Part shown: positions 1 to 62,164 of the stretch, piece after piece | Layout: the number at the start of each line of letters is the position of its first letter | How positions within the stretch are numbered: the stretch's first letter is position 1 | Assembly (NCBI GenBank): GCA_036517175.1 | Contig: DATDXQ010000002.1 | Coordinates: 1 to 62,164 of the forward strand | DNA length: 62,164 nt | Origin: Minisyncoccota bacterium | GTDB taxonomy: Bacteria > Patescibacteriota > Minisyncoccia > 2-02-FULL-40-12 > IGHO2-01-FULL-4-A | Direction of reading: 5' to 3' | The notes under the pieces: generated by a model | What the model saw: the letters and a program-made list of their open reading frames with translations, nothing else | Databases searched by the model: none | Told to the model about the DNA's origin: nothing | Position numbers and translations under genes: made by a program

Positions 1-141
1 CAAGCCGCGAGGCGGAGCTAATCCCATCAAACCTCCCCCCAGTTCGGATTGGAGGCTGCAACTTGCCTCCATGAAGCCGGAATCGCTAGTAATCGCAGAT
101 CAGCACGCTGCGGTGAATACGTTCTCGAGTCTTGCACTCAC

Positions 142-996
142 AATAACCGCGCACAGCAGGTTATAGAACTAGGCAGTTCAAATCTGTCCCTCTAATAATA
201 CCCGATTAGAGCGTAGCCAATAGATAGTCACAAGCCGTGAGGCGCGTGGCAGAGGATCTTGAGGCAAATTACAGCCTATATATAAAAACGGCTGTCGAGC
301 CATGAATAGGCGGTGAGCATGGCGAAGACACAAGAAAACCGTTATAGGATGCAAGGAAAAGTTTTATAACTAACCTGTGGAGATCTAATATTGTACTTGA
401 CGCAGCGTCAGGTTAAAATGGGATTGACGCAATATTAGAAGTCAGCTGAGTCATAGTATCCAAAATTTAAAAAGGAGAAGGACTCACTTTTAGTGAAATG
501 TTAAATCCAGATTACATAGTGGGGTTGGTAGACGGTGAAGGAAGTTTTACCATTTATATTCGCAATCCAGATACAACTAAAGTAAGCAATCGAAGGGTGG
601 TAGCTGAGCCTAAATTTTACCTAAAGTTGGTGGAAAAAGACAAAGACATCCTCTACCAATTAAAAAATTTCTTCGGATGTGGTAATGTTTATTTTCAAAA
701 AGACAATCGATCCAACCACCAGAATTGTTACAGATATGAAGTCTTTAATTGGGGACAACTAGAAAAAATAATTATCCCTTTTTTCAAGAAAAATAGGTTG
801 AAACTTAAATCTAAAAAAAAGGATTTTAAAATTTTTTGCAACCTGTTTAATAGACTTCTTAATAAAGAACATCTAAAAAAACCTGGACTAAAAAGGCTTT
901 ACCAAATAAAGCAATTAATGCACTAGGAGCTCGCGTAGTGCGGGAAATCCGCTCGCTACGTGGGAACATCAATTCTTTAATTCCAAAGAAGATAAT
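142..996 (+). mobile_element. Intron-like insertion in 16S (probably group I) carrying a homing endonuclease ORF
   Basis: The universal block ..TTG.AC.CAC / CGCCCGTCA is split by about 855 nt. A LAGLIDADG ORF lies inside. Boundaries were inferred by alignment by eye to the E. coli 16S consensus around position 1400. Confidence 0.75.
498..926 (+). CDS. LAGLIDADG homing endonuclease (single-motif type)
   Basis: N-terminal motif YIVGLVDGEGSF. Size is 142 aa and the ORF lies inside the rRNA insertion. Confidence 0.85.
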   Translation: MLNPDYIVGLVDGEGSFTIYIRNPDTTKVSNRRVVAEPKFYLKLVEKDKDILYQLKNFFGCGNVYFQKDNRSNHQNCYRYEVFNWGQLEKIIIPFFKKNRLKLKSKKKDFKIFCNLFNRLLNKEHLKKPGLKRLYQIKQLMH

Positions 997-1308
997 CGCC
1001 CGTCAATGCAGGGAAGCCGGAGATACCCGAAGCTCCATATTATTATGTGGGACCACGGTAGAGTCGGTGACAAGGCATAAGTCGTAACAAGGCACGGGTA
1101 GCGGAAGCTGCTCGTGGATCACCTCCTTTCTAAAACTTCTTAAAGGGTTTTAGAACAAGGTGTCGATATAGATTATGCGATGTTCGCTCGTCGATACGAG
1201 ACCATCGCGTGATTTATGGTCATCCGTTTTGACCTATTCAAACGGCGTTTGGAGCTAGACATGTCGAATAATGTCTGCCTGGTTAACGATAAGAGATCAT
1301 ATACAAAA

Positions 1309-1331
1309 CCCCGCCTCAAGGCGGGGTTTTG
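1309..1331 (+). terminator. Intrinsic terminator about 180 nt after the 16S 3' end
   Basis: CCCCGCC-TCAA-GGCGGGG followed by TTTTG. An A-run lies upstream, so it may act in both directions. Confidence 0.6.
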
Positions 1332-1596
1332 TAATAAAAAAGCAGTGACATATCACTGCGCTTGCTATTTGGAGTCTGAATCCCTTAAGCTTTGGTCTAA
1401 GGATTTTATGAAATCTATAGACCTGGCGACAAGGTGGTACCGATTATCAATTATACTACCACCAATTCCACCTATAAGTGCAAAAACAAACATGAGGAGG
1501 ATACGCAAAATTAGACCTCGCTTTTCTATGCAATAAAAATACTAGTAGTCATTATATTAAATATTATAACTAATGTCAAATAAATACTTCCTATCA

Positions 1597-1622
1597 AAAA
1601 CCGCCTATTGAGCGGTTTTTGA
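1597..1622. terminator. Bidirectional-looking intrinsic terminator
   Basis: AAAAACCGC-CTATTGA-GCGGTTTTT. Confidence 0.5.
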
Positions 1623-1815
1623 TTAGATATTAGATTTTCTAGACTCATCTTTCATAAGCCTAATCTTTTTGATCTTTTCTTTTAATCTTGCGGCGAGGAG
1701 TTCAATAAATCTATCGTCACCCAACTCATTTATCTCAGCTTCTGGATGTAGACTAGAAATATACATACCCATAATCTATTGGGTACAGCATTGTCCAAAC
1801 GGTTAAATCTCATAG

Positions 1816-2589
1816 TTATTTAATCTGATAAGTAAGCGTAACATTAACAGTTATCTCATTTTCTCCTGGCGGTAATGACGGGCCCTTATTGGCAGACATG
1901 GCTTCAAAGCCTCCGTAGCCTCCGCCTCGATCATATGCGTATCCATATATATCCTCGTAGAAATTAATAATCTTACCAAGCTTAATACCGATCTTACCCT
2001 TTAACTCATCTGCTTTTTCTTTTGCATCTGCTATAGCCAAAGCTCTGGCTTCAGATCTTACTTTCTCAGGATCTTCAATTGAGAAACCTAGATTGGTAAC
2101 ATTATTTACCCCGTTGGAAACAAGACCATCAACGAGATCACTCAACTTATCAAAATCTCTTACCTTAAGCTGGAAGCCTTGAGTCACCTGATAACCGGTT
2201 ATTCTTGCCGCATCAGGCGCAACTGGCACAGCAGCATCATAAATTATCGGGGGTCTGATCTGTGAATATTGCGGATAGATATTGTAGTAAGTCGTTTTAA
2301 TATCCTTGTCTTCAATGCCTTGTTTCTTAAGAAAATCAACTATTGATTGCGATTTCCTTGAGTTAGTATCTTGAGCTGCTTTAGAATTAACCGCCTCGGT
2401 AATAATACTAAAGTCTAGAGTTGAAATATCAGGCTTTGCAAATACTTTACCTTGACCGCTAAAAGAAACTACATTGGTAGTAGTGGCTGTATTAAGCTTC
2501 TGATTAATACCCACAAGCAAAAAGATGGCAGATACTATTACGAGAACAGCGATCGACCAATAGATTATTGTCTTTTGTATTGTATTCAT
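1816..2589 (-). CDS. SIMPL/DUF541-family secreted protein
   Basis: N-terminal TM/signal. The overall pattern (KPDISTLDFSI.., ..ARALAIADAKEKA.., ..ITVNVTLTYQI) is typical of 26 kDa periplasmic immunogenic protein-like (SIMPL) proteins. Confidence 0.65.
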   Translation of the reverse strand: MNTIQKTIIYWSIAVLVIVSAIFLLVGINQKLNTATTTNVVSFSGQGKVFAKPDISTLDFSIITEAVNSKAAQDTNSRKSQSIVDFLKKQGIEDKDIKTTYYNIYPQYSQIRPPIIYDAAVPVAPDAARITGYQVTQGFQLKVRDFDKLSDLVDGLVSNGVNNVTNLGFSIEDPEKVRSEARALAIADAKEKADELKGKIGIKLGKIINFYEDIYGYAYDRGGGYGGFEAMSANKGPSLPPGENEITVNVTLTYQIK

Positions 2590-2737
2590 CCCGAATGAAG
2601 TAACTGCTCCACAGTCTTACACAAATGTTAGGACTGATTAACAGAAACTCTGGATTATATATTAACTATTGTACAATAAGCCCGTAAGGGTTACTTCATA
2701 CGGGATTCATATATATCTATATATTATCAGCTTAGTT

Positions 2738-3241
2738 ATGCCAAGACAAGTATATTTAATTATCAATAATATCCGCAGTGCCTACAATGTGGGGTCTATT
2801 TTACGCACAGCAGATGGAGCAGGTGTGACCAAAATTTTTGTTTGTGGTATTTGTCCAAAGCCAAATGACGAAAAAGTAAAAAAGACAGCCTTAGGAGCTG
2901 AAAAAGAAGTGTCTTGGGAATATCACAAACAAACATGGAGACTACTCAAAAAACTCAAGAATGAAAATTCGAAGATCAAAATCTTAGCCCTTGAACGTTT
3001 CGACCCTTCAATAAAATTCAGGGCAAGCAAGCTAGACGTAATAAATATTTTTAAATACAGCCCGCCCAAAAATTATGACCTAGCTATTATTGTAGGTAAT
3101 GAGGTTACGGGGTTAAATAAAAAAATCCTGTCCTATGCGGACAAGATTGTTGAAATCCCAATGCTTGGCAAGAAAGAATCACTAAATGTATCGGTGGCTA
3201 CCGGGATTGCTCTCTATACTATACTTAACAAAAAAGTTTGA
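2738..3241 (+). CDS. SpoU/TrmH-family RNA 2'-O-methyltransferase
   Basis: YLIINNIRSAYNVGSILRTADGAG.. and the C-terminal ..IPMLGKKESLNVSVATGIALY knot motif. The start was moved to the internal ATG at 2738. Confidence 0.75.
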   Translation: MPRQVYLIINNIRSAYNVGSILRTADGAGVTKIFVCGICPKPNDEKVKKTALGAEKEVSWEYHKQTWRLLKKLKNENSKIKILALERFDPSIKFRASKLDVINIFKYSPPKNYDLAIIVGNEVTGLNKKILSYADKIVEIPMLGKKESLNVSVATGIALYTILNKKV

Positions 3242-3328
3242 TTATTTTAGACTTAGTATCACCTTCGGCCTCTGCCGCAGCAAGAAGATAGCAGTCACAA
3301 ATAACCTCCTACTTAAACAACTGTTTCA

Positions 3329-3967
3329 ATGAAACTACCAAACAAAACTCTGGAACGCAAACTACTAAACCAAGGTTACCAATATGTAATTGGTATAGAC
3401 GAAGTCGGCATGGGCTGCCTTGCCGGACCAGTTGTAGTCTGCGCCACATTATTCACAAAAGATTTTTTCGATAAAAAACATAAGAACCTCCGTTGGTTAA
3501 GAGATTCAAAATTGCTTTTGCCCAGTCAACGGGAAAAATTCGCCAATGAATTGATCGGAAACAAGGAATTACGTTTCAGTATCGCTTACGCCAAACCAGC
3601 AACCATCGATCGAATCAACATTTATCAAGCAGCCCGCAAAGCAATGGTCTTATCACTGAAAAAAATTGGCGTTGATTTAAAAAAGACCATGGTTCTTGTA
3701 GACGGCAATACAACTATTAAAGGAGTCCTAGCAAATCAGCTAGCCATAGTTAAGGGGGATAGGAGAATATTCAGCATCGCTGCGGCATCAATCATTGCAA
3801 AGGTTACCAGAGACAAAATGATGACCCATTACTCTAAAAAATATCCTAATTACGGCTTTGAGAAACACAAAGGTTATGGAACAAAACTCCATCAAACAAT
3901 GTTAATCAAGAATGGTCCTTGTGAAATACACAGAAAATCATTTGCTCCAGTATCAAAATTACTATAA
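3329..3967 (+). CDS. rnhB: Ribonuclease HII
   Basis: The DEVGMGCLAGPVV and ..DSKLL.. motifs plus a C-terminal HRKSF. Confidence 0.85.
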   Translation: MKLPNKTLERKLLNQGYQYVIGIDEVGMGCLAGPVVVCATLFTKDFFDKKHKNLRWLRDSKLLLPSQREKFANELIGNKELRFSIAYAKPATIDRINIYQAARKAMVLSLKKIGVDLKKTMVLVDGNTTIKGVLANQLAIVKGDRRIFSIAAASIIAKVTRDKMMTHYSKKYPNYGFEKHKGYGTKLHQTMLIKNGPCEIHRKSFAPVSKLL

Positions 3968-3979
3968 ACTAAAGCTATT

Positions 3980-5017
3980 ATGATAAAAGTTGCGATCAAT
4001 GGATTCGGAAGAATTGGAAGAATATTTTTCAGACAAGCGCTCAACCAATCAGATTTGGAGGTTGTAGCAATCAACGACCTGGGTTCACCGGAAAATTTGG
4101 CGTACTTGCTTAAATACGATACGGTCTATGGCCGTTATGATAAGGAAGTAGGGGTTAGTGGCAATAAATTAGTCGTGGGACCTGCTTCGCACGAGGCTAC
4201 GCAGGACGGAAAGCACGAGGTACTCGTACTTTCCGAAAAAGATCCGGCAGCTCTACCGTGGAAAGAACTTGGAGTAGATATAGTAATAGAATCCACTGGT
4301 GTTTTTGATTCCAAAGAAAAAGCCATGCCTCACATTACAGCCGGAGCGAAACATGTAATCATAACCGCTCCCACAAAGGATGATATAACTCCGACCATGA
4401 CACCCGGATTGATGGATTTGTCTGACAGTTCAGAAAAAATAACTTCTAATGCATCTTGCACAACTAATGCTGTCAATCCAGTTATGGCGATCATGATGGC
4501 AAATCCAGGCATAAAAAAAGCACTTCTTACTACAATTCACTCTTATACAGCTACTCAGGGACTTGTTGATGGGCCTGACAAGCACGGAGATTTTCGTCGA
4601 GCACGTGCAGCAGCACAAAACATAGTACCCTCAACTACTGGGGCCGCAGTGGCCACTTTCAAAGTTTTACCAAAGTTGATCGGCAAATTTGACGGTATTG
4701 CGCTTCGCGTACCGGTTATTTCAGGCTCTCTAATTGATATAACTTTTGTTGCCAGCCGCTCTACGTCAGTCGAAGAGATAAATAATATTTTCAGAGAAGC
4801 AGCTACCAAGCCGGAATGGCAGGGTATATTAACTGTAACCGAAGACCCGATAGTATCTAGCGACATCCTTAAGAACCCACATGGATCAATAATAGATCCT
4901 GCTCTCACAAGAGTTGTTGATGGAGATTTGGTAAAAGTATTTTCTTGGTATGATAATGAATGGGGCTACTGTGCCATGTTATTGAGACACATTCTTGAAG
5001 TAGCAAAAATAATTTAA
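3980..5017 (+). CDS. gap: Glyceraldehyde-3-phosphate dehydrogenase
   Basis: INGFGRIGR NAD-binding motif, active-site SNASCTTN, and C-terminal WYDNEWGY. Confidence 0.9.
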   Translation: MIKVAINGFGRIGRIFFRQALNQSDLEVVAINDLGSPENLAYLLKYDTVYGRYDKEVGVSGNKLVVGPASHEATQDGKHEVLVLSEKDPAALPWKELGVDIVIESTGVFDSKEKAMPHITAGAKHVIITAPTKDDITPTMTPGLMDLSDSSEKITSNASCTTNAVNPVMAIMMANPGIKKALLTTIHSYTATQGLVDGPDKHGDFRRARAAAQNIVPSTTGAAVATFKVLPKLIGKFDGIALRVPVISGSLIDITFVASRSTSVEEINNIFREAATKPEWQGILTVTEDPIVSSDILKNPHGSIIDPALTRVVDGDLVKVFSWYDNEWGYCAMLLRHILEVAKII

Positions 5018-5295
5018 TGTCTAATTTCTCTATCCTTATTGATGTCCTGCCGTTAATGATAGCAAAAGTATTTTTATTCCTTTTGTTATACAGATTTGTG
5101 TTTTTTATCATTTCTATAAAAAATGGGGAACCGACATCATTCAAAATATTTAAAACGTATGTACTGGTTTTTGTGTTGTGCTATCTGTTTTATATTGCTA
5201 ATTTCGTATTCAGATACGGCAACACGGACATATCAGCCATATGGGATCAGAGCGGATACTTTTTATCATATATATTTAGTTTTAGATTATTTTAA
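5017..5295 (+). CDS. Small hydrophobic hypothetical protein
   Basis: ORF with 2-3 predicted TM segments. No recognisable family. Confidence 0.3.
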   Translation: MSNFSILIDVLPLMIAKVFLFLLLYRFVFFIISIKNGEPTSFKIFKTYVLVFVLCYLFYIANFVFRYGNTDISAIWDQSGYFLSYIFSFRLF

Positions 5296-5308
5296 TTGAT
5301 TGTTTGAC

Positions 5309-6226
5309 ATGCTTCATCTACATGAAAGTAAAATAAAAGAATTGGAGGAAAAGGCAAATCAGGCTCGCCAGCTTTTAATTGAGATGCTGGTTGAAGCGGG
5401 GAGTGGACACACGGCAGGACCATTGGGCATGGCCGATGTATTCACGGCTTTTTATTTTCATATCCTCAACCACGATCCGGCCAATCCTGAATGGGAAGAC
5501 CGGGACAGACTAATACTATCCAATGGCCACATCACGCCCATACGCTATGCTCTTATGGCAATGTCCGGTTATTTTCCAACAGAAGAATTAAAAACTCTGC
5601 GCAAGTTTGGCACAAGATTACAGGGACACCCCGAACGAGAACGTCTGCCCGGCGTTGAGACAACTTCCGGTCCTCTGGGCTCGGGCTTAGGTCAGGCCTG
5701 TGGTATTGCTTATGGGGCACGTATGTCCGCCAAGGGCGGATCCGCCTCCGACGGAGATACACTAAAGTTCCGCACCTATTGTTTTATGTCCGACGGCGAA
5801 CACGATTCAGGTGTTTTGTGGGAATCGGTCCTATTTGCCGGCAAAAACAAACTGTCTAACCTGACGGGGCTAATCGATCGCAACAATATACAGATAGACG
5901 GGATGACGGAAAACATAATGCCACTTGAACCGCTCAAAGAAAAATATGAGGCATTTGGTTGGCATGTTTTGGATATTGACGGCCATAACTTTGAAGAAAT
6001 AGCTGATGCCGTTGAGCAAGCCAAAGCAATTTACGAAAAACCGACAGTTATTATTTCACACAATATTCCGGGGAAGGGAATCAAAGAAATTGAGTTCGAT
6101 TATCGTTGGCACGGTAGCCCACCAGGAGCAGGCCCAGAAGATGTTTTCAAGAAAGATGAACAAAGTAAGAAATTTTTGGAAGAATTACGGACTCTAGGAG
6201 GTAAGCTAGAAAGTGAGCATCAATAA
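5309..6226 (+). CDS. Transketolase, N-terminal subunit
   Basis: GSGHTAGPLGMADV and ..ILSNGH.. TPP-binding motifs. The ATG at 5309 is preferred over the TTG at 5300. Confidence 0.85.
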   Translation: MLHLHESKIKELEEKANQARQLLIEMLVEAGSGHTAGPLGMADVFTAFYFHILNHDPANPEWEDRDRLILSNGHITPIRYALMAMSGYFPTEELKTLRKFGTRLQGHPERERLPGVETTSGPLGSGLGQACGIAYGARMSAKGGSASDGDTLKFRTYCFMSDGEHDSGVLWESVLFAGKNKLSNLTGLIDRNNIQIDGMTENIMPLEPLKEKYEAFGWHVLDIDGHNFEEIADAVEQAKAIYEKPTVIISHNIPGKGIKEIEFDYRWHGSPPGAGPEDVFKKDEQSKKFLEELRTLGGKLESEHQ

Positions 6227-6319
6227 TAAATAGGATGTAGAAGCTAGAAAATAGAAAGTAGAGTTTTAATTCTATTTTCTATTTACTGTTTTCTAATTTC
6301 TAAAGATTGGAGGTGTTTT

Positions 6320-6622
6320 ATGCATAATGTAAATTGCAAATGTGTGCATCATTGGGTAGCCAAGATATTGGTTGTTCTAGCTTGGGTTTCTGCGGTAGTT
6401 TATTGTTGGGCAGCCTGGAGGTCTGTTTTGGTTTGGAATATTGACGCTACACAGTGGTTTTATCATGTGGTTGTATTTGTTTTGTTGGCTTTCAGCATGA
6501 AGTTCTGTGGTTGCTGTTGGAAACGCAAAATGATGAACGGGGCCAGCTGCGTTTGTTCATGCGGCAGTTGCCAAGGAGGAGTGTGCGGCGGGAAACATAA
6601 CGAAGGTCACCAGCACGCTTAA
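6320..6622 (+). CDS. Cys/His-rich small membrane protein, hypothetical
   Basis: Strong SD (GGAGGTG) 7 nt upstream. Two or three TM segments and a C-terminal tail CGCCW..CVCSCGSCQGGVCGGKHNEGHQHA. Confidence 0.5.
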   Translation: MHNVNCKCVHHWVAKILVVLAWVSAVVYCWAAWRSVLVWNIDATQWFYHVVVFVLLAFSMKFCGCCWKRKMMNGASCVCSCGSCQGGVCGGKHNEGHQHA

Positions 6623-6683
6623 TAATCGGATTTTTACCCACCGCCTTTATTGGCGGTGAGATAAGAAACTATTTTTAACTTTT

Positions 6684-6962
6684 ATGAAAAAGATTTTTGC
6701 AATTATTCAGATCATAGCAGGAACGTATGGATTATTGGTAATTTTTAGAATACTGGGAATAATGAACGGCTATGCCACAAAAATTTTTAAAAACTTGCCA
6801 TCGGTTTTACTTATATCAGCACTTTTATTCACTTTTGTTTGCGGCATTTTTATTCTTAAAAATCTTAATAAGAGGTGGCCGATATATATTTCAATATTGG
6901 CATGGGTTTTAGTAGCAATATCATACTTTTATTTTATCTCACAGTTTGGATTTGAGTATTAA
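6684..6962 (+). CDS. Small membrane protein, hypothetical
   Basis: Three hydrophobic segments. No family recognised. Confidence 0.35.
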   Translation: MKKIFAIIQIIAGTYGLLVIFRILGIMNGYATKIFKNLPSVLLISALLFTFVCGIFILKNLNKRWPIYISILAWVLVAISYFYFISQFGFEY

Positions 6963-6966
6963 ATAC

Positions 6967-7959
6967 ATGTTAAACACGGACGCAAAATTAGTCGCTAATT
7001 TATTTGATAAATCTACGCTAGAAATGGCAGCCACTAGAGCCGGTTATGGTTTGGGCTTAGTTGAAGCAGGTGGGAAAGATGAGCGAGTGGTAGTGCTTTG
7101 TGCTGATCTTACTGAATCAACCCGATCAGAGGGCTTCGCCAAAAACTTTCCTGAACGATTCATAGAGATGGGTGTAGCCGAACAAAATATGGCAGTAGTT
7201 GCCTCGGGATTAGCCAACTATGGCAAAATACCTTTCATTTCGTCATATGCTGCCTTCTCTCCTGGCCGCAACAATGAACAGATCCGTACAAATATTTGTA
7301 TTAATAATGTGCCCGTAAAAATAGGCGGAGCGCATGCGGGTATTTCAGTTGGTCCCGATGGAGCGACTCATCAAGCCCTCGAGGATATTGCTCTAATGCG
7401 AGTCCTGCCAAGAATGGTTGTTGTTGTTCCATGCGACGCAGAAGAAACACGTAAGGCTACATTTGCCGCTGCATTTAATGGTTCGCCTACATATATACGA
7501 TTCGGGCGTGAAAAGTCTCCGGTGTTTACAACCAAAGACACACCGTTTGAAATAGGGAAGGCCATCACATTAAGAGAGGGGGAGGACTGTGCAATCATCG
7601 GTTGCGGCATGTTGCTCTACAACGCTTTGGTTGCTGCAGAAGAACTATCAAAGGAGGGCATTGAGTGTATGGTTATTAATTCGCATACAGTTAAGCCCCT
7701 TGATGAAACTACTGTTATAGACGCCGCTCAAAAGTGTGGAGCTGTTGTTAGTGTTGAAGAACATCAAATTGCCGGCGGACTAGGTTCGGCCATTGCGGAA
7801 TGTCTATCTCGCAATTATCCTGTGCCACAAGAGTTTATAGGCGTCCAAGATAGGTTTGGTGAATCGGGTACGCCTGGTGAACTTTTGACAGCTTTTTATC
7901 TAGATGTTCCTGATATAAAAATGGCTGTAAAAAAGGCTATCGGCCGTAAAATTGATTGA
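6967..7959 (+). CDS. Transketolase, C-terminal subunit
   Basis: ..FIEMGVAEQNM.. pyrimidine-binding motif. The ATG at 6967 follows the stop of the previous ORF. Confidence 0.85.
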   Translation: MLNTDAKLVANLFDKSTLEMAATRAGYGLGLVEAGGKDERVVVLCADLTESTRSEGFAKNFPERFIEMGVAEQNMAVVASGLANYGKIPFISSYAAFSPGRNNEQIRTNICINNVPVKIGGAHAGISVGPDGATHQALEDIALMRVLPRMVVVVPCDAEETRKATFAAAFNGSPTYIRFGREKSPVFTTKDTPFEIGKAITLREGEDCAIIGCGMLLYNALVAAEELSKEGIECMVINSHTVKPLDETTVIDAAQKCGAVVSVEEHQIAGGLGSAIAECLSRNYPVPQEFIGVQDRFGESGTPGELLTAFYLDVPDIKMAVKKAIGRKID

Positions 7960-7988
7960 GCGTTTGTCCCGATTTGTCTAAAAATGTG

Positions 7989-8243
7989 ATGTTTTATTTT
8001 TATATTTTAGTTTCAGAAAAAACAGGAAAATATTATTATGGCTCAACGGAAAATTTTGATTTGAGACTAGCTCTTCATAATTCCGGAAAGGTAAAATCAA
8101 CGAAAAATAATTTACCTTGGAAAAATCTATTTGTTCAAAATTTTAACACACTTGCAGAAGCTCGGCAAAGAGAATTACAGGTCAAAAAATGGAAAAGTAG
8201 AGCCGCCATCGAAAGAATGATTAAACATCACATTTTTAGGTAA
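7989..8243 (+). CDS. GIY-YIG nuclease family small protein
   Basis: FYFYILVSEKTGKYYYGSTENFDLRLALHNSG matches the GIY..YIG..R..H pattern. Confidence 0.7.
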   Translation: MFYFYILVSEKTGKYYYGSTENFDLRLALHNSGKVKSTKNNLPWKNLFVQNFNTLAEARQRELQVKKWKSRAAIERMIKHHIFR

Positions 8244-8351
8244 CAAATCAAGGATCCTCGATTTTTCTATCCCGCCCAAAGAACGAGGATGAAAAATCGG
8301 GAGAATGGGAGTTGGGTCAATTAAGGAGTCGGTTAGAAAAGTAGTCGTTAG

Positions 8352-8518
8352 AAAAAAATAGGTTAATTTTTCTTTGTTTGTCTCGCACTTACAAATCTCA
8401 TCAAATTTACTTCGTTTTTCTAGATGAATACAATAGTGTCTTCATCAACGAAAAGCCTTGTAAATTTAATGGCATTTGTTCCTATGCGTCCAGAAAAGAA
8501 AAATTAACCTATTTTTTT
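8352..8518. repeat. MITE-like unit bounded by a perfect 24-bp inverted repeat
   Basis: AAAAAAATAGGTTAATTTTTCTTT at 8352-8375 has its exact reverse complement at 8495-8518. The two are separated by 119 bp of non-coding AT-rich DNA. Confidence 0.4.
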
Positions 8519-8548
8519 GCAAAATTACATCAGCTAGTGTGTTGCATG

Positions 8549-8604
8549 AAAACAGAAAAGGCCCGCGCAGGTCGGAACCCATATGGGTCTTTCCTGCACG
8601 AGCC
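8549..8604 (-). terminator. Intrinsic terminator of the GC-rich ORF
   Basis: On the minus strand there is a 12-bp GC-rich stem (8593-8604 with 8560-8571) plus an inner 5-bp stem. TTTTCTGTTTT follows, 6 nt after the stop codon. Confidence 0.6.
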
Positions 8605-8610
8605 GTGACT

Positions 8611-8916
8611 CTACCACACTAGAAGAGGGTATGGCGAGCCGGAAGTAAGTACGATGTTACTGGTTGGAGTTTTGTACAACTCCGACAGTGCCAGCAGGAC
8701 ACTATCCTCATCTATTCTCCGTACCGTGATCCTGTGATCCTCGTACTTTTCGTACGAGTGCCTTACGGCGTGAGTGTGCCCCTCCGGAATTTCCGGAAAA
8801 CCCTCCTTACCTTCCAGGGCAATTGTTACCGGGTTGTCATGTCCGGCCCGGAAACGAATAAATCCAGATCCTCTCTCGCCCCTGTACTCCAGAGGGTAAA
8901 TATAGTTCGCACTCAT
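8611..8916 (-). CDS. Hypothetical 101-aa protein, GC-rich relative to the flanks
   Basis: GGAGG SD lies 7 nt upstream of the ATG. The ORF has its own consensus promoter and terminator. No family recognised. Confidence 0.6.
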   Translation of the reverse strand: MSANYIYPLEYRGERGSGFIRFRAGHDNPVTIALEGKEGFPEIPEGHTHAVRHSYEKYEDHRITVRRIDEDSVLLALSELYKTPTSNIVLTSGSPYPLLVW

Positions 8917-8943
8917 TTTGCTACCTCCAATACCTATAACTCA

Positions 8944-8972
8944 ATTATACCACATTTTACAGATTTATGCAA
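8944..8972 (-). promoter_or_regulatory. Sigma-70-type promoter for 8611-8916
   Basis: Minus strand reads TTGCAT, 17 nt, TATAAT, with TG upstream of the -10. Confidence 0.5.
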
Positions 8973-9171
8973 GTTTAGTAGGGAGGTTCGCTTCACCTTA
9001 AAAACACGACATAAGACGAGCATGGCTCGGCGATTTTTATCGGTCGCTAATGACGGGTGAAGACCGGAGCGAGTCTAGACGAGCGGATTGTTCGGCGGAG
9101 GCAAACCTTTTCCCGAGTGCTCGCCAGGGAAAAGTGTTTGCGCAGCCGGCTGCTAGAGTTTGCTGGATTTT

Positions 9172-9714
9172 TTATAAAGATTCCCTAATCCTACTCAGAT
9201 CCTCCCGAAACTGCGGTTCCCAGTTGGGATTTCGGAGGATGGCGGCCGGGTGATAGGTTACGAGGATTCTGTGCCCATCTTTTTCTATTAGCCGGCCACG
9301 ATTAGCACCCATACTTCCTTCCATCCCCAAGCCAGACATTGCCACCCTTCCAAGAACCACAATTAATCTTGGCTCAATCACTGAAATTTCTTTTTCGAGG
9401 GCAGGTCTAAATTTTTCTATTTCTTCGGGTGTCGGAGTGCGATTCCCGCCGAATTCATCAGTCGGTCTGTATTTTACAACATTGGTCACATAAAAATCAG
9501 AACGCTTCCAACCGATAGTCTCCAATGTTTTATTTAAGAGTCTGCCGCCACGGCCAATAAACGGCGTGCCTTTTACTTCTTCATCTTTACCGGGCGCTTC
9601 ACCGATTATCATGACCTGATTGTCAGAAGCGCCGTCATTAAAAACAAGTCTCCGCTTAGGGTAGGCTTTTTTTATTGCATTAAAGATTAGCTCCAGCTTT
9701 TGATCTTTTGTCAT
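9172..9714 (-). CDS. Uracil-DNA glycosylase, family 4
   Basis: The GEAPGKDEE and HPAAILR motifs. The start was moved to MTKDQ because the upstream part of the listed ORF runs into tRNA-Ile. Confidence 0.8.
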
Positions 9715-9758
9715 TTTTTTGATATTATAGCCCCATTGAAAAATAGAATAATATTGAC

Positions 9759-9830
9759 GGGCGCATAGTTCAGTGGTAGAACGCTGTCCTGATAAGACAG
9801 AGGTGCCAGGTCCGATTCCTGGTGCGCCCA
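9759..9830 (+). tRNA. tRNA-Ile (anticodon GAT)
   Basis: Cloverleaf read by hand: acceptor GGGCGCA/TGCGCCC, anticodon arm CTGTC-CTGATAA-GACAG, T-arm CCAGG-TCCGATT-CCTGG. No encoded CCA. Confidence 0.9.
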
Positions 9831-9980
9831 CAAATATAAGACAATTGATTGTCTTATATCAGGAATCGGGCGGCGGAGCTTATGATTTTTTGCATTTGGC
9901 AAAAAATCTTGCGAGCCGGTGGCTAGACAAAATTTTAGGAATAAAATTTTAGTCGAAGCCGATTCCTGGTGCGCCCACAA
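9831..9980 (+). other. Structured 'module D' plus a second copy of the tRNA-Ile 3' end
   Basis: Three hairpins (9836-9857, 9884-9908, and 9927-9953 with a GGAA loop) and the conserved GGAGC and GCGAGCCGGTGGCTAG blocks. The 22-nt direct repeat CCGATTCCTGGTGCGCCCACAA occurs at 9812-9833 and 9959-9980. The module is homologous to 51129-51286. Confidence 0.45.
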
Positions 9981-9984
9981 CTTC

Positions 9985-10018
9985 GGGCCGTTAGCTCAGC
10001 GGTAGAGCACCTCATTTG
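9985..10018 (+). pseudogene. Outer tRNA-Ala fragment, nt 1-35
   Basis: GGGCCGTTAGCTCAGCGGTAGAGCACCTCATTTG is near-identical to nt 1-35 of the intact tRNA-Ala. It breaks inside the anticodon. Confidence 0.55.
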
Positions 10019-10178
10019 TTCCGATTTACATCCAATAATAAAATTGAGTAATCGAGAATCCTCGATGGCTACTGGCGGGCCGTTAGCTCAGCTGGTAGAG
10101 CGCCTCATTTGCAATGAGGAGGTCACCGGTTCGAGTCCGGTACGGTCCACACTTGCGGCCCGCCAGTAGCCATCGGGA
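10019..10178 (+). other. 160-nt cassette inserted at anticodon position 35/36 of the outer tRNA-Ala and carrying an intact tRNA-Ala
   Basis: Starts TTCCGATTT and ends TCGGGA. A 19-bp perfect inverted repeat (10063-10081 / 10157-10175) brackets the inner tRNA. The arms are homologous to the cassette at 58624-58771. Confidence 0.5.
10077..10149 (+). tRNA. tRNA-Ala (anticodon TGC)
   Basis: Acceptor GGGCCGT/ACGGTCC with the G3:U70 identity pair. Anticodon arm CCTCA-TTTGCAA-TGAGG and T-arm ACCGG-TTCGAGT-CCGGT. Confidence 0.9.
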
Positions 10179-10236
10179 CAATGAGCCTGCCTGCCACAAT
10201 GCAGGGAGGTCACCGGTTCGAATGCGGTTGGGTCCA
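10179..10236 (+). pseudogene. Outer tRNA-Ala fragment, nt 36 to the 3' end (degenerate)
   Basis: Resumes with CAATGAG. It contains an extra roughly 19-nt hairpin, then GAGGTCACCGGTTCGAATGCGGTTGGGTCCA. Confidence 0.45.
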
Positions 10237-10243
10237 CAAACAC

Positions 10244-10273
10244 TTGACAATAAAGAGTTTCATTTGCTATAAT
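10244..10273 (+). promoter_or_regulatory. Consensus sigma-70 promoter
   Basis: TTGACA, 18 nt, TATAAT, about 30 nt upstream of the ATG at 10304. Confidence 0.5.
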
Positions 10274-10303
10274 TATATATGCTTTTTTATATACGGAGAA
10301 ACT

Positions 10304-10699
10304 ATGCCTAGAGGAATAAGGAAGCGTAATAATTTAACACCCGAAGAGGCTCGCCTAGCTGCTCTGAGACAACAAGTTTTTTCCAGGGCTGTTATTTCTC
10401 TGTCTAGTGAGTTTGAAGCCCTAAAAAAAGCAAAGAATAAGCTTGAGAACGATATCTCTGAGGTAGCTAAGCGACTCAAATCACTTAGCGAATTGATTAC
10501 AAGAATCTCCGAAGGCAACAAGGAAGTACTCATTATTGCCCGAGAAGATCATCCGAGTCTTTTGCAGAACTTACTAGATGGCTGTGAGGAAGTTTCAGCC
10601 GAATTCGAAAGGACTAGCGAACACCTTGAGGCCCTGAATGATTTCCGGCCTGAGAAGCCAATAGTGCGCACGGCAACCAGAGAAGGTGTTTTAGCTTAG
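10304..10699 (+). CDS. Hypothetical coiled-coil protein
   Basis: GGAGA SD before the ATG at 10304. The upstream part of the listed ORF overlaps tRNA fragments. Confidence 0.5.
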   Translation: MPRGIRKRNNLTPEEARLAALRQQVFSRAVISLSSEFEALKKAKNKLENDISEVAKRLKSLSELITRISEGNKEVLIIAREDHPSLLQNLLDGCEEVSAEFERTSEHLEALNDFRPEKPIVRTATREGVLA

Positions 10700-10764
10700 T
10701 ATAGACCCCAAAAGGGTCTTTTTAATTTCTTGTAGATAGTTTTTAAATCTGTTAAATTTAGACC

Positions 10765-12756
10765 GTGGAAAATATTTTTAAAGATCTCAATGAAAAACAA
10801 GTCAACGCAGTGCGGGCCATTGAAGGCCCTGTTTTAATATTGGCCGGGGCAGGCAGCGGCAAGACGAGAGCACTGACTCATCGTATCGCTCATATGATAG
10901 ATCAGGGGATTGCACCTCAAAATATTTTAGCCATAACATTCACTAATAAGGCAGCTGGGGAAATCAAAGACCGAGTTGAAAAACTTCTTACTGCTTCAGG
11001 GCATGTCTTAAATGCCGGAACTTCTCCTTGGATGGGAACCTTCCATTCGATTTGTCTCCGCATATTACGCCATGAAATAGAAAAACTATCTCCTTACACC
11101 ACCAAATTTATAGTATACGATCAGGACGACCAGATATCACTTATAAAAAACGTAATGCAGGAACTGGAAATCAATCCCAAAAAATTCAGCCCTAAAAATA
11201 TACTTGGCAGGATTTCAGCTCTCAAGAGCGAGCTAGTCGGACATGAAGATTTCTCAGATCGCGCAAAAGAGTATTTCGAGAAAATTGTCGCGCCAGTTTA
11301 TACCGGATACCAAACAGCACTGCAAAAAAACAATGCTCTGGATTTTGATGATCTCATAATGTTATGTGTCGCATTACTGCAAAAATATCCAAAAACCCTT
11401 GAAAAATATCAAGATATTTTCCGCTATATTTTAGTTGATGAGTACCAAGACACAAACCATAGCCAATACGTCTGGGTTAACTTATTAGCAAAAAGACGTA
11501 GAAATCTTTTTGTAATCGGTGATGACTATCAATCTATATATTCTTTTCGCCTTGCTAACATACGCAATATTTTGGACTTTGAAAAAGACTATCCCGAAGC
11601 TAAGGTAATATTGCTTGAACAAAACTATCGTTCTACACAAAACATTCTCGCCGCTGCCAATCACATAATTCTTAAAAATAAGAATCAAAAACACAAAAAA
11701 CTTTGGACTGAAAATTCAACGGGCGAAGTAATAAAACTTAAGGAGACTGGCAACGAAAGAAGAGAGGGAGAATACATAATCGAAGCTGTCAAAAAAGATC
11801 TCGAAGGAGGCCACAAACTGAATGATTTTACTATATTATACCGGACACATGCTCAATCACGTGCGATTGAAGAATCTATGATTAAGCATGGCATGCCGTA
11901 CAGAATATTAGGTGGGGTTAAGTTTTACCAAAGACGTGAAATTAAAGACGTTCTCGCTTATCTACGACTGGCAGCAAACCCAAATGATAGTGTCAGCTGG
12001 GATAGAATTTATAACGTACCCGGTCGTGGAATCGGTCAGACCACTTGGCAAAAAACCAAGGAAGCTGCAACTAGTGGGCTTTCAGAAATAGTAAGCGCTT
12101 CCGATAAAATACCTGGCATAGGTCAGAAACAAATTGCCGCCTTGAAGTCTCTAGGTAAGCTTATCGAGGAATTAGTAGATAAATCCAGTAAATACCCGCC
12201 GTCACAACTGGTCAAGCTTGTACTACAAAAAACAAACTATGAATCATATATAAATGATAAGACAACCGATGGGGAAGAACGCTGGGAAAACGTAAAAGAA
12301 ATTTTGACTGCAGTAAAGAAATTTGATGCAACAGAAGAGCCCTCAACGGGAAACGGACTCCAAAGATTCCTAGAAGAAGTAGCTCTTCTACAAGAAACCG
12401 ACAAACTGGAACAGGGAGGCGACATGGTTAACCTCATGACCGTACACTCCGCCAAGGGGTTAGAATTTCCTGTTGTATTCTTGGTTGGAATGGAGGATGG
12501 CATATTCCCTCACTCTCGTTCAATATTTGATATGGGCGAACTGGAGGAAGAAAGACGACTTTGTTATGTTGCCATTACAAGGGCAAAAGAAAAGCTTTAC
12601 ATAACATACTGCCGAGAAAGAGCCTTATACGGTTCTACTCAATTTAATCCTCCGTCTAGATTCCTATTTGAAATACCGGAACAACTTATAAGTTTTTCTC
12701 CACTTAAACAAGCGCAAACAAACAAATATTTTGAAGACTTTATAAACTACGACTAA
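10765..12756 (+). CDS. pcrA: UvrD/PcrA-type ATP-dependent DNA helicase
   Basis: Walker A AGAGSGKTRAL, DEYQDT, and helicase motifs ..VHSAKGLEF.. and ..CYVAITRAK. Confidence 0.85.
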   Translation: MENIFKDLNEKQVNAVRAIEGPVLILAGAGSGKTRALTHRIAHMIDQGIAPQNILAITFTNKAAGEIKDRVEKLLTASGHVLNAGTSPWMGTFHSICLRILRHEIEKLSPYTTKFIVYDQDDQISLIKNVMQELEINPKKFSPKNILGRISALKSELVGHEDFSDRAKEYFEKIVAPVYTGYQTALQKNNALDFDDLIMLCVALLQKYPKTLEKYQDIFRYILVDEYQDTNHSQYVWVNLLAKRRRNLFVIGDDYQSIYSFRLANIRNILDFEKDYPEAKVILLEQNYRSTQNILAAANHIILKNKNQKHKKLWTENSTGEVIKLKETGNERREGEYIIEAVKKDLEGGHKLNDFTILYRTHAQSRAIEESMIKHGMPYRILGGVKFYQRREIKDVLAYLRLAANPNDSVSWDRIYNVPGRGIGQTTWQKTKEAATSGLSEIVSASDKIPGIGQKQIAALKSLGKLIEELVDKSSKYPPSQLVKLVLQKTNYESYINDKTTDGEERWENVKEILTAVKKFDATEEPSTGNGLQRFLEEVALLQETDKLEQGGDMVNLMTVHSAKGLEFPVVFLVGMEDGIFPHSRSIFDMGELEEERRLCYVAITRAKEKLYITYCRERALYGSTQFNPPSRFLFEIPEQLISFSPLKQAQTNKYFEDFINYD

Positions 12757-13589
12757 TGATCACTAGTGAAATCAAAAAAGAACTCTCAAGCCTTGGCATC
12801 AGTCCCAAAAAATCGCTTGGGCAAAATTTTCTCATAAGAGAGGCAATTTATGAAAAAATAATTTCTGCTGTGGAACCCGCCAGTGAAGATAACATAATTG
12901 AGATCGGCCCTGGCCTTGGCACGTTAACTCAATACTTGGCAAAATCAGGAGCAAAAATAATAGCCGTTGAAAAAGATAGGGATCTAATCGGACATCTTAC
13001 ATCAAAGCTTATAAAATCAAAAAATGTTACAATAATTGAGGGGGATATACTAAAATTTAAAGTTGAGGATTTAAATTTGGAACCTACTAAATACAAAGTT
13101 GTAGGCAACATTCCTTACTACATAACTTCTCACTTATTAAGACGGATTTTGGAAAAATGGCCTAAACCCAAATCGATAACACTATTAGTTCAAAAAGAGG
13201 TAGCTAAGAGGATTGTAGCCAAACCACCAAACATGAGCATGCTCGGAGTTTCTGTACAATACTACTCTTCTCCAAAAATAATAAGCTACGTTTCTAAAAG
13301 TAATTTTTTACCTCAACCCAAAGTCGATTCCGCAATTATAAAGTTAGAACCTAGAGTAAATAATCAGGAGTCTAGAATAAATTCAGAAAAATTTTTTAAA
13401 ACTGCGCGGGCCGGGTTTGCTGAAAAAAGAAAACAACTAATAAATAATTTGTCCGCGGGATTAAAATTATCCAAAAAATCAGTTGAAGAAAAACTAAACC
13501 TTATAGACATAGACCCCAAAAGAAGAGCGGAAACTCTTACTATCGAAGAATGGAGTATAATCACAAAAGCTTTGCTGTCGCAGGATTAA
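12756..13589 (+). CDS. rsmA: 16S rRNA (adenine1518/1519-N6)-dimethyltransferase
   Basis: KSLGQNFL, EIGPGLGTLT and NIPY motifs. Confidence 0.85.
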   Translation: MITSEIKKELSSLGISPKKSLGQNFLIREAIYEKIISAVEPASEDNIIEIGPGLGTLTQYLAKSGAKIIAVEKDRDLIGHLTSKLIKSKNVTIIEGDILKFKVEDLNLEPTKYKVVGNIPYYITSHLLRRILEKWPKPKSITLLVQKEVAKRIVAKPPNMSMLGVSVQYYSSPKIISYVSKSNFLPQPKVDSAIIKLEPRVNNQESRINSEKFFKTARAGFAEKRKQLINNLSAGLKLSKKSVEEKLNLIDIDPKRRAETLTIEEWSIITKALLSQD

Positions 13590-15190
13590 GCGGACTATCG
13601 CTGGCATTTGCCTATCCTGGCTGGGATTTTAGTTTGATCTCATCCAGTACAAACATATTCGGTTGGATTGTGTGGGTAGGTATCGTGCCCCTACTTTGGA
13701 GCTTAAGTAAAGCCACTTCAAAAAAAAATGCTTTTTTATTGGGTTTTCTTAGCGGTTTTTTTTATTTTCTAATAATTTTCCGCTGGTTCTGGTCCTTACA
13801 TCCTCTAGATACTCTGGGCATAGAAAATGCCTTTTTATCAATATTAATAATAACGTTAACTTGGTTGATTAGCTCTGCTGGTATGGCCCTATTTTGGGGT
13901 ATTTTTGGATTTGCTTACTCACTCACAAAAGAAAAAATACAGTATAGAAAATATAATATACTTTTAATCGCATGTTTATTCGTAATTTGTGAGTATATTC
14001 GTTCGTGGGGTTTCGGTTTGCTTTGGTGGGGAAGCGGGACACTTTGGGGACCTCATTGGACCATGGGTAACTTAGCATACGCTCTCGGCAACAATCCTCT
14101 GATTCTCAATATTTCTTCTTTCGTGGGAATATACGGGGTTACTTTTTTGATAATCGTGTTTAATTTGCTCGTATACAAAATATTTTTCAATCAGTCTCGT
14201 TTTAGCAAAATAAAGATCACAACGATAATTGTCCTGCTATCTGTAACACTTGCGCCCAAATATATTTACGGCGTTATTAATAATTCAGAAATAGATAAAG
14301 AAAAAATAAATTTTGCCATCATCCAAACGTCACAAGAAGCAAGGTTATTATTTACCCCTCAAGAAGTTGTAGCCAATTTCAAAGAACAACTTGAATTGCT
14401 GGATCAGATTGCCAAACAAAATCCTGAAACAAATCTAGTTATATTTCCGGAAGCCAGCGAGTTTTTCAAAAATATTTCTTTATTTTTAGACTCCTCTGAA
14501 ATACAAAATTATTTTTCAAATCTTTTCAACAAACCTGTCCTTATTATAGCCGGGGGCAGAGTAATTGATCCTGATGACGGAAAAGCTTATTCCAGAGTTT
14601 ATTCTTTAGATACTCACGAAGGCATAGTCAACTACTATGACAAGAGACTTCCGGTACCAGGCGGTGAGTTCTTGCCTTATCCAATAAGGTTATTGACCTC
14701 AATATTTTCACTTTCTGATACAACCGACTTTAAAAAAACACGTGAATTGTATCCTGGTAAAAAAGAGGTATCAACAGTAGATTTTCGCTACCAAATCAGT
14801 GTTTCACCAATCATTTGTTCTGAGTTAATATCACCAAACTTAACCGTTGAGTCCAGCGCTAACAGCGATCTTATATTTAGCATGGCAAGTTATGCACTAT
14901 TTCATGGAAATGAAACAATAGCGAATCAAATGTTATCAGTTACACTTTTCAGGGCCGCAGAAACTAAAAAACCCATAATAACTGCGGTAAATCTCGGCAA
15001 ATCACACGTCATCGATTCTAATGGAATCTTGGTTTTAAGGACACAAGATTCTTCTAGCCAGATATTAACAGGTCTCCTAAGTCCAAGTAGTCAAGAATCG
15101 TGGTATAATAAAGCAGGTAACACCCCCGCTATTTTGGGGAGTTTGTTGTTAGGAATTTTTATCTGGTTTTCAAAAAAACAAAAAAGATGA
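13550..15190 (+). CDS. lnt: Apolipoprotein N-acyltransferase-like (CN hydrolase)
   Basis: Polytopic N-terminus and a C-terminal CN-hydrolase triad context: FPEAS, YDKRLPVPGGEF, IICSE. Confidence 0.7.
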   Translation: MEYNHKSFAVAGLSGLSLAFAYPGWDFSLISSSTNIFGWIVWVGIVPLLWSLSKATSKKNAFLLGFLSGFFYFLIIFRWFWSLHPLDTLGIENAFLSILIITLTWLISSAGMALFWGIFGFAYSLTKEKIQYRKYNILLIACLFVICEYIRSWGFGLLWWGSGTLWGPHWTMGNLAYALGNNPLILNISSFVGIYGVTFLIIVFNLLVYKIFFNQSRFSKIKITTIIVLLSVTLAPKYIYGVINNSEIDKEKINFAIIQTSQEARLLFTPQEVVANFKEQLELLDQIAKQNPETNLVIFPEASEFFKNISLFLDSSEIQNYFSNLFNKPVLIIAGGRVIDPDDGKAYSRVYSLDTHEGIVNYYDKRLPVPGGEFLPYPIRLLTSIFSLSDTTDFKKTRELYPGKKEVSTVDFRYQISVSPIICSELISPNLTVESSANSDLIFSMASYALFHGNETIANQMLSVTLFRAAETKKPIITAVNLGKSHVIDSNGILVLRTQDSSSQILTGLLSPSSQESWYNKAGNTPAILGSLLLGIFIWFSKKQKR

Positions 15191-16167
15191 GTAGAAAATT
15201 AAAAATTGTTTTAGGCCTATTGCTGGTCTTAGCAGGCTTCCTCGTATTGAGGATTGGTTTATATTTCAAAAGTTCAACCAACTCAGCAGTTTCAGCTCTA
15301 GTAAAAGGAGTTTCTAATTCTATCGATTCGGATTATGACACAACCTTTATCGACAATGATCAGGATGGCATCTTAGACAAAGATGAGGCTTATTATCAAA
15401 CCGATCCTTTCAATCCTGATACTGATGGCGACGGATATTTTGATGGAGAAGAAATTGCATCAGGATATAACCCCACCAAAAAAGAAGAAAAAAAAGTTTC
15501 AGGAGAATCAAACCGTTACAATGTGACTGAAGGACTTACAAAAAGACTGATCGGAGGAATGAACGCTGGAGAAATTGATCCCTCAAAAGGATCCTCGCAA
15601 ATTTTTTCTCAAAATGTTGATTTGTTAACTTTAGCGGCACTGGATGAAGCAGTAGCCAAGATTGGGCAAAGCACTAAACAGACCTCTAACATACTGCTAA
15701 CCGACAACTCCAAAGAATCACAGGAAGAATACCTAAAAAATATATCTAAGATTTTAGAAGGTCCATTTCTAAGTGCATTCATAGAGCAACCTCAGGCAAT
15801 CAACCAAGCCTTAACTTCATCGATAACTGGAGATTTTGAACAGTCAGTTTCTATATTCAAAAATTACAACATAAGATTTACTGAAGCATACACCGGGCTT
15901 CTCACAATTCCTGCACCAGAAAACTTTGCTGAATTCCATAAAAAACTTTTAAATTTTTTTCAAAGAATCGCAACCGAGTATAATTACGCGACACAAATAG
16001 AAAAGGATCCGATTACCTCTTTGACAGCAATTGCTAATATGACCAGGTTTTTAGGCACAATAGATATCTCCATAATCCAAGATCTCAGAATGATAATAGA
16101 TTCTAATGACTTAGTTGTTCCTAATTCAAGTCTTTTCCGGGTTTTAGATTTACTAAATACAGAATAA
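15187..16167 (+). CDS. Secreted/anchored protein with thrombospondin type-3-like Ca-binding repeats
   Basis: N-terminal TM and DNDQDGILDKDE..DPFNPDTDGDGYFDGEE. Confidence 0.5.
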   Translation: MSRKLKIVLGLLLVLAGFLVLRIGLYFKSSTNSAVSALVKGVSNSIDSDYDTTFIDNDQDGILDKDEAYYQTDPFNPDTDGDGYFDGEEIASGYNPTKKEEKKVSGESNRYNVTEGLTKRLIGGMNAGEIDPSKGSSQIFSQNVDLLTLAALDEAVAKIGQSTKQTSNILLTDNSKESQEEYLKNISKILEGPFLSAFIEQPQAINQALTSSITGDFEQSVSIFKNYNIRFTEAYTGLLTIPAPENFAEFHKKLLNFFQRIATEYNYATQIEKDPITSLTAIANMTRFLGTIDISIIQDLRMIIDSNDLVVPNSSLFRVLDLLNTE

Positions 16168-16171
16168 TAAC

Positions 16172-17284
16172 ATGCTTATGTGGGAGGGGTATAAAAAATT
16201 AATTTCTATTCTGATACTGGTCTCCGTAGTCTTTATTCCTTTGCATTACAGCAAGGCTGCATCGGGGTGGCTTATAGTTCTCAAAGAATATGGCCTTGAT
16301 TTGGCTGCAAGATTAATATCAAGGCTTATACTAAACGTGACCAGTAATCTTCTTTCGCTGCAAATAAGTTCTTCCGGCAGGGACGGAGGACCAGCATTTG
16401 TCGTTGATTGGCGAGAATTTCTTCAACAAGCACAATACAGAGGCGAGAACGTAGCCAGGGCACTTATTGGGGACGCCATATTAGGACCTGATGCACAAGT
16501 GTGTCCTTACATGAGGGGTGCTCTAGCTAACATATTTAACATCAACAGTATTCCTCCTGGATTTAAAACATTAAACTACCGTTTAGATTCTCTTCAATAC
16601 TTCAATGTAAGTAATAAGTGCACTATAACTGACGGGGCAGTAGTGGGTTCCATTAGACAAGACTTCACTAAAGGTGGCTGGACGGCTTGGGAAAAATTAA
16701 TACAGCCTCAAAATAATTTTTATGGGGTCTTCGCAAATTCATACGGAGAAATAGTGAAACAGAGAGCTTTTGAACAAGGCATAGATACAAGTGAGGCTGA
16801 ATCTGGTAGCGGCTATACATCAAAACGGGCCGGTTGCGTAGGGGTTGGAGACAACAGACAGTGCACACTACTGGGCAAGGTTGTAACACCAGCTGATATT
16901 TTTGGCAAAACTGGTGCTGCTACAATTGATAGAGAGTTAGATTGGGTAGTAGGCTCTGATGAAATACAAGAAGTCATTATTTCGGTGGCGGATTCTTTAG
17001 TCAACAAGCTTGAAAATTTTGCCTTTGGATTACTACCTGGCGGTACAACAATTAATGATCTCCCGAATGTTAACCAGGAGCTGCCTGCGATAGATGGCGC
17101 CCAGAGAGATTGTTCTAGGTTATGCGTAATAGAGGAGTGCCCTACATTCCAACCAGTGTGCGTTGATACGAACGGCAACGGTGTGTTAGATGACAGAGAA
17201 ACAGACAGCAACTGCGCTGATTCGTCTGAACAAACAGTAAGGCAAAGGTGTGTTGATAATTGTAATGCCAAATCGTGCAACTAA
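16172..17284 (+). CDS. Secreted Cys-containing hypothetical protein
   Basis: N-terminal signal/TM and a Cys-rich C-terminus. It is translationally packed within the cluster. Confidence 0.45.
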   Translation: MLMWEGYKKLISILILVSVVFIPLHYSKAASGWLIVLKEYGLDLAARLISRLILNVTSNLLSLQISSSGRDGGPAFVVDWREFLQQAQYRGENVARALIGDAILGPDAQVCPYMRGALANIFNINSIPPGFKTLNYRLDSLQYFNVSNKCTITDGAVVGSIRQDFTKGGWTAWEKLIQPQNNFYGVFANSYGEIVKQRAFEQGIDTSEAESGSGYTSKRAGCVGVGDNRQCTLLGKVVTPADIFGKTGAATIDRELDWVVGSDEIQEVIISVADSLVNKLENFAFGLLPGGTTINDLPNVNQELPAIDGAQRDCSRLCVIEECPTFQPVCVDTNGNGVLDDRETDSNCADSSEQTVRQRCVDNCNAKSCN

Positions 17285-17287
17285 AGA

Positions 17288-19822
17288 ATGGATCAAATAA
17301 CAAAGTTTAAACAAAAAAAATATCTTGCGCTGTTTGTTTTAGCAATCGCTTTGTTATTTTTTTTAGTACCCCAACATAACGCATTGGCCGCGTGTCCTCT
17401 TAGTCCGACTGACTGTATGATTGGTCTCATAAATTGGTACAACGAAGCTCAGCTTCAAGTACTGGGCACTATTCTTGTTTGGTCAGCCAAAGCATTGGAA
17501 GCTTTTGTAAAACCAGAAACTCAAGCCATAATCACCAATACATCAGTAGTGGAGACCGGGTGGACTTTAATGAGGAACTTTGTAAACCTGTTCTTCATTT
17601 TAATCCTTATAATTATGGCCTTCGGGACCATATTTGATAATCCTAAATATAAGTTTAGTGCATTGCTCCCGTCATTTTTAATAGCTGCTGTACTAGTTAA
17701 TTTCAGTCTTGCCATTGGAGAATATATAGTTAGCATAAGCAATGGATTAGCCGCAGTGTTTTTAAGAGAAATATCCAATTTTTCTCAGGTAATTGCCGAT
17801 GGTTTTGCAGCAGGCAAATTAATTCCCTCGGAACAAACATTTACGGGTGCGGCCATGGCGAATATAACCAACGGTAGTTATAAGTTACTGGTTAATGCTA
17901 TTTTCGGATCGGTTTTTCTGATTATTGCGGTTCTGGCTTTTCTAACAGCATTTATATTTGCGCTAGTTAGGATACCCGTACTGTGGGTATTACTTATGGT
18001 TTCACCTGTCGCACTACTGGGTTACGCACTACCAAATCTTCGAGCCAAGACCTGGGGTACATGGTGGAATATGTTTTATTGTTGGTGTTTTTTTCTTCCT
18101 TTCTATATTTTCTTTCTTATGTTCGCCATAATATTTTTGCGAAACAAGATTGCTCTATCGGCAACCTTACCGGCCGCAGATAGCTTCTTCTCTACATTTG
18201 TAGGACCTGGCAGTGCATTTTCTGATTTATTATTCTATGTCCTAACGATGATTTTTATGTTCGGTGGCCTGTGGTATTCCAGAAAGATGGCATGCGCTGC
18301 CGGGAGCGGAGTAGGCAAGGTGTTCTCGACGATAGAATCCGGCGTACGTAAGTACACGCCTGGTGCAGGCTATGTAAGATCCCTTTACGGTGGTGCCAAA
18401 GAAGGCTTAGCTGCAAAAGGCAAAGAGTTTGGAGAAAAGGGTGTACCAATACCAGGAACGGCCTTTCGTTTTGGTGGAGCCAGGGAAGAAAGATTAAGAA
18501 CAGCGAGAATGGCCGAAGAATTTGGTTTTGGAGCAAATGTTGGTGTAGCAGATAAGACTAGGGCAGTTGAAATTGACAAGGAAATGAAAGCCATACGAGA
18601 ACTTGGTCTTACCAATGCAGAACTTAATGCAAGAATGAGCACAGCAAAGAATCCTATTGAGAGGGCTGCCGCATTTAGACTACGGGCTGAGAGTGGCTGG
18701 CTTGATAGCACAGACCAAGTCTTGTCGATAGATCTAATTAGAGCATTAGGCGGATCTAGAACAGGCTCAGGCGCAGCTCTTATGAACTCCATCAAGAAGG
18801 GTAGTTTTGAGAGAATGTTTTCAAGTCCAGCAGAAAAGGAAACCTTTGTAAGATCTGCCGCTTTGAATACTCCTGAACTTATCGAATTCAAAAAAATGCT
18901 GCTTCTTGATATGGCTCAGAATAGAGAATTGTTTGACGAGGCCCTTATTAAACAAACTCTGGATCTCTATAAATCTGACACTATTGAGATAAGGAAAAAG
19001 GTTACAGAAGCGCTCAAGAAAAACATATCAAATATTGCTTATGGTAAATCTACAACAGAAAAAGAAGCGCTGCTTAGCAGGCTTGGTACAATAGATTCAG
19101 ACTTGCAACGTGAATTCGCCACATCAATGGCAGAAAGCAAAGAAATTATGTCCGAATCAATGGCAATTTCTATTCTTGACATGTTTAAAGATGAGTCTAC
19201 CGAATCAAAAAAGAAAATAGAAGAAGCACTCAAAGACAGCATATCTAATTTTGCAAAGGATAAAACTTCCAGGGAAGCATTGGTTACCACCAGCACAGAT
19301 GTCAGAATAAGGAGAGCGGCCGCAAAGGCCATGATTGACAAAAAAGAGATTGATTCCTGGAAAATGCGCAGAGAAATAATTGGTTTATATGGAGGCATAG
19401 ATCCAACAAACGGAGAAGCAAGGACTATTGAAGGACGGCAACTAGCAAAGGATATCTCTGAAAGCAATATTTTATTTAAGGAAGAGGCTGAGTATCGCAA
19501 AGATCACCCCGCTCCAGCCACTTCTCACGCATTAGACTTGAATACTACTCAACGTACCGAACTTCACGAACAAATACTATCTAATATCGAGAACGGGGCA
19601 ATAACAAACTTCAGCACAGAGGAGCTTAAAACACCTGAGGTGTTTAACGCATTGTATTACGGCGTAAGATCGGGTCGTATTCCAATTGATAAATTCGATA
19701 GATTGGCAGGACTAAAAACAGGTGGTAAAAAAGGTGGCGGAAAACCAGATCGTAAAAAAAGAGAGGCCGGTGTAAAGATAGCAGATGCAGCATTTAGAGG
19801 AGGTAGCCCAATACCTTATTAA
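17288..19822 (+). CDS. Large polytopic membrane protein, VirB6/TrbL-like N-terminal half plus helical repeat C-terminal half
   Basis: About 7 TM segments in the first 340 aa. The position next to PrgI/VirB4 supports the call. An internal repeat is present (..IRKKVTEALKKNISNIA.. / ..SKKKIEEALKDSISNFA..). Confidence 0.45.
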   Translation: MDQITKFKQKKYLALFVLAIALLFFLVPQHNALAACPLSPTDCMIGLINWYNEAQLQVLGTILVWSAKALEAFVKPETQAIITNTSVVETGWTLMRNFVNLFFILILIIMAFGTIFDNPKYKFSALLPSFLIAAVLVNFSLAIGEYIVSISNGLAAVFLREISNFSQVIADGFAAGKLIPSEQTFTGAAMANITNGSYKLLVNAIFGSVFLIIAVLAFLTAFIFALVRIPVLWVLLMVSPVALLGYALPNLRAKTWGTWWNMFYCWCFFLPFYIFFLMFAIIFLRNKIALSATLPAADSFFSTFVGPGSAFSDLLFYVLTMIFMFGGLWYSRKMACAAGSGVGKVFSTIESGVRKYTPGAGYVRSLYGGAKEGLAAKGKEFGEKGVPIPGTAFRFGGAREERLRTARMAEEFGFGANVGVADKTRAVEIDKEMKAIRELGLTNAELNARMSTAKNPIERAAAFRLRAESGWLDSTDQVLSIDLIRALGGSRTGSGAALMNSIKKGSFERMFSSPAEKETFVRSAALNTPELIEFKKMLLLDMAQNRELFDEALIKQTLDLYKSDTIEIRKKVTEALKKNISNIAYGKSTTEKEALLSRLGTIDSDLQREFATSMAESKEIMSESMAISILDMFKDESTESKKKIEEALKDSISNFAKDKTSREALVTTSTDVRIRRAAAKAMIDKKEIDSWKMRREIIGLYGGIDPTNGEARTIEGRQLAKDISESNILFKEEAEYRKDHPAPATSHALDLNTTQRTELHEQILSNIENGAITNFSTEELKTPEVFNALYYGVRSGRIPIDKFDRLAGLKTGGKKGGGKPDRKKREAGVKIADAAFRGGSPIPY

Positions 19823-19845
19823 TCCTATTATATATAATTAATATT

Positions 19846-20340
19846 ATGGTACCAAAAGATTTCGAATTAAGTCCTTATTGGGTAGGAATATCAGATGCTC
19901 CTGGTTTTGATTGGGAAAAATTTCAAGATAAAATTGACAAAATATCAGAACCGCTTTTTTTCTTGCTGGTTGATGATGAAACTTCCGGTTTCATAAGTTC
20001 GATTGTACAAAAATATTCCCAACTTTCATCCAAGGGCAGCAATTTGGCCCGGTTGATACGTGATGTAGTAATAGGTGATATATTTATAGGGGATCTGCCT
20101 CAGGAACTGTCCAGAAGTACTGGCCTAGATCAATCAGCAGCTCGTGAAATTGCAAACACAGTTGTGTCACAACTTTTTTCTCCTATCTTAGATGAAATAA
20201 AAAAATTGCAGTCTGACAAATTCCCGGGCAGAGCCACGTTCAAACAACAACCAACAAGCATACCTCAACAAAATAGTCATTACCAAGGAGAGGATTTGCC
20301 GGAAAGCGGCGGGAACATAATAGATTTGAGAAATAAGTAA
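19846..20340 (+). CDS. Hypothetical protein
   Basis: ORF tightly packed in the cluster. No family recognised. Confidence 0.45.
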   Translation: MVPKDFELSPYWVGISDAPGFDWEKFQDKIDKISEPLFFLLVDDETSGFISSIVQKYSQLSSKGSNLARLIRDVVIGDIFIGDLPQELSRSTGLDQSAAREIANTVVSQLFSPILDEIKKLQSDKFPGRATFKQQPTSIPQQNSHYQGEDLPESGGNIIDLRNK

Positions 20341-20646
20341 ATGAGATTCCAAGTCCCACAATTCATAGAAACAGAAACCAAGATCATTGGTCCATTTACA
20401 TTAAAACAATTTTTGTATCTTGCTGCGGGAGCGGTCATATTATTTATTTTACAGTATGTCATAAGCTTGACCTATCTTATAATAGTTGCCGTTCCAATAG
20501 TCATAATATCAGTGGCTTTGGCGTTTTATAGGATTGACGGCATACCCCTAGCCAAGTATCTAATGATGGCATTGTCTTATGCCACAGGCCCCAAAAGATA
20601 TCAATTTAGAAAAAATGACACAGAAAACACAAGCACAATCAACTAA
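20341..20646 (+). CDS. PrgI-family small membrane protein (T4SS VirB3-like role)
   Basis: MRFQVPQFIETETKIIGPFTLKQFLYL.. followed by two TM segments matches the PrgI family pattern. Confidence 0.65.
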   Translation: MRFQVPQFIETETKIIGPFTLKQFLYLAAGAVILFILQYVISLTYLIIVAVPIVIISVALAFYRIDGIPLAKYLMMALSYATGPKRYQFRKNDTENTSTIN

Positions 20647-21259
20647 AGATTTTGTTGCGATCAACGATATTAGAGACAATGTCGCCATACTTAAGGATGG
20701 CTCTTTGCGTTCTGTAATAGAAGTCAGCTCAATGAATTTTGAACTTAAATCAGCCGATGAACAAACGGCCATAATACAGGCCTTCCAAAATTTTATAAAC
20801 TCGATAGACTTCCCGCTTCAAATAAACATCAGCTCGCGAAAACTTGATATACAACCGTACATAAAGTCGCTTGATACATTATCTACTGAAATTTCAAATG
20901 AATTAATGAAGATACAAGCAATTGAATATTCTCGTTTTATTAAGGGCCTCACTGAACTTGCCAATATTATGTCGAAAAAATTCTACGTGGTTATACCTCT
21001 GTATGCTATCGAAGCAGCTACCTCAACAGGAGGTACAGCAAAAGGATTTTTAGGAGTATTAAAGGGTGCTGTTAATCCAGGGGCAGCAACCAAAAATATC
21101 ACAGATCAAGAATTGCAAAACTACAAGATACAACTTGACCAAAGAATAGACTTTATAATGAATGGCATAGGAGGATTAGGCCTAGACGGACGTGTATTGC
21201 AAAAAGATGAGTTGATGAATTTTTATTATTCTTACTACAATCCAGGCAAACATTTATAG
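20615..21259 (+). CDS. VirB4/PrgJ-type N-terminal domain encoded as a separate ORF
   Basis: ..DFVAINDIRDNVAILKDGSLRSVIEVSSMNFELKSADEQTAIIQAF.. resembles the N-terminus of Gram-positive VirB4-like ATPases. The start is set to the internal Met. Confidence 0.5.
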   Translation: MTQKTQAQSTKDFVAINDIRDNVAILKDGSLRSVIEVSSMNFELKSADEQTAIIQAFQNFINSIDFPLQINISSRKLDIQPYIKSLDTLSTEISNELMKIQAIEYSRFIKGLTELANIMSKKFYVVIPLYAIEAATSTGGTAKGFLGVLKGAVNPGAATKNITDQELQNYKIQLDQRIDFIMNGIGGLGLDGRVLQKDELMNFYYSYYNPGKHL

Positions 21260-21261
21260 CC

Positions 21262-23046
21262 ATGTTTTCATTTTTATCTAAAAAATCAAAAAAAGTAACG
21301 CCAAGCGAGCCAGAGTCAAAAACCATTGACGATATTTTGGCTCCGTCTGCAGTAGATGTTTCCTCAAGCCATGTACAAATAGGCGATACTTTTGGTCGCA
21401 CAATATTTGTAACAACATATCCGAGGTACTTAAATACAAACTGGTTCTCACCTGTCATTAATATGGACCAACAGTTTAATGCTTCTATCTTCATACATCC
21501 AGAAGACACCTCTCGCATACTTAAGCAATTAAGGGACAAGATAGGCAGGTTTGAAGCCCAAGTTATGGAAGATGCAGCAGCAGGCAAAATTCGTGATCCC
21601 ATACTAGAAACAGCAATCGGAGATGCAGAATCCCTAAGAGACAAGCTTCAGCAGGGAACTGATAGGTTTTTTAGATTAGGTGTTTACATTACACTCTTTG
21701 GATCTTCCTTAAAAGAATTAGATGATATTGAAAATAAGGTAAGATCAATATTAGATGCTCAGCTAATCTACTCGAAACAGGCAACTTTTAGAATGAAGGA
21801 GGGATTTTTTTCAACCATGCCGATAGGCGATGATCAATTACAGATTCACAATTCACTTAATACTGAGCCTATTTCTTCGTTGTTTCCTTTTGTTTCATAC
21901 GATCTAACATCTGATACAGGAGTTTTGTACGGCATCAACACACACAACAATTCACTTGTACTTTTTGACAGGTTTAAACTTGAAAATGCCAATATGGTCA
22001 TATTTGGTAAGTCAGGAGGCGGTAAAAGTTATGCTGTTAAATTAGAGATCTTGAGAAGTCTGATGTTTGGAACACAGGTATTTGTCATAGATCCAGAAAA
22101 TGAATATAAGTTTCTAGCTGACACAGTCGGTGGTTCTTGGGCAAAAATATCAATAGCATCCCCACATCACATAAACCCGTTTGATTTACCTAGCCCACTA
22201 CCAGATGAGAGCCCCGCTGATGTCTTAAGATCACACATAATTAACTTATCAGGACTGTTTAAACTTATGTTAGGAGCCCTAAGCCCAGAGGAGGAAGCAA
22301 TACTAGATGAAGCTATAAACCAAACATATGCCATAAAGGACATAACACCAGCTACTGTTGACCTAAAGTCTTCAGAATCTCCCCTGATGTCTGATTTTCA
22401 AACAATACTTGAAGGTATGTCTGGAGCACAATCTTTGGCAATTCGAATTAAAAAATATACAGAAGGGACGTATTCAGGATTTTTAAATAACCGCACCAAC
22501 ATAGAACTGGGTAGCCAATTGATAGTTTTCAGCATTAGAGATATGGAGGAGGAGTTAAGACCTATAGCAATGTATCTGGTTCTTAATTTCATATGGACCC
22601 AGGTTAGAACTGAACTAAAAAAAAGATTATTGGTTGTTGACGAGGCATGGGTATTAATGAAGTACGATACTGGAGCTGCTTTTTTGTTTGATGTTGCCAA
22701 AAGGGCCCGTAAATATTACCTTGGCTTAACGACAATATCTCAAGATATTCCGGATTTCATGTCCTCACCTTATGGTAAGCCAATAGTTACAAACTCCTCT
22801 TTGCAACTACTAATGAAACAATCACCGGCTGCGATAGATCTTGTAAAAACAACCTTCAACCTTACTGATGCCGAAAAATTCTTCCTACTTGAATCCAGGG
22901 TTGGTCATGGAGTCTTTTTTGCTGGAACCAATCATGTTGCGTTAAGAATAGTGGCTTCATACGCTGAAGATCAAATAATAACTTCTGATCCCAGACAGAT
23001 ACTCGAAATAGAGGAAGCCAAAAAAGAGCTGGCTCAACAATCCTAA
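21262..23046 (+). CDS. VirB4-like conjugation/T4SS ATPase (central and ATPase domains)
   Basis: Walker A FGKSGGGKS and Walker B LLVVDEAW, plus an upstream ..IGDTFGRTIFV..YPRYL.. region. Confidence 0.8.
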   Translation: MFSFLSKKSKKVTPSEPESKTIDDILAPSAVDVSSSHVQIGDTFGRTIFVTTYPRYLNTNWFSPVINMDQQFNASIFIHPEDTSRILKQLRDKIGRFEAQVMEDAAAGKIRDPILETAIGDAESLRDKLQQGTDRFFRLGVYITLFGSSLKELDDIENKVRSILDAQLIYSKQATFRMKEGFFSTMPIGDDQLQIHNSLNTEPISSLFPFVSYDLTSDTGVLYGINTHNNSLVLFDRFKLENANMVIFGKSGGGKSYAVKLEILRSLMFGTQVFVIDPENEYKFLADTVGGSWAKISIASPHHINPFDLPSPLPDESPADVLRSHIINLSGLFKLMLGALSPEEEAILDEAINQTYAIKDITPATVDLKSSESPLMSDFQTILEGMSGAQSLAIRIKKYTEGTYSGFLNNRTNIELGSQLIVFSIRDMEEELRPIAMYLVLNFIWTQVRTELKKRLLVVDEAWVLMKYDTGAAFLFDVAKRARKYYLGLTTISQDIPDFMSSPYGKPIVTNSSLQLLMKQSPAAIDLVKTTFNLTDAEKFFLLESRVGHGVFFAGTNHVALRIVASYAEDQIITSDPRQILEIEEAKKELAQQS

Positions 23047-23063
23047 ATTGTTGTTTAAGATTT

Positions 23064-23732
23064 ATGAACAATGATCAAGCGTACTACAATCTCTCTTATT
23101 CTAGGTCTAAACAAAGTGAATCAGATGAGCTACGTCGTCAAGCAGACTTAAAACTCAAACCACCTTCAGGGCTTTTTTATGGTGCAATGTTCAGCCTTTC
23201 TATTATTGGTGATATAATAGACATAGCTGATGTTACCGGGGTTGGCGCAATTTTATCTTTTATAGTAGATCTTATAATAAGTGTCTTCATGATTTTGACA
23301 GGACGTATAGCCAAATCTAAGACTGATTCAATGCAAGATTTTAAAAATAGCGTAGCCGACAAGATGGAGCAGGTTGAGAGAAAGATTTCTGCCTATCGCA
23401 ACGCTTACGCTGGAGTTTTAAGAGCTTCGCGCAAGATTGGACCCCTAAGAAAACCTGTCAGGAAAATGGCACTACAGTTTTCTAGATTCAGAAAGTCTGT
23501 GGTTAGGAGTCCTTTCTCGAGAACAATACTTGCAGTTGTTGCTGACCTTGTCCCATTCCTGGGATTAGTTCCCTGGAGAACATGGAACACTTACAGCATA
23601 AGGAGGGATGAGCTAATGATTTATAATGAAACAAAAAAAATGTTGTCTGAATACGAAAATTTAAAACAAGAAGAGGTTGTTTCCCTAAGAGATTTAAGGG
23701 AACTTGAGTCTTTGCAACAAAATGAAGGATAA
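23064..23732 (+). CDS. Membrane protein, hypothetical
   Basis: Two TM segments followed by a basic/coiled region. Confidence 0.45.
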   Translation: MNNDQAYYNLSYSRSKQSESDELRRQADLKLKPPSGLFYGAMFSLSIIGDIIDIADVTGVGAILSFIVDLIISVFMILTGRIAKSKTDSMQDFKNSVADKMEQVERKISAYRNAYAGVLRASRKIGPLRKPVRKMALQFSRFRKSVVRSPFSRTILAVVADLVPFLGLVPWRTWNTYSIRRDELMIYNETKKMLSEYENLKQEEVVSLRDLRELESLQQNEG

Positions 23733-24801
23733 AATACTAAAACTCTCTGTGTTTTTACTTGTCATTATAGCTGTTTTTTTGACTGGTTATTTGTTTAACC
23801 AAAAAATAAATCCACTGAAACAGACTGCATTGCTGGATAATTCTTTGGTTTCAAGATTTAACCCCTCAGAAGAAAAAACCACAAGTCCTGTTAGTCTATC
23901 CAGCCTAACATCAGACAGCGCAAGTTTCCCCTTTATAAAAAACAGTGATGAGGTTTTTTTCTACTTGCCCAAGACAGGAGAAATAAAATCAATTTCACTA
24001 AAAAATCCGTCTGGTGGATCCAAATTAATAAGCAAGATAGAGCCTTATGCAAACTACATAAGCTGGGGAACGGACAAGCAGCTTATTGCAGGCTATAACT
24101 TTGGCAGTGTCTTCTATGACCTTGATTCAAATTTTTCTAAGAAATATGACTCCAATATCAAAAGGCCAGTACTATCTAGCGGTGGCGAATTTATTGCGTA
24201 TGCTTACACTGACCCAACTGAAAGTGATGGCAACATAAGTATCGCCGATCCTAGACTAGAGACACAAAAAAAAATTCTGCCAACACGTTTCAGTGACTGG
24301 CAGATAAGCTGGTTAAGCAAGGAAGTATTGTTTTTAATAAGACCTCCGACCCTTGAAGATACCTATTTTTCGGCCTTTACTTTGGACATAGGCAGCGGCA
24401 ATCTGCAAAAAAAAGTAGAACCAACCAAAGATCTCGAAATTGTTTGGCCTACCACATCAAAAAAACTGGCCTACTCCAACCTAGACAAGTTCACCCAAGA
24501 AAAGAAACTTACACTTATAGAACTTTCTAGCGGAGAAACAACAGTCGATCTACCCCCAGACTATTCAGCAGCAAAATGTGGCTGGGATATTTTGGACAGG
24601 GGAATTTTTTGCATAGATAATGGGGTTCTTGGATACTTCCAATTTTTAAAAGATTCTAGGACTAGTGAGTGGCAACAATATGACATACCAGGACTACCAA
24701 ACACAGCAAGAAACGTCAGAGTAAGCAGCACCGGGGAATATATTGTATTTCAAAACTATCAGGACGGTAGGCTATATGCGTTGAGAGTACCTTCGAGATA
24801 A
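23722..24801 (+). CDS. Secreted hypothetical protein, possibly beta-propeller-like
   Basis: N-terminal TM after MKDKILK and a repetitive beta-rich sequence. The family call is weak. Confidence 0.4.
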   Translation: MKDKILKLSVFLLVIIAVFLTGYLFNQKINPLKQTALLDNSLVSRFNPSEEKTTSPVSLSSLTSDSASFPFIKNSDEVFFYLPKTGEIKSISLKNPSGGSKLISKIEPYANYISWGTDKQLIAGYNFGSVFYDLDSNFSKKYDSNIKRPVLSSGGEFIAYAYTDPTESDGNISIADPRLETQKKILPTRFSDWQISWLSKEVLFLIRPPTLEDTYFSAFTLDIGSGNLQKKVEPTKDLEIVWPTTSKKLAYSNLDKFTQEKKLTLIELSSGETTVDLPPDYSAAKCGWDILDRGIFCIDNGVLGYFQFLKDSRTSEWQQYDIPGLPNTARNVRVSSTGEYIVFQNYQDGRLYALRVPSR

Positions 24802-24806
24802 ATATC

Positions 24807-26255
24807 TTAAAGTACTGTATTAGTCTCAGCCACCATGGTATTTTCTTGGTTTTTTAGAAAAATTATTTTCTTTAGATCTTGGATTTTAAATACTCCCAAA
24901 ATAACTAGCAGTGGGAAGTACGCCAAGGACATCAGTGAAGCTAAGATAAAACTATCTAGCAGGGGCATCGTTACTATTCCTGCTATCAACGCAGCCAAAA
25001 GGCATTTTGAAAAAACAGATTTTCCAATTACAGATCTTAGCTCTTTTCTGAGCAACCAATACATACCATAAATTATTATTGCTTCTGTAAGTAGGGTAAC
25101 ACCGGCCGTAGCAAAGTAGCTGTATTTTGGAATCAAAATGATATTCAAAAATACATTGGCTACTGCTCCCACCAAGTAGATAAACATTGCTTTTTTCTGC
25201 CTATTCAAAGCAATTATGGCGTTTCCTCCAAGATTACCAAAAAAGATGAGGAACATAGCAAGGCTAAGTATTTTAAGAACATGGCTTGCAGATGAAAAAT
25301 TATCTCCTCCAATAAAATAAATTATCCAATCTGACATTAAAAAAACATAGACAAGAAAGTAGAAGGCAAATATTGAAATAATATTAAAAGCATCTCTAAA
25401 TATCCTCAGAAACTCGAGAGTATTTTTAATTGCATTACGGGATAAGCCTGGCATTATTAATCCAATATAAATAGCTGGCAGGAATATAGCCATCTCAAGA
25501 ACTTTGTAAGCCGCTGAATAAACCCCCACATCATGCGCCGGCTTCATTATTGAAAGCAGCACTGTATCTAATTTGAAATAGATTAGCACAAGAACAAGAG
25601 AGATTGCGATAGGAATTGCTGTTTTGAGTGTTTCTTTGAAATAACCGAGGTCTATTGTTAATTTTATTTTCACAAGTTTCTGAGAAAAAATAAATATCAG
25701 GACAAAGTGAATAATCTCAGATATTGCAACTGCCAAAACAAATTCGATTAAACTTGCATTTAGTTTAACCATGACTAATATGATCGCAAGCTGAACTAAT
25801 CGCGACACAATATCAAAAATAGATACCCAATAAAGTCGGAGGTACTTTTGAAAAATTGCAACTAACACCTGAACAAGCAGAGAACCTAGAGAAAATATAG
25901 AAGCAACTAAGACACCTAGTTTAACCTGCATATCATATGGCATAGTAAACACCAGTGCGTTTGCAATTATCAGTACTGCCCCAGCCAGAATAAGCCTTAG
26001 GGTAAATATTTTGCTTGCTATTTTTTGTTCCTCCTTTTTGTCACTGATCCTAGATATTTCACGTATCATTATTGTATAGAGTCCCGTATCGGCTACAGCT
26101 GTAAAAATATAAAGATACCCAAAAATAGTACTATATCTTCCGAAACCATCAGGACCCAATACGCGAGTAAGAATACCTACTATAATCAAGCTCAGGAAGC
26201 CTATTAGACCCCTAGATAGGGTCGCTATGCCCATATTGTATGATACTTTATCCAT
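24807..26255 (-). CDS. MOP-superfamily flippase (Wzx/MurJ-like polysaccharide biosynthesis protein)
   Basis: 482 aa with about 14 TM segments and the typical N-terminal ..LSLIIVGILTRVLGPDGFG. Confidence 0.6.
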   Translation of the reverse strand: MDKVSYNMGIATLSRGLIGFLSLIIVGILTRVLGPDGFGRYSTIFGYLYIFTAVADTGLYTIMIREISRISDKKEEQKIASKIFTLRLILAGAVLIIANALVFTMPYDMQVKLGVLVASIFSLGSLLVQVLVAIFQKYLRLYWVSIFDIVSRLVQLAIILVMVKLNASLIEFVLAVAISEIIHFVLIFIFSQKLVKIKLTIDLGYFKETLKTAIPIAISLVLVLIYFKLDTVLLSIMKPAHDVGVYSAAYKVLEMAIFLPAIYIGLIMPGLSRNAIKNTLEFLRIFRDAFNIISIFAFYFLVYVFLMSDWIIYFIGGDNFSSASHVLKILSLAMFLIFFGNLGGNAIIALNRQKKAMFIYLVGAVANVFLNIILIPKYSYFATAGVTLLTEAIIIYGMYWLLRKELRSVIGKSVFSKCLLAALIAGIVTMPLLDSFILASLMSLAYFPLLVILGVFKIQDLKKIIFLKNQENTMVAETNTVL

Positions 26256-26269
26256 AGGGGCTTATGTTT

Positions 26270-26315
26270 AATAAATAAACCTCCGCGCAAGATATTGAGC
26301 GGAGGTTTATTTATT
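26270..26315 (-). terminator. Long-stem intrinsic terminator after jag
   Basis: A 17-bp stem AATAAATAAACCTCCGC / GCGGAGGTTTATTTATT. Confidence 0.5.
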
Positions 26316-26326
26316 AAACTTTGTTA

Positions 26327-26821
26327 CTATATAATTCCAACTTGAGGTTTAATCACTATTCGACGGTGAGGTTCTTGACCAATACTTTCTGTTTCAATTT
26401 CTTTAAGTGCCGCTAATTCCATGTGAACCATGCGTCTTTCATAAGCATTCATAGGAAAAAGTGCCTCTGCAACTTGGGTTTCCTTAACTCTTTTGGCAGC
26501 AGCTAGAGCACCTTCCACCAAGTAATTTGATCGCAATTTTCTATAATCATTAATGTCTAGAACAAAATTACCCTGATCTTCGTTATCACTACCTATCCCA
26601 AAACCTATTTTTTTATTTACCAACAATCGTGCTATGTGATCTAGAGCATTTAGATTCTGGCCATTCTTGCCTATAAGTATACCCGATTCAGATTCTGAAT
26701 CTACTGAAACAGTAACAAACTCCGGGTTGTTTTCTTTGAGTTTTACTTCACCAGTAAAACCAACTTTTTCAAGCAGATTTTTTACCGTTTCTATTATAAT
26801 ATTTTTGGTTTCTTCTTTCAT
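26327..26821 (-). CDS. Jag/KhpB-like RNA-binding protein (KH + R3H)
   Basis: ..IGKNGQNLNALDH.. (KH) and ..YERRMVHMEL.. (R3H). It lies downstream of yidC. Confidence 0.7.
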   Translation of the reverse strand: MKEETKNIIIETVKNLLEKVGFTGEVKLKENNPEFVTVSVDSESESGILIGKNGQNLNALDHIARLLVNKKIGFGIGSDNEDQGNFVLDINDYRKLRSNYLVEGALAAAKRVKETQVAEALFPMNAYERRMVHMELAALKEIETESIGQEPHRRIVIKPQVGII

Positions 26822-27564
26822 TAGTTCTTGCTTATTTTTTTATTTACATACAGCTGCTCAAGTATGGAAAATACTGTGGCTGCAACCCAATAAAGAGTTA
26901 GTCCGGCTGGTAAATTCCAAGCAATAATTATAACCATGACTGGGAAAAAATACAACATTTGCTTATTCATCGTTGAAGAGATGTCGCTTGAAGGCAAGGT
27001 GTTTTTGTTCTTATTGACAGGGAGAGTCTCTTTGCTTTGGCCTTGTTGCATCGTGTTTGATTTTTTAAGCTGAAACCATTGTAATGCTCCGGCTAAAATT
27101 GCCATAACATGACTCTTGTCACTCAAATCTATAAATCCCAACGCAACTGTTTTAATAAGCTCTGGCCTTGAGATAAAATAATACAAATCGTTCAAACTCT
27201 CGGGCTTAAGTCCATTTCTTAAGGCTCCATAGAGTGCGATAAGTACGGGGAGTTGTATCAAAATAGGGAGACACCCACTAAATGGATTAATGCTATGCTC
27301 CTTGTATAGTTGCATAGTTGCTTGACCCAAGGCTTGTTTGTCATTTTTAAATTTTTCTTGTAACTCCTTAATCTTGGGTTGTAGTTTTGTAAGCTCTTTT
27401 TGTGATACTAATGCTTTTATCGATAGCGGGAAAAAAGCCAATCTGATAATAAGTGTCATAATAATTATAGCAACACCAAAATCAGCACCCGGAACCAGAT
27501 TGTATATTTGTATTAGAAGATTAAATAACGGCCTATATAGAATTTCGTGGTATAAAAATCCCAA
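26821..27564 (-). CDS. yidC: Membrane protein insertase YidC
   Basis: Conserved ..HSINPFSGCLPILIQLPVLIALY.. and synteny with yidD-rnpA-rpmH. Confidence 0.85.
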   Translation of the reverse strand: MGFLYHEILYRPLFNLLIQIYNLVPGADFGVAIIIMTLIIRLAFFPLSIKALVSQKELTKLQPKIKELQEKFKNDKQALGQATMQLYKEHSINPFSGCLPILIQLPVLIALYGALRNGLKPESLNDLYYFISRPELIKTVALGFIDLSDKSHVMAILAGALQWFQLKKSNTMQQGQSKETLPVNKNKNTLPSSDISSTMNKQMLYFFPVMVIIIAWNLPAGLTLYWVAATVFSILEQLYVNKKISKN

Positions 27565-27632
27565 AATTATTACTTAGCACTTAACAACCAGAGTTTAGTA
27601 TTAGCTAAACACTAGCTCCTAAGTCCCAAAAA

Positions 27633-27866
27633 CTAGACTGGATCTACTCCTCCCTTAGAAAATGGATTACATCTTAATATTCTTATAAAACTTTTTGCGA
27701 CACCTTTCATCGTACCAAATTTTTCTATGGACTCGTAGGAATATTGAGAGCATGATGGATAAAACCTACAACGAATAGTCGAATTTGAGTTTGCAAAAAT
27801 AAATCCGTGGTCAGGTGATAGATATTTTTGATATATTTTTATGATTCTAAGTATAGTTTGGCGCAT
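27633..27866 (-). CDS. yidD: Membrane protein insertion efficiency factor YidD
   Basis: ..[29 protein letters not shown]. Confidence 0.8.
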
Positions 27867-27868
27867 AT

Positions 27869-28207
27869 TCAGATATGGACAAAAAAATTTTTAATTGTTT
27901 GTTCTAATTCTCTATTGATTTCTTTAGAGGTCTTGCCTAGGATACTAGGGGTAGCAACTATAATAATATCAACAGGTGATTCTAGAATTTTATTTGCAGA
28001 CATTGTTTCTAAAAAAATCTTTTTAGTTTTGTTTCTTGAAACTGCTTTTTTTAAAACCTTTGAAGACACTATTGCGGCAGCTCGGCCATGGCTTAGTCCG
28101 TTGTTTATAAACTTAAGAAATAAAAAACTGCTTTTTACAGTTTTTCCTTTCTTAAAAACATTTTCAAGACTTTTTTTGTCTAGTCTATATTTTCTAGCAA
28201 GAGCCAA
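27869..28207 (-). CDS. rnpA: Ribonuclease P protein component
   Basis: Size, basic composition and synteny between rpmH and yidD. Confidence 0.7.
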
Positions 28208-28283
28208 ATTTAAGGCTTAAGGCTTAGTTCTTATAACTTAAGGTTTACTCAACCATTTAAGTATTAACAACTAAGCCTTAGAA

Positions 28284-28421
28284 CTAGACAGACAGCTTCT
28301 TTCTACCTTTTCTTCGTCTACGAGAAAGAACCTTGCTGCCATTATTAGAACCGGAACGAACCAGAAAACCATGTGTCTTCTTTCTTTTTCTTTTTTTAGG
28401 ACGATATAATGTTATTTTCAT
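28284..28421 (-). CDS. rpmH: 50S ribosomal protein L34
   Basis: Not in the ORF track (45 aa). Hand translation gives [45 protein letters not shown]. Confidence 0.85.
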
Positions 28422-28570
28422 ATGGCACTAATCTTACCAATTTATAGCCCAGTGGTCAATCTTACTAATACTTTGTCTAATGTCCACTTTTTATTAACAT
28501 GTTGTCAACGAATAGGGTACTGGGGTGTTTTTTTAGTTAGCTTATACTTAAAAGTATTAATCACTAATTT

Positions 28571-29935
28571 ATGACCAACGAAGAACTTTGGAAGATAGTC
28601 TTAGCCGAACTTGAAGTTTCTCTTTCGAGAGCAAATTTTACTACTTGGTTTAAAGGTACCTCTTTATTAGCCAACTCAAGCGGCTCTGTTTTGGTAAGCG
28701 TACCCAGTGGTTTTGTAAAAGAATGGTTAGAAAACAAGTTTAGTAGGCAAATATTACAGATATTACGAGGTGTAAGTCCAGAAATAAGGGATGTGAAATA
28801 TACTGTAGGTAATTCTCGGGTTGCCATCCTTTCTCAAAGAAAAGACTTTATTCAATTTATGCCTGAAAAAATAAGTGACTCTGTTCAAGATACAGATGTT
28901 GATAGGGTTACTAATTTAAATAAAAAATATACTTTTAAATCCTTTGTTGTGGGTACTAGCAGTGAGCTAGCTCATGCTGCCAGCGTCGCTGTTTGTAAAA
29001 ATCTAGGAAGGGTATACAACCCACTGTTTATCTATGGTGGTGTTGGCTTGGGTAAAACACACCTTCTACAAGCCACTGGTAATCACATCTTAGAGTCTTT
29101 TCCTGAAAAAAAGGTTCTTTATATATCTTCTGAAAGATTAACTTCTGAAATTGTTGAGTCTATAAAAAACAAAACCATAGAGGAGATGAAACAGAAGTAT
29201 GCAAAGTTGGACTTATTAATAATAGATGATATTCAATTCATAGCTGGCAAAGAAAGAACTCAGGATATATTTTTTGGAACATTTAACGAGCTCTACGGTA
29301 AAAACAAACAGATAATACTCTCTTCTGATAGGCCTCCGAGCGCAATTCCTGCCCTAGAAGAGCGCCTAAGATCTAGATTTGAGGGTGGCATGATAGCCGA
29401 CGTAGGAATACCTGATTATGAAACTCGTTTGGCTATACTAAACACTAAGTGCAAGGAGAAGGATTTTGAAATCGATCAAAACTCTCTATCTTATATAGCC
29501 ACTAATATACAAAAAAATATAAGGGAATTAGAGGGTGCACTCAATAGAATTATTGCGTTCAGTCAAATATACAACAAGACACCCGATTTTAATGAAGTTA
29601 AGAAACTTCTAACAGCTTATTTAAACACTCCCTATAAAAAAACTACCCATCAGACGATCCTAAAGTCAGTAGCTGATTTTTATAATATATCTATAAATGA
29701 TTTAATTAAAAGGAGTAGAAAAAAAGAAGTGGTACGTCCAAGGCAAATAGCTATGTTTTTACTTAGAGAAGAAACTAAATCTTCTTTTCCTGAAATAGGT
29801 TCTAAATTGGGTGGCAGAGATCACTCCACAGTAATACATGCTTATGAAAAAATTAAAAAAGAGGAGACTGGTGATGAGACAACTAAACAAGAAATAACTT
29901 TAATTAAGGAGAGGCTTTACCAGACATTTACTTAG
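28571..29935 (+). CDS. dnaA: Chromosomal replication initiator DnaA
   Basis: Walker A GGVGLGKTHLL, ..LLIDDIQF.., and the C-terminal DNA-binding ..GGRDHSTVIHA. Confidence 0.9.
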   Translation: MTNEELWKIVLAELEVSLSRANFTTWFKGTSLLANSSGSVLVSVPSGFVKEWLENKFSRQILQILRGVSPEIRDVKYTVGNSRVAILSQRKDFIQFMPEKISDSVQDTDVDRVTNLNKKYTFKSFVVGTSSELAHAASVAVCKNLGRVYNPLFIYGGVGLGKTHLLQATGNHILESFPEKKVLYISSERLTSEIVESIKNKTIEEMKQKYAKLDLLIIDDIQFIAGKERTQDIFFGTFNELYGKNKQIILSSDRPPSAIPALEERLRSRFEGGMIADVGIPDYETRLAILNTKCKEKDFEIDQNSLSYIATNIQKNIRELEGALNRIIAFSQIYNKTPDFNEVKKLLTAYLNTPYKKTTHQTILKSVADFYNISINDLIKRSRKKEVVRPRQIAMFLLREETKSSFPEIGSKLGGRDHSTVIHAYEKIKKEETGDETTKQEITLIKERLYQTFT

Positions 29936-30184
29936 TTTTATTTCTGTGAATATTTTGTTGAGATCTTTGTTAATAGCTTTGGTATTATTTGTTGATGTAC
30001 TATTGATTAATCAGTCATGATTCTTATATAAATTATTCTCAACAATTTTAACCAGATATAGTACACTGACTTATATATATGTTATTAACAGCATTTTATA
30101 GCAAAATTACCTTATAAAATAAAGATTTTATTTCGTGTGTTAAGAGTTATACACATAACTAATAATAAGTAATAATTTAATTAT
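29936..30184. other. Candidate oriC / DNA-unwinding region (dnaA-dnaN spacer)
   Basis: A very AT-rich 249-bp spacer in the classical rpmH/dnaA/dnaN context. It has only degenerate DnaA boxes (for example TTATACACA at 30147-30155). Confidence 0.4.
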
Positions 30185-31276
30185 ATGAATATAATTATAA
30201 ATCATAATAAGCTTCTGTCTGGAATTAAATTTGTTGAAAGAATAGTTTCTAAGAATACTTCCTTACCTATCCTTAATTCGATACTTATAAAAACAGAAGG
30301 AGGTCGTATTAAGTTATCTGCTACAAATCTGGAAGTTGGTATAAATTTTTGGGTAGGAGCAAAAATAGAAGAGAGTGGTGAAATCGCTGTTCCTGCAAAA
30401 ATATTTCATGATTTTTTGAATAATATTTCAGATGAAAAAATAAACCTAAGTGTTAAGAAAAATGTAATATCAATAAATACAAATAATCATAAAACCCAGA
30501 TTTTAGGCATGGAAACAAACGATTTTCCAATAATACCTAAAATAAAAAGTAATTCAGCTATAAAAATTAACAGTAAAATATTTAAGGATGGACTAATGGG
30601 TGTTCTTGATTCTGTGTCATTGTCTGAAATAAGACCAGAACTAAGTGGTGTATTTGTATGTATTAAAGAAAATAATATAGAATTTGCAGCTACAGATAGT
30701 TTCAGGTTGTCAGAAAAAATAATCAATTCAAAAAACCCAATAATAAAGTCATTTATATTACCCAGAAACACAGCTGTTGAACTAATAAGGTTAATGGAAT
30801 CTCAAGAAGGAGAAATTTCCTTGCTTGTAAATGATAATCAAATAATGTTCTCGGGTGAAGATTTTGAGATTGTATCCAGACTTATAGATGGTCACTATCC
30901 AGAGTATAAAAGAGTTATTCCTGAAAAGTTTATATCTTTAACTAAGGTTAATAGGAGTGATTTAGAAAAAAATGTTAGAGTTTCGGGTTTGTTTGCATCC
31001 ACAATATCTGATATTAAAATTAAAACAACAAAAGACAATATGGAGATAATTGCTAAAAACAATGATAGGGGAGAAATAGTAACCAACCTACCATGTGAAA
31101 CCAAAAATCAAGGTTTTGAGGTATCTGTTAACTATAACTACATACTAGATGGACTAAAAATATTGCCTGGAGAAAATATTATATTCCAGTTTAGTGGAGA
31201 CGGTAGTCCGCTGGTTATGTTGGCGGAAAATAACAAGGACACAACATATGTTATTATGCCCCTTAGACAAACATAA
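30185..31276 (+). CDS. dnaN: DNA polymerase III beta sliding clamp
   Basis: Synteny after dnaA, 363 aa, ..ATDSFRLSE.. and C-terminal ..MPLRQ. Confidence 0.9.
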   Translation: MNIIINHNKLLSGIKFVERIVSKNTSLPILNSILIKTEGGRIKLSATNLEVGINFWVGAKIEESGEIAVPAKIFHDFLNNISDEKINLSVKKNVISINTNNHKTQILGMETNDFPIIPKIKSNSAIKINSKIFKDGLMGVLDSVSLSEIRPELSGVFVCIKENNIEFAATDSFRLSEKIINSKNPIIKSFILPRNTAVELIRLMESQEGEISLLVNDNQIMFSGEDFEIVSRLIDGHYPEYKRVIPEKFISLTKVNRSDLEKNVRVSGLFASTISDIKIKTTKDNMEIIAKNNDRGEIVTNLPCETKNQGFEVSVNYNYILDGLKILPGENIIFQFSGDGSPLVMLAENNKDTTYVIMPLRQT

Positions 31277-31287
31277 TAAACTCTTAA

Positions 31288-31566
31288 ATGCAGGAAATAG
31301 TTATAGGTTTAAAAAAAATAAAAAACCAGATATCTCTTAAACGAAAAGAAGATGAAAAGATACGAGAACTTTTAAAAAAAGGATTAGCCATTGTTTTTCC
31401 TGAAGTAGATAATCTGGAACAATTTATTAAGGATTTTTATATAGAAAAAAAATGCTTATTTTTTTTAACAAAAAACAAATCTTTTGCAAGTGAACTTTTT
31501 TTAAGAAAAAATGAAATTATTAAGATTTTGGGGAGTAATTTAGTTAAAGAAATAAGGATAAAATAA
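31288..31566 (+). CDS. DUF721-like small protein (DciA-like position)
   Basis: ..LFFLTKNKSFASELFLRKNEIIKIL.. resembles the DUF721 core. It lies directly after dnaN. Confidence 0.45.
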   Translation: MQEIVIGLKKIKNQISLKRKEDEKIRELLKKGLAIVFPEVDNLEQFIKDFYIEKKCLFFLTKNKSFASELFLRKNEIIKILGSNLVKEIRIK

Positions 31567-33729
31567 TTAAGGAGTTGGAGAGGATGAGGGTTCGTTATTT
31601 GGTTTGGGTAAAAGACTAGATAACCAAACTTGAACAGATGCTTCCCAGTTTGCAAACTGAGGATCACTGTATGGATTTGAAGGTTGCGAACCATTGGGAG
31701 AATCCTTATCTACATAAAAAAGAATACTATGGACACCTTCATTGCCTTGAAAACTGCCATTTAACATTATTTTATTGGTTAATACTGGATCTGGTTTTTG
31801 GAATTGTTCCGATGTTTGCGAACCCAATGCTCTGGCCATAAATTCATGCCACATAGGTGCGGCAGCTGATAGTCCTGCGCCCTCTTGGGTCATAGAGGTG
31901 TTGTTGTTGTTTCCGGTCCAAATTCCGGAAACAAGAGATGGTGTGTAACCAACAAGCCAACCATCTCTGTTTTCTTGGGTCGTACCAGTTTTTGCAGCCA
32001 CTTGTCTTTCTGGAAAATAGAGGGGGCTATTATATCCGAAAACTGGCCCCCGAGCATTATTATCAGACAAAACATCGTTTATTAATCTGGCAACTTGTGT
32101 TTCTAAAACACGACCCTCTTCTTTTTTGTATTCTTCCAAAACGGAACCATCGGATGACGTTACTTTTATCAAAAAACTAGGCTTAACAAAAACCCCATCG
32201 TTAGCGAATGTGCTATAAGAACTTACCATATCCAATAATTTTACCTCGCCTCCACCCAAAACAAGTGATAAGCCATAGTCTGATCGCTCATTAAGAGTTG
32301 TGATACCCATTTTGTGAGCTAGATCTATGGTTTCGTCTATTCCTGCCAAGTAAAGCATTTTAACAGAAGGAATGTTTAAGGATTGTGCAAGAGATTGTCG
32401 GGCCGTTACTGTACCATGGAAACGCCCGTCGTAGTTTTGTGGACTATAACAATCCAGACCTATGTCATCTTTTTTCTGCAACGCTGAGGGATTGCAGCGA
32501 GGATTGAACTCAGTTGGTAGATCAAAAAGAATAGTTGAATCCGTAAAACCTTTGTTAAAAGCGGCTGCATATGCAAATGGTTTAAAAGAAGATCCTGGTT
32601 GGCGATTGGCCGAAGCAACATTAAAATTTCCTTCAAACACACAATTTATACCAGGTGTACAACCTGCGGGCTCAGGTTCTCCAAAGTAGTTTTTAGAGCC
32701 AACCAAAGCTACTATTTGACCTGTTTTGGGATCTGACGCAACCAAAGCAGCGTTGGCTGCTTTATATTTTTCTGTATTTATCTTGCTATATTTTTCAACA
32801 ACCTCCTCGGCTATTTTTTGAAAATTAGCATCCAGTGTTGTAATAACATTTAAACCACCATTTTCTACCATATCTTCGCCATAATTTTTAATAAGGTATT
32901 CTTTGACCATAATTACGAAATGAGGAGCTTGGATCTGTTCTCTAGAGGGTTTTATGTCCGGAATATCACTAACGGCAGTCTTGTACTCATCATCTGTCAA
33001 AATTCCAACACTGTGCATTTTTTCGAGAAGGCCATCTCTTCTGGCTATCAATTCAGTGAAATGGTTTCCGTAAGGGGAGTAATAACTAGGAGCCTTAGGA
33101 ACTGAAGCTAAAAGAGAGGCTTCAGACCAATTTAAATCTTTTGCGGGTTTGCCAAAAAAAGTCTGACTGGCGGCTTCTATGCCATAAGAATTTGATCCAT
33201 AAGGAATTTGGTTAAGGTACATCCAAAATATCTGATCTTTCGAGAACTTACGCTCAACTTGAACAGAGAGCACAGCTTCCTTAATCTTTCTACCCAGAGT
33301 TTTTTCGTCGTTTAAGAGTGCCTTTTTTATTAACTGTTGTGTTATTGTAGAACCACCTTGTGATGCGCTGAAACTCACGATGTCTTTGTAAAAAGCTCTG
33401 AGAATGCCTTTAAGATCTATGCCGCTATGTTCATAAAATCCGGCATCTTCTGAAATTAGAGTAGATTTCTTAATTGTTTCTGGTATTTGTTCCCAGGGTA
33501 TTATTGTTCTCTTTTCTTCGCCGTGTATGTCGTACAACAAAACTTCGCCGGTCTTATCGTATATCTTCGTGGACTCACTAACTCTACGGGCGGCTATTGC
33601 TGAAGGATCTGGTATCTGGCCAGCATAATATAAGAAAATAACAACAAAAAAAGCCAGGACTAGGACGGCCAGGGTTAGTGTTGTCATTAGTATCCTCTTG
33701 AAAAAACTAGGTTTTGTCTTACGAGACAT
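31567..33729 (-). CDS. Class A penicillin-binding protein (glycosyltransferase + transpeptidase)
   Basis: GT51 motifs EDAGFYEHSGID and RKIKEA. Transpeptidase motifs SSFKP, SLN and KTGT. Confidence 0.85.
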   Translation of the reverse strand: MSRKTKPSFFKRILMTTLTLAVLVLAFFVVIFLYYAGQIPDPSAIAARRVSESTKIYDKTGEVLLYDIHGEEKRTIIPWEQIPETIKKSTLISEDAGFYEHSGIDLKGILRAFYKDIVSFSASQGGSTITQQLIKKALLNDEKTLGRKIKEAVLSVQVERKFSKDQIFWMYLNQIPYGSNSYGIEAASQTFFGKPAKDLNWSEASLLASVPKAPSYYSPYGNHFTELIARRDGLLEKMHSVGILTDDEYKTAVSDIPDIKPSREQIQAPHFVIMVKEYLIKNYGEDMVENGGLNVITTLDANFQKIAEEVVEKYSKINTEKYKAANAALVASDPKTGQIVALVGSKNYFGEPEPAGCTPGINCVFEGNFNVASANRQPGSSFKPFAYAAAFNKGFTDSTILFDLPTEFNPRCNPSALQKKDDIGLDCYSPQNYDGRFHGTVTARQSLAQSLNIPSVKMLYLAGIDETIDLAHKMGITTLNERSDYGLSLVLGGGEVKLLDMVSSYSTFANDGVFVKPSFLIKVTSSDGSVLEEYKKEEGRVLETQVARLINDVLSDNNARGPVFGYNSPLYFPERQVAAKTGTTQENRDGWLVGYTPSLVSGIWTGNNNNTSMTQEGAGLSAAAPMWHEFMARALGSQTSEQFQKPDPVLTNKIMLNGSFQGNEGVHSILFYVDKDSPNGSQPSNPYSDPQFANWEASVQVWLSSLLPKPNNEPSSSPTP

Positions 33730-33866
33730 TATTATTATTGTGACACAATTAACAGTGTTTCACAAGGTGTTAGTCATGAAACAATCTTAGAATAATGTGT
33801 TTTAGCTTAAGTTAAATATAATTTAAGGGTTGGTAAATAGTTAGAAATTGTTTTAGAATTTAATAA

Positions 33867-35060
33867 ATGTCTAAGATTGTTATAGATCGAACCGCAGTAG
33901 AAGAATTTATTAACTCAAGATATATCGAGGCGGTTTTTCCGTCTAAGGACAGAGTTGCAGAAATTATGTCGTCCGGCAAACAGCTAGTTTTTTATTGGGG
34001 GATCGATCCTACAGGACCAGACGTACATCTTGGCCACACAACCAATATTTTTGTAATGAAGAAATTGATTGAACTTGGTCACAAGATAATAATGCTCATA
34101 GGCAGCTTCACAGCCATGATAGGTGACCCTACAGGCAAGGATACGGCTCGCAAGGTGCTTACAAACAAAGAAGTTAAAGAAAACATGAGTACATATATAA
34201 ACCAAGTGCAGAAGATATTACCTAAGGGATCTTTTGACGTTAAATACAATTCTGATTGGTATAAAAAAATGGCTACCGAGGAATTCTTAAAATTAACCGA
34301 CCACATTACTGTTCAACAAATGATCGCAAGGGACATGTTCCAGAAGAGAATTAAAGAAGACAAACCGATTTCCTTGCGTGAATTCATGTATCCGTTGTTG
34401 CAAGGATATGACTCTGTGGCTATGAAAGTGGATGGAGAAGTGGGTGGTAATGATCAGACATTTAATATGATGGTTGGGAGAGATTTGGCCAAGGTTATGC
34501 TTAATAAAGATAAAATTGTAATTGCGACCCGACTTCTAGAGGATCCTGTTACCGCTAGAAAAATAATGAGTAAAAGTGAAGGACAGTACATCTCACTCAA
34601 TGACTCGGCCATGGATATGTTTGGTAAAACAATGGCTTTACCGGATTCAGCTATACTAACTTTGTTTAGATATGCAACGGAATTGCCTGAAAATAGTATT
34701 GGTGAAATTAAAAAAAGATTGGACAACGGAGAGAACCCCAAGAATATTAAAGAAGAGTTAGCCTTCGAATTAGTAAAAATGTATCACAAAGAGAAAGAGG
34801 CATTAAAAGCAAAAAAAGATTTTGATAATGTTTTTTCAGAGGGGCAAACACCTGAAAATATGCCCGATATTAAGAGTCTGGGTAATATCCTGGAAACAGC
34901 GGTTTCTGCTGGTATAGTTCTTTCTTCTTCAGAGATGAAGAGATTGGTAGAGCAAGGGGCTGTGAGGATTAACAACCAAGTTGTAGAGCGCTGGGATTAT
35001 GAAGATAAACCAGGTGATGTATTAAAAGTCGGCTCACATAAATTTTATAAACTAAAATAA
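33867..35060 (+). CDS. tyrS: Tyrosyl-tRNA synthetase
   Basis: HIGH-type HLGH, KMSKS-type IMSKS, and a C-terminal S4-like domain. Confidence 0.8.
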   Translation: MSKIVIDRTAVEEFINSRYIEAVFPSKDRVAEIMSSGKQLVFYWGIDPTGPDVHLGHTTNIFVMKKLIELGHKIIMLIGSFTAMIGDPTGKDTARKVLTNKEVKENMSTYINQVQKILPKGSFDVKYNSDWYKKMATEEFLKLTDHITVQQMIARDMFQKRIKEDKPISLREFMYPLLQGYDSVAMKVDGEVGGNDQTFNMMVGRDLAKVMLNKDKIVIATRLLEDPVTARKIMSKSEGQYISLNDSAMDMFGKTMALPDSAILTLFRYATELPENSIGEIKKRLDNGENPKNIKEELAFELVKMYHKEKEALKAKKDFDNVFSEGQTPENMPDIKSLGNILETAVSAGIVLSSSEMKRLVEQGAVRINNQVVERWDYEDKPGDVLKVGSHKFYKLK

Positions 35061-35063
35061 AAT

Positions 35064-35092
35064 ACGTCCGCCAACTGGCGGACGTATTTTAT
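35064..35092 (+). terminator. Intrinsic terminator after tyrS
   Basis: ACGTCCGCC-AACT-GGCGGACGT followed by ATTTTATTT. Confidence 0.7.
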
Positions 35093-35312
35093 TTAGGCTA
35101 TTTTATTCAGCTGATTCCTCCTCTTCTTCCTTGTCCTCACCTTCAATTGAGGCAAGTTCTTTATCAGTTTCTTCAAGCTCGTCTTCCTCTATCATAGAGT
35201 ATTTGTATTCATTTTCCGACATATGATTTAAGCAGGTTTTGGTCTGGTCGAATCTCCGGTTTCCGGCCATACGTATCCAGTTAAAAACCTAATTATTAAT
35301 CAAATCTATTGG

Positions 35313-35786
35313 TCAATATTCTATACTATTACCACAACAAATTGCAATAGCCAGAGCATCTGCAGCATCGTCAGGTTGTGGGACTTCTTTTAGTTCGAGT
35401 ATCATTTTAACCATTTTTTGAACCTGTTGTTTGTCCGCTCGCCCATAGCTTGATACAGCTTGTTTTACCTGAAGCGGAGTGAACTCTCGGATTTCAATAC
35501 CGTTTTTTGCCGCAGCATACATAAGAACACCACGAATCTCACTAACCTTAATAACAGTTTTGGCGTTTTTAAAAAAGAACAGGCTTTCTAAACCGACTTT
35601 TTCTGGCCTATACTTCTTAATTATTTTATCGAAAAAATTGTAAATATCAACAACCCTTTCAGTGTTCGGTATTCCTGACTTTGTTCTAAAATCCCCATAA
35701 TCAACTGACCGGTATTTTTTACCTTCAATATCTATTACGCCATAACCTATTAATGAAGTGCCAGGATCTATGCCAAGAATTCTCAT
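35313..35786 (-). CDS. ruvC: Holliday junction resolvase RuvC
   Basis: MRILGIDPG.. and the C-terminal ..DAADALAIA. Confidence 0.85.
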   Translation of the reverse strand: MRILGIDPGTSLIGYGVIDIEGKKYRSVDYGDFRTKSGIPNTERVVDIYNFFDKIIKKYRPEKVGLESLFFFKNAKTVIKVSEIRGVLMYAAAKNGIEIREFTPLQVKQAVSSYGRADKQQVQKMVKMILELKEVPQPDDAADALAIAICCGNSIEY

Positions 35787-36307
35787 GGTAAGTTAGTGTA
35801 TACATTCTCTACGTCCTCATTATCACGCAGGATCTCTACTAGAGAATTTAATTTATTATGTATTTCTTGGTCGGTTATATTAATTGGTGAGATTGGATTT
35901 TTTTCTGAAGAAAACATCCAGTTAAGAGATCCTTCTGGTACAACCCTGAAACCAGTGTCACTCAAAATATGCTTGATCTCGTTTATAGTCCTATTTTTGT
36001 TATCAGTAATTCCCTCTACTACTAACGCTATGCCACCAGGACCCATTGCTTGGATAACTATCTCATATAGTTCGGTCGCATTTTTATCGGAAGCTCTTAT
36101 AATCGCTCGCTCAATGTTGTCTTTAGGCATATTAACACTGCGCGCCTCTTCTATGACAGACTGCAGTTTATAGTTTGAAGACGGATCTGATCCTTCGCGC
36201 GCGGCGATCAATATTTTTTTAGCCAGTTTACTAAAAACCTGACCCTTTTTTTGGTCACTAACTTCTTTTTTGTGTTTTATTTGGCTCCACTTAGAATGTC
36301 CGGACAT
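35783..36307 (-). CDS. YebC/PmpR-family protein (short, 174 aa)
   Basis: MSGHSKWSQIKHKK.. N-terminus. Confidence 0.8.
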   Translation of the reverse strand: MSGHSKWSQIKHKKEVSDQKKGQVFSKLAKKILIAAREGSDPSSNYKLQSVIEEARSVNMPKDNIERAIIRASDKNATELYEIVIQAMGPGGIALVVEGITDNKNRTINEIKHILSDTGFRVVPEGSLNWMFSSEKNPISPINITDQEIHNKLNSLVEILRDNEDVENVYTNLP

Positions 36308-36309
36308 GT

Positions 36310-37029
36310 TTATTCAATTATTTCCATTTGTAATGCACCAGAGAAATCTTCACTACTGTTTGAGCAGGTCATGTTTATTGTAGCTGTACCTGTCTTTGTG
36401 TTCCAGTTTATTTTCCAAGACCAGTTAATTCCACCAGAATTATCTGAATCTTTAGGCTCAAGACCTTTGGCTGAGGATTGCGAGCCACTTGGTAGGGTAA
36501 CCTTTATTGAACAATGTGTATTTGTGGGAACAGAGATTCCTACTTGTGCTGTCGAGTTTTGTTTAACCGGTGATGTTAAGGAGACCACTGTTATCTGGTT
36601 TTCTTGATTTTGGTTTGGTGTTTGAGTTGGACTTTGTGTTTGAGTTGCTGATGGTGTTGAACTGATTGAAGGGGTTGGAAGTGGAGATATAGTTGAGGTT
36701 GCCGTGGGATGGGGAGTACTTAGGTTTGTGGTTGTCGGTTGAGGAGATAGAGTGTTGCTTGGGGTAAGGGGTGTGTTTGAGGGTGAAGGAGTCAGGACGC
36801 TCAAAAATGAAGGTGTGGGAGTGCCTTGCGGCAGAGATGTAGAAGTAACTGAAGCTATTTTTTTTGAGACGGTGGTCTGGACTTTCTTGGTGTCAGATAA
36901 TTGTTGAACAATTTGGGCATAATTATCTTCTTTATCTGAAACTGATTTAACAGAATTTTTAGAGTTTTCAAATAAAAAAAGCCCGCCCACTGTAAAAGCA
37001 GAGACTATTGCTAGGGTTAAAATTCTCAT
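36310..37029 (-). CDS. Secreted Pro/Thr/Ser-rich hypothetical protein
   Basis: N-terminal signal/TM, a long PT/ST-rich linker and a C-terminal globular part. Confidence 0.5.
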   Translation of the reverse strand: MRILTLAIVSAFTVGGLFLFENSKNSVKSVSDKEDNYAQIVQQLSDTKKVQTTVSKKIASVTSTSLPQGTPTPSFLSVLTPSPSNTPLTPSNTLSPQPTTTNLSTPHPTATSTISPLPTPSISSTPSATQTQSPTQTPNQNQENQITVVSLTSPVKQNSTAQVGISVPTNTHCSIKVTLPSGSQSSAKGLEPKDSDNSGGINWSWKINWNTKTGTATINMTCSNSSEDFSGALQMEIIE

Positions 37030-37069
37030 CCAACCAATATAGCAGGCGAAAACAGGATTGCAATACTTT

Positions 37070-38119
37070 TTAAATAAGTTTTTTTTGAACTTCTTGTGTG
37101 GTTATTCCTATGTGATTTGCCCCTATATCGGTTAACATGCGTCCTCGTGATGTTCTTGCTAGAAATCCTATCTGCATGAGGTACGGTTCGTAAACGTCTT
37201 CTATCGTGTCTTCTTCTTCGGCTATGGCAGCGGCTATTGATTTGAGTCCTACTGGTCCACCATTGAAGTTTTTATGAATTAAAGACAATATTTTGCGATC
37301 TGTTGTATCTAATCCGAGTTTGTCTATGCCTAATAATTCCAATGCCTGGTCAGCAAAAGCCCCGGTCAAAACCGCTGAATCTTGAACCTGTGCATAATCA
37401 CGGACTCTTTTGAGTAATCTATTGGCAATTCTTGGTGTAAAGCGCGAAGCGGAGGCAATTTTCGATAGGGCGTCATTATCTGTTTCTATTTTAAGAAGTC
37501 TAGATGAACGGCGTAATATTTTTTCCATCTCTTCCTTGGTGTAAAAATCCAGCTTATATTGTGCTCCGAACCTTGATCTGAATGGATTCGAAAGTAGAGA
37601 TGTGCGTGTTGTGGCAGCTATTAGAGTGAAACGGGGCAAATTTACTTGTAGGGTTTTGGCAGAACTACCTTTTCCGATTATTATATCAAGGCAATAGTTT
37701 TCCATTGCCGGGTATAAGGTTTCTTCAACGGTTTTGTTTAGACGATGAACTTCATCAATAAACAAAAAATCACCGTCATTAAGGCCTGTCAAAATAGAAC
37801 CCACATCACCAGCCTTCTCTAATGCGGCTCCGGAAGTGATTCTGATTCCAGCACCAAACTCTCTGGCGATAAGGTAGGCGAGAGTGGTCTTACCTAAACC
37901 TGATGGACCATGTATTAATATGTGCTCTAGTGGTTCATTGCGCTTTCTTGCCGCACCTATAAGTATGGATAGGTTTTTTTTGGTGTTTTCCTGACCGATA
38001 TACTCATCAAAAGTGGAGGGCCTTAAAGCCAGATCAAGAACTTGGTCGTCCTGGTCTTGGGGCGCAGTTATTTTTGTGCTCGGATTTTTTGGTGCAATAT
38101 TAGGCAATGGGGTTGACAT
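37070..38119 (-). CDS. ruvB: Holliday junction helicase RuvB
   Basis: Walker A GPSGLGKTTLA, FIDEVHR and sensor motifs. Confidence 0.9.
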   Translation of the reverse strand: MSTPLPNIAPKNPSTKITAPQDQDDQVLDLALRPSTFDEYIGQENTKKNLSILIGAARKRNEPLEHILIHGPSGLGKTTLAYLIAREFGAGIRITSGAALEKAGDVGSILTGLNDGDFLFIDEVHRLNKTVEETLYPAMENYCLDIIIGKGSSAKTLQVNLPRFTLIAATTRTSLLSNPFRSRFGAQYKLDFYTKEEMEKILRRSSRLLKIETDNDALSKIASASRFTPRIANRLLKRVRDYAQVQDSAVLTGAFADQALELLGIDKLGLDTTDRKILSLIHKNFNGGPVGLKSIAAAIAEEEDTIEDVYEPYLMQIGFLARTSRGRMLTDIGANHIGITTQEVQKKLI

Positions 38120-38167
38120 AAAGGCTTTTTATGTATACAATTTAGATAAACTAGGGGTTTTTGTAAG

Positions 38168-38325
38168 CCCTTGTAACCTGTAGGCAATTGAGCTGTTTGG
38201 GTAACATTCTAGTTCAATCGGAGTATTTTCGCAGACGGTTAATTTGGTCCCGACTGGGTTATACCTCGGTATTACTCTACCCCGGGTTTCCTTAAGTCCG
38301 GGTTATTGCCTACAGATTACAAAGG
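38168..38325 (-). ncRNA. Candidate structured ncRNA closed by a 21-bp terminal helix (family unknown)
   Basis: The arms at 38168-38188 and 38305-38325 pair over 21 positions. The two non-Watson-Crick positions are C.A on the plus strand but G.U on the minus strand. Internal hairpins are visible, for example CCCGG..CCGGG. Confidence 0.4.
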
Positions 38326-38344
38326 CCTAGCTATTCACTGATAA

Positions 38345-40012
38345 TTATTCACCTATAACTCTCATAACTTCTTGGATTGATGTTGTTCCATCAATAACCT
38401 TGAGGAGTCCATCCTGCAATATTGTTACCATTCCTTTCTTGGTTGCCAACTCTTCAATTACTGAAATTGCGGGAGAGGTTAAAATTAATTTTTCCATCTC
38501 TTCGTCTATTTCAAAAATTTCGTATACCCCAACTCTCCCTTGATAACCAGTGTTGTTGCACGAAGAGCACTTCTGTGGGTAGAAAATTTCCATAGATTCG
38601 TTAACCGAAACGATCTCTATATTTTGGGGTAGTTTATCTAAATATTTTTTTAATATTTCAAAATCTGGTTTTTTTATAACTTCCTTTTTGCGGCATTGTT
38701 GGCACAATCGGCGAACAAGCCTTTGAGCCATAGTGGCATTAATAGCTGGAGCTATGGTTATTGGTCGGACACCAAGATCAATTAGTCTTGGGACGGCTCC
38801 GGCAGCATTATTGGTGTGGAGAGTCGAAAAAACCAGATGTCCAGTCAACGCAGCCTGCATTGCTGTTTCGGCAGTCTCAACATCTCTTATTTCTCCAACA
38901 AGTATTACGTCTGGGTCCTGTCGGACTATTGAACGTAGACCCCCGGCAAAGGTATACCCAGATTCTGTGTCAACTTGTGTTTGGGATATCCCATCTATGT
39001 GATATTCAATGGGATCTTCAATGGTTATAATTTTTACATCTGGGTTGTTTATGTGCTTTATAAACGCATAAAGAGTTGTTGTTTTTCCAGAACCTGTTGG
39101 ACCGGTGGTCAATATTGCACCGGTAGTTTTATCAAGAAGCTTTTTTATTTGAACAAGGAGGTCTTGGCGCATTCCTAAGTCCTCAAGTCTTTGTTTTATG
39201 GTGCCAGGATCCAGTATCCTCATTACTATATTTTCACCATAAGCTCCCGGCAGAACTGATACGCGAACCTCTATATCAACTTCAGAATGACGTATGGTGA
39301 ATCTCCCGTCCTGGGGGGTGTCATGTATGTTTATCTTGAGTCCAGATAGAATTTTAATTCGTGACAGCAGTCCAGGGTATCCTGTGTTCGAGAATGATAT
39401 AACATCGTTCAAGACACCATCTAGACGGTATCGTAAACGAACCTGGTTTTCTTCGGGTTCGAAATGAATGTCCGATGCCTTTATTTTGAGTGCTCCGGCT
39501 ATGAGTATATCCAGAACCTTTGTTATTGGAATTGAACCCAGCTTATCTTTGAGGTCGGATATATCTTTAATTTGATTTTCGAGTCCAGACAGTTCGTTTT
39601 CGTCTATCTCAACTATTCCATGAAGAGGTTCAGGTTTGGTAGGAGCGTCCTTATACCTTAGCCATGCAAACTCAAGACTTCTTGACGAGACGATTATTAG
39701 GCCATAGGCGTACCCTAATGACTTAAGTCGGCTAAGAACCGACTGTGTTTGGGGATTTTCAGGACTTATAACTGCTACCTTAATGTTTTTTCCAGACTTG
39801 GCTATTACTGCCAATTGGCCTGACCTTGCATCATTTTCGCTAACTAATAATATAGCCGATGTATCTATGGGAAAAGACGAGAGGTCAACATGGGGTAGAT
39901 TAAGTTTTTGGCCAAGTTCTGCAGCCTCGTTTTCTTTCTTTTCAACTTGAATAGAAGAAAGTTTTTCTTCAAGCTCATTTTCCAGATTTTGTGGTTTCGT
40001 TACTTGTGCCAT
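38345..40012 (-). CDS. pilB: GspE/PilB-family type II/IV secretion (type IV pilus assembly) ATPase
   Basis: Walker A GPTGSGKTTT, ..VGEIRD.., and the tetracysteine CxxC..CxxC motif. Confidence 0.85.
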   Translation of the reverse strand: MAQVTKPQNLENELEEKLSSIQVEKKENEAAELGQKLNLPHVDLSSFPIDTSAILLVSENDARSGQLAVIAKSGKNIKVAVISPENPQTQSVLSRLKSLGYAYGLIIVSSRSLEFAWLRYKDAPTKPEPLHGIVEIDENELSGLENQIKDISDLKDKLGSIPITKVLDILIAGALKIKASDIHFEPEENQVRLRYRLDGVLNDVISFSNTGYPGLLSRIKILSGLKINIHDTPQDGRFTIRHSEVDIEVRVSVLPGAYGENIVMRILDPGTIKQRLEDLGMRQDLLVQIKKLLDKTTGAILTTGPTGSGKTTTLYAFIKHINNPDVKIITIEDPIEYHIDGISQTQVDTESGYTFAGGLRSIVRQDPDVILVGEIRDVETAETAMQAALTGHLVFSTLHTNNAAGAVPRLIDLGVRPITIAPAINATMAQRLVRRLCQQCRKKEVIKKPDFEILKKYLDKLPQNIEIVSVNESMEIFYPQKCSSCNNTGYQGRVGVYEIFEIDEEMEKLILTSPAISVIEELATKKGMVTILQDGLLKVIDGTTSIQEVMRVIGE

Positions 40013-40111
40013 TTGTATAACTTAATTCTATCACTCAAATAATTTTATGTTCTCCACATGACAGCAAATATTGGTTTAGCAACATTACAATACCTAAGCA
40101 ATAGATAAAAA

Positions 40112-40159
40112 TGTGGATAACCCCTACAGCTTGACTTAGGTTGATGCTTTTGATATACT
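40112..40159 (+). promoter_or_regulatory. Perfect DnaA box next to a near-consensus promoter
   Basis: TGTGGATAA at 40112-40120. TTGACT (40131), 17 nt, TATACT (40154). Confidence 0.45.
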
Positions 40160-40188
40160 TATGTCTTAAAGGGTGATTTGATAACAAG

Positions 40189-40216
40189 GTCCGCGGGAAA
40201 GGCGGACTTTCTATTT
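40189..40216 (+). terminator. Intrinsic terminator/attenuator about 25 nt downstream of the promoter, upstream of nusA
   Basis: GTCCGC-GGGAAAG-GCGGAC followed by TTTCTATTT. Confidence 0.45.
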
Positions 40217-40295
40217 AAAAGATAATTTTTTAAAATTCTAAAGGTTAAAGTTAATTATTACTTTATACTTTTTCAATTTTAATTTTTAAATAAAT

Positions 40296-41603
40296 ATGCT
40301 GGATACGAAACAATTCATTTCTGCTATAAAACAAATAGCTGAAGAAAAGGGAGTTCCCGAAGACAAGGTGGTAGAAACGATCGAAGCAGCTATCGCTGCT
40401 GCATACAAGAAGGATTATGGCGAAAAAGGTCAGATTATAAGAGCCAAACTGAACCAGGAAACTGGTGATGTTAAGATTACTCAAGTTAAGTACGTCATTG
40501 AAGCTGTTGATGAAGACGACAACATAGTAGGTGAGGTGCCTGATAGACCAGATTTGATTGATTTTGTTCCAGAACGTGAAAGAGAGCCTGCTCCTGTTGT
40601 AAACAAAGAAGTCAAGACTAATGCAGAGGACGATACTAAAAAAATAAAAACAGATACTGGAGAAGAAGCCGAGATAGATGATGGAAAAGTTAAATTCAAC
40701 CCGGAAAAGTACATCACACTCGAAGAAGCTAAAAAAATAAACAAAAAGATAAAAGTTGGAGAGGAGTTAATTATTGATCGCGAATCTAAAACAGAATTCG
40801 GCAGGATAGCCGCACAAACTGCCAAACAGGTTATTATACAAAGGCTTAGAGAAGTTGAGCGCGAGGCGATTCTCAGTGATTTCAAGGGAAAGGAAAATGA
40901 AGTAGTATCCGGTGCCGTTCAGCGTATAGAGGGACGGATGGTTTATGTTGATTTGGGCCGAACAAATGGCCTACTTATACCAACTGAACAGCTTTACCAT
41001 GATAACTATCGTATAGGCCAAAGATTGAGATTTTTAGTCTTGAGAGTAGAAGAGACTAATCGAGGTCCAGTTATTCTTCTTTCTCGTACTCATCCTAAGC
41101 TTGTACTTAAACTTTTTGAATTTGAGGTTCCTGAGATAGACTCCGGAACAGTAGAGGTCAAATCTATTGCCCGAGAAGCAGGTTCAAGGTCCAAAATCGC
41201 AGTAAGTTCTAAGGAAGACGGAGTTGATCCGATAGGATCTCTAGTTGGTCAGAAGGGTGTGCGTGTCCAGACTGTGATAAATGAACTTGGCGGAGAAAAG
41301 ATAGACATAATAGAATGGAGTGAAGACTCAGATAAATTCATAGCCAACGCTCTTTCTCCAGCAAAAATAATTAACATAAAAATATTGGACGAAAATCGTA
41401 AACACGCCTTGGCAGAAGTTGCTGATGACCAATTTTCTTTGGCAATAGGTAAAAGAGGTCAAAATGTCAGATTGGCGGCCAAATTAACAGGTTGGAAAAT
41501 AGATGTTAGGGCGCCTCAAGCCAAACTTACTGCTGAGGAGGCTGAGGTTGGCAATGTGGAGGATTCTGTAAAAAAAGATGTAGTCGAAGAAGAAACCAAA
41601 TAA
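40296..41603 (+). CDS. nusA: Transcription termination/antitermination factor NusA
   Basis: N-terminal ..AIKQIAEEKGV.., S1 and two KH regions (..IGKRGQNVRLA..). It carries an acidic insertion. Confidence 0.9.
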   Translation: MLDTKQFISAIKQIAEEKGVPEDKVVETIEAAIAAAYKKDYGEKGQIIRAKLNQETGDVKITQVKYVIEAVDEDDNIVGEVPDRPDLIDFVPEREREPAPVVNKEVKTNAEDDTKKIKTDTGEEAEIDDGKVKFNPEKYITLEEAKKINKKIKVGEELIIDRESKTEFGRIAAQTAKQVIIQRLREVEREAILSDFKGKENEVVSGAVQRIEGRMVYVDLGRTNGLLIPTEQLYHDNYRIGQRLRFLVLRVEETNRGPVILLSRTHPKLVLKLFEFEVPEIDSGTVEVKSIAREAGSRSKIAVSSKEDGVDPIGSLVGQKGVRVQTVINELGGEKIDIIEWSEDSDKFIANALSPAKIINIKILDENRKHALAEVADDQFSLAIGKRGQNVRLAAKLTGWKIDVRAPQAKLTAEEAEVGNVEDSVKKDVVEEETK

Positions 41604-41613
41604 GTATCTACAT

Positions 41614-42933
41614 TTGAACTTCTCAATTAATAAAATTAAAGACCACGAGGCCGAACTTACTGTAACTCTTGATAAAGAGGATTTGATCTCGTACATAAAA
41701 AAAGCCGAAGATATCTTGGTTAAAGAATATAAGTCTGATGGATTTAGGCCTGGCAAGGTTCCCAAAGATATAATACGAAAGAAAATTGGAGAATCTGTCA
41801 TAAAAGAAGAAGCACTTAGCCTCGCTGTGGAATCAAGCCTGTCTAAATCAATAATAGATTCAGGACTAAGTGTTATAGATCAATCCGATTTTAAAATTAA
41901 AGAAAACTCTCCAGAAAAGTTACTTTATTCAGTTAAACTAGTTATTGTGCCAGAGATTAAGTTGGGAGATTACAAGAATCTCGATGTCAAAAGCGCAAGG
42001 GTGATCGTAACTAAAGAAGAAGTAGACGCGGTGCTTGGTGAAATAGCATTGTCTCGTGTGACACTTAAAGATGTGGAAAGACCGGCACAGCAAGGAGACC
42101 GGGTAGAGTTGGACTTCGAAGTTAAAGATGGAGGTGTTCTTATAGAGGGAGGTAAAAGTGAGAATCACCCGGTAGTACTTGGAGAGAACAAGTTTGTTCC
42201 TGGCTTTGAGCCGGAAATCATAGGATTAAAAAAGGGAGATCAGAAAAAGTTTTCTTTGAAAATTCCAGCAGACTACTACCAGAAGTCGATAGCGGGCAAG
42301 AGCGTAGATTTTGATGTTTTGGTTAAACAGGTTCAGGAAAGAATAATACCCCAGGTGAATGATGAACTTGCTATAAGTTTGGGCAAGTTTGGTTCTAAGG
42401 AAGAATTGGAACAAAACATAATGCAGGGTCTTGTTCTTGAAAAAGAAAATAAAGAAAAAGAAAGAGTAAGACTTCTACTACTGAAACAAATCACTTCGAC
42501 AAGTGAAATTAAACCACCTACCTTGTTGGTGGATAGGCGGCTTGATGGCATGATTCAAGACTTAGATGCGGAGCTTCATCAAAGAGGTATGGAACTTGGT
42601 TTGTATCTTGCTCACGTCAAAAAAACTCAGGATGATTTAAGGCGTGATTGGAAGGATAAGGCTGAAGAGCAAGTAAGATTTGATTTAATTACGAAGTTTA
42701 TAGCCCAAAAAGAAAGCCTTAATGTTGATGAAGATGAAATAGAACAAGAGGCTCAGGCAGCTTTGCAGCAGTATATGGCAATGATGTCTGGTCAGGGTGG
42801 GGGCGAGGCAGGTCAAGATATACTCAAAGACATGGATACTGATAAGTTGCGAAGACGCATAGCAACAGCTCTACTAAATGAGAAGGTGTTGAATTTTCTT
42901 GAGCAGAACAATAACATATCAAAAACAAACTAA
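41614..42933 (+). CDS. tig: Trigger factor
   Basis: ..GFRPGKVP.. and the FKBP-like ..VPGFE.. motif. TTG start. Confidence 0.8.
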   Translation: MNFSINKIKDHEAELTVTLDKEDLISYIKKAEDILVKEYKSDGFRPGKVPKDIIRKKIGESVIKEEALSLAVESSLSKSIIDSGLSVIDQSDFKIKENSPEKLLYSVKLVIVPEIKLGDYKNLDVKSARVIVTKEEVDAVLGEIALSRVTLKDVERPAQQGDRVELDFEVKDGGVLIEGGKSENHPVVLGENKFVPGFEPEIIGLKKGDQKKFSLKIPADYYQKSIAGKSVDFDVLVKQVQERIIPQVNDELAISLGKFGSKEELEQNIMQGLVLEKENKEKERVRLLLLKQITSTSEIKPPTLLVDRRLDGMIQDLDAELHQRGMELGLYLAHVKKTQDDLRRDWKDKAEEQVRFDLITKFIAQKESLNVDEDEIEQEAQAALQQYMAMMSGQGGGEAGQDILKDMDTDKLRRRIATALLNEKVLNFLEQNNNISKTN

Positions 42934-42957
42934 AAAACCGATCACATCGGTTTTTTA
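42933..42957 (+). terminator. Intrinsic terminator after tig
   Basis: AAAAAACCGAT-CAC-ATCGGTTTTTT. Confidence 0.7.
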
Positions 42958-43182
42958 GTTTGTTTTTCTTTTTGGGCTACCAAGAAAATGGTTATTGTTG
43001 TTACCAACAGTTTTCCCTTGCCACCTTGTTAAGTCAGTTTTATTATAAAAATAGTCTTAACTTTCCTGACCGAGGTCAGGGGCGAATGGGGTAAGGTCAC
43101 AGTTCCCTCAGTAGCCTATGTTATGTATTATACACCCATTTTATAGCTTTGTCAATAGCTAGTTTGTGTGTACCCACACTAA

Positions 43183-43560
43183 TTGTTTACTTCTATAAGA
43201 TATTCATATTGGGGCTTGCGTCTAGGCTTAGCAGCCGTTTTTTTGTGGTTTGGTATAGACAAGATGTTCCACCCAGTCTACTGGCTTAATGGTTGGGTTC
43301 CAGATTTTATTGTTTCTATGTTGAGTCGATTCGGCGTTAGTGGTACGCAGTTCATATATATTAATGGAATATTTGAGATACTTGTTGGGCTGAGCCTTTT
43401 GACAGGAGTTTTTAATAAGTTTTTTTCGGTTCTGGCCGTAATCTTTCTAGTTAGCATTTTTGTATTTATAGGATTTAATCAGTCTACGATACGCGATCTG
43501 GGATTAATGGGAGGATTGGTTGCTGTAATCTTTTGGCCCAGTCGGAGGAGTGGTTTTTAA
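43183..43560 (+). CDS. DoxX-family membrane protein
   Basis: Four TM segments and ..LRLGLAAVFLWFGIDK. Confidence 0.55.
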   Translation: MFTSIRYSYWGLRLGLAAVFLWFGIDKMFHPVYWLNGWVPDFIVSMLSRFGVSGTQFIYINGIFEILVGLSLLTGVFNKFFSVLAVIFLVSIFVFIGFNQSTIRDLGLMGGLVAVIFWPSRRSGF

Positions 43561-43607
43561 TATAAACAATTGCAATAGATACTTGGCTGATGTATATTTA
43601 ATTTACT

Positions 43608-44321
43608 ATGGATTCAGAAGTGAGCCCCAAAAAATCTATTATCCCTGAAGTATATGGCCAAATTGTTTTACCAGGAGCTATATTGATAGCTGCTGTTCTT
43701 GTTTCTCTGACTCTTATTTTTACCAGGGGTTCTTCTACTGGAGGAAGCGCCCAAATAGGAGGCGATAATCAACCTGCTCCGGTTGACCTAAAGATCGACA
43801 AGGGAGACTACGTTTTAGGTGACAAGGATGCGAAGGTCACAATAGTTGAGTTTAGTGATTTCCAGTGTCCATTCTGCAGGTCATTTTGGTCTGGTGCTTT
43901 TGCCCAGATAAAGAAGGATTATGTCGACACGGGGAAGGCGAGGCTAGTTTACAGACACTATCCGTTGAGTTTCCATCCTGCGGCTCATATTTCAGCCCAA
44001 GCTGCTGAATGTGCGGGTGACCAGGCTAAATTTTGGGAGATGCATGACAAGATGTTTTTTGAGCAGAGTAAATTGGGTCAAGGTACCATTGAATACGGAG
44101 AGGCAGAAATAAAAACTTGGGCGGCTCAATTGGGACTCAATTCAGGAGATTTTAATCAGTGCTTAGATTCTGGTAAGTACTCCCAGAAAGTTGATGATGA
44201 TTCGGCCTTGGGCTCTGCATCCGGTGTCAGTGGTACCCCTACTATTTTCATAAATGGCCAACGCATTGTTGGTGCCCAGCCTTATGCCACGTTTAAGGCT
44301 ATAATAGACAAGGCTCTATAA
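43608..44321 (+). CDS. DsbA-family thiol:disulfide oxidoreductase
   Basis: N-terminal TM, the CPFC active site, and ..VSGTPTIFING. Confidence 0.75.
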   Translation: MDSEVSPKKSIIPEVYGQIVLPGAILIAAVLVSLTLIFTRGSSTGGSAQIGGDNQPAPVDLKIDKGDYVLGDKDAKVTIVEFSDFQCPFCRSFWSGAFAQIKKDYVDTGKARLVYRHYPLSFHPAAHISAQAAECAGDQAKFWEMHDKMFFEQSKLGQGTIEYGEAEIKTWAAQLGLNSGDFNQCLDSGKYSQKVDDDSALGSASGVSGTPTIFINGQRIVGAQPYATFKAIIDKAL

Positions 44322-44337
44322 TCCTTTAGTAGATAAA

Positions 44338-44377
44338 AAAACAGTCTGGTATTGACACCGGGCTGTTTTTTTATCTA
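44338..44377 (+). terminator. Intrinsic terminator after dsbA-like gene
   Basis: AAAAAAACAGTCTGG..CCGGGCTGTTTTTTT. Confidence 0.6.
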
Positions 44378-44417
44378 AACTATAGCAAGATTTTAGTTTT
44401 AAAACAGGAGATAAGTT

Positions 44418-44768
44418 GTGGTTAAAGGTAAAAAGAACAGGAGAATGAGTCAAAGCCGATTTTTACGAGCTTACGCCGACCTCCTTCTTGCAAAAGATTG
44501 GAGTGCTAAAATTTCCCCCCCAGACGGGGAAATCAGATTAAAAAATAATAAATATAGAGGAGAGTTTTGTTTCTGTCCGGTAACTGCAGTATGTTTTGAA
44601 TTAACCGGCAAATATTTTGAAACCGGTGATTTTCTTGAGGCAGGCAGACATTTAAAAATGTATCACTTGACAGTTTGTAATATTGTTGCTGCGGCAGATG
44701 GTGCCGGGTGGTGCACGACAATGGGAAGTACTCGTCTCAGAATTACTCTGTTGAAACTCAGCAGGTAA
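44418..44768 (+). CDS. Hypothetical protein
   Basis: AGGAG SD before a GTG start. No family recognised. Confidence 0.4.
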   Translation: MVKGKKNRRMSQSRFLRAYADLLLAKDWSAKISPPDGEIRLKNNKYRGEFCFCPVTAVCFELTGKYFETGDFLEAGRHLKMYHLTVCNIVAAADGAGWCTTMGSTRLRITLLKLSR

Positions 44769-44819
44769 ACATTATCGCGCCAGTTGCTCTGGCGTTTTAA
44801 TATAATTTAAATTAAATAG

Positions 44820-46007
44820 ATGAATAAAATAAAAAAGGTATATCTTGATTATGCCGGTACTACACCCATGGATACTCAGGTGAAGAGGGTGATTTTGAGG
44901 TATATGGATGAAAGTTGGGGCAACTCATCTTCTGTTCATGAATATGGTCGCAAGGCTTCTGAACTAATAGATCAATCGAGGATTAAGGTAGCCAGGGTTT
45001 TAGGATGCAAGGATCACGAAATAATTTTTACTGGATCAGGAACGGAGTCAGACAATCTTGCAATACTGGGAATAGCGAGGGCATATAAAAAGTTGGGCAA
45101 TCATATAGTCACCTCTAAGATTGAGCATCCGGCCGTTTTGCAGGCGTGCCGATACCTTGAGGAAAATGAGGGTTTTAAATTAACGTATGTGAGTGTTGAT
45201 TCCAGAGGTTTGGTTAATCCTGATGAAATCTCCAAGTCGCTGACAAATAAAACAATCCTAGTTTCAATAATGTATGCAAATAATGAAATCGGCACTATTC
45301 AACCAATTGCAGAAATTGCAAAAATTATCAAAGAGAGAAGGGATAATAAAAAGACAGTTGGTTTGCGTGTCCCTTTTTTCCACACTGACGCTTGTCAGGC
45401 AGCAGGTGCTTTAAATATAAAAATAAACAACCTTGGAGTCGATTTGATGACATTGAATGGCTCGAAAATATATGGACCTAAGGCGACAGGTTGTCTTTCC
45501 GTGAAAAGGGGGATTAACCTGATACCCATTTTGCTAGGTGGTCTTCAAGAAATGGGCAGGAGAGCTGGAACTGAAAACCAGGCATTGATTGCGGGTTTTG
45601 CTGAGGCGTTGGAATTGTCTGACCAATCTAGGGGAAAAGAGAGCACGAGACTTACAGAACTTCGCGACTATGCCGTATATGAGATCAAAAAAAAAATCCC
45701 TGGCAGTCATTTGAATGGAGATCAGAAAAAACGTTTGCCTAACAATATAAATTTTTCTTTTGAGGGGGTTGACGGTGAGATGTTGATGATTAAGTTAGAC
45801 CAGGCTGGTATTATGGTTTCTACAGGTTCGGCTTGTACTACAACCTCAACAGAGCCTTCCCATGTTCTTGAGGCGTTGGGATTGGGACCAGACTTGGTAA
45901 ATGGAAATATCCGCATAACTCTGGGACGCCAGACAAACAAAAAAGACATTGATCATGTCTTAAAGAAGCTTTATTACATTGTTGGGAAGCTACGCAAAAC
46001 CTTCTAG
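44820..46007 (+). CDS. Cysteine desulfurase (NifS/IscS family)
   Basis: PLP-lysine context NGSKIYGPKATG and catalytic loop STGSACTT. Confidence 0.85.
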   Translation: MNKIKKVYLDYAGTTPMDTQVKRVILRYMDESWGNSSSVHEYGRKASELIDQSRIKVARVLGCKDHEIIFTGSGTESDNLAILGIARAYKKLGNHIVTSKIEHPAVLQACRYLEENEGFKLTYVSVDSRGLVNPDEISKSLTNKTILVSIMYANNEIGTIQPIAEIAKIIKERRDNKKTVGLRVPFFHTDACQAAGALNIKINNLGVDLMTLNGSKIYGPKATGCLSVKRGINLIPILLGGLQEMGRRAGTENQALIAGFAEALELSDQSRGKESTRLTELRDYAVYEIKKKIPGSHLNGDQKKRLPNNINFSFEGVDGEMLMIKLDQAGIMVSTGSACTTTSTEPSHVLEALGLGPDLVNGNIRITLGRQTNKKDIDHVLKKLYYIVGKLRKTF

Positions 46008-46181
46008 CCAGCGATAATCGCAGATTTTGCAAATCAACTCTATATCAAATCCAGAAACTGGCGAAGTGTAATTATCAATTTTTTGTTTGATGTTCCAGAT
46101 GTTTGGCGATTCTAAAACTTGTTTGGATTTGCATCTCGGGCAGAACTTATTATGATCAACTTTCTGATTCCATAGTAACAT
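45990..46181 (-). CDS. Small zinc-ribbon-like hypothetical protein
   Basis: CPRC..(38 aa)..CKIC. It overlaps the nifS-like 3' end by 18 nt. Confidence 0.35.
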   Translation of the reverse strand: MLLWNQKVDHNKFCPRCKSKQVLESPNIWNIKQKIDNYTSPVSGFDIELICKICDYRWLEGFA

Positions 46182-46293
46182 TCCTCATTATAACAAGCAC
46201 TGCGCAGAGAAGGTGTTGATAATTTTTTAATTTGCAAAGGCAATCTAACTTTGATTCAATTGTGCTAGTTGTTTATCTCTGGTAGGAGATTGT

Positions 46294-46479
46294 ATGCCTC
46301 TAACGCTAGAAGAATTGATTGAAATTGCTAGAAAACACAAAATGACCCCAGAAGAAAGAAGGGAACAAGCCATAAGCTTTGCGTATGGTAACCTAAGTTT
46401 AAGCAGCCCTAATATTACAAGAGAGATGGTTGAAGAGGCTTACGAAGAGATTCATGGCCCAAAACAAAAAGCCCAATGA
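46294..46479 (+). CDS. Small hypothetical protein
   Basis: GGTAGGAG SD and a terminator (AAAAAGCCC-AATGA-GGGCTTTTT) directly downstream. Confidence 0.45.
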   Translation: MPLTLEELIEIARKHKMTPEERREQAISFAYGNLSLSSPNITREMVEEAYEEIHGPKQKAQ

Positions 46480-46493
46480 GGGCTTTTTAATTG

Positions 46494-46566
46494 TCCGCCC
46501 TGTTGGATTCGAACCAACGACCTTCTCCTTAAGAGGGAGCAGCTCTACCAACTGAGCTAAGGGCGG
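46494..46566 (-). tRNA. tRNA-Lys (anticodon CTT)
   Basis: Hand-folded: acceptor CCGCCCT/AGGGCGG, D-arm GCTC-AGTTGGTA-GAGC, anticodon loop CTCTTAA, T-arm GTTGG-TTCGAAT-CCAAC. Confidence 0.8.
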
Positions 46567-46573
46567 ATTTATA

Positions 46574-55788: not shown

Positions 55789-56376
55789 TTGGAGAGTGAG
55801 TTCGAGTTAGTCCAGGCACTGAAGAGCGGTAATATGGATGCTTGGGGAATTGTTTACGAAAAACACAGCCGTGCCTTATATGCGTTTATTTCTAGACATT
55901 TGTATTCAAAAAATTCTGCAGATGTTGAGGATATTGTTCAGACGGTATTTATTAGGGGTTTTAAGGTAATTTCTACATTTGAATTAAGATCAAGTCTAAG
56001 GGCTTGGTTGTTTGGAATCGCTAATAAGGTCATGCTTGAATATCGTTCTGGGCGGGCAGGGATTATTGGAAGATCGGGAAATATTTTAGATATCGATGTA
56101 TCTTTGATTGCCGATAAAATAATGGATGATATTTCCAAGACTCCTGAAGCACAAATCTTGAAGCAGGATTTGATAAACGCTCTCTTGAGTGCGATAAAAG
56201 ACTTAGATATTACAGATCAAAATGTTTTGAGGATGAGATATTGGGATGGTATGTCAGGTAAAGATATGGGAACAGAAACATCAAAATCTACAAGGGCTGT
56301 TGTAAACATACTTTTTAAAGCTCGGAGGAAACTTGCTGAAGATAAAAGAATTAGAGCTGCGGTGCAAGCAGTTTAA
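55789..56376 (+). CDS. ECF-type sigma-70 family sigma factor
   Basis: Region 2 (..DIVQTVFIRGF..W.FGIA.N) and a region 4 HTH. TTG start after the AAAAAGGGGGA SD. Confidence 0.7.
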   Translation: MESEFELVQALKSGNMDAWGIVYEKHSRALYAFISRHLYSKNSADVEDIVQTVFIRGFKVISTFELRSSLRAWLFGIANKVMLEYRSGRAGIIGRSGNILDIDVSLIADKIMDDISKTPEAQILKQDLINALLSAIKDLDITDQNVLRMRYWDGMSGKDMGTETSKSTRAVVNILFKARRKLAEDKRIRAAVQAV

Positions 56377-56492
56377 GGTTTTAATTTAAATCACTAAATA
56401 ATGGTGATTTTTTGTTTTAAAATACTTGACTTTTTTATTTTTTTGAAGCAGTATAGTTATGGTTTATTTAAAAATACAAAAAGGGGATTCTT

Positions 56493-57125
56493 GTGGGCGA
56501 TCAATTTAAATACGCAAATGATAGAGAAAAAGACTTGATTGAACGTTGCCAAAAAGGCGACGAAGCTGCTTTTGCTGAAATTTACCAAAGATTTCAAGGC
56601 AAAGTTACGGGTATTATAGTTGGCATTTTACGTGGTCCACATCAAAGAGATATCGAGGATGTTCATCAGAATGTTTTTATCAAAGTTTATAGGTATATCA
56701 ATGCTTTTGATTTTCGCGCATCTCTTACTACGTGGATGTATAGGATTACCGTAAATGAATGTTATGATTTTTTGAGAAAAAGAAAAGTAAGAAGTAAGGT
56801 TATTTACGATAGTGATATTCTAATTGAAAAATTAAGTGATCGTTCGGCGGAATACTTTAGAATTGATTTAGTTCCTGATCATACCAGAAACACACATGAG
56901 GATCTAGCCAATGCTGAGTTGTTACGGCTTGTCTTAGGTAAATTATCCAAAGAAGATCGTGGATTGATTATACTTAAATATCACAGAGGACTTTCTATAG
57001 AAGAATTGGTTGAGATAACTGGTATAAACGAAAATACTATCAAGGTTAAATTGCACAGAATTTGTAAAAAAATTATAAGAAAATTTCCAAAAAGGACTCC
57101 AAGGAGAATCGCTGTTACGGCGTGA
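56493..57125 (+). CDS. ECF-type sigma-70 family sigma factor
   Basis: ..DVHQNVFIKVY..TWMYRITVNECYDFLRK.. and region 4 ..LSIEELVEITGINENTIKVKLHR. GTG start. Confidence 0.75.
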   Translation: MGDQFKYANDREKDLIERCQKGDEAAFAEIYQRFQGKVTGIIVGILRGPHQRDIEDVHQNVFIKVYRYINAFDFRASLTTWMYRITVNECYDFLRKRKVRSKVIYDSDILIEKLSDRSAEYFRIDLVPDHTRNTHEDLANAELLRLVLGKLSKEDRGLIILKYHRGLSIEELVEITGINENTIKVKLHRICKKIIRKFPKRTPRRIAVTA

Positions 57126-57211
57126 GATATCATAAATTTTTATCATCAGCTTGAAGCTGGTGTTTTATTTTAAAATCAAAAGGACCCAAGTTTGGGTCCT
57201 TTTGATTGTTG

Positions 57212-57283
57212 TGGGCGGTATAGGATTCGAACCTATGACCCTCTCAACGTCAATGAGATGCTCTACCACTGAGCTAACCGCCC
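57212..57283 (-). tRNA. tRNA-Val (anticodon GAC)
   Basis: Acceptor GGGCGGT/ACCGCCC, anticodon loop TTGACGT, T-arm ATAGG-TTCGAAT-CCTAT. Confidence 0.9.
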
Positions 57284-57294
57284 CTCTTGTGTAT

Positions 57295-57381
57295 TGGTGC
57301 GGACGAGAGGATTTGAACCTCCAAGCCCTTGCGGGCACTACCACCTCAAGGTAGCGTGTCTGCCAGTTTCACCACGTCCGC
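57295..57381 (-). tRNA. tRNA-Leu (anticodon GAG), long variable arm, CCA encoded
   Basis: Acceptor GCGGACG/CGTCCGC, anticodon arm CTACC-TTGAGGT-GGTAG, variable arm TGCCCGCAAGGGCT. Confidence 0.85.
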
Positions 57382-57801
57382 CTATTTTTCAGTAGTGACT
57401 TTTTGGTTTATTGTGGTTGGTTCTGCTGTGATTTTTTTAGATTTTGTTTGGATCAACTTTGTTTTTTTGCGAGTTTCTCGGGCGCTCTTGGTCCTAAGAT
57501 AATATAGCTTGGAACGGCGAACCTTGGCGCTTCTCATAATCTCAAATTTTTCCACATTCGGCATGTGTATTGGGAAAATCCTCTCAACTCCAATACCGTT
57601 CGAAATCTTGCGTACAGTTATGGTGGCGTTAGGTCCGGAGCCATGTTTGCGTGCTATAACTATACCCTCAAATACCTGAGTTCTTGTTTTATTGCCGTCT
57701 TTTATTTTCTGGTGAACCTTGATCGTTTGGCCAGGTCTAATATCGGGCAATTCTTTGCCAACAGTATTATTAGAATTAAAATATTGAATTAAATTAGTCA
57801 T
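57382..57801 (-). CDS. rplS: 50S ribosomal protein L19
   Basis: ..[23 protein letters not shown]....G...T.TVRKIS.G.GVER.FP. Confidence 0.9.
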
Positions 57802-57817
57802 GTTCGGAAATGTTAGC

Positions 57818-58549
57818 TTAATTTTCTTGTTTTGGCAAGTCTTTTAAAAAGTCATCAAGTTTTGCTGGTAGATCGATCTCTACGCTGATTGCCATACCGG
57901 AGGGCGAAGTAAACGAAAGTTTATTGGCATGTAAAAACATACGACCAAGCTCGGGTGGACATACGGCACGTTTGCCGCTGTAAATTGGATCGCATACTAT
58001 TGGGTAACCCATGGTTTTTGCGTGGACTCTCAATTGGTGGGTGCGGCCTGTTAATGGTCTGAATTCAATGAGGGAATAGTCATTAAATTTTTGTAAAACC
58101 TTGAACTCAGTTATTGCAGATTTCTCTTCAAGATTTTTTTTGCCTTTTATTTTAGTACTTTGTTTTGAGCCGAGTTTACCAAGAGGAATGTCTATTGTGC
58201 CGGAGGATTCCCTTACAATCCCATAAACCAAAGCAAGATAAGTTTTTTTTATTTTTCTTTCCTTGAAAATATTTTTCAGGTAGTTAAAAGAAGACTGGTT
58301 CTTGGCTATCAACAAAAGTCCTGATGTTTCCCTGTCTAAGCGATGAACTATGCCAGGTCTGAGATCTGTCCAGACCCCAACACTATCGCCATAGTTATCC
58401 CGTATTGTAGAAATTTCGGGATGTTTTTCTAGTACCCAACTTACAACACTTTCGCTTTTGTCTTGTCTATTTACCGGATGTGTTAAAAGACCTGAGGGCT
58501 TGTCTATAATTAAAAAATCATCATCTTCGTAAACAATTGGAATGTTCAT
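57818..58549 (-). CDS. RluA-family pseudouridine synthase
   Basis: Catalytic [12 protein letters not shown] and ..HQLRVH. Confidence 0.85.
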
Positions 58550-58623
58550 GGTGGGCGCTGAAGGGATCGAATTGAATTGTTTCAGTTCAACCCTATTTGA
58601 TAAATATTTAAGTTTACTTGGTG
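58549..58623 (-). pseudogene. Outer tRNA-Val-like fragment, nt 36 to CCA (degenerate, with a 19-nt hairpin in the T-loop)
   Basis: The minus strand reads CACCAAGTA.. ..TAGGG[TTGAACTGAAACAATTCAA]TTCGATCCCTTCAGCGCCCACCA. The terminal CCA overlaps the rluA-family ATG. Confidence 0.45.
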
Positions 58624-58771
58624 TCCCGTGCAGAGTGGACGGTATAGGATTCGAACCTATGACCTACTCGGTGTAAACGAGTCGCTCTAACCAACTGAGC
58701 TAACCGTCCACTCTGCACGGGATTGCGATTTGTAACCATGCTCGTTTCACTGCGTTTGGACAAATCGGGAA
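58624..58771 (-). other. 148-nt cassette inserted at anticodon position 35/36 of the outer tRNA and carrying an intact tRNA-Val(TAC)
   Basis: Starts TTCCCGATTT and ends CACGGGA. A 19-bp inverted repeat (58625-58643 / 58703-58721) extends the inner acceptor stem. The arms are homologous to 10019-10178. Confidence 0.5.
58636..58709 (-). tRNA. tRNA-Val (anticodon TAC)
   Basis: Acceptor GGACGGT/ACCGTCC, anticodon arm ACTCG-TTTACAC-CGAGT, T-arm ATAGG-TTCGAAT-CCTAT. Confidence 0.9.
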
Positions 58772-58836
58772 TAAACGAGTCGCTTAACCAACTGCCCGCC
58801 AATGGCGGGTCAGCCCCTGGCTGAAGCGAAGCGCGC
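58772..58836 (-). pseudogene. Outer tRNA-Val-like fragment, nt 1-35, with 'module U' at position 12/13
   Basis: The minus strand reads GCGCGCTTCGCT, then [TCAGCC-AGG-GGCTGA CCCGCC-ATT-GGCGGG], then CAGTTGGTTAAGCGACTCGTTTA. Its acceptor half GCGCGCT is complementary (6/7) to AGCGCCC in the 3' fragment at 58553-58559. Confidence 0.5.
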
Positions 58837-58848
58837 TACTTCTTATTC

Positions 58849-58924
58849 TGGTGGGCATGCCTGGATTCGAACCAGGGACCTGTCGCTTATAAGACGACTG
58901 CTCTAACCGCTGAGCTACATGCCC
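58849..58924 (-). tRNA. tRNA-Ile (anticodon TAT), CCA encoded
   Basis: Acceptor GGGCATG/CATGCCC, anticodon arm GTCGT-CTTATAA-GCGAC, T-arm CCTGG-TTCGAAT-CCAGG. Confidence 0.8.
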
Positions 58925-58986
58925 GGAAGTTTTGTTTGATTTCTTGATTAATTTAACAAAAAAGACCGCTCTTCGCAATCTTTTAT

Positions 58987-59655
58987 TTAAAAATGTTTAG
59001 ACATCCAATGAGGTAACCAACCCATGTTAACAATTATATCCTTGGGGCTAACACCTAAATTTTTCCAGTCTGATCGATTCAGTATACCGCTCTCAACGCC
59101 GACGAATCTTACCCCAGCGCCACTTGCTGCTTCCCAATCGACTGAAGAATCACCAACATATATGGTCTGTTCTCTAGAGATTTCTTTGCCGACAAGTTTC
59201 CTTATGATTTCATCGAATGCTCTAGGGTCTGGTTTGTGATATTCCCAATTATCTATCGCTTGCAACAAGTCTGGATTAAAGTAATTAATAATTTCAAGAT
59301 TTTGGAGAAGAGGGAATAATGTTCCGTGTCTACGTGATGTCAATATTCCGATCTCGACTGTTCCTAAATTTCTAAGAAAACTCAAAGTATTGTGCACCCC
59401 ATTTATTAGCGGTTGCGGATGCACAACATCAATTTCCTCCCAGTCTCGAATAAATTGATTGGTGTCTTCTTCCGGCCAGAGTGTTTTAATAATTTGTGAA
59501 GCCTTTTTGCCGTGATGTTTTTCCAGACCTTCGCCTTCGGGTACTACGAGCCCCCTTGACTCGGCAACCCTGTAAAAATTGGTAACTCGCACAGAGTCTA
59601 ATATCGTGCCATCAAAATCAAAAATTACAGCCCCACAGTTTGTTTTAAGTTCCAC
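58987..59655 (-). CDS. HAD-superfamily hydrolase (phosphatase-like)
   Basis: DxDGT motif (VIFDFDGTILDS) and the C-terminal ..YVGDSSVD. Confidence 0.7.
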   Translation of the reverse strand: MELKTNCGAVIFDFDGTILDSVRVTNFYRVAESRGLVVPEGEGLEKHHGKKASQIIKTLWPEEDTNQFIRDWEEIDVVHPQPLINGVHNTLSFLRNLGTVEIGILTSRRHGTLFPLLQNLEIINYFNPDLLQAIDNWEYHKPDPRAFDEIIRKLVGKEISREQTIYVGDSSVDWEAASGAGVRFVGVESGILNRSDWKNLGVSPKDIIVNMGWLPHWMSKHF

Positions 59656-59748
59656 GAAACCTCTTTTTTAAGGTTCTTATAATTTTATGATAGTAACACG
59701 CAGATGAGCGCAATGCCATGGCGCTGTAAGAAAAAACATTTGTTTAAC

Positions 59749-61584
59749 TTATCCGACAAGCGCGTAGAATTCTTTTTGTTCTAAAGTTTCCTTGGAGATA
59801 AGTTCCTTTGCTATGATTTCAAGAGTCGCCATTTTTTTAACTACAACTTCACGCGCCTTTTTGAGTGCCTTTGTAATGAGGCTCTTAACCTCGGTGTCTA
59901 TTTGGAATGCAATTTCATTTGAGTAATTTTTTTCTGTTCCCAACTCTTTACCCAGAAAAACCAATTCTTCTTTTTCCCCGAATGTTATGGGTCCCAACTT
60001 ATCAGACATACCATATTGAGTAACCATTTTGCGAGCCAATTCAGATGCGACCTTTAGATCGTTTGATGCTCCAGTGGTTAGTTCATTGAAGACCACGCGT
60101 TCAGCCGTGTAACCACCCAGTAAAACAGCAAGTTCAGACTCAAATTCAGACTTGCTTCTTAGATGTTTGTCTTCGATGGGTAACTTAAGAGTGTAACCTC
60201 CGGCACGGCCGCGCGAAACAATGGATACCTTGTGTACTGGGTCAGTGTGGGGAAGTGACGCAGCAACCAGAGCGTGGCCAGCTTCGTGATAAGCAGCGAT
60301 CTCTTTTTCTTTTTTGCTGAAAAGATGTGACCTTCGTTCGGGTCCGAGCATAACCTTCTCAATCGCCTGCAGTAGGTTTATTCCGAGGATTTCTTTTTGG
60401 TTTTTACGAGCGGCAAGTATCGCAGCTTCATTGAGAAGATTTGCTAAGTCAGCACCTGAGAATCCTGGAGTGCGTTCCGCTACTAGTCTTAAGTTAACAT
60501 CCTTAGCCATAGGTTTATCTGCTGCATGGATACGCAATATTGCTTCACGATCATTGAGGGATGGTTCATCAAGCACAATACGTCTGTCGAATCTACCAGG
60601 TCGCAATAAGGCCGGGTCCAATATGTCAGGCCTGTTGGTGGCCGCCATGACTATCACTGCATCATTGGTATCGAAGCCATCCATCTCAACTAGTATTTGA
60701 TTTAGTGTTTGTTCGCGCTCATCATGTCCACCACCGAGTCCGGCACCGCGGTGTCGGCCAACCGCATCTATTTCGTCAACAAATATTATTGAAGGAGAAG
60801 TTTTTTTGGCGATCTCAAAGGTGTCCCGTACTCTATTTGCGCCGACACCAACGAACATTTCAACAAATTCAGATCCGGATACAAAGTAAAAAGGGACATT
60901 GGCTTCATTGGCGACAGCTTTAGCGAGAAGAGTCTTGCCGGTGCCCGGAGTTCCAATAAGAAGAATACCCCTGGGCATTCTGGCACCAAGCTTCTTGAAT
61001 TTGTCGGGATCCCTTAAGAACTCTACTACTTCGCTAATTTCTTCTTTGGCCTCTGTTAAGCCAGCGACATCCTTGAAGGTCACTTTTTTCCTACCGCTGC
61101 TGTCACCTGCCAACTTCGCTCTGGTTTTACCAAAACTGAATGCTTGCATAGAACCGCGCTGGGCTTGGCGGAACATAAACCAGAAAAGAAAAACAACAAG
61201 TAGAAATGGGAGTATGATCGGCAATAAGTTAACTAAATAATATCCGAAGCCTGTCTCGTTTTTAATATCTAGATTGACCTGGCTTAGTTTTGTCTTGTCT
61301 GCTCCGAGATTGAGTAAGGATTCACTTACAGATGCACCAGGCTCTCTTTTGGATGTTTCTTTTTGAGCTGGTTCGTCTTCTGATTTATGGATAAGGATTA
61401 TTTCTAGCTGTTCGCCGCGGACAACTATATTTTCAACCTCACCCTTGTTTATTTGAGTTACGAGCTTAGAAAGCGAAATCTCCTCGCTTTTTTGTGAAAA
61501 TGGCGAACTAAATAAGGCAACAAATCCTGACAAAACCAGGAGGATTATAAAAACAATTCCTATGTACTTAAATATATATTTCAT
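59749..61584 (-). CDS. ftsH: ATP-dependent zinc metalloprotease FtsH
   Basis: Walker [14 protein letters not shown], the SRH region and the HEAGHA zinc motif. Confidence 0.9.
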
Positions 61585-61636
61585 TATTGCTAAAAATTAG
61601 CATAAAAAACTTGGTTGAGCAATCTCCAGTTTGCTA

Positions 61637-61665
61637 TTGACTTTTGTCAATATATTTGTTAATAT
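61637..61665 (+). promoter_or_regulatory. Near-consensus sigma-70 promoter in front of the GC-rich ORF
   Basis: TTGACT, 17 nt, TAATAT. An AAGGAG SD lies at 61691-61696. Confidence 0.5.
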
Positions 61666-61701
61666 TAATGGCAAGTAGGTCATTCCCAACAAGGAGTTGA
61701 T

Positions 61702-62164
61702 ATGCAAGAAACAACGGGTTTGCAGCTGGCCCAAATCAGCAGCGAGGTCGGGGTGCCGCGCCAGCGGCAACGCAGGCGCGGCACCCCCAAGAGCAGTGAC
61801 GCGACGGCAACGGCCGTCGTGAGGAAACCTCGTCGGAAGTACCACCATGTGGTGCTCGGCGGGGAGCTCGAGGTATCCGTTGGATACCTCGAGCGGTGGC
61901 AACCTGTTGAGAGGGCGGATCGCTACGGAAACGTGGAACGTTTCCGGGAGCGGCTCCGTGATGAGGACGGCTTCACCTCTTCCCATTGGGTTGAGGTGGA
62001 GCGGCGTACTGTGGACAGCAGTGCGAATATTCGCTTCGCGGTGGACGAGTTTCCGCTGCTCCCGACTTCTGTGTGGCTCGGCCGCGACGGCCGGCCGCGC
62101 TGGACTCTGCCCGGACCGACCGGTCCGGCGACGCCGAATCCTATCGAGTGGGTTCGGCCGGTTC
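61702..62164 (+). CDS. Partial (3'-truncated by the window end) GC-rich hypothetical protein
   Basis: Open frame from the ATG at 61702 to the window end. Hand translation gives MQETTGLQLAQISSEVGVPRQRQRRRGTPK..GYLERWQPVERADRYGNVERFRERLRDEDG.. The AAGGAG SD lies 5 nt upstream. The ORF is absent from the track because no stop is reached. Confidence 0.6.
   Translation, partial: MQETTGLQLAQISSEVGVPRQRQRRRGTPKSSDATATAVVRKPRRKYHHVVLGGELEVSVGYLERWQPVERADRYGNVERFRERLRDEDGFTSSHWVEVERRTVDSSANIRFAVDEFPLLPTSVWLGRDGRPRWTLPGPTGPATPNPIEWVRPV

Follow-up and report, generated by a model that had tools for sequence, protein, structure and literature searches.

REPIN/REP sequences are short, structured, non-autonomous repeats that occur several to a genome, are long-lived, and have no mobility gene beside them. 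REPINs are simple palindromes at nonspecific intergenic sites, make no target duplication, and are served by a single-copy RAYT transposase. The integron attC site and the attP(+) hairpin of the CTX phage are DNA sites used by IntI or XerCD at attI or dif. In the ωRNAs, a scaffold is followed by a free 3′ guide that comes from the flank, and the TnpB/IscB gene lies upstream. IS110 elements, IS200/IS605 elements, and group II introns are not known to leave a 20-nt flanking repeat. Patescibacteria, the hosts of the locus described here, are a huge, mostly uncultured branch of the bacteria with tiny genomes. Mycobacteriophage Ms6 is an integrase-type element that recombines in the T-loop of a tRNA (PMC1762012).

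Module D, the element analyzed here, was first noticed in two places of the window, by which we mean the whole stretch of DNA under study, 62,164 nt from a Minisyncoccota bacterium (contig DATDXQ010000002.1 of assembly GCA_036517175.1). Like the Ms6-type T-loop integrators, Module D is inserted 3′ of an intact tRNA and is bounded by a direct repeat that runs from the T-loop to past the 3′ end. In both cases the tRNA 3′ end is provided or restored by the element, and some Module D copies bring a terminator as well. Like the CIMEs, Module D has no recombinase of its own.

Results

Two copies of Module D in the window

The blocks listed in the original prediction were all found where it had placed them, in both window copies. 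Copy 1 occupies positions 9832 to 9980 of the plus strand, behind tRNA-Ile(GAU) (9759–9831, plus strand), which was identified by ARAGORN and by the Rfam tRNA model (67.8 bits) and is intact, with its discriminator A at 9830. An exact direct repeat of 22 nt with a spacing of 147 is shared between the tRNA and the far end of the module: the left copy (9812–9833) extends from C55/C56 of the T-loop to the discriminator plus 3 nt, and the right copy (9959–9980) is 100% identical to it. Between the two, on the same strand, the minimum free energy fold begins with hairpin 1 (9834–9859), which has 11 bp and a TTGA loop in this copy and covaries across the family. It is followed by the 5′ strand of helix P1, or "guide," CAGGAATCG (9860–9868), which is the complement of tRNA positions 56 to 64 and base-pairs with CGATTCCTG at 9960 to 9968, the part of the right repeat copy that makes up the P1 3′ strand. 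This assignment comes from the sequence and from covariation in the family. The P2 domain (9871–9918) comprises CGGC/GCCG, a conserved GGA/GA internal loop, GC/GC, and hairpin A, and the P4 domain (9922–9959) comprises GGCU/AGCC, P4b, and hairpin B with a GGAA (GNRA) loop, ending in CGAAGC-C; both domains are supported by fold and covariation. In the alignment A2 described below, the conserved 16-mer GCGAGCCGGTGGCTAG (9911–9926, plus strand) corresponds to the P2 3′ strand, the junction GU, and the P4 5′ strand. It is found twice within the window, in the two Module D copies and nowhere else. The original prediction had called it nearly identical between the copies; it is indeed present in both, but its Y is one side of a covarying P2 pair (CRGC/GYYG).

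Copy 2, including its repeat, lies on the minus strand at 51129 to 51285, behind tRNA-Arg(UCG) (51286–51358, minus strand; ARAGORN and Rfam). Its body (51150–51285) was delimited by sequence, fold, and a covariance model score of 122.6 bits, and contains hairpin 1 (51251–51272), the P1 5′ strand (51239–51248), the P2/hairpin A domain (approximately 51190–51236), and the P4/hairpin B domain (51150–51188), all on the minus strand. The distal copy of the 3′ part of tRNA-Arg (51131–51149, minus strand), located by an exact repeat search, repeats 19 nt of the gene (51286–51304) at a spacing of 155, and it reads ...GGCACCA where the gene reads ...GGCACAA. P1 of this copy is of the tandem G.A/A.G variant and has one C.A mismatch facing tRNA position 59. 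The folds of tRNA plus module are more stable than those of shuffled sequences for the two window copies (z = −8.0 and −6.1). The covariance model, built from 114 copies that included both window copies, gave these two 122.6 and 112.9 bits, and the next match in the window had 11 bits.

Two of the 10 tRNAs of the window carry the module. In neither window copy did the interval from the tRNA to the module contain a terminator-like site, and its promoter-like matches were limited to weak ones (9 of 12) on the opposite strand. The genes around the two copies encode a transketolase, a GIY-YIG protein, RsmA, a sortase, and a CAP-domain protein; further neighbors are a uracil-DNA glycosylase (PF03167) and a UvrD-type helicase, read from the sequence and annotated in orthologues.

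The uracil-DNA glycosylase gene stands beside tRNA-Ile, and homologues that are 72 to 81% identical occur in Yanofskybacteria-like genomes. In three of these relatives, tRNA-Ile(GAU) and tRNA-Ala(UGC) adjoin the gene. Where the gene order is the same in relatives, 9 to 35 nt separate tRNA-Ile from tRNA-Ala, as in locus L143, which reads tRNA-Ile|AACTTTTAT|tRNA-Ala, and in L145, where the spacer is 35 nt; nhmmer detected no module in the relatives' loci L143 to L147. The order in the window is tRNA-Ile, 147 nt made up of one repeat unit and the module, AACTTC, and the 5′ half of tRNA-Ala. Compared with the empty site in L143, the AACTTC directly 3′ of the right repeat is the ancestral tRNA-Ile/tRNA-Ala spacer. 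Because the relatives' spacers are short and free of the module, the Ile copy is a clean insertion of 147 nt into an ancestral spacer beginning with AACTT. An empty tRNA-Ile allele of the same species was not found in the metagenome scan. Taken together, the exact 22- and 19-nt repeats and the empty site in relatives agree with the predicted insertion flanked by a repeated 3′ part of the tRNA.

Occurrence of the family

Module D proved to be a family, with members at more than 230 places in the public genomes and metagenomes of Patescibacteria. A scan of 185,579 species-representative genomes with the pattern GGAGC...GCGANNNNGTGGCTAG...GAAGCC returned at least 117 loci, nearly all of them in metagenome-assembled genomes titled as Patescibacteria, with about 5 matches attributable to chance. 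By record title, the lineages are Magasanik-, Yanofsky-, Uhr-, Kerfeld-, Falkow-, Nomura-, and Taylorbacteria, Paceibacteria, and "Saccharibacteria"; a few records are titled "uncultured Gammaproteobacteria," a taxonomy that is that of the title only. A tRNA on the same strand ends at most 130 nt upstream of GGAGC, and mostly 35 to 100 nt upstream, in 89 of the 116 genuine copies listed, and most of the remaining copies sit at locus ends. Of the 89 tRNA-linked copies among the genome matches listed, 55 have a repeat that agrees with the tRNA at every one of positions 57 to 73, and the tRNAs targeted represent 15 amino-acid types and about 30 anticodons.

A second, independent scan was made of metagenome contigs with a pattern that lacked the 3′ anchor, GAACNNNGGAGC...GCGANNNNGTGGCTAG, and returned at least 123 matches. 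GAAGCC nevertheless lies at the expected distance in 92 of the 123 listed, and 93 of them have an adjacent upstream tRNA. Among the matches listed, 47 of 73 tRNA-adjacent copies carry an exact repeat of at least 12 nt. The metagenome copies add Tyr, His, Met, and Thr to the targets, so that the family occurs at tRNAs of at least 19 amino-acid types, which extends the original claim of a multicopy module at different tRNAs. The module is always codirectional with its tRNA, mostly 35 to 100 nt downstream, and the element is about 125 to 170 nt long.

The anchors GGAGC, GCGA, GTGGCTAG, and GAAGCC were demanded by the search patterns, as were most bases of the 16-mer GCGAGCCGGTGGCTAG, and the invariance of the anchors is thus partly by construction; the covariation reported below falls in columns that the patterns left unconstrained. 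About 30 nucleotides of the junction and loops are conserved across several Patescibacteria lineages, as judged by record title, among them Paceibacteria, Magasanikbacteria, Yanofskybacteria, Uhrbacteria, and Kerfeldbacteria.

Geometry of the direct repeat

The original prediction placed the repeat from about nucleotide 55 to the 3′ end of the tRNA. Its left edge is in fact fixed at C56 of the T-loop (C55 in tRNA-Ile), and it runs 1 to 5 nt past the discriminator. Across the family, the right edge falls 0 to 5 nt past N73 in 55 of 67 copies and 7 to 43 nt further, through the trailer and terminator, in the other 12. The length of the repeat ranges from 9 to more than 55 nt, and a right edge that varies in this way is at odds with a fixed staggered cut. 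The acceptor part of the repeat is kept as well as the P1 part, with 23 and 24 mismatches, respectively, in 75 pairs. In some copies (L116, L128, and L130), the repeat is reduced to the P1 strand, and partial tandem second units and 3′-truncated units also exist. The two ends of the element, one after the trailer and the other at ...CGAAGC, are not inverted copies of each other.

We considered whether the repeat might be a retro-copy of mature tRNA and rejected this as a general origin, since CCA is present in only 7 of 78 repeats whose gene lacks it and there are 4 cases of the reverse. Likewise, among repeats that diverge right after N74, CCA occurs in 6 of 22 repeats and in 2 of 22 genes, which is not a significant difference. 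Where the repeat and the tRNA gene differ, the preference of the P1 strand for one or the other is mixed (9 to 14), a comparison confounded by indels in the repeat.

Conserved fold and covariation

The 114-copy alignment A2 gives the order of parts along the tRNA strand. An optional trailer or terminator-like hairpin is followed by hairpin 1, commonly GAGCGAGCAAACUGCUUUGCUCGC, and then by the P1 5′ strand, which consists of T-stem 5′-like bases and the complement of T-loop positions 60 to 56. After AA comes P2 (CGCC/GGCG, the GGA/GA internal loop, GC/GC, and hairpin A), and after GU comes P4 (GGCU/AGCC, P4b, and hairpin B, the tetraloop of which is usually GGAA). CGAAGC then leads into the tRNA sequence from C56 to the 3′ end. 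The overall fold is hairpin 1 plus a three-way junction, whose closing helix P1 is formed by an element-borne strand and the repeated T-loop/T-stem strand. Hairpin 1 (A2 columns 33–69) is paired in 85 to 88% of cases with compensatory changes; it had been predicted to have 8 bp and a 6-nt loop, whereas it actually has 9 to 11 bp and a 4-nt loop.

RNAalifold predicted 36 pairs, of which 26 had compensatory changes, and the additional copies thereby bear out the compensatory substitutions first seen between the two window copies. In a recount with P1 added by hand to this structure, paired cells amounted to 82.4%, compared with 64.7% in shuffled alignments and 32 to 43% when the structure was slid by 1 to 3 columns, and the covariation score was 0.443, compared with 0.150 (shuffled) and 0.075 to 0.127 (slid). 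In P2, for example, pair 109/161 is CG in 89 copies, GC in 19, and AU in 3; in P4, pair 172/207 is CG in 46, AU in 43, and GC in 20; and all 7 pairs of hairpin A have changes on both sides.

The closing helix shows the same behavior with respect to the tRNA. Opposite tRNA position 59, P1 has U-A in 48 copies, C-G in 30 (29 on A2), and A-U in 18; opposite position 57, it has C-G in 44 or U-A in 15; and tandem G.A/A.G pairs at positions 57/58 (the UGAG/CGAG type) are present in about half of the copies. P1 covaries with tRNA positions 57, 59, 62, and 64, and its mean pairing is 7.57 of 10, compared with 6.58 ± 0.08 when the partners are swapped between copies. The internal strand that the original prediction had described as complementary to the duplicated T-loop/T-stem of its own tRNA is thus seen family-wide to follow its target. 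About 10% of copies (12 of 114 on A2), the window Arg copy among them, lack a pair at position 59.

GNRA loops and tandem G.A motifs read properly on the tRNA strand only, and G:U cells outnumber A:C cells (132 versus 92). These strand-specific motifs and the G:U excess provide moderate evidence that the fold acts as an RNA cotranscribed with the tRNA, although the fold may instead be one of single-stranded DNA. Against Rfam 15, both at the gathering threshold and at E ≤ 10, only tRNAs and noise were retrieved, with no match to an intron or a self-cleaving ribozyme. Loop-loop kissing among hairpin 1, hairpin A, and hairpin B was rejected because the observed values equaled the shuffled ones. 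A second helix, between an acceptor-5′-like 7-mer and the repeat, was also rejected as a feature of the family: a perfect 7-mer precedes hairpin 1 in some copies (L026, L029, L032, and L066) and is real in this subset, but only 44% of cells in this helix are paired family-wide, and both window copies are without it.

The dependence of P1 on the target can be read as nucleic-acid-guided targeting, in which a programmable guide would be formed by the P1 5′ strand, alone or together with the acceptor-like 7-mer. By pairing with the T-loop/T-stem strand of a tRNA gene or transcript, the guide would bring either the RNA itself or a nuclease, recombinase, or reverse transcriptase encoded in trans to the insertion point at position 55/56, a logic akin to EBS-IBS pairing in group II introns or to an IS110 bridge RNA. 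The complementarity begins exactly at the junction of element and target and covaries with the four target positions over at least 19 tRNA amino-acid types. Moreover, closely related cores stand at different tRNAs with matching P1 strands; between L050 and L100, P1 differs at 3 to 4 of 10 positions and the 81-nt core at 3. However, the same complementarity is required anyway to close the three-way junction, which explains it equally well, and little programming would be required since most of P1 faces bases that are universal in tRNAs. The unpaired position 59 in a tenth of the copies also speaks against a guide, as do the loci listed, none of which has an IS110-type, TnpB/IscB, or reverse transcriptase gene linked to the module, and the flanking repeat of about 20 nt, which IS110 elements, IS200/IS605 elements, and group II introns are not known to produce. 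In addition, guides of the ωRNA type are unpaired, whereas half of the Module D guide is locked in P1. We regard guided targeting as unlikely. A self-contained, retargetable mobile RNA element, in which P1 with or without the 7-mer would read the T-arm/acceptor 3′ strand of any tRNA and direct insertion at 55/56, is in our judgment unlikely; such an element may act through an unlinked enzyme or by the RNA's own chemistry, and the duplicated tRNA segment may complete its three-way junction.

Search for an enzyme, cargo, or parent element

The original prediction proposed a search for a shared integrase, transposase, or IS110-like gene. None of these, and no reverse transcriptase gene, is linked to the approximately 230 loci listed, and no recombinase is enriched within 4 kb on either side of the copies (112 genome and 119 metagenome loci listed). 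All-against-all clustering of the open reading frames of these 112 and 119 loci yielded housekeeping neighbors only, and no DEDD-type recombinase or TnpB/IscB-sized reading frame is linked at the loci listed. Several candidates were examined and set aside. A serine-recombinase cluster in six loci is an artifact of antisense pseudo-reading frames across the conserved module, and genuine serine-recombinase genes are confined to L047, where the gene abuts the repeat, and L105. Xer-like genes also occur near L039, L077, and L081, but these are housekeeping genes in synteny. An HTH protein family near several modules (in the window at 54107–54781) is placed inconsistently and has no clear family assignment.

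More than 95% of the approximately 240 copies listed have no cargo, and no cargo contains an integrase. The only clear cargo is in L111, where two modules bracket a 5-kb island that encodes a TdeIII-type restriction-modification pair, a LexA-like protein, and a predicted nuclease, and is without a recombinase. No copy of the module was found in 2.9 million viral contigs, 50,697 phage records, and 72,556 plasmid records. A re-scan of the viral contigs with three anchors gave one chance match, and the viral-contig matches to the 16-mer alone were dismissed as chance in GC-rich contigs, the pattern having fixed a base that is G in most copies. No larger autonomous parent and no excised form was found in the collections searched.

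These results bear on the CIME-like element that the original prediction had entertained. If the module were the relic of a classical integrase-borne island, it would be the remnant of an attP arm, with cargo and integrase later deleted. The geometry of the repeat, which starts in the T-loop, stops shortly beyond the 3′ end, and leaves a restored tRNA, matches that of T-loop integrators such as Ms6 (PMC1762012), and the long forms provide a terminator-like hairpin directly after the restored tRNA; the cargo between two modules in L111 and the serine recombinase gene abutting the repeat in L047 point the same way. On the other hand, almost all copies are cargo-free, the Xer-like genes near three copies are housekeeping ones, the viral, phage, and plasmid collections contain no copy, and there is no inverted core site beside the repeat. 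Furthermore, attP arms are DNA to which proteins bind, and compensatory pairs specific to one strand, GNRA loops, and tandem G.A motifs are not expected in them. Nor does a decayed attP arm fit an element of such tiny size that has many targets, uses the repeat as a junction strand, and has no integrase-bearing parent in the collections searched. We consider a CIME relic improbable, and the least probable of the explanations weighed here.

Signs of spread within genomes and of persistence between them

Among the 116 copies listed, those at different tRNAs of the same genome are often mutual nearest relatives. The cores of L050 (Leu-GAG) and L100 (Lys-CUU) are 96% identical, those of L079 (Leu) and L080 (Arg) 91%, and those of L069, L091, and L074 91 to 99%, and in these related same-genome copies the P1 strand matches its own tRNA in each. 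Copies at the same tRNA in different genomes, by comparison, have core identities at background (0.749 versus 0.731). The window Arg copy is an exception to the matching of P1, as its CGAG-type strand suits tRNAs with G59 and faces A59. This mismatch suggests that the P1 strand was inherited and later adjusted rather than copied from the target. The similarity of cores within a genome could reflect gene conversion instead of transposition.

Syntenic tRNA-Lys(CUU) loci carry the module in seven genomes whose neighboring proteins are only 53 to 74% identical. In each genome, the local T-stem is mirrored by both the repeat and the P1 strand, and the core identity does not follow the identity of the neighboring proteins. 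Such loci indicate either a very old element with a homogenized repeat or recurrent re-insertion, and the pattern suits a long-kept, possibly useful RNA equally as well as recurrent insertion.

An alternative is a host-useful RNA in the tRNA trailer, the transcript of which would serve the cell, with the insertion-like features being the way in which copies arise. It could be a minihelix resembling a tRNA, with the T-stem prolonged by P1 and, in some copies, the repeated acceptor 3′ strand paired with the upstream 7-mer, or it could serve to process, protect, or sense the tRNA precursor. The repeat would be part of the functional RNA, and its identity would be kept by selection or gene conversion. 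Consistent with this, the 30 or so junction and loop nucleotides are conserved across Patescibacteria lineages, the tRNA, repeat, and P1 strand covary in a three-way manner at the syntenic tRNA-Lys(CUU) modules of deeply diverged genomes, and the orientation is always that of the tRNA. Moreover, the acceptor part of the repeat is preserved as well as the P1 part, four copies have the perfect acceptor-5′-like segment of 7 nt, and no mobility gene is linked at the roughly 230 loci listed. However, only some tRNAs of a genome have the module, as with the two in the window, and the module is missing from the orthologous site of the nearest relatives. The existence of truncated copies and of partial tandem second units, the low family-wide pairing of the acceptor-like helix, the repeats cut down to the P1 strand in three copies, and the lack of any matching RNA family in Rfam 15 also weigh against a role for the host. 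We consider a host RNA possible, but only tentatively so.

Discussion

Our analysis favors Module D as an undescribed family of small, non-autonomous insertion elements that are specific to tRNA 3′ ends, contain a structured RNA, and depend on an enzyme encoded elsewhere, a reading to which we assign a probability of roughly one-half. The family is without a match in Rfam 15, in the phage or plasmid collections, or in the literature found, where a search for a description of the Module D family yielded only general work on tRNA integration; its kin are tRNA-targeting non-autonomous elements. There is also a real chance that the mechanism is genuinely new.

As a small insertion element, Module D may work as follows. 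The element would be cotranscribed with the tRNA, and its fold would act as RNA. Insertion would depend on an enzyme whose gene lies elsewhere in the genome, in the manner of REPINs and their single-copy RAYT gene. The enzyme would act at the T-loop, and a product of the Campbell type or with a target duplication would keep the tRNA intact. The universal part of P1 (G-C56, A-U60, and GGG-C61-63) could let the element use any tRNA, after which the variable positions of P1 would be adjusted by compensatory change, and gene conversion or re-insertion would keep the two copies of the repeat alike. A classical integrase is poorly suited to such moves, since the element would need the 3′ end of each new tRNA.

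The significance of the family lies in part in its hosts, in which a repeat family that occupies many tRNA loci has matched nothing in the libraries searched. As a mobile element, Module D would be one of the smallest with site specificity, would build the target duplication into its own fold, and would imply a trans-acting enzyme that recognizes the tRNA T-loop. As a host RNA, it would add a new structured RNA linked to tRNAs, whose highly conserved junction is of a type known from ribozymes and protein-binding scaffolds. If the retargetable element were true, it would represent a new class of nucleic-acid-guided insertion, reprogrammable by about 10 to 17 nt. In practical terms, the element leaves 3′ fragments of tRNAs that can confuse tRNA annotation and genome assembly, and it is a convenient marker for strain-level variation in Patescibacteria genomes.

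Comparing Module D with known systems, similarities and differences are found in each case. Like the REPINs, it is short, structured, non-autonomous, present in several copies per genome, and long-persisting, with no adjoining mobility gene; however, it is bound to tRNAs, has a target repeat of 20 nt and a complex junction fold, and has no known RAYT-like partner. MITEs and derivatives of classical insertion sequences differ from it in that Module D has no terminal inverted repeats and a repeat of no fixed length. As with the EBS-IBS pairing of group II introns, the bridge RNA of IS110, and the seekRNA of IS1111, an internal segment is complementary to the abutting sequence in a target-dependent way. 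Unlike these systems, Module D has no Rfam-matched catalytic core and no reverse transcriptase or DEDD recombinase nearby, it has a flanking repeat of about 20 nt, and its complementary strand closes its own fold. The order of scaffold and 3′ target-derived segment is shared with the TnpB/IscB ωRNA, whereas positions 56 to 65 of Module D are paired in P1 and no TnpB/IscB-sized reading frame is linked. The integron attC site and the CTX-phage attP(+) hairpin resemble Module D in that inverted segments about 100 nt apart can pair and the structure is conserved more than the sequence. In Module D, this pairing would rebuild the chromosomal target duplex (tRNA positions 56–65), but its GNRA loops and G.A motifs favor RNA, if only modestly. 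Finally, in contrast to the Ms6-type integrators and the CIMEs, Module D is about 130 nt long with no arm-type organization and no integrase-bearing parent in the collections searched, and a single family occupies tRNAs of at least 19 amino-acid types and forms a covarying three-way junction that is closed by the repeat itself.

Variant copies of Module D

Several members of the Module D family in Patescibacteria genomes and metagenomes depart from the simple arrangement of module followed by tRNA 3' repeat. In five loci (L041, L043, L045, L113, and L114), the repeat after the module is split past position 58-60 by an insert of 13-18 nt, examples of which are AAGCGTACTCGCG and TAATAGCGAAGCGC. 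Locus L092 carries a second unit about 20-110 nt past the module, consisting of the trailer, hairpin 1, the P1 strand, and GCCGGAGCG. Here, tRNA positions 61-76 are joined straight onto the unit, and the entire P2-P4 core is absent with an exact boundary. Moreover, loci L050 and L100, which involve different tRNAs of one genome, have in common a small hairpin module, TCCCCCTTCGCTCAACTTYGTTGAGCTACGGAGGGA, about 20-60 nt past the Module D repeat, and its complementary strand is similar to the acceptor plus D-arm of a tRNA.

Surroundings of the two window copies

The window contains two sigma-70 promoters of the extended -10 type with the configuration TTGACA-18-TATAAT, each a perfect 12/12 match. 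One (51095-51124, minus strand) begins a few bases past the tRNA-Arg repeat, and the other (10244-10273, plus strand) begins a few bases past a tRNA-Ala remnant. In several other members of the family (L051, L106, L112, L120, and L125), TTGACA likewise comes immediately 3' of the repeat.

Downstream of the Ile copy, the tRNA-Ala(UGC) gene (10077-10150) looks like a cassette inserted in an older tRNA-Ala (region 9984-10240), represented by a diverged 5' half (9985-10018) and a 3' remnant with 88% identity (10205-10238). A perfect inverted repeat of approximately 20 nt lies on either side of the newer gene (about 10060-10080 with 10156-10176). tRNA-Ile and tRNA-Ala are located 9.5 kb from the end of the 16S rRNA gene, the 3' end of which occupies positions 1-193, and no 23S gene is present within the window. 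The transketolase and uracil-DNA glycosylase genes are separated in the window by a small GIY-YIG gene (7956-8243) and ~1 kb of unassigned sequence; in the relatives L143 and L146, they directly adjoin each other.

A mini-module distinct from Module D was observed upstream of tRNA-Lys(CUU) (46567-46640) and tRNA-Arg(UCG) (51359-51450), in both cases on the minus strand. In it, a pair of short GC hairpins, UCAGCCNNNGGCUGA and CCCRCCNNNGGYGGG, precedes CAAU. The one at tRNA-Lys(CUU) lies between two directly repeated copies of 17 nt from the 5' end of that tRNA (46555-46571 and 46623-46639).

A protein encoded near Module D copies

Between tRNA-Gly and tRNA-Phe, the minus strand encodes a 224-aa protein (54107-54781) with a weak transposase-type HTH and an unassigned C-terminal domain. 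Homologues were found 0.1-7 kb (mostly <2 kb) from Module D copies in seven metagenome loci and L137, and their placement varies from locus to locus. The homologue in L194 has a ...LYWGEGTKG... motif, which is possibly LAGLIDADG-like.

Follow-up and report, generated by a model that had tools for sequence, protein, structure and literature searches.

Nested tRNA genes in a Patescibacteria genome point to small hairpin elements that carry a spare tRNA and are linked to a GIY-YIG nuclease

Two tRNA loci in a 62,164-nt stretch of the genome of a groundwater Minisyncoccota bacterium (GCA_036517175.1, contig DATDXQ010000002.1, positions 1 to 62,164; hereafter the window) each hold an intact tRNA gene inside the anticodon loop of a second, decaying one. 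Based on our data, both are probably resident tRNA genes that were split at the DNA level by miniature, nuclease-less derivatives of a GIY-YIG homing-type element with a spare tRNA. This reading builds on the anatomy of the inserts, the family they belong to, empty sites in relatives, insertion independent of orientation, the decay of the outer genes and a physical link to a GIY-YIG gene.

Results

The Ala and Val loci share the same build

At the Ala locus (9985-10236, plus strand), a decaying tRNA-Ala(UGC) gene is interrupted after anticodon base 35 by an insert with an intact tRNA-Ala inside. The 5' half of this outer gene, the old resident, represents nt 1-35 in 34 nt (9985-10018), ends on the anticodon base G35 and, lacking one D-loop base, agrees with the same part of the inner gene at 32 of 34 positions. 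The 3' half resumes from C36 with CAATGAG (10179-10236); it has mismatches in the T and acceptor stems, and a 21-nt mini-hairpin (10186-10206) is inserted in the variable region of the gene. When the halves are joined in silico without the insert, ARAGORN still calls a tRNA-Ala(UGC), with two acceptor-stem mismatches. A promoter-like site lies upstream of the locus, at 9700-9728. The window also contains simple 3'-end duplications of tRNA-Ile(GAU), at 9958-9979, and of a tRNA-Arg.

The inserted Ala cassette is 160 bp long (10019-10178, plus strand) and reaches from the left end TTCCGATTT to the right end ATCGGGA. It comprises hairpin 1 (10022-10029 paired with 10048-10054), the linker AGAATCC (10055-10061) that places it in the AGAATCC-linker subtype, and hairpin 2, whose arms (10063-10082 and 10156-10175) form a 20-nt, 100% complementary inverted repeat around the inner gene. 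The first-pass annotation had claimed a perfect repeat of 19 bp at this place; its other sequence statements on the locus (break point, length and ends of the insert, an intact inner tRNA-Ala(UGC) with G3:U70) are confirmed. The inner gene (10077 to 10149 or 10150, plus strand) is detected by ARAGORN, reaches 72 bits with the Rfam tRNA model and is presumably the functional gene of the locus; without it, the insert amounts to only 86 nt. Ends and linker are those of the tRNA-less copies L103, L165 and L170, and the block AATCGAGAATCCTCGAT shares 15 of 17 positions with a nuclease-bearing element (8247-8263) described below. In the predicted fold, the insert ends pair with each other, as had been proposed from their short inverted sequences, and lengthen the outer anticodon stem (z-score -7) to a continuous 14-bp helix with one bulged U.

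The same architecture, already recognised in the first pass, is found at the tRNA-Val(UAC) locus (58549-58836, minus strand). The 5' part of its old resident gene (58772-58836) ends on A35 and contains in the D-loop a 30-nt double mini-hairpin (58824-58795), which recurs upstream of tRNA-Lys and tRNA-Arg. The 148-bp Val cassette (58624-58771), of the CAATCC-linker subtype, consists of TTCCCGATTT, hairpin 1, CAATCC, hairpin 2 and CGGGA, after which the outer gene resumes at C36. It has its own perfect 20-nt inverted repeat (58624-58643 and 58703-58722) and matches covariance model R1 of the family with 57.2 bits (E 7e-11). The intact inner tRNA-Val(UAC) (58636-58709, minus strand; ARAGORN, Rfam 74.9 bits) is unlike the resident lineage in its acceptor and T arms, and its D-loop and T-arm resemble the cargo of other Val cassettes (e.g. 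L114), not the resident Val genes of relatives. The 3' remnant of the outer gene (58549-58623) is heavily decayed. Its end TTCGATCCCTTCAGCGCCCACCA adjoins the start codon of RluA, its final A being the A of that codon, and an intact tRNA-Val directly upstream of RluA in L010 closes with the same end (TTCGATCCCTTCACCGCCCACCA).

Related genomes carry uninterrupted genes at the same positions

An assembly artefact, against which the first-pass annotation had advised a check, is ruled out: five independent assemblies (L001, L002, L003, L006, L007) show 100% identity over the 601 nt of the Ala region, and the sole difference in a sixth is a run of N. A collapse is excluded because the k-mers of the assemblers are much longer than the shared stretch of 34 nt.

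An uninterrupted tRNA-Val(UAC) lies just upstream of RluA in L009, L010 and L011, and an uninterrupted Ile-Ala pair adjoins UDG in L215 and L218. The spacing from the displaced tRNA-Ile 3' end to the outer Ala 5' half (CCCA-CAACTT-GGGCC) is the same in the intact pair of L215. Since the syntenic genes of these related Yanofskybacteria are uninterrupted, the outer genes of the window are the earlier residents and the nests go back to insertion, not duplication.

The cassettes belong to a family found mainly in groundwater

The search for further copies with conserved arms, suggested along with the first-pass annotation, uncovered a family. A metagenome scan yielded at least 61 distinct cargo-bearing copies, mainly from groundwater samples, counted as 47 copies (44 distinct) in the window and L097-L176 and 17 further ones in L177-L214; model R1 picks up the left arm within the family at 30-70 bits. 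The common anatomy is a left end T(T/C)CCGATTT, hairpin 1 (98% of it paired, two pairs showing covariation), a short linker that closes with ATCC, hairpin 2 and the right end CGGGA, the right ends having been located by a best-pairing search. The termini are short inverted repeats, TCCCG/CGGGA, extending up to TTCCGATTT/AAATCGGGA. Arms with these defined ends are conserved over dozens of unrelated loci and eight tRNA species (nine including the Thr cargo of L228), and the dozens of further copies with identical ends exclude chance. We also considered the arms as ordinary tRNA flanks or leader-trailer stems of the lineage and rejected this, as they are mostly absent at other tRNAs (window, L009, L010, L011). 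An arm-bearing exception, tRNA-Ile(UAU) in L011, is itself nested in an outer tRNA that is interrupted.

Hairpin 2 carries the cargo at its tip: a complete tRNA, flush with the acceptor stem and with the same anticodon as the target. It is a Ser, Val, Ala, Arg or Cys tRNA in the scanned copies, and Ser and Thr in two full elements. Cargo and outer anticodon are the same in all 18 outer genes that are recognisable after in-silico removal of the insert, and in 35 of 44 copies, the 6- to 8-mer across the junction is identical to the anticodon loop of the cargo. The junctions rebuild the loop exactly; therefore, insertion involves neither duplication nor loss of target sequence. Among about 60 cargo-bearing copies, none was seen outside a cognate gene.

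Nine of the 44 copies (Cys-GCA, Ser-CGA) run in antisense orientation with respect to both tRNAs. Outer genes are mostly degraded: 29 of 47 are no longer called as tRNA, about 38% would still fold as one without the insert, and on average 3.3 of 5 anticodon stem positions are paired, versus 4.9 of 5 in inner genes. Pairs of cassettes are 91-96% identical and have different outer halves and flanks; between L147 and L117, the outer acceptor stems differ through compensatory changes. Judged by such near-identical cassettes in differing outer genes, the cassette itself is the unit. Some near-identical pairs, e.g. L114 and L130, are at orthologous loci, where vertical descent with selection on the cassette is possible. 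Nests can be two or three deep (L169; also L104, L115 and L159). The small non-autonomous element that brings a replacement tRNA into anticodon loops, one of three options offered in the first pass, gains support from the empty sites, from the family of at least 61 copies and from near-identical cassettes in different outer genes. None of the refuting outcomes listed in the first pass was borne out, given the concordant assemblies, the further copies and the conserved arms.

A break at 35/36 of the cognate tRNA, as first described, applies to both window loci and not to the whole family, which also occupies position 34/35, D- and T-loops, one small RNA gene of unidentified type, the 5' end of a protein gene and an intergenic site. 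Copies without a tRNA are found in non-homologous places (after the stop codon of a transketolase gene, in D- and T-loops), which implies some true transposition as well. Most copies are preceded by TTG or TTA; this "after TTR" rule is partly imposed by the search, because the metagenome pattern had demanded TT plus a non-C base, and copies reached by other routes follow TTCG, CTGG, ATCG or GGTTC. The CAA of the linker was rejected as a base-pairing guide for a TTG target, since Val cassettes, with the target TTTA, keep the CAA. Scanning viral contigs with the left-arm pattern gave three chance matches, none with a tRNA, and no sign of phage origin. Rfam searches of L145, L146 and positions 1-9200 of the window returned nothing useful.

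Larger members of the family encode a small GIY-YIG protein

A nuclease-bearing member (7967-8302, plus strand) lies 1.7 kb upstream of the Ala locus in the same window. It is laid out as TCCCGATTTGT-CTAAAAATGTGATG, a GIY-YIG ORF, CATCACATTTTTAG-GTA-ACAAATCA, AGGATCC, hairpin 2 and AAAAATCGGGA; the ORF (7989-8243, plus strand; 84 amino acids) is located inside hairpin 1, and inverted repeats join 7978-7997 with 8220-8239 (95%) and 7964-7978 with 8291-8305. This copy surfaced when left and right end motifs 300-6000 bp apart were paired, a procedure whose pairs are mostly chance. L219 is an orthologous copy, likewise with the ORF within hairpin 1. In L223 (Ser-GGA) and L228 (Thr-UGU), ORF and cargo tRNA occur together within a cognate anticodon loop, so that in full-length elements the loop of hairpin 1 houses a gene of 79-84 residues, and hairpin 2 bears the spare tRNA at its tip. 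In sum, four copies (window, L219, L223, L228), two of them orthologous, have the ORF within hairpin 1. Besides, tRNA-less copies adjoin a GIY-YIG ORF, one upstream of it in L225 and one on each side in L226, and such ORFs stand among tRNA fragments in L097, L176, L177, L181 and L186. Elements span 148-510 bp, and the GIY-YIG gene is the sole ORF found inside any of them.

The protein encoded in the window matches PF01541 (E 3e-14) and, over residues 2-77, the UPF0213 structures PDB 1zg2 and 1ywl (E 5e-4); a group I intron endonuclease model gives a weak, N-terminal match. Its size and its make-up of a GIY-YIG domain only fit UPF0213 and other small stand-alone GIY-YIG proteins of about 80-100 residues. 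The linker of the ORF-bearing copies found is AGGATCC, compared with AGAATCC in the Ala cassette; the CAATCC linker of the Val cassette type was not seen among them. The mobilising enzyme may derive from the element at 7967-8302. No Pfam match was obtained for small ORFs at 1216-1536, 6320-6962 and 8611-9060.

Discussion

A proposed route by homing with a spare tRNA

In the route that we infer, the GIY-YIG nuclease would drive movement: it would cut an exposed loop of a tRNA gene that is still intact. Repair by the host would then copy the cassette from a filled copy, the flanking tRNA halves serving as homology, as in homing. The carried tRNA would assume the function, the insertion would be costless to the host, and the outer halves could decay as a pseudogene, leaving only the inner tRNA to be expressed as a functional tRNA. 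The new inner gene might itself be invaded afresh, building nests two or three deep. Homing of this kind would explain why the cargo always equals the target, why target duplications are absent and why deep nests exist. A counterpoint is that the nuclease is a catalytic domain only, whereas characterised GIY-YIG homing enzymes also have a DNA-binding domain.

Weighing other explanations

Hairpin transposons that move as single-stranded DNA by another enzyme in trans, such as an IS200/IS605-type Y1 transposase, a RAYT-like enzyme or a hairpin-acting recombinase, are the alternative that we take most seriously, although we consider it unlikely. The GIY-YIG gene would then be a frequent passenger of hairpin 1, and cargo would match target purely by selection, since a cell does not survive a non-cognate hit on a single-copy tRNA gene. 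The absence of target duplication, the subterminal hairpins, insertion in loops of foldable DNA and tRNA-less copies at unrelated sites all suit such a transposon, and a single-stranded tRNA gene that keeps its ends paired could be a tolerated load at a hairpin tip. However, neither the surroundings of the copies nor the annotated part of the window showed a Y1 or other transposase, and the lone integrase-family gene (L217) is not beside an element, whereas the GIY-YIG ORF sits in hairpin 1 of four copies and neighbours tRNA-less elements in L225 and L226. Random insertion after a 3-nt motif also predicts many cargo-bearing copies at sites other than cognate genes, and none was seen among about 60.

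An intron-like arrangement and a local history, which cover the two further options of the first pass, fare much worse. Arrangements that act on RNA, with the insert removed and the halves joined so that both tRNAs function, or with the outer tRNA shape as a processing scaffold for the inner one, could draw on the pairing of the insert ends that extends the outer anticodon stem, and on the 38% or so of outer genes that would fold without the insert. This intron-like reading is ruled out because copies lie in either orientation, form nests and have mostly degraded outer genes, and we regard it as extremely improbable: from an antisense copy, the RNA would hold the reverse complement, both outer genes of the window have extra insertions and broken stems, and copies also occur in D- and T-loops and outside RNA genes. 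In Rfam, the arms match no family and no ribozyme, and there is no match to a group I core (P3-P9), with the window searched at the gathering score and 9700-10300 at E<=10; the predicted Ala junction also lacks the bulge-helix-bulge of archaeal and eukaryal introns (two 3-nt bulges, 4-bp helix). A purely local history, by decayed tandem duplicates or by scars of successive integrase-mediated integration and excision, is hardly more credible. tRNA genes are classic integration sites, and the 3'-end duplications of tRNA-Ile(GAU) and tRNA-Arg in the window would be in keeping with it; against it stand arms conserved with defined ends across unrelated loci and tRNA species, left and right arms that are mutually complementary and thus no independent remnants, an inner Val gene foreign to the resident lineage, and junctions without a direct-repeat core, into which a recombination scar does not fit. 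Site-specific recombination of a circular form was likewise rejected, as the junctions agree neither with the tyrosine type (shared core) nor with the serine type (shared dinucleotide), and a crossover within the cargo tRNA would yield two chimeric genes instead of a nest.

Comparison with known mobile elements

Like prophages and genomic islands, the cassettes use an essential tRNA gene as target, keep its function by a replacement sequence and leave a displaced old fragment behind. Those integrase-type elements carry a partial gene copy from the crossover point, a direct-repeat (att) core at both junctions, kilobases of DNA and an integrase gene, whereas the cassettes have a whole tRNA nested in a split gene, neither repeat core nor integrase gene, and 148-510 bp. 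In length (about 100-150 bp), hairpin formation and non-autonomous movement in trans, they resemble REP/REPIN sequences with RAYT, IS200/IS605-derived PATEs and Rickettsia palindromic elements, the last of which also insert in genes, RNA genes included. To our knowledge, none of these miniature palindromic repeats carries a replacement for the gene that it interrupts. The subterminal hairpins and the lack of target duplication are traits of IS200/IS605 and REP/RAYT; the enzymes of these repeats are Y1/HUH transposases or unknown, while no Y1 (HUH) transposase occurs among the genes annotated here and ORF-bearing members encode a GIY-YIG protein nested in the hairpin loop. DDE-type MITEs share the short terminal inverted repeats and differ by their target site duplication of fixed length.

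The free-standing GIY-YIG homing genes of T-even phages, such as SegB in the tRNA gene cluster of T4, are also tied to tRNA genes and spread by cutting the allele without the gene, whereupon repair copies the gene and its flanks without splicing (PMC2330249; PMC2988022); we liken the cassette to them. In contrast to the cassette, Seg genes are located between genes and bring no spare copy of a disrupted target, and Seg and I-TevI proteins have 200-250 residues with a DNA-binding domain, compared with 79-84 residues of catalytic domain here. The nuclease gene of the present family, by contrast, lies within a conserved DNA module of two hairpins whose ends are defined and which also exists as nuclease-less derivatives. 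Group I introns in bacterial tRNAs, some with homing endonuclease genes, share the anticodon-loop site, harmlessness to the host and a presence that varies among relatives (PMC3984707; bioRxiv 10.1101/2020.01.27.920355). They are harmless by RNA self-splicing and fixed in sense orientation, which the 9 of 44 antisense copies are not, and the cassette is harmless by the second complete tRNA gene inside. Gene-splitting homing endonucleases and archaeal split or multi-intron tRNA genes likewise reflect selfish DNA that interrupts essential genes and leaves fragments, but these pieces still make a product by subunit assembly or bulge-helix-bulge splicing (PMC4390854, PMC4033280), whereas the cassette abandons them and supplies a fresh gene.

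With homing elements, the family has in common an exact insertion site in a conserved gene, alleles that are filled in some relatives and empty in others, and an endonuclease gene inside the inserted DNA (7967-8302, L219, L223, L228), which the Ala and Val cassettes lack. Their neutrality through intron or intein splicing or an intergenic position is replaced here by the carried spare gene, and this is the departure from known homing elements.

Implications

With less assurance than for the two loci, we lean towards a wider reading: an unrecognised class of minimal autonomous elements (about 340-510 bp; two DNA hairpins and an 80-residue GIY-YIG nuclease) may invade essential structured-RNA genes, neutralise the damage not by splicing but by a full spare copy of the target, drive continual horizontal tRNA-gene replacement across groundwater Patescibacteria and leave nests of dead genes. 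The first pass knew of no described bacterial system of this kind, and we found none in the searchable literature either, nor any description of an invasion of essential genes that replaces rather than splices.

Selfish DNA inside essential genes is known to be spliced out as RNA (introns) or as protein (inteins). If our reading is true, bringing a replacement gene would be a third route, few known autonomous mobile elements would be as small as the nuclease-bearing form, and the widespread, uncharacterised UPF0213-type small GIY-YIG proteins would gain a function. A structure-guided nuclease of 80 residues, together with a self-contained cassette for insertion, would also be a candidate tool. 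The nests provide an internal timeline, from the oldest, outermost gene to the innermost one, that is usable for decay rates. The tRNA genes of these reduced genomes would be replaced horizontally, cassette by cassette, which would bear on tRNA-based phylogeny, on the annotation of nested and fragmentary tRNA genes and on the reading of tRNA "pseudogenes" and odd hairpin inserts in Patescibacteria.

Two interrupted tRNA genes in the window

The tRNA-in-tRNA layout read at the alanine locus in the first-pass annotation, and the same architecture claimed for the tRNA-Val(UAC) locus, were both found on closer analysis. On the plus strand, the 5' half of an outer tRNA-Ala (9985-10018) copies the first 35 positions of the inner gene (32 of 34 bases identical, one D-loop base absent) and ends at anticodon G35, and the 3' half (10179-10236) restarts at C36 with CAATGAG. 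The 160-nt cassette between them (10019-10178; start TTCCGATTT, end ATCGGGA) carries an intact tRNA-Ala(UGC) (10077-10149/50; ARAGORN and Rfam, 72 bits), and the perfect inverted repeat noticed around this gene measures 20 nt. After in silico excision of the cassette, ARAGORN calls the joined outer halves as tRNA-Ala(UGC); mismatches occur twice in the acceptor stem and once in the T stem, and the variable region contains a 21-nt hairpin. On the minus strand, the outer tRNA-Val runs from 58836 to 58772, ending at A35, and continues from C36 to 58549, where the remnant overlaps the RluA start codon. Its cassette (58771-58624; TTCCCGATTT...CGGGA) holds an intact tRNA-Val(UAC) (58636-58709; ARAGORN and Rfam, 74.9 bits) and likewise a perfect 20-nt inverted repeat.

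An assembly artefact, which had to be considered at the Ala locus, is ruled out by five assemblies (L001, L002, L003, L006, L007) with the whole 601-nt region at 100% identity; a sixth deviates only at a scaffold gap, and the neighbouring UvrD protein is present on contigs of eight assemblies. The organism's named homologues assign it to Candidatus Yanofskybacteria (Patescibacteria), and the sample records with this sequence are subsurface groundwater metagenomes.

Relatives show the two sites without an insert. The FtsH-RluA-L19 neighbourhood is conserved in the related contigs L009 and L010 (the HAD gene is also kept in L009), both with an uninterrupted tRNA-Val(UAC) directly upstream of RluA; in a third, L011, an intact tRNA-Val(UAC) follows tRNA-Ile(UAU), and two genes separate it from RluA. 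The tRNA-Val 3' end reads TTCGATCCCTTCACCGCCCACCA in the L010 gene and TTCGATCCCTTCAGCGCCCACCA in the outer remnant of the window, and the inner gene differs from these in acceptor stem and T-arm and is similar to the cargo of other Val cassettes. For alanine, an intact tRNA-Ala(UGC) stands behind tRNA-Ile(GAU) in the relatives L215 and L218, with a spacer of 9 nt and about 35 nt, respectively; in L215, UDG is 79% identical and UvrD and transketolase are syntenic. In the window, the spacer CAACTT still connects the outer tRNA-Ala with the 3' end of tRNA-Ile, present as a displaced copy (9958-9979). The uninterrupted genes at matching loci indicate that the outer genes are old residents and that the inner genes arrived with the insert.

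A large family of cargo-bearing cassettes

Both split loci are real, are insertions and are members of a large family. Common to the two cassettes are the left end, the first hairpin (CGATTTNN...NNAAATCG; AC/GT in the Ala and GT/AC in the Val cassette), the ATCC block and the CGGGA end. The left-arm pattern gave three chance matches in viral contigs, and at least 118 stretches in metagenome contigs, many from groundwater samples, e.g. Hainich. In 53 of the first 80 loci listed, the start of a tRNA lies no more than about 150 nt from the ATCC block, in most cases about 11 nt after it. Curation left 47 copies with cargo, 44 of them distinct, in the window and loci L097-L176, and 17 more in L177-L214, which supports the early suggestion of a small element that brings a replacement tRNA. 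The cargo called in the 44 distinct copies is Ser-GGA (13), Ser-UGA (12), Val-UAC (5), Cys-GCA (5), Ser-CGA (4), Arg-GCG (2), Ser-GCU (2) and Ala-UGC (1). Family loci score 30-70 bits with a covariance model of the left arm, which also detects a second copy in some loci; pairing reaches 98% at the base of hairpin 1, where two pairs have double-sided changes. The Val cassette represents the main subtype, with the linker CAATCC, and the Ala cassette a second one (TTCCGATTT, linker AGAATCC, TCGAT...ATCGGGA), which elsewhere in this set occurs without cargo tRNA (L103, L165, L170) and at the 5' end of protein genes (L161, L173).

Insertion restores the target

Joining the flanks gives a 6- to 8-mer that, in 35 of the 44 copies, is the cargo's own anticodon loop; target bases are therefore neither duplicated nor lost on insertion. 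Outer and cargo anticodons agree in all 18 outer genes still recognisable after in silico removal of the insert. The last loop base before the break is number 4 in 18 copies and number 3 in 14, and further sites are D-loops (L170, L225), a T-loop (L228) and positions outside RNA genes; the shared 35/36 break thus holds for both window loci and not as a rule of the family. An intron-like arrangement, with the functional tRNA processed from a larger precursor, had been offered as an explanation. Nine of the 44 copies, all with Cys-GCA or Ser-CGA cargo, are antisense to both outer and inner tRNA, which rules out an RNA-level role in the tRNA transcript and with it this option. What is observed is a resident gene split by a DNA insert that has defined ends and brings along an entire gene with the same anticodon.

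Outer genes are in decay: tRNA calls fail for 29 of the 47, and mean anticodon-stem pairing is 3.3 of 5 in outer genes versus 4.9 of 5 in cargo. Within the groups L114/L130, L147/L158/L117 and L107/L127, cassettes are 91-96% identical and identity falls at their ends, which marks the cassette as the unit of conservation. The outer acceptor stems of L147 and L117 differ by compensatory changes (GGAGGGT/ACCCTCC versus GGAGAGG/CCTCTCC), so these outer genes diverged while working, before each insertion. The loci of L114 and L130 are orthologous, and a single old event could account for both. Invasion is also repeated, with a nest of three levels in L169 and an interrupted cargo gene in L104, L115 and L159.

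Targets are not confined to tRNA genes. At L146 (1742-1900) the element splits an RNA-like gene, closed by a hairpin and about 75 nt long (GGGGGTCGCCACGACGAGCAC...AGATTG|GAGG...TGGCGACCCC; no Rfam match), and carries a second copy of that gene as cargo; in L145 (about 3100-3160) a gene of this kind is split by a copy without cargo. In L161 (2470-2640, plus strand) and L173 (about 1800-2000) a Cys-rich protein gene has the element in its 5' end, following ...TGCCAAAATTG. Upstream of the element remains an old 11-codon start; downstream come a new start codon and N-terminal segment and then the rest of the 567-residue ORF. Here the 5' end of a protein gene has been replaced. Restoring the broken target is therefore not restricted to tRNAs.

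A GIY-YIG nuclease gene within the family

Pairing of left- and right-end motifs at longer distances singled out the window segment 7967-8302, which has the same two-hairpin module as the cassettes and an 84-residue ORF inside the loop of hairpin 1. It reads, in order, TTTG | TCCCGATTTGT-CTAAAAATGTGATG, the ORF, CATCACATTTTTAG-GTA-ACAAATCA, the linker AGGATCC and TCGATTTTTC...GAAAAATCGGGA; the common ORF-less arms CGATTTGTCTAAAAATTC...GAATTTTTAGnnACAAATCG are the same stem minus the ORF. The linker of nuclease-bearing copies is near-identical to the Ala-type AGAATCC, and the Ala linker with the hairpin-2 foot (AATCGAGAATCCTCGAT) matches the nuclease-bearing copy (AATCAAGGATCCTCGAT) at 15 of 17 positions. 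The ORF product consists of a GIY-YIG domain only (PF01541, E 3e-14), is similar to the UPF0213 structures 1zg2 and 1ywl, and has only a weak N-terminal match to the group I intron endonuclease model.

An orthologous copy follows the transketolase gene in contig L219, and L215 has neither the element nor the 1.2-kb intergenic stretch that holds it in the window. The complete elements L223 (Ser-GGA) and L228 (Thr-UGU) combine the ORF in hairpin 1 with a cargo tRNA at the tip of hairpin 2, and each sits in the anticodon loop of a cognate tRNA. Copies without tRNA adjoin the ORF in L225 (one just upstream) and L226 (one on each side), both next to tRNA-Glu, and more GIY-YIG homologues lie amid tRNA fragments in L097, L176, L177, L181 and L186. 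The cassette family is physically tied to this tiny nuclease gene, one copy of which is in the window.

Other tRNA-associated inserts and neighbouring features

Behind the intact tRNA-Ile(GAU) and tRNA-Arg(UCG), at 9832-9979 (plus strand) and 51133-51285 (minus strand), respectively, comes a conserved element about 125-135 nt long (shared motif GCGGAGC..ATTTTTGCA-loop-GCAAAAAT..GCGAGCYGGTGGCTAG..TCGAAG) and then a direct repeat of the tRNA's own T-loop-to-3'-end (Ile: 22 nt, 9958-9979). The layout recurs in relatives (L009 Leu and Gly, L010 Arg) and looks like a second family, entering at the T-loop. L010 (9785-9905) and L011 (7660-7775) have, after a 5' fragment of a tRNA, a different conserved and structured insert, about 110 nt long (GTGGGTTGAA-hairpin-TTCAACGGGAAATTTAGCGAACTTGTGAGCGTATTTATC-hairpin-GATAATAAATCAAATTTCCC). 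In L011 an outer tRNA-like gene encloses an inner tRNA-Ile(UAU) whose leader-trailer stem is 12 bp long.

Dead 5' tRNA fragments, all on the minus strand, contain a 30-nt double mini-hairpin (TCAGCC-NNN-GGCTGA CCCRCC-NNN-GGYGGG) behind base 12 of the D-stem: in the outer tRNA-Val (58795-58824) and in truncated tRNA copies just upstream of tRNA-Arg(UCG) (about 51405-51456) and tRNA-Lys(CUU) (about 46585-46633). Similar GC-rich mini-hairpins (TTCCCGCC-AAA-GGCGGGA, CCTGCC..GGCAGG) occur in outer genes of L097, L117, L169 and L177, and likewise in the outer tRNA-Ala (10186-10206); these may represent element ends in minimal form or as footprints.

U55 of the T-loop is near-universal. In several tRNAs that are normal in other respects, the T-loop reads UCCGAUU, with C for U55, at 9812-9818 and 54019-54025 (minus strand) and in tRNA-Ile(UAU) and tRNA-Val(UAC) of L009; the heptamer TCCGATT also occurs within the Ala-type left end TTCCGATTT. 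At 1-926, the 16S rRNA 3' end (model positions 1251-1533) is compressed into 193 nt and followed by a LAGLIDADG endonuclease ORF (498-926); no 23S gene was found within the 62 kb. The tRNA-Ile/Ala pair, usual in the ribosomal spacer, sits 9.5 kb from the 16S end. UvrD of L215, the closest relative (6045-9380, 1111 residues), carries an intein with a LAGLIDADG domain, and the window's UvrD (10765-12756, 663 residues) is without intein.

Expression, mechanism and relation to known systems

A search for promoter-like sites found none within the Ala or Val cassette and a weak one at 9700-9728, upstream of tRNA-Ile, from which the inner tRNA-Ala is probably transcribed by read-through, a weak inference. 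A perfect sigma-70 consensus promoter (10244-10273, plus strand; TTGACA, 18 nt, TG-TATAAT) lies 8 nt past the outer tRNA-Ala 3' end and precedes a 131-residue ORF (10304-10699) without Pfam match.

As the most likely way for the family to spread, we propose that the small nuclease of a full-length copy would cut an intact tRNA gene at an exposed loop, and that host recombination would repair the break from a filled copy, with the outer tRNA halves as homology. Repair from a filled copy would explain the strict match of cargo and target, for which a short target motif alone is insufficient. The same cut-and-repair route would account for the absence of target duplication, for the newest copy being invaded again and again and, through co-conversion of short flanking tracts, for outer halves with mismatched sides. 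The enzyme, which has no DNA-binding domain, may recognise hairpin or cruciform structure. One route to a tRNA flush at the tip of hairpin 2 would be two insertions at the acceptor-stem foot, as exemplified by the tRNA-Glu 5' end in L226, and then reduction. Copies without tRNA at unrelated sites imply that some non-homologous insertion occurs too. Genes with TraC-like, DUF87 and TraG-type P-loop domains (20579-23046, plus strand), 10 kb downstream, point to an apparatus for DNA transfer or uptake, a possible source of incoming DNA for homing.

The family lacks some defining features of each of the following: group I introns, bulge-helix-bulge introns, integrase elements, DDE-type MITEs and IS200/IS605-type elements. 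It resembles miniature palindromic repeats in size and structure, tRNA-targeting integrative elements in that the target is restored, and homing endonuclease elements in its putative working. The literature searched, of incomplete coverage, held no description of nested tRNA genes or tRNA-carrying mini-elements, nor of mobile UPF0213-type GIY-YIG genes in Patescibacteria. With an enzymology that we infer, we class the family as a homing-type element that neutralises its own insertion by gene replacement and not by splicing.

Follow-up and report, generated by a model that had tools for sequence, protein, structure and literature searches.

An intact tRNA-Val(UAC) gene lies between the halves of a second tRNA-Val(UAC) gene on the minus strand (58549-58836) of the window, a term used here for the whole 62,164-nucleotide stretch of DNA that was analysed. 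This nested arrangement is real, and the explanation that we favour, at a probability of roughly 60%, is that the native tRNA-Val(UAC) gene of a patescibacterial, Yanofskybacteria-like genome was broken by four DNA inserts and rescued by an element-borne tRNA. The locus and its neighbours are listed in the direction of the outer gene.

58849..58924, minus strand: tRNA-Ile(UAU), the conserved upstream neighbour, ending 12 nt ahead of the outer gene
58825..58836, minus strand: outer native tRNA-Val(UAC), nt 1-12, comprising the acceptor 5' strand GCGCGCT and nt 8-12, GCGCGCTTCGCT
58795..58824, minus strand: insert 1, the 30-nt double-hairpin repeat 'A' after nt 12, TCAGCCAGGGGCTGACCCGCCATTGGCGGG
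58772..58794, minus strand: outer tRNA nt 13-35 (D-loop to A35), CAGTTGGTTAAGCGACTCGTTTA, with the D-stem 3' strand minus one base
58624-58771, minus strand: insert 2 as a whole, the 148-nt anticodon-loop cassette
58723..58771, minus strand: first part of insert 2, hairpin H1 of the 'C' palindromic element, TTCCCGATTTGT...ACAAATCGCAA
58710..58722, minus strand: insert 2, 5' arm of hairpin H2, TCCCGTGCAGAGT
58636..58709, minus strand: inner intact tRNA-Val(UAC) in the H2 loop, the presumed working gene (ARAGORN, Rfam)
58624..58635, minus strand: insert 2, 3' arm of H2, CTCTGCACGGGA, the end of the cassette
58615..58623, minus strand: outer tRNA nt 36-44, resuming at C36, CACCAAGTA
58598..58614, minus strand: insert 3, AT-rich, ~17 nt, in the variable region (ARAGORN reconstruction)
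58589..58597, minus strand: end of the outer variable region, T-stem 5' strand and T54-T55, AATAGGGTT
58570..58588, minus strand: insert 4, the 19-nt T-loop hairpin, drawn at the boundary of nt 55 and 56
58549..58569, minus strand: outer tRNA nt 56-76 with encoded CCA, CGATCCCTTCAGCGCCCACCA
57818..58549, minus strand: rluA, an RluA-family pseudouridine synthase (PF00849), the conserved downstream neighbour

Read on the minus strand, the outer gene has the acceptor strand GCGCGCT, the D-arm insert at 12/13, the 148-nt cassette and the resumption at C36 that a sequence-only reading of this DNA had described. That reading counted three insertions; there are four instead, since ARAGORN finds no tRNA in the outer sequence when the three named inserts are taken out and finds tRNA-Val(tac) when the extra insert of ~17 nt (58614-58598) is removed as well. 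The hairpin reported in the T-arm between nt 53 and 54 is present, while its site may equally be 53|54, 54|55 or 55|56 because the TT there makes the junction ambiguous. No other copy of insert 3 was found, and the insert 4 hairpin is unique to the Val locus and L001, an independent assembly. As RNA, the outer acceptor stem reads 5' GCGCGCU... ...AGCGCCCACCA 3'; its halves pair at 6 of 7 positions, as had been claimed, the exception being a C2.C71 mismatch.

That the layout is an assembly artefact, produced by a metagenome contig chimeric at a repeated tRNA sequence, is hardly credible. The window does look like a metagenome assembly, judging by the sources of its homologs, and tRNA cores are repeated sequence, with the inner and outer genes sharing about 30 nt. 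However, L001 (ERZ27254756), from another sample, carries the same inner cassette, the same right-hand junction and the same outer 3' fragment, with 20 differences over 1361 nt, and the layout recurs in JGI, ENA and NCBI assemblies.

The outer gene is the native ortholog, and the overlap of its CCA with the start codon of rluA is the native arrangement. Homologs of rluA come from Patescibacteria and Candidatus Yanofskybacteria, and the synteny of the locus is fixed because this gene is a conserved downstream neighbour. A search for RluA contigs with universal motifs returned 80 loci (L004-L083), which belong to distant bacteria and a few contigs of the candidate phyla radiation (CPR). The sequence-only reading had proposed looking for an empty site in relatives, and five of them (L002, L221/L222, L223, L225 and L227) carry an uninterrupted tRNA-Val(UAC) directly between tRNA-Ile(UAU) and rluA; Ile(tat) is likewise followed by Val(tac) in L002, L003, L221, L223, L224, L225 and L227. 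These empty sites support its claim that the outer fragments are one former gene into which the cassette was inserted. It had also taken the target for a pre-existing paralog; the gene was indeed there beforehand, and synteny and the empty sites identify it as the native ortholog instead. The overlap between the outer CCA and the rluA ATG, described in the same reading, is likewise borne out: A76 is the A of the ATG, and the overlap amounts to one base because the rluA ORF spans 57818-58549. L221, the nearest relative, displays the same geometry (GCGCGCCCACCATGCAA).

Without its inserts, the outer sequence is closest to the native gene of L227 (64/74), and the acceptor 3' strand AGCGCCC is identical in the two. 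Compared with nt 1-12 of this ortholog (GGGCGCTTAGCT), the outer copy has the changes G2C, which creates the C2.C71 mismatch, and A9C. Further along, it shows a one-base deletion in the D-stem, G40A, which breaks an anticodon-stem pair, and a weakened T-stem. Consequently, even with all inserts removed, the outer tRNA retains C2.C71, has C.A in place of an anticodon-stem pair, and is left with 3 bp in the D-stem and 4 bp in the T-stem. These structure-breaking changes stand beside an intact copy with the same anticodon, and the outer Val(UAC) gene is most likely a pseudogene. In L001 its CCA reads CAA; between L001 and the window the outer fragment differs at 2 of 71 nt (CCA to CAA included) and the inner cassette at 0 of 111 nt, a comparison of two substitutions only, which are clustered in a divergent tract (58376-58607).

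It is very improbable that the outer gene is still functional, with the inserts acting as new bacterial introns and the inner tRNA being freed by RNase P and RNase Z. Such a model would suit inserts placed in three cloverleaf loops, a 35|36 break that stays constant despite differing junction sequences, outer acceptor halves that pair at 6/7 positions and the stable fold of the Val locus (-116.7 kcal/mol, z = -8.3), and a lenient scan draws 4-bp 'central helices' at some junctions. Nevertheless, the insert-free outer tRNA remains mismatched at 2:71 and in the anticodon stem, with a short D-stem and a weak T-stem, and its CCA is gone in L001. Even if it were spliced, nothing would be gained, because the product repeats the anticodon of the inner tRNA. 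After cleavage by RNase P and RNase Z, the halves would still carry some 60 nt and 12 nt of intron. Furthermore, repeat 'A' occurs elsewhere in truncated tRNA pieces and in antisense orientation.

A scan that allowed G.U pairs, and junction sliding where the joined product was unchanged, looked for a bulge-helix-bulge, with a 4-bp helix between two 3-nt bulges and a helix beyond each, and found none of 4/4 + 2/2 + 2/2 among the four Val inserts and the Ala cassette of the window; the best case, insert 'A', reached 4/4, 2/2 and 1/2 with a G.U pair and with bases of its own stem, in competition with the element stems. At permissive thresholds, Rfam returned only tRNA matches and noise for the Val, Ala/Ile and Arg loci, with nothing that covers the inserts and no intron or ribozyme match. 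No group I intron, whose catalytic core (P3-P9) usually takes 200 nt or more, was matched at E values up to 10, and the non-tRNA part of the insert amounts to about 74 nt only. The ends expected of a group I intron (5' exon U, intron G) would be possible in Val with a one-base slide and are impossible in Ala (TTTG|TTCC, GGGA|CAAT). Multi-intron, split and permuted tRNA genes of archaea, the subject of two reviews (PMC4090602, PMC4390854), resemble this locus in having interruptions of the D-arm, anticodon loop and T-arm and insert sequences that are shared among different tRNAs. Archaeal introns rely on a bulge-helix-bulge and a splicing endonuclease, and their exons form the sole functional tRNA. 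Here, in contrast, the motif is lacking, the organism is bacterial, and an intact tRNA exists separately from the damaged exons.

The inner tRNA-Val(UAC), presumed to be the working gene, is called by ARAGORN and scores 74.9 bits against the Rfam tRNA model. Every difference between it and the Val(UAC) of L227 falls at a paired position and is compensatory. The 5' arm of H2 is a perfect complement of 58624-58635 and is continuous with the inner acceptor stem, forming a 12-bp inverted repeat around the gene. The inner tRNA was shown to be a mosaic, its core resembling that of the outer gene and its ends those of the resident Val(GAC): it matches Val(GAC) at 11/12 positions in nt 1-12 and at 28/30 in nt 44-73, and in nt 13-43 it matches the outer gene at 30/32 as against 22/32 for Val(GAC). 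This inventory of valine genes covers 62 kb of the genome, and a further Val(UAC) copy may lie elsewhere.

Inserts 1 and 2 were shown to be members of dispersed repeat families. Insert 2 sits exactly between anticodon nt 35 and 36 and has the family ends TCCCGAT...ATCGGGA. Members of this family, here called 'C', were found in the window (8255-8302, 10019-10178 and 58624-58771) and in L004, L161, L168 and L177. Empty copies of about 54-86 bp occur at L177:13190-13243, in L168 near 6810, in L004 and at window 8255-8302; the L004 copy, on a contig of Saccharibacteria, interrupts a 5' fragment of a Val gene at its D-loop. The H1 stem and linker of the Val cassette recur in the empty L168 element (score 36, 0/300 shuffles), and arm similarity is equally significant between the window Ala cassette and L177 (score 31) and between L004 and L177 (score 36), each with 0/300 shuffles. 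The sequence-only reading had both the break point and the arm sequences shared with the Ala locus. The 35|36 break is indeed shared; a direct homology of the Val and Ala arms was rejected, since their local score of 14 was reached by 67/300 shuffles, and the arms are linked only through intermediate copies in other contigs.

The stems of 'C' covary among copies, whereas the TCCCG/CGGGA ends are constant. The H1 stems (TTTGT, TTTAC, AAAAT, TTCTGA, TTTCG and TTTTTC) are each matched by an exact complement, save for a 1-nt bulge in the Ala copy. A scan for hairpins with TCCCG...CGGGA feet gave 42 matches as against 1.2 in shuffles, a count that includes both strands, overlapping spans and a related family. 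Hairpins of a related TCCCG-ended family lie in frame inside the rluA of L224, and 4-nt duplications accompany the related family TCCCGTTAGAAGT.... With its dispersed copies and kept inverted ends, 'C' has the features of a miniature palindromic dispersed repeat (MITE or REPIN-like). It is this family membership that leads us to regard the element as mobile. Target-site duplications were absent from the Val, Ala and L004 copies, and the 5' flanks differ (TTTA, TTTG, GTTG and AATA), with no fixed tetra- or pentanucleotide target of the IS200/IS605 type directly on the 5' side. The element thus fits no characterised transposition chemistry. None of ten ORFs searched against Pfam (nine from the window, one from L221) was a transposase candidate, no transposase or recombinase was identified otherwise, and the loaded cassette was not seen at a second site. 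A consensus scan found no promoter in the cassette on the tRNA strand. If the cassette ends were abutted in a circular or excised form, they would read ...GCACGGGA|TTCCCGATTT..., with the junction CGGGATTCCCG.

Repeat 'A' follows the 30-nt pattern TCAGCC-NNN-GGCTGA-CCCGCC-NNN-GGCGGG. This double palindrome occurs three times in the window (0.08 expected) and in at least 118 metagenome stretches, with 107 unique copies. Some are intergenic or sit between inverted flanks; others occupy the D- and T-loops of tRNA genes, in either orientation, or the 5' end of a 16S gene. Except at the Val locus, all tRNA copies that bear 'A' are cut short 4-25 nt past the repeat and are followed by an intact copy, and for this reason the repeat is not a spliced intron. 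A direct repeat of the left flank (at least 12 nt) is found downstream of 13% of the copies, as opposed to 0.4% of controls, with breakpoints 4-25 nt beyond. No target-site duplication was seen at the tRNA and 16S copies whose junctions were read, and the 5' flanks (GCT, GTT, TTA, CTC and TTT) lack the fixed target that IS200/IS605-type elements require. In the viral contigs of IMG/VR, the patterns of 'A', 'C' and a third group, 'B', gave only chance matches in coding DNA of GC-rich phages.

Nested or partly duplicated tRNA genes recur in the window, at a tRNA-Ala gene (cassette about 10019-10178) and at a tRNA-Arg gene, and in L115 (Ile(GAU)), L161 (Glu(UUC)) and L169 (Ala). Outer fragments accompany five of the ten tRNA genes in the window. 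Three cases (Val, Ala and L115) have sharply defined junctions, and in each of them the break falls unambiguously at 35|36. At L115 the inner and outer cores are identical (59/59) and the acceptor stems differ, while L161 has a homologous 5' arm. Cargo and target are the same isoacceptor in Val, Ala, Ile and Glu, a match that fits the need for a replacement; an intron would have no such need. The intact gene at the Arg locus lacks CCA, and the displaced 3' piece keeps it. The related 'B' elements, of which roughly nine copies are known here, occupy T-loops; two species retain them at orthologous tRNA-Arg loci, with covarying stems and a 3' piece identical to each species' own tRNA. This conservation hints that 'B' may be maintained or functional and is not junk; the loose sequence pattern for 'B' was too unspecific in GC-rich DNA and was dropped. 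Partial tRNA copies did not differ significantly in frequency between CPR contigs and other bacteria (p = 0.19-0.37), in a comparison whose control comprised only 15 non-CPR tRNAs. In the literature searched, no description was found of tRNA introns or insertions with this layout in Patescibacteria/CPR.

The inverted repeats and the mosaic structure could instead be by-products of repair or replication, generated by fold-back (snap-back) priming at the acceptor stem and template switching, with the hairpins as secondary passengers. We consider this origin quite unlikely. It would account for the 3' arms of Val, L132 Pro and L159 Thr, which are exact complements of the 5' leader, for a repeat that extends the acceptor stem so that position -1 pairs with the discriminator, for the flank repeats beside 13% of 'A' copies, and for an inner tRNA composed of two resident genes. 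It leaves unexplained, however, the TCCCG...CGGGA family ends and the H1 module common to contigs of other phyla, as well as the repeated 35|36 site, and the inverted repeat of the Ala cassette does not extend the acceptor stem.

Tyrosine integrases recombine at tRNA genes, and anticodon and T-loops are their classical crossover sites. Site-specific recombination might have brought in either a tiny tRNA circle or two successive integrative elements, leaving the outer halves as attL/attR-like remnants, and tRNA gene fragments derived from integrated elements are documented (PMC9897764). The abutted cassette ends form a perfect palindrome, CGGGA-T-TCCCG, similar to a recombinase core; many tRNAs of the contigs examined are followed by a duplicated 3' piece from C56, the usual att signature; and the CCA of the Arg locus is on the displaced piece. 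Against this stands the absence of a common core, with TTTA|TTCC versus GGGA|CACC in Val and TTTG|TTCC versus GGGA|CAAT in Ala, and no identical att core of 2 nt or more exists across the junctions in Val, Ala and L115. Moreover, the flanking genes, a HAD hydrolase and rluA, include no integrase, the element is just 148 bp long, empty family members reside in non-tRNA DNA, and each outer half is present once in a nested arrangement, whereas att sites typically show a duplicated 3' part. Site-specific recombination is an unlikely source of the locus.

Under the favoured explanation of a native gene replaced by an element-borne copy, hairpin-forming mobile DNA would enter tRNA loops. The 'C' element would disrupt its target gene yet supply a working copy of the same isoacceptor, and its insertion would be tolerated because of that copy. 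The outer halves would decay and gain further hairpin inserts, the 30-bp 'A' in the D-loop and the 19-bp hairpin in the T-loop, and the outer 3' end would be retained because it abuts the rluA start codon. We infer this order of insertion and decay, as well as a movement of the inserts as DNA, steered by structure to the tips of hairpin-forming DNA such as tRNA loops. The mosaic would stem from gene conversion involving the resident Val(GAC), the outer halves and the inner copy, and such conversion may also be what brings cargo and target into agreement. The exact 35|36 site in three differing tRNAs could alternatively reflect an RNA-level event on the folded tRNA.

A broader reading, to which we give somewhat less than even odds, is that these are undescribed selfish elements of CPR bacteria: miniature palindromes with a whole tRNA gene in a hairpin loop that, guided by structure and not by sequence, insert at exactly 35|36 into a gene of the same anticodon and replace it. 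In this reading, conversion by the flanking halves may retarget the cargo, which would explain inner tRNAs that agree with the outer gene in the core and depart from it in the acceptor stem. Several known systems share parts of this behaviour. Integrative elements that target tRNA genes reportedly disrupt the gene, restore a working copy and leave a displaced fragment (Williams, 2002). They and 'C' are alike in their preference for anticodon-loop and T-loop sites and in their gene-restoring logic. Integrative elements nevertheless measure kilobases, encode an integrase, duplicate only the 3' part and have a core common to both junctions, whereas the cassette here is 148 bp long, supplies a whole tRNA and is nested between two unduplicated halves. 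The palindromic elements of Rickettsia are said, after Ogata et al. (2000), to be selfish DNA inside genes, RNA genes included, with the host surviving. They span 100-150 bp and are tolerated when translated or when placed in permissive loops; here, in contrast, the gene is destroyed and is replaced by the cargo.

Hairpin or double-hairpin units of 20-80 nt are reportedly known from cyanobacteria (Elhai et al., 2008) and from the mitochondrial DNA of Allomyces (Paquin et al., 2000), where they are said to produce no target duplication and often to enter hairpin tips and one another. The 30-nt element 'A' closely resembles these units, although they differ from it in sequence and belong to other lineages. 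To our knowledge, neither tRNA cargo nor the replacement of a tRNA gene has been described for them. The REP and REPIN sequences of proteobacteria, similarly to 'C', are short, non-coding, dispersed hairpins with covarying stems and kept end motifs (PMC3116915). Bertels and Rainey (2011) speculated that a REPIN would gain an advantage by taking up DNA of use to its host (PMC3116915), and by analogy the loaded hairpin described here would be a case of such cargo. REPINs differ in being extragenic and in having a RAYT transposase and a GTAG head (PMC3116915), neither of which was seen here, and they are not known in tRNA genes or as tRNA carriers.

A free-standing homing endonuclease encoded beside the tRNA genes was considered as a separate candidate, on account of the motif LYWGEGDK in the protein at window 54107-54781 and in a paralog in L221, and was not supported. 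The protein has a uniform length of 224 aa and is highly conserved in Yanofskybacteria. Searches of Pfam, NCBIfam and PHROGs identified an N-terminal helix-turn-helix only, and its AlphaFold model, although confident (pLDDT 88.7), had no significant fold match in the PDB (best E 0.02, TM 0.28 or less).

If the favoured explanation is true, tiny non-coding elements that bring a tRNA of their own repeatedly destroy essential tRNA genes in these streamlined, uncultured bacteria and take their place. Selfish DNA would then have a new safe way of residing inside an essential gene, in ~150 bp and with no protein, for which the nearest parallel is the restoration of the tRNA 3' end by integrative elements. 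Such events would also provide a route to turnover and mosaicism of tRNA genes, and, should the broader reading hold, a large share of the tRNA genes in such genomes would be element-borne replacements. The constant 35|36 junction in differing tRNAs points to structure-specific recognition and could lead to a new hairpin-specific activity of DNA (or RNA) transposition or recombination. The locus is, in addition, a trap for annotation: tRNA finders see the inner gene only, and the remnants around it do not stop gene callers, which in L223, for instance, predicted an 'RluA' of 318 aa that extends over the tRNA region.

A native tRNA-Val(UAC) gene has been split between nucleotides 35 and 36 of its anticodon (35|36) by a member of a palindromic-repeat family with a complete tRNA inside it. 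The two halves of the outer gene show changes that disrupt the tRNA structure, along with three further inserts. Repeat families that also occur outside tRNA genes, in both orientations, account for two of the four inserts. The locus is laid out as follows:

58836-58825, minus strand: outer tRNA nt 1-12, GCGCGCTTCGCT, read from sequence
58824-58795, minus strand: 30-nt double palindrome TCAGCC-AGG-GGCTGA-CCCGCC-ATT-GGCGGG (element A)
58794-58772, minus strand: outer tRNA nt 13-35, CAGTTGGTTAAGCGACTCGTTTA
58771-58624, minus strand: 148-nt cassette
58709-58636, minus strand: inner canonical tRNA-Val(UAC) in the cassette (ARAGORN; Rfam tRNA, 74.9 bits)
58623-58615, minus strand: outer tRNA nt 36-44, CACCAAGTA
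58614-58598, minus strand: AT-rich stretch in the outer gene
58597-58589, minus strand: outer tRNA piece AATAGGGTT
58588-58570, minus strand: 19-nt hairpin in the outer T-loop
58569-58549, minus strand: outer tRNA 3' piece CGATCCCTTCAGCGCCCACCA

All details of the sequence-only reading were found in the sequence except the number of insertions, which it had put at three. Removal of those three leaves no ARAGORN tRNA call; only once the AT-rich stretch is also removed does ARAGORN call tRNA-Val(tac), which brings the insertions in the outer gene to four. The T-loop hairpin fits at 53|54, 54|55 or 55|56 alike, and the A of the rluA ATG (ORF 57818-58549) is the last A of the outer CCA. A functional tRNA assembled from several exons is highly improbable here: a bulge-helix-bulge motif is met at no junction even with lenient rules, there is no ribozyme or intron match, the exons still look defective once joined, and the product would be redundant.

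The window, which represents 62 kb of the organism's genome, opens with the 3' end of a bacterial 16S gene, and its RluA protein places it within Patescibacteria, near Candidatus Yanofskybacteria. For synteny comparison, rluA neighbourhoods were retrieved from relatives. The empty site that the sequence-only reading had suggested seeking in them exists: an uninterrupted tRNA-Val(UAC) lies a few bases past tRNA-Ile(UAU) in the public contigs L002, L221/L222, L223, L225 and L227 (the gap in L221 is 223 nt), and directly precedes rluA in L002, L221/L222, L223 and L227. L221 (RluA 71% identical) reads GCGCGCCCACCATGCAA, and CCA and ATG overlap there exactly as in the window (CAGCGCCCACCATGAAC); this is thus the ancestral geometry and not a product of rearrangement. 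Without its inserts, the outer sequence best matches the native Val(UAC) of L227 (64/74), with an identical acceptor 3' strand, AGCGCCC. Judged by synteny and similarity, the outer gene is the native tRNA-Val(UAC) gene. Relative to the L227 ortholog, it carries G2C, A9C, a deleted base that shortens the D-stem, an anticodon-stem pair broken by G40A, and a weakened T-stem. G2C creates a C2.C71 mismatch, the pair missing from the 6/7 acceptor pairing already noticed.

The cassette and the outer 3' fragment are also present in the 98%-identical strain L001, from a different sample. In L001 the outer CCA is mutated to CAA and the outer fragment has one further change, against 0 changes in 111 nt of the inner cassette; this contrast is weak evidence because the strain differences cluster, 19 of 20 falling in a 230-nt tract (58376-58607) and one in the remaining ~1100 nt. 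This tract takes in the first third of rluA as well as the outer 3' fragment and resembles a recombination tract. An assembly artefact has a negligible probability, being excluded by the L001 contig and by recurrence of the layout in independent assemblies.

The tRNA-Ile(UAU) directly upstream (58849-58924, minus strand) keeps its position in L002, L003, L221, L223, L224, L225 and L227, counted among relatives with contigs reaching that far; isoleucine tRNAs with a UAU anticodon are uncommon in bacteria. Public gene calls that span tRNA genes or debris are probably annotation artefacts, such as a 318-aa "RluA" that begins upstream of tRNA-Ile and tRNA-Val (L223:3986-4942) and a 70-aa ORF between Ile(UAU) and Val(UAC) (L221:1748-1960). 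A 224-aa protein adjoining tRNA-Gly (54107-54781, minus strand), with an N-terminal helix-turn-helix and an invariant YWGEGDK motif, is conserved at 55-88% identity across many Yanofskybacteria, with the same length in nearly all. Its AlphaFold model is confident (pLDDT 88.7) and has no significant PDB match, which lends no support to a putative homing endonuclease; a 28%-identical paralog (L221:982-1650) lies beside tRNA-Ile(UAU).

The cassette is built of two hairpins, H1 (TTCC-CGATTTGT...ACAAATCG-CAA) and H2, whose perfectly complementary arms, TCCCGTGCAGAG(T) and (A)CTCTGCACGGGA, extend the inner acceptor stem, T(-1) pairing with A73. The palindromic family C has constant ends (TCCCGAT...ATCGGGA) and covarying stems, and a hairpin scan for these ends gave 42 hits versus 1.2 in shuffled sequence, with overlapping spans, hits on either strand and members of a related family all counted. 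Empty members occur at L177:13190-13243 (TCCCGATTCTGATTCAGAATCGAGGA-TCCTCGATTTCGTGAAGCGAAATCGGGA), in L168 near 6810, with the H1 stem and CAATCCCG linker of the window and a CGAA tetraloop closing H2, and in the Saccharibacteria contig L004, in the D-loop of a Val 5' fragment (GCGCGCTTAGCTCAGTTG) before intact Val(UAC). The only C-type copy in the window outside tRNA genes is an intergenic TCC(T)CG...CGGGA hairpin at 8255-8302 (TCCTCGATTTTTC...GAAAAATCGGGA). The sequence-only reading had held that the Val and Ala loci share break point and arm sequences. The break is indeed 35|36 in both, but the direct likeness of the arms is not significant (score 14, equalled by 67/300 shuffles); the arms connect through Val-L168 (36), Ala-L177 (31), L004-L177 (36) and L004-L161 (24), each 0/300 shuffles. 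As the likeness runs only via such elements, the cassette's place in family C, as a loaded member, is supported through intermediates. Apart from the tRNA itself, Rfam gives no match to the C elements, the cassette or A. Abutted, the cassette ends read as a perfect palindrome, CGGGA-T-TCCCG, such as a recombinase site or a circular intermediate might show.

The nested layout recurs in the window and in other public contigs:

Window, Ala: cassette at ~10019-10178 holding intact tRNA-Ala(UGC), outer nt 1-35 before it and C36 onward after it
Window, Arg(UCG), 51130-51460, minus strand: outer nt 1-12, A, degenerate D-arm, intact tRNA-Arg at 51286-51358 in the anticodon region
L115, Ile(GAU): outer nt 1-35, 38 nt, intact tRNA, 38 nt, outer nt 36-76
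L161, Glu(UUC): outer piece to nt 34 or 35, C-type arm, intact tRNA-Glu
L169, Ala: intact gene, hairpin CCCGCC-TTG-GGCGGG, outer gene from nt 35 or 36, large T-loop insert

The outer Ala part from C36 has an extra 20-nt hairpin insert and acceptor mismatches. The Arg locus, the third nested one, has the same three-loop layout as Val: downstream, a degenerate outer 3' part contains a large insert of type B (described below) in the T-loop, followed by outer nt 56-76, and CCA is encoded by this displaced end and absent from the intact gene. The two 38-nt flanks in L115 pair with each other, and the L161 arm has TCCCGA, the loop motif G(C/T)GAAACGAG and ATCCCGT in common with the window Val arm. 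Other intact tRNAs behind 5' fragments likewise have long inverted repeats extending the acceptor stem (14 bp in L132 Pro, 12 bp in L159 Thr), and outer fragments lie beside five of the ten window tRNA genes (Ile-GAU, Ala, Lys, Arg and Val-UAC). Partial tRNA copies showed no significant enrichment in CPR contigs over a small control of 15 tRNAs from other bacteria (p = 0.19-0.37). The cargo anticodon equals that of the interrupted gene in every nested case examined. The break falls exactly at 35|36 in three unambiguous cases with differing local sequences (Val TTTA|CAC, Ala TTTG|CAA, L115 CTGA|TAA). Integrase-type recombination at a tRNA gene would fit the loops chosen and the numerous 3' duplicates beginning at C56, but the nested layout, the junctions with no shared core and the lack of an adjacent integrase gene make this origin unlikely.

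Element A, exactly 30 nt long, occurs three times in the window versus 0.08 expected, the other copies following exact copies of nt 1-12 of tRNA-Lys (46622-46593) and tRNA-Arg (51443-51414), each fragment just upstream of its intact gene. Its second stem covaries (CCCGCC/GGCGGG versus CCCACC/GGTGGG). A pattern scan of metagenome contigs found at least 118 stretches; among the matches listed, the majority of 107 unique copies are intergenic, some between inverted flanks (e.g., GCAGACTTTT[A]AGTCTGC) in what looks like hairpin-loop insertion. Others among these matches occupy tRNA D-loops (L150, L155, L201, L174, L175, L182, L128), the 5' end of a 16S gene (L115) and, on the opposite strand, a T-loop (L122/L213). 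Wherever A lies within an essential RNA gene, an intact copy is present as well. Copies of A show no target duplication. The left flank is repeated directly (at least 12 nt, within 200 nt downstream) in 13% of listed copies versus 0.4% of controls, nearly all being tRNA and rRNA cases, in which A sits in a truncated gene copy that ends 4-25 nt past the repeat and is followed by an intact one. Element A therefore behaves like small mobile or dispersed DNA and not like an intron. Fold-back priming with template switching would account for these duplications and for the perfect arms extending the acceptor stem, but leaves the family-specific ends and the fixed break position unexplained, and is a shade less probable than integrase-type recombination.

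At the window Lys locus (46567-46640, minus strand), the exact nt 1-12 copy of tRNA-Lys(CUU) comes with ~8 nt of upstream leader; after A follow a degenerate D-loop, an AT-rich spacer and the intact gene, with no outer 3' part downstream of it. At L115:3148-3350, where two truncated 16S starts lie in tandem, A is flanked within them by AGAGTTT and GATCCTGG; the intact start follows these disrupted partial copies, the pattern seen at tRNA genes. In L006:5670-5897 (Saccharibacteria), a tRNA-Ile(GAU) 5' copy to nt 37 precedes the intact gene and carries a different 22-nt D-loop double hairpin (CCCC-AAA-GGGG-CCCC-TTCG-GGGG); other small double-hairpin families therefore behave likewise.

The inner Val(UAC) is a mosaic. 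It matches the resident tRNA-Val(GAC) (57211-57283) at 11/12 positions over nt 1-12 and 28/30 over nt 44-73, with a 25-nt identical run (GGTCATAGGTTCGAATCCTATACCG), whereas nt 13-43 match the outer gene at 30/32 versus 22/32 for Val(GAC). Its differences from the native L227 gene all lie in acceptor- and T-stem pairs and are all compensatory. In L115 Ile(GAU), the inner and outer cores are 59/59 identical and the acceptor stems differ. Together, these patterns suggest gene conversion among cargo, flanking halves and the neighbouring isoacceptor, which could be the route by which cargo matches target; alternatively, a donor lineage may already have had a Val(UAC) of the inner type.

We infer that the elements are mobile DNA, which structure would guide to the ends of DNA hairpins, with tRNA loops as favoured targets and with no target duplication on insertion. 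The working tRNA that the element brings would make the event tolerable, and the outer gene, once redundant, would gather further loop insertions. REP/REPIN units, Rickettsia palindromic elements, cyanobacterial very small dispersed repeats and mitochondrial double-hairpin elements are likewise tiny, hairpin-forming and able to sit inside genes, and tRNA-targeting integrative elements follow the same logic of a tRNA gene disrupted yet restored. The literature search returned no palindromic element below 200 bp that bears a whole tRNA gene and occupies one set position in the cognate gene's anticodon loop, and no account of nested tRNA replacement in CPR bacteria. The elements are best placed among miniature palindromic mobile DNA, and there is a substantial chance that a class of their own is warranted.

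Reminiscent of Rickettsia palindromic elements is an insertion in the called rluA of a Yanofskybacteria genome (L224:4096-4307; gene 4001-4996), where nested palindromic elements (TCCCGTTAGAAGT...ACTTCTAACGGGA) interrupt the conserved THPVN motif at ...ACGCA|TCCCGTG..., flanked by the 4-nt duplication CGCA; the called RluA has 331 aa instead of ~243. Further copies occur in L114, L148 and L224:949, with 4-nt duplications TGAA, TGTA and CTCG.

Element B, a related T-loop element, is a structured insert of 110-170 nt; in all cases it separates an intact tRNA from a duplicated 3' piece beginning at C56, this piece being 19/19 identical to each genome's own tRNA:

Window: 9832-9958, plus strand; ~51150-51285, minus strand
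Elsewhere: L228:4590-4766; L003:6078-6225; L002:4269-4391 and 5698-5868; L130; L016; L032

It has recurring motifs (GAGAA-YGCCGGARC, hairpin, GYGAGS, hairpin, CGAAGC), a nearly identical hairpin GCAAGCCAACYGCTTGGCTTGC in two cases, a stretch pairing with the T-stem 3' strand of its particular tRNA, and no Rfam match. It is found at Arg, Ile, Leu and Gly tRNAs, probably also Ser and His, in several CPR lineages. Candidate identities for element B are a naked attP, a mobile element that targets T-loops and a functional tRNA-like RNA, and it shows signs of long-term maintenance that a junk-DNA picture does not explain.
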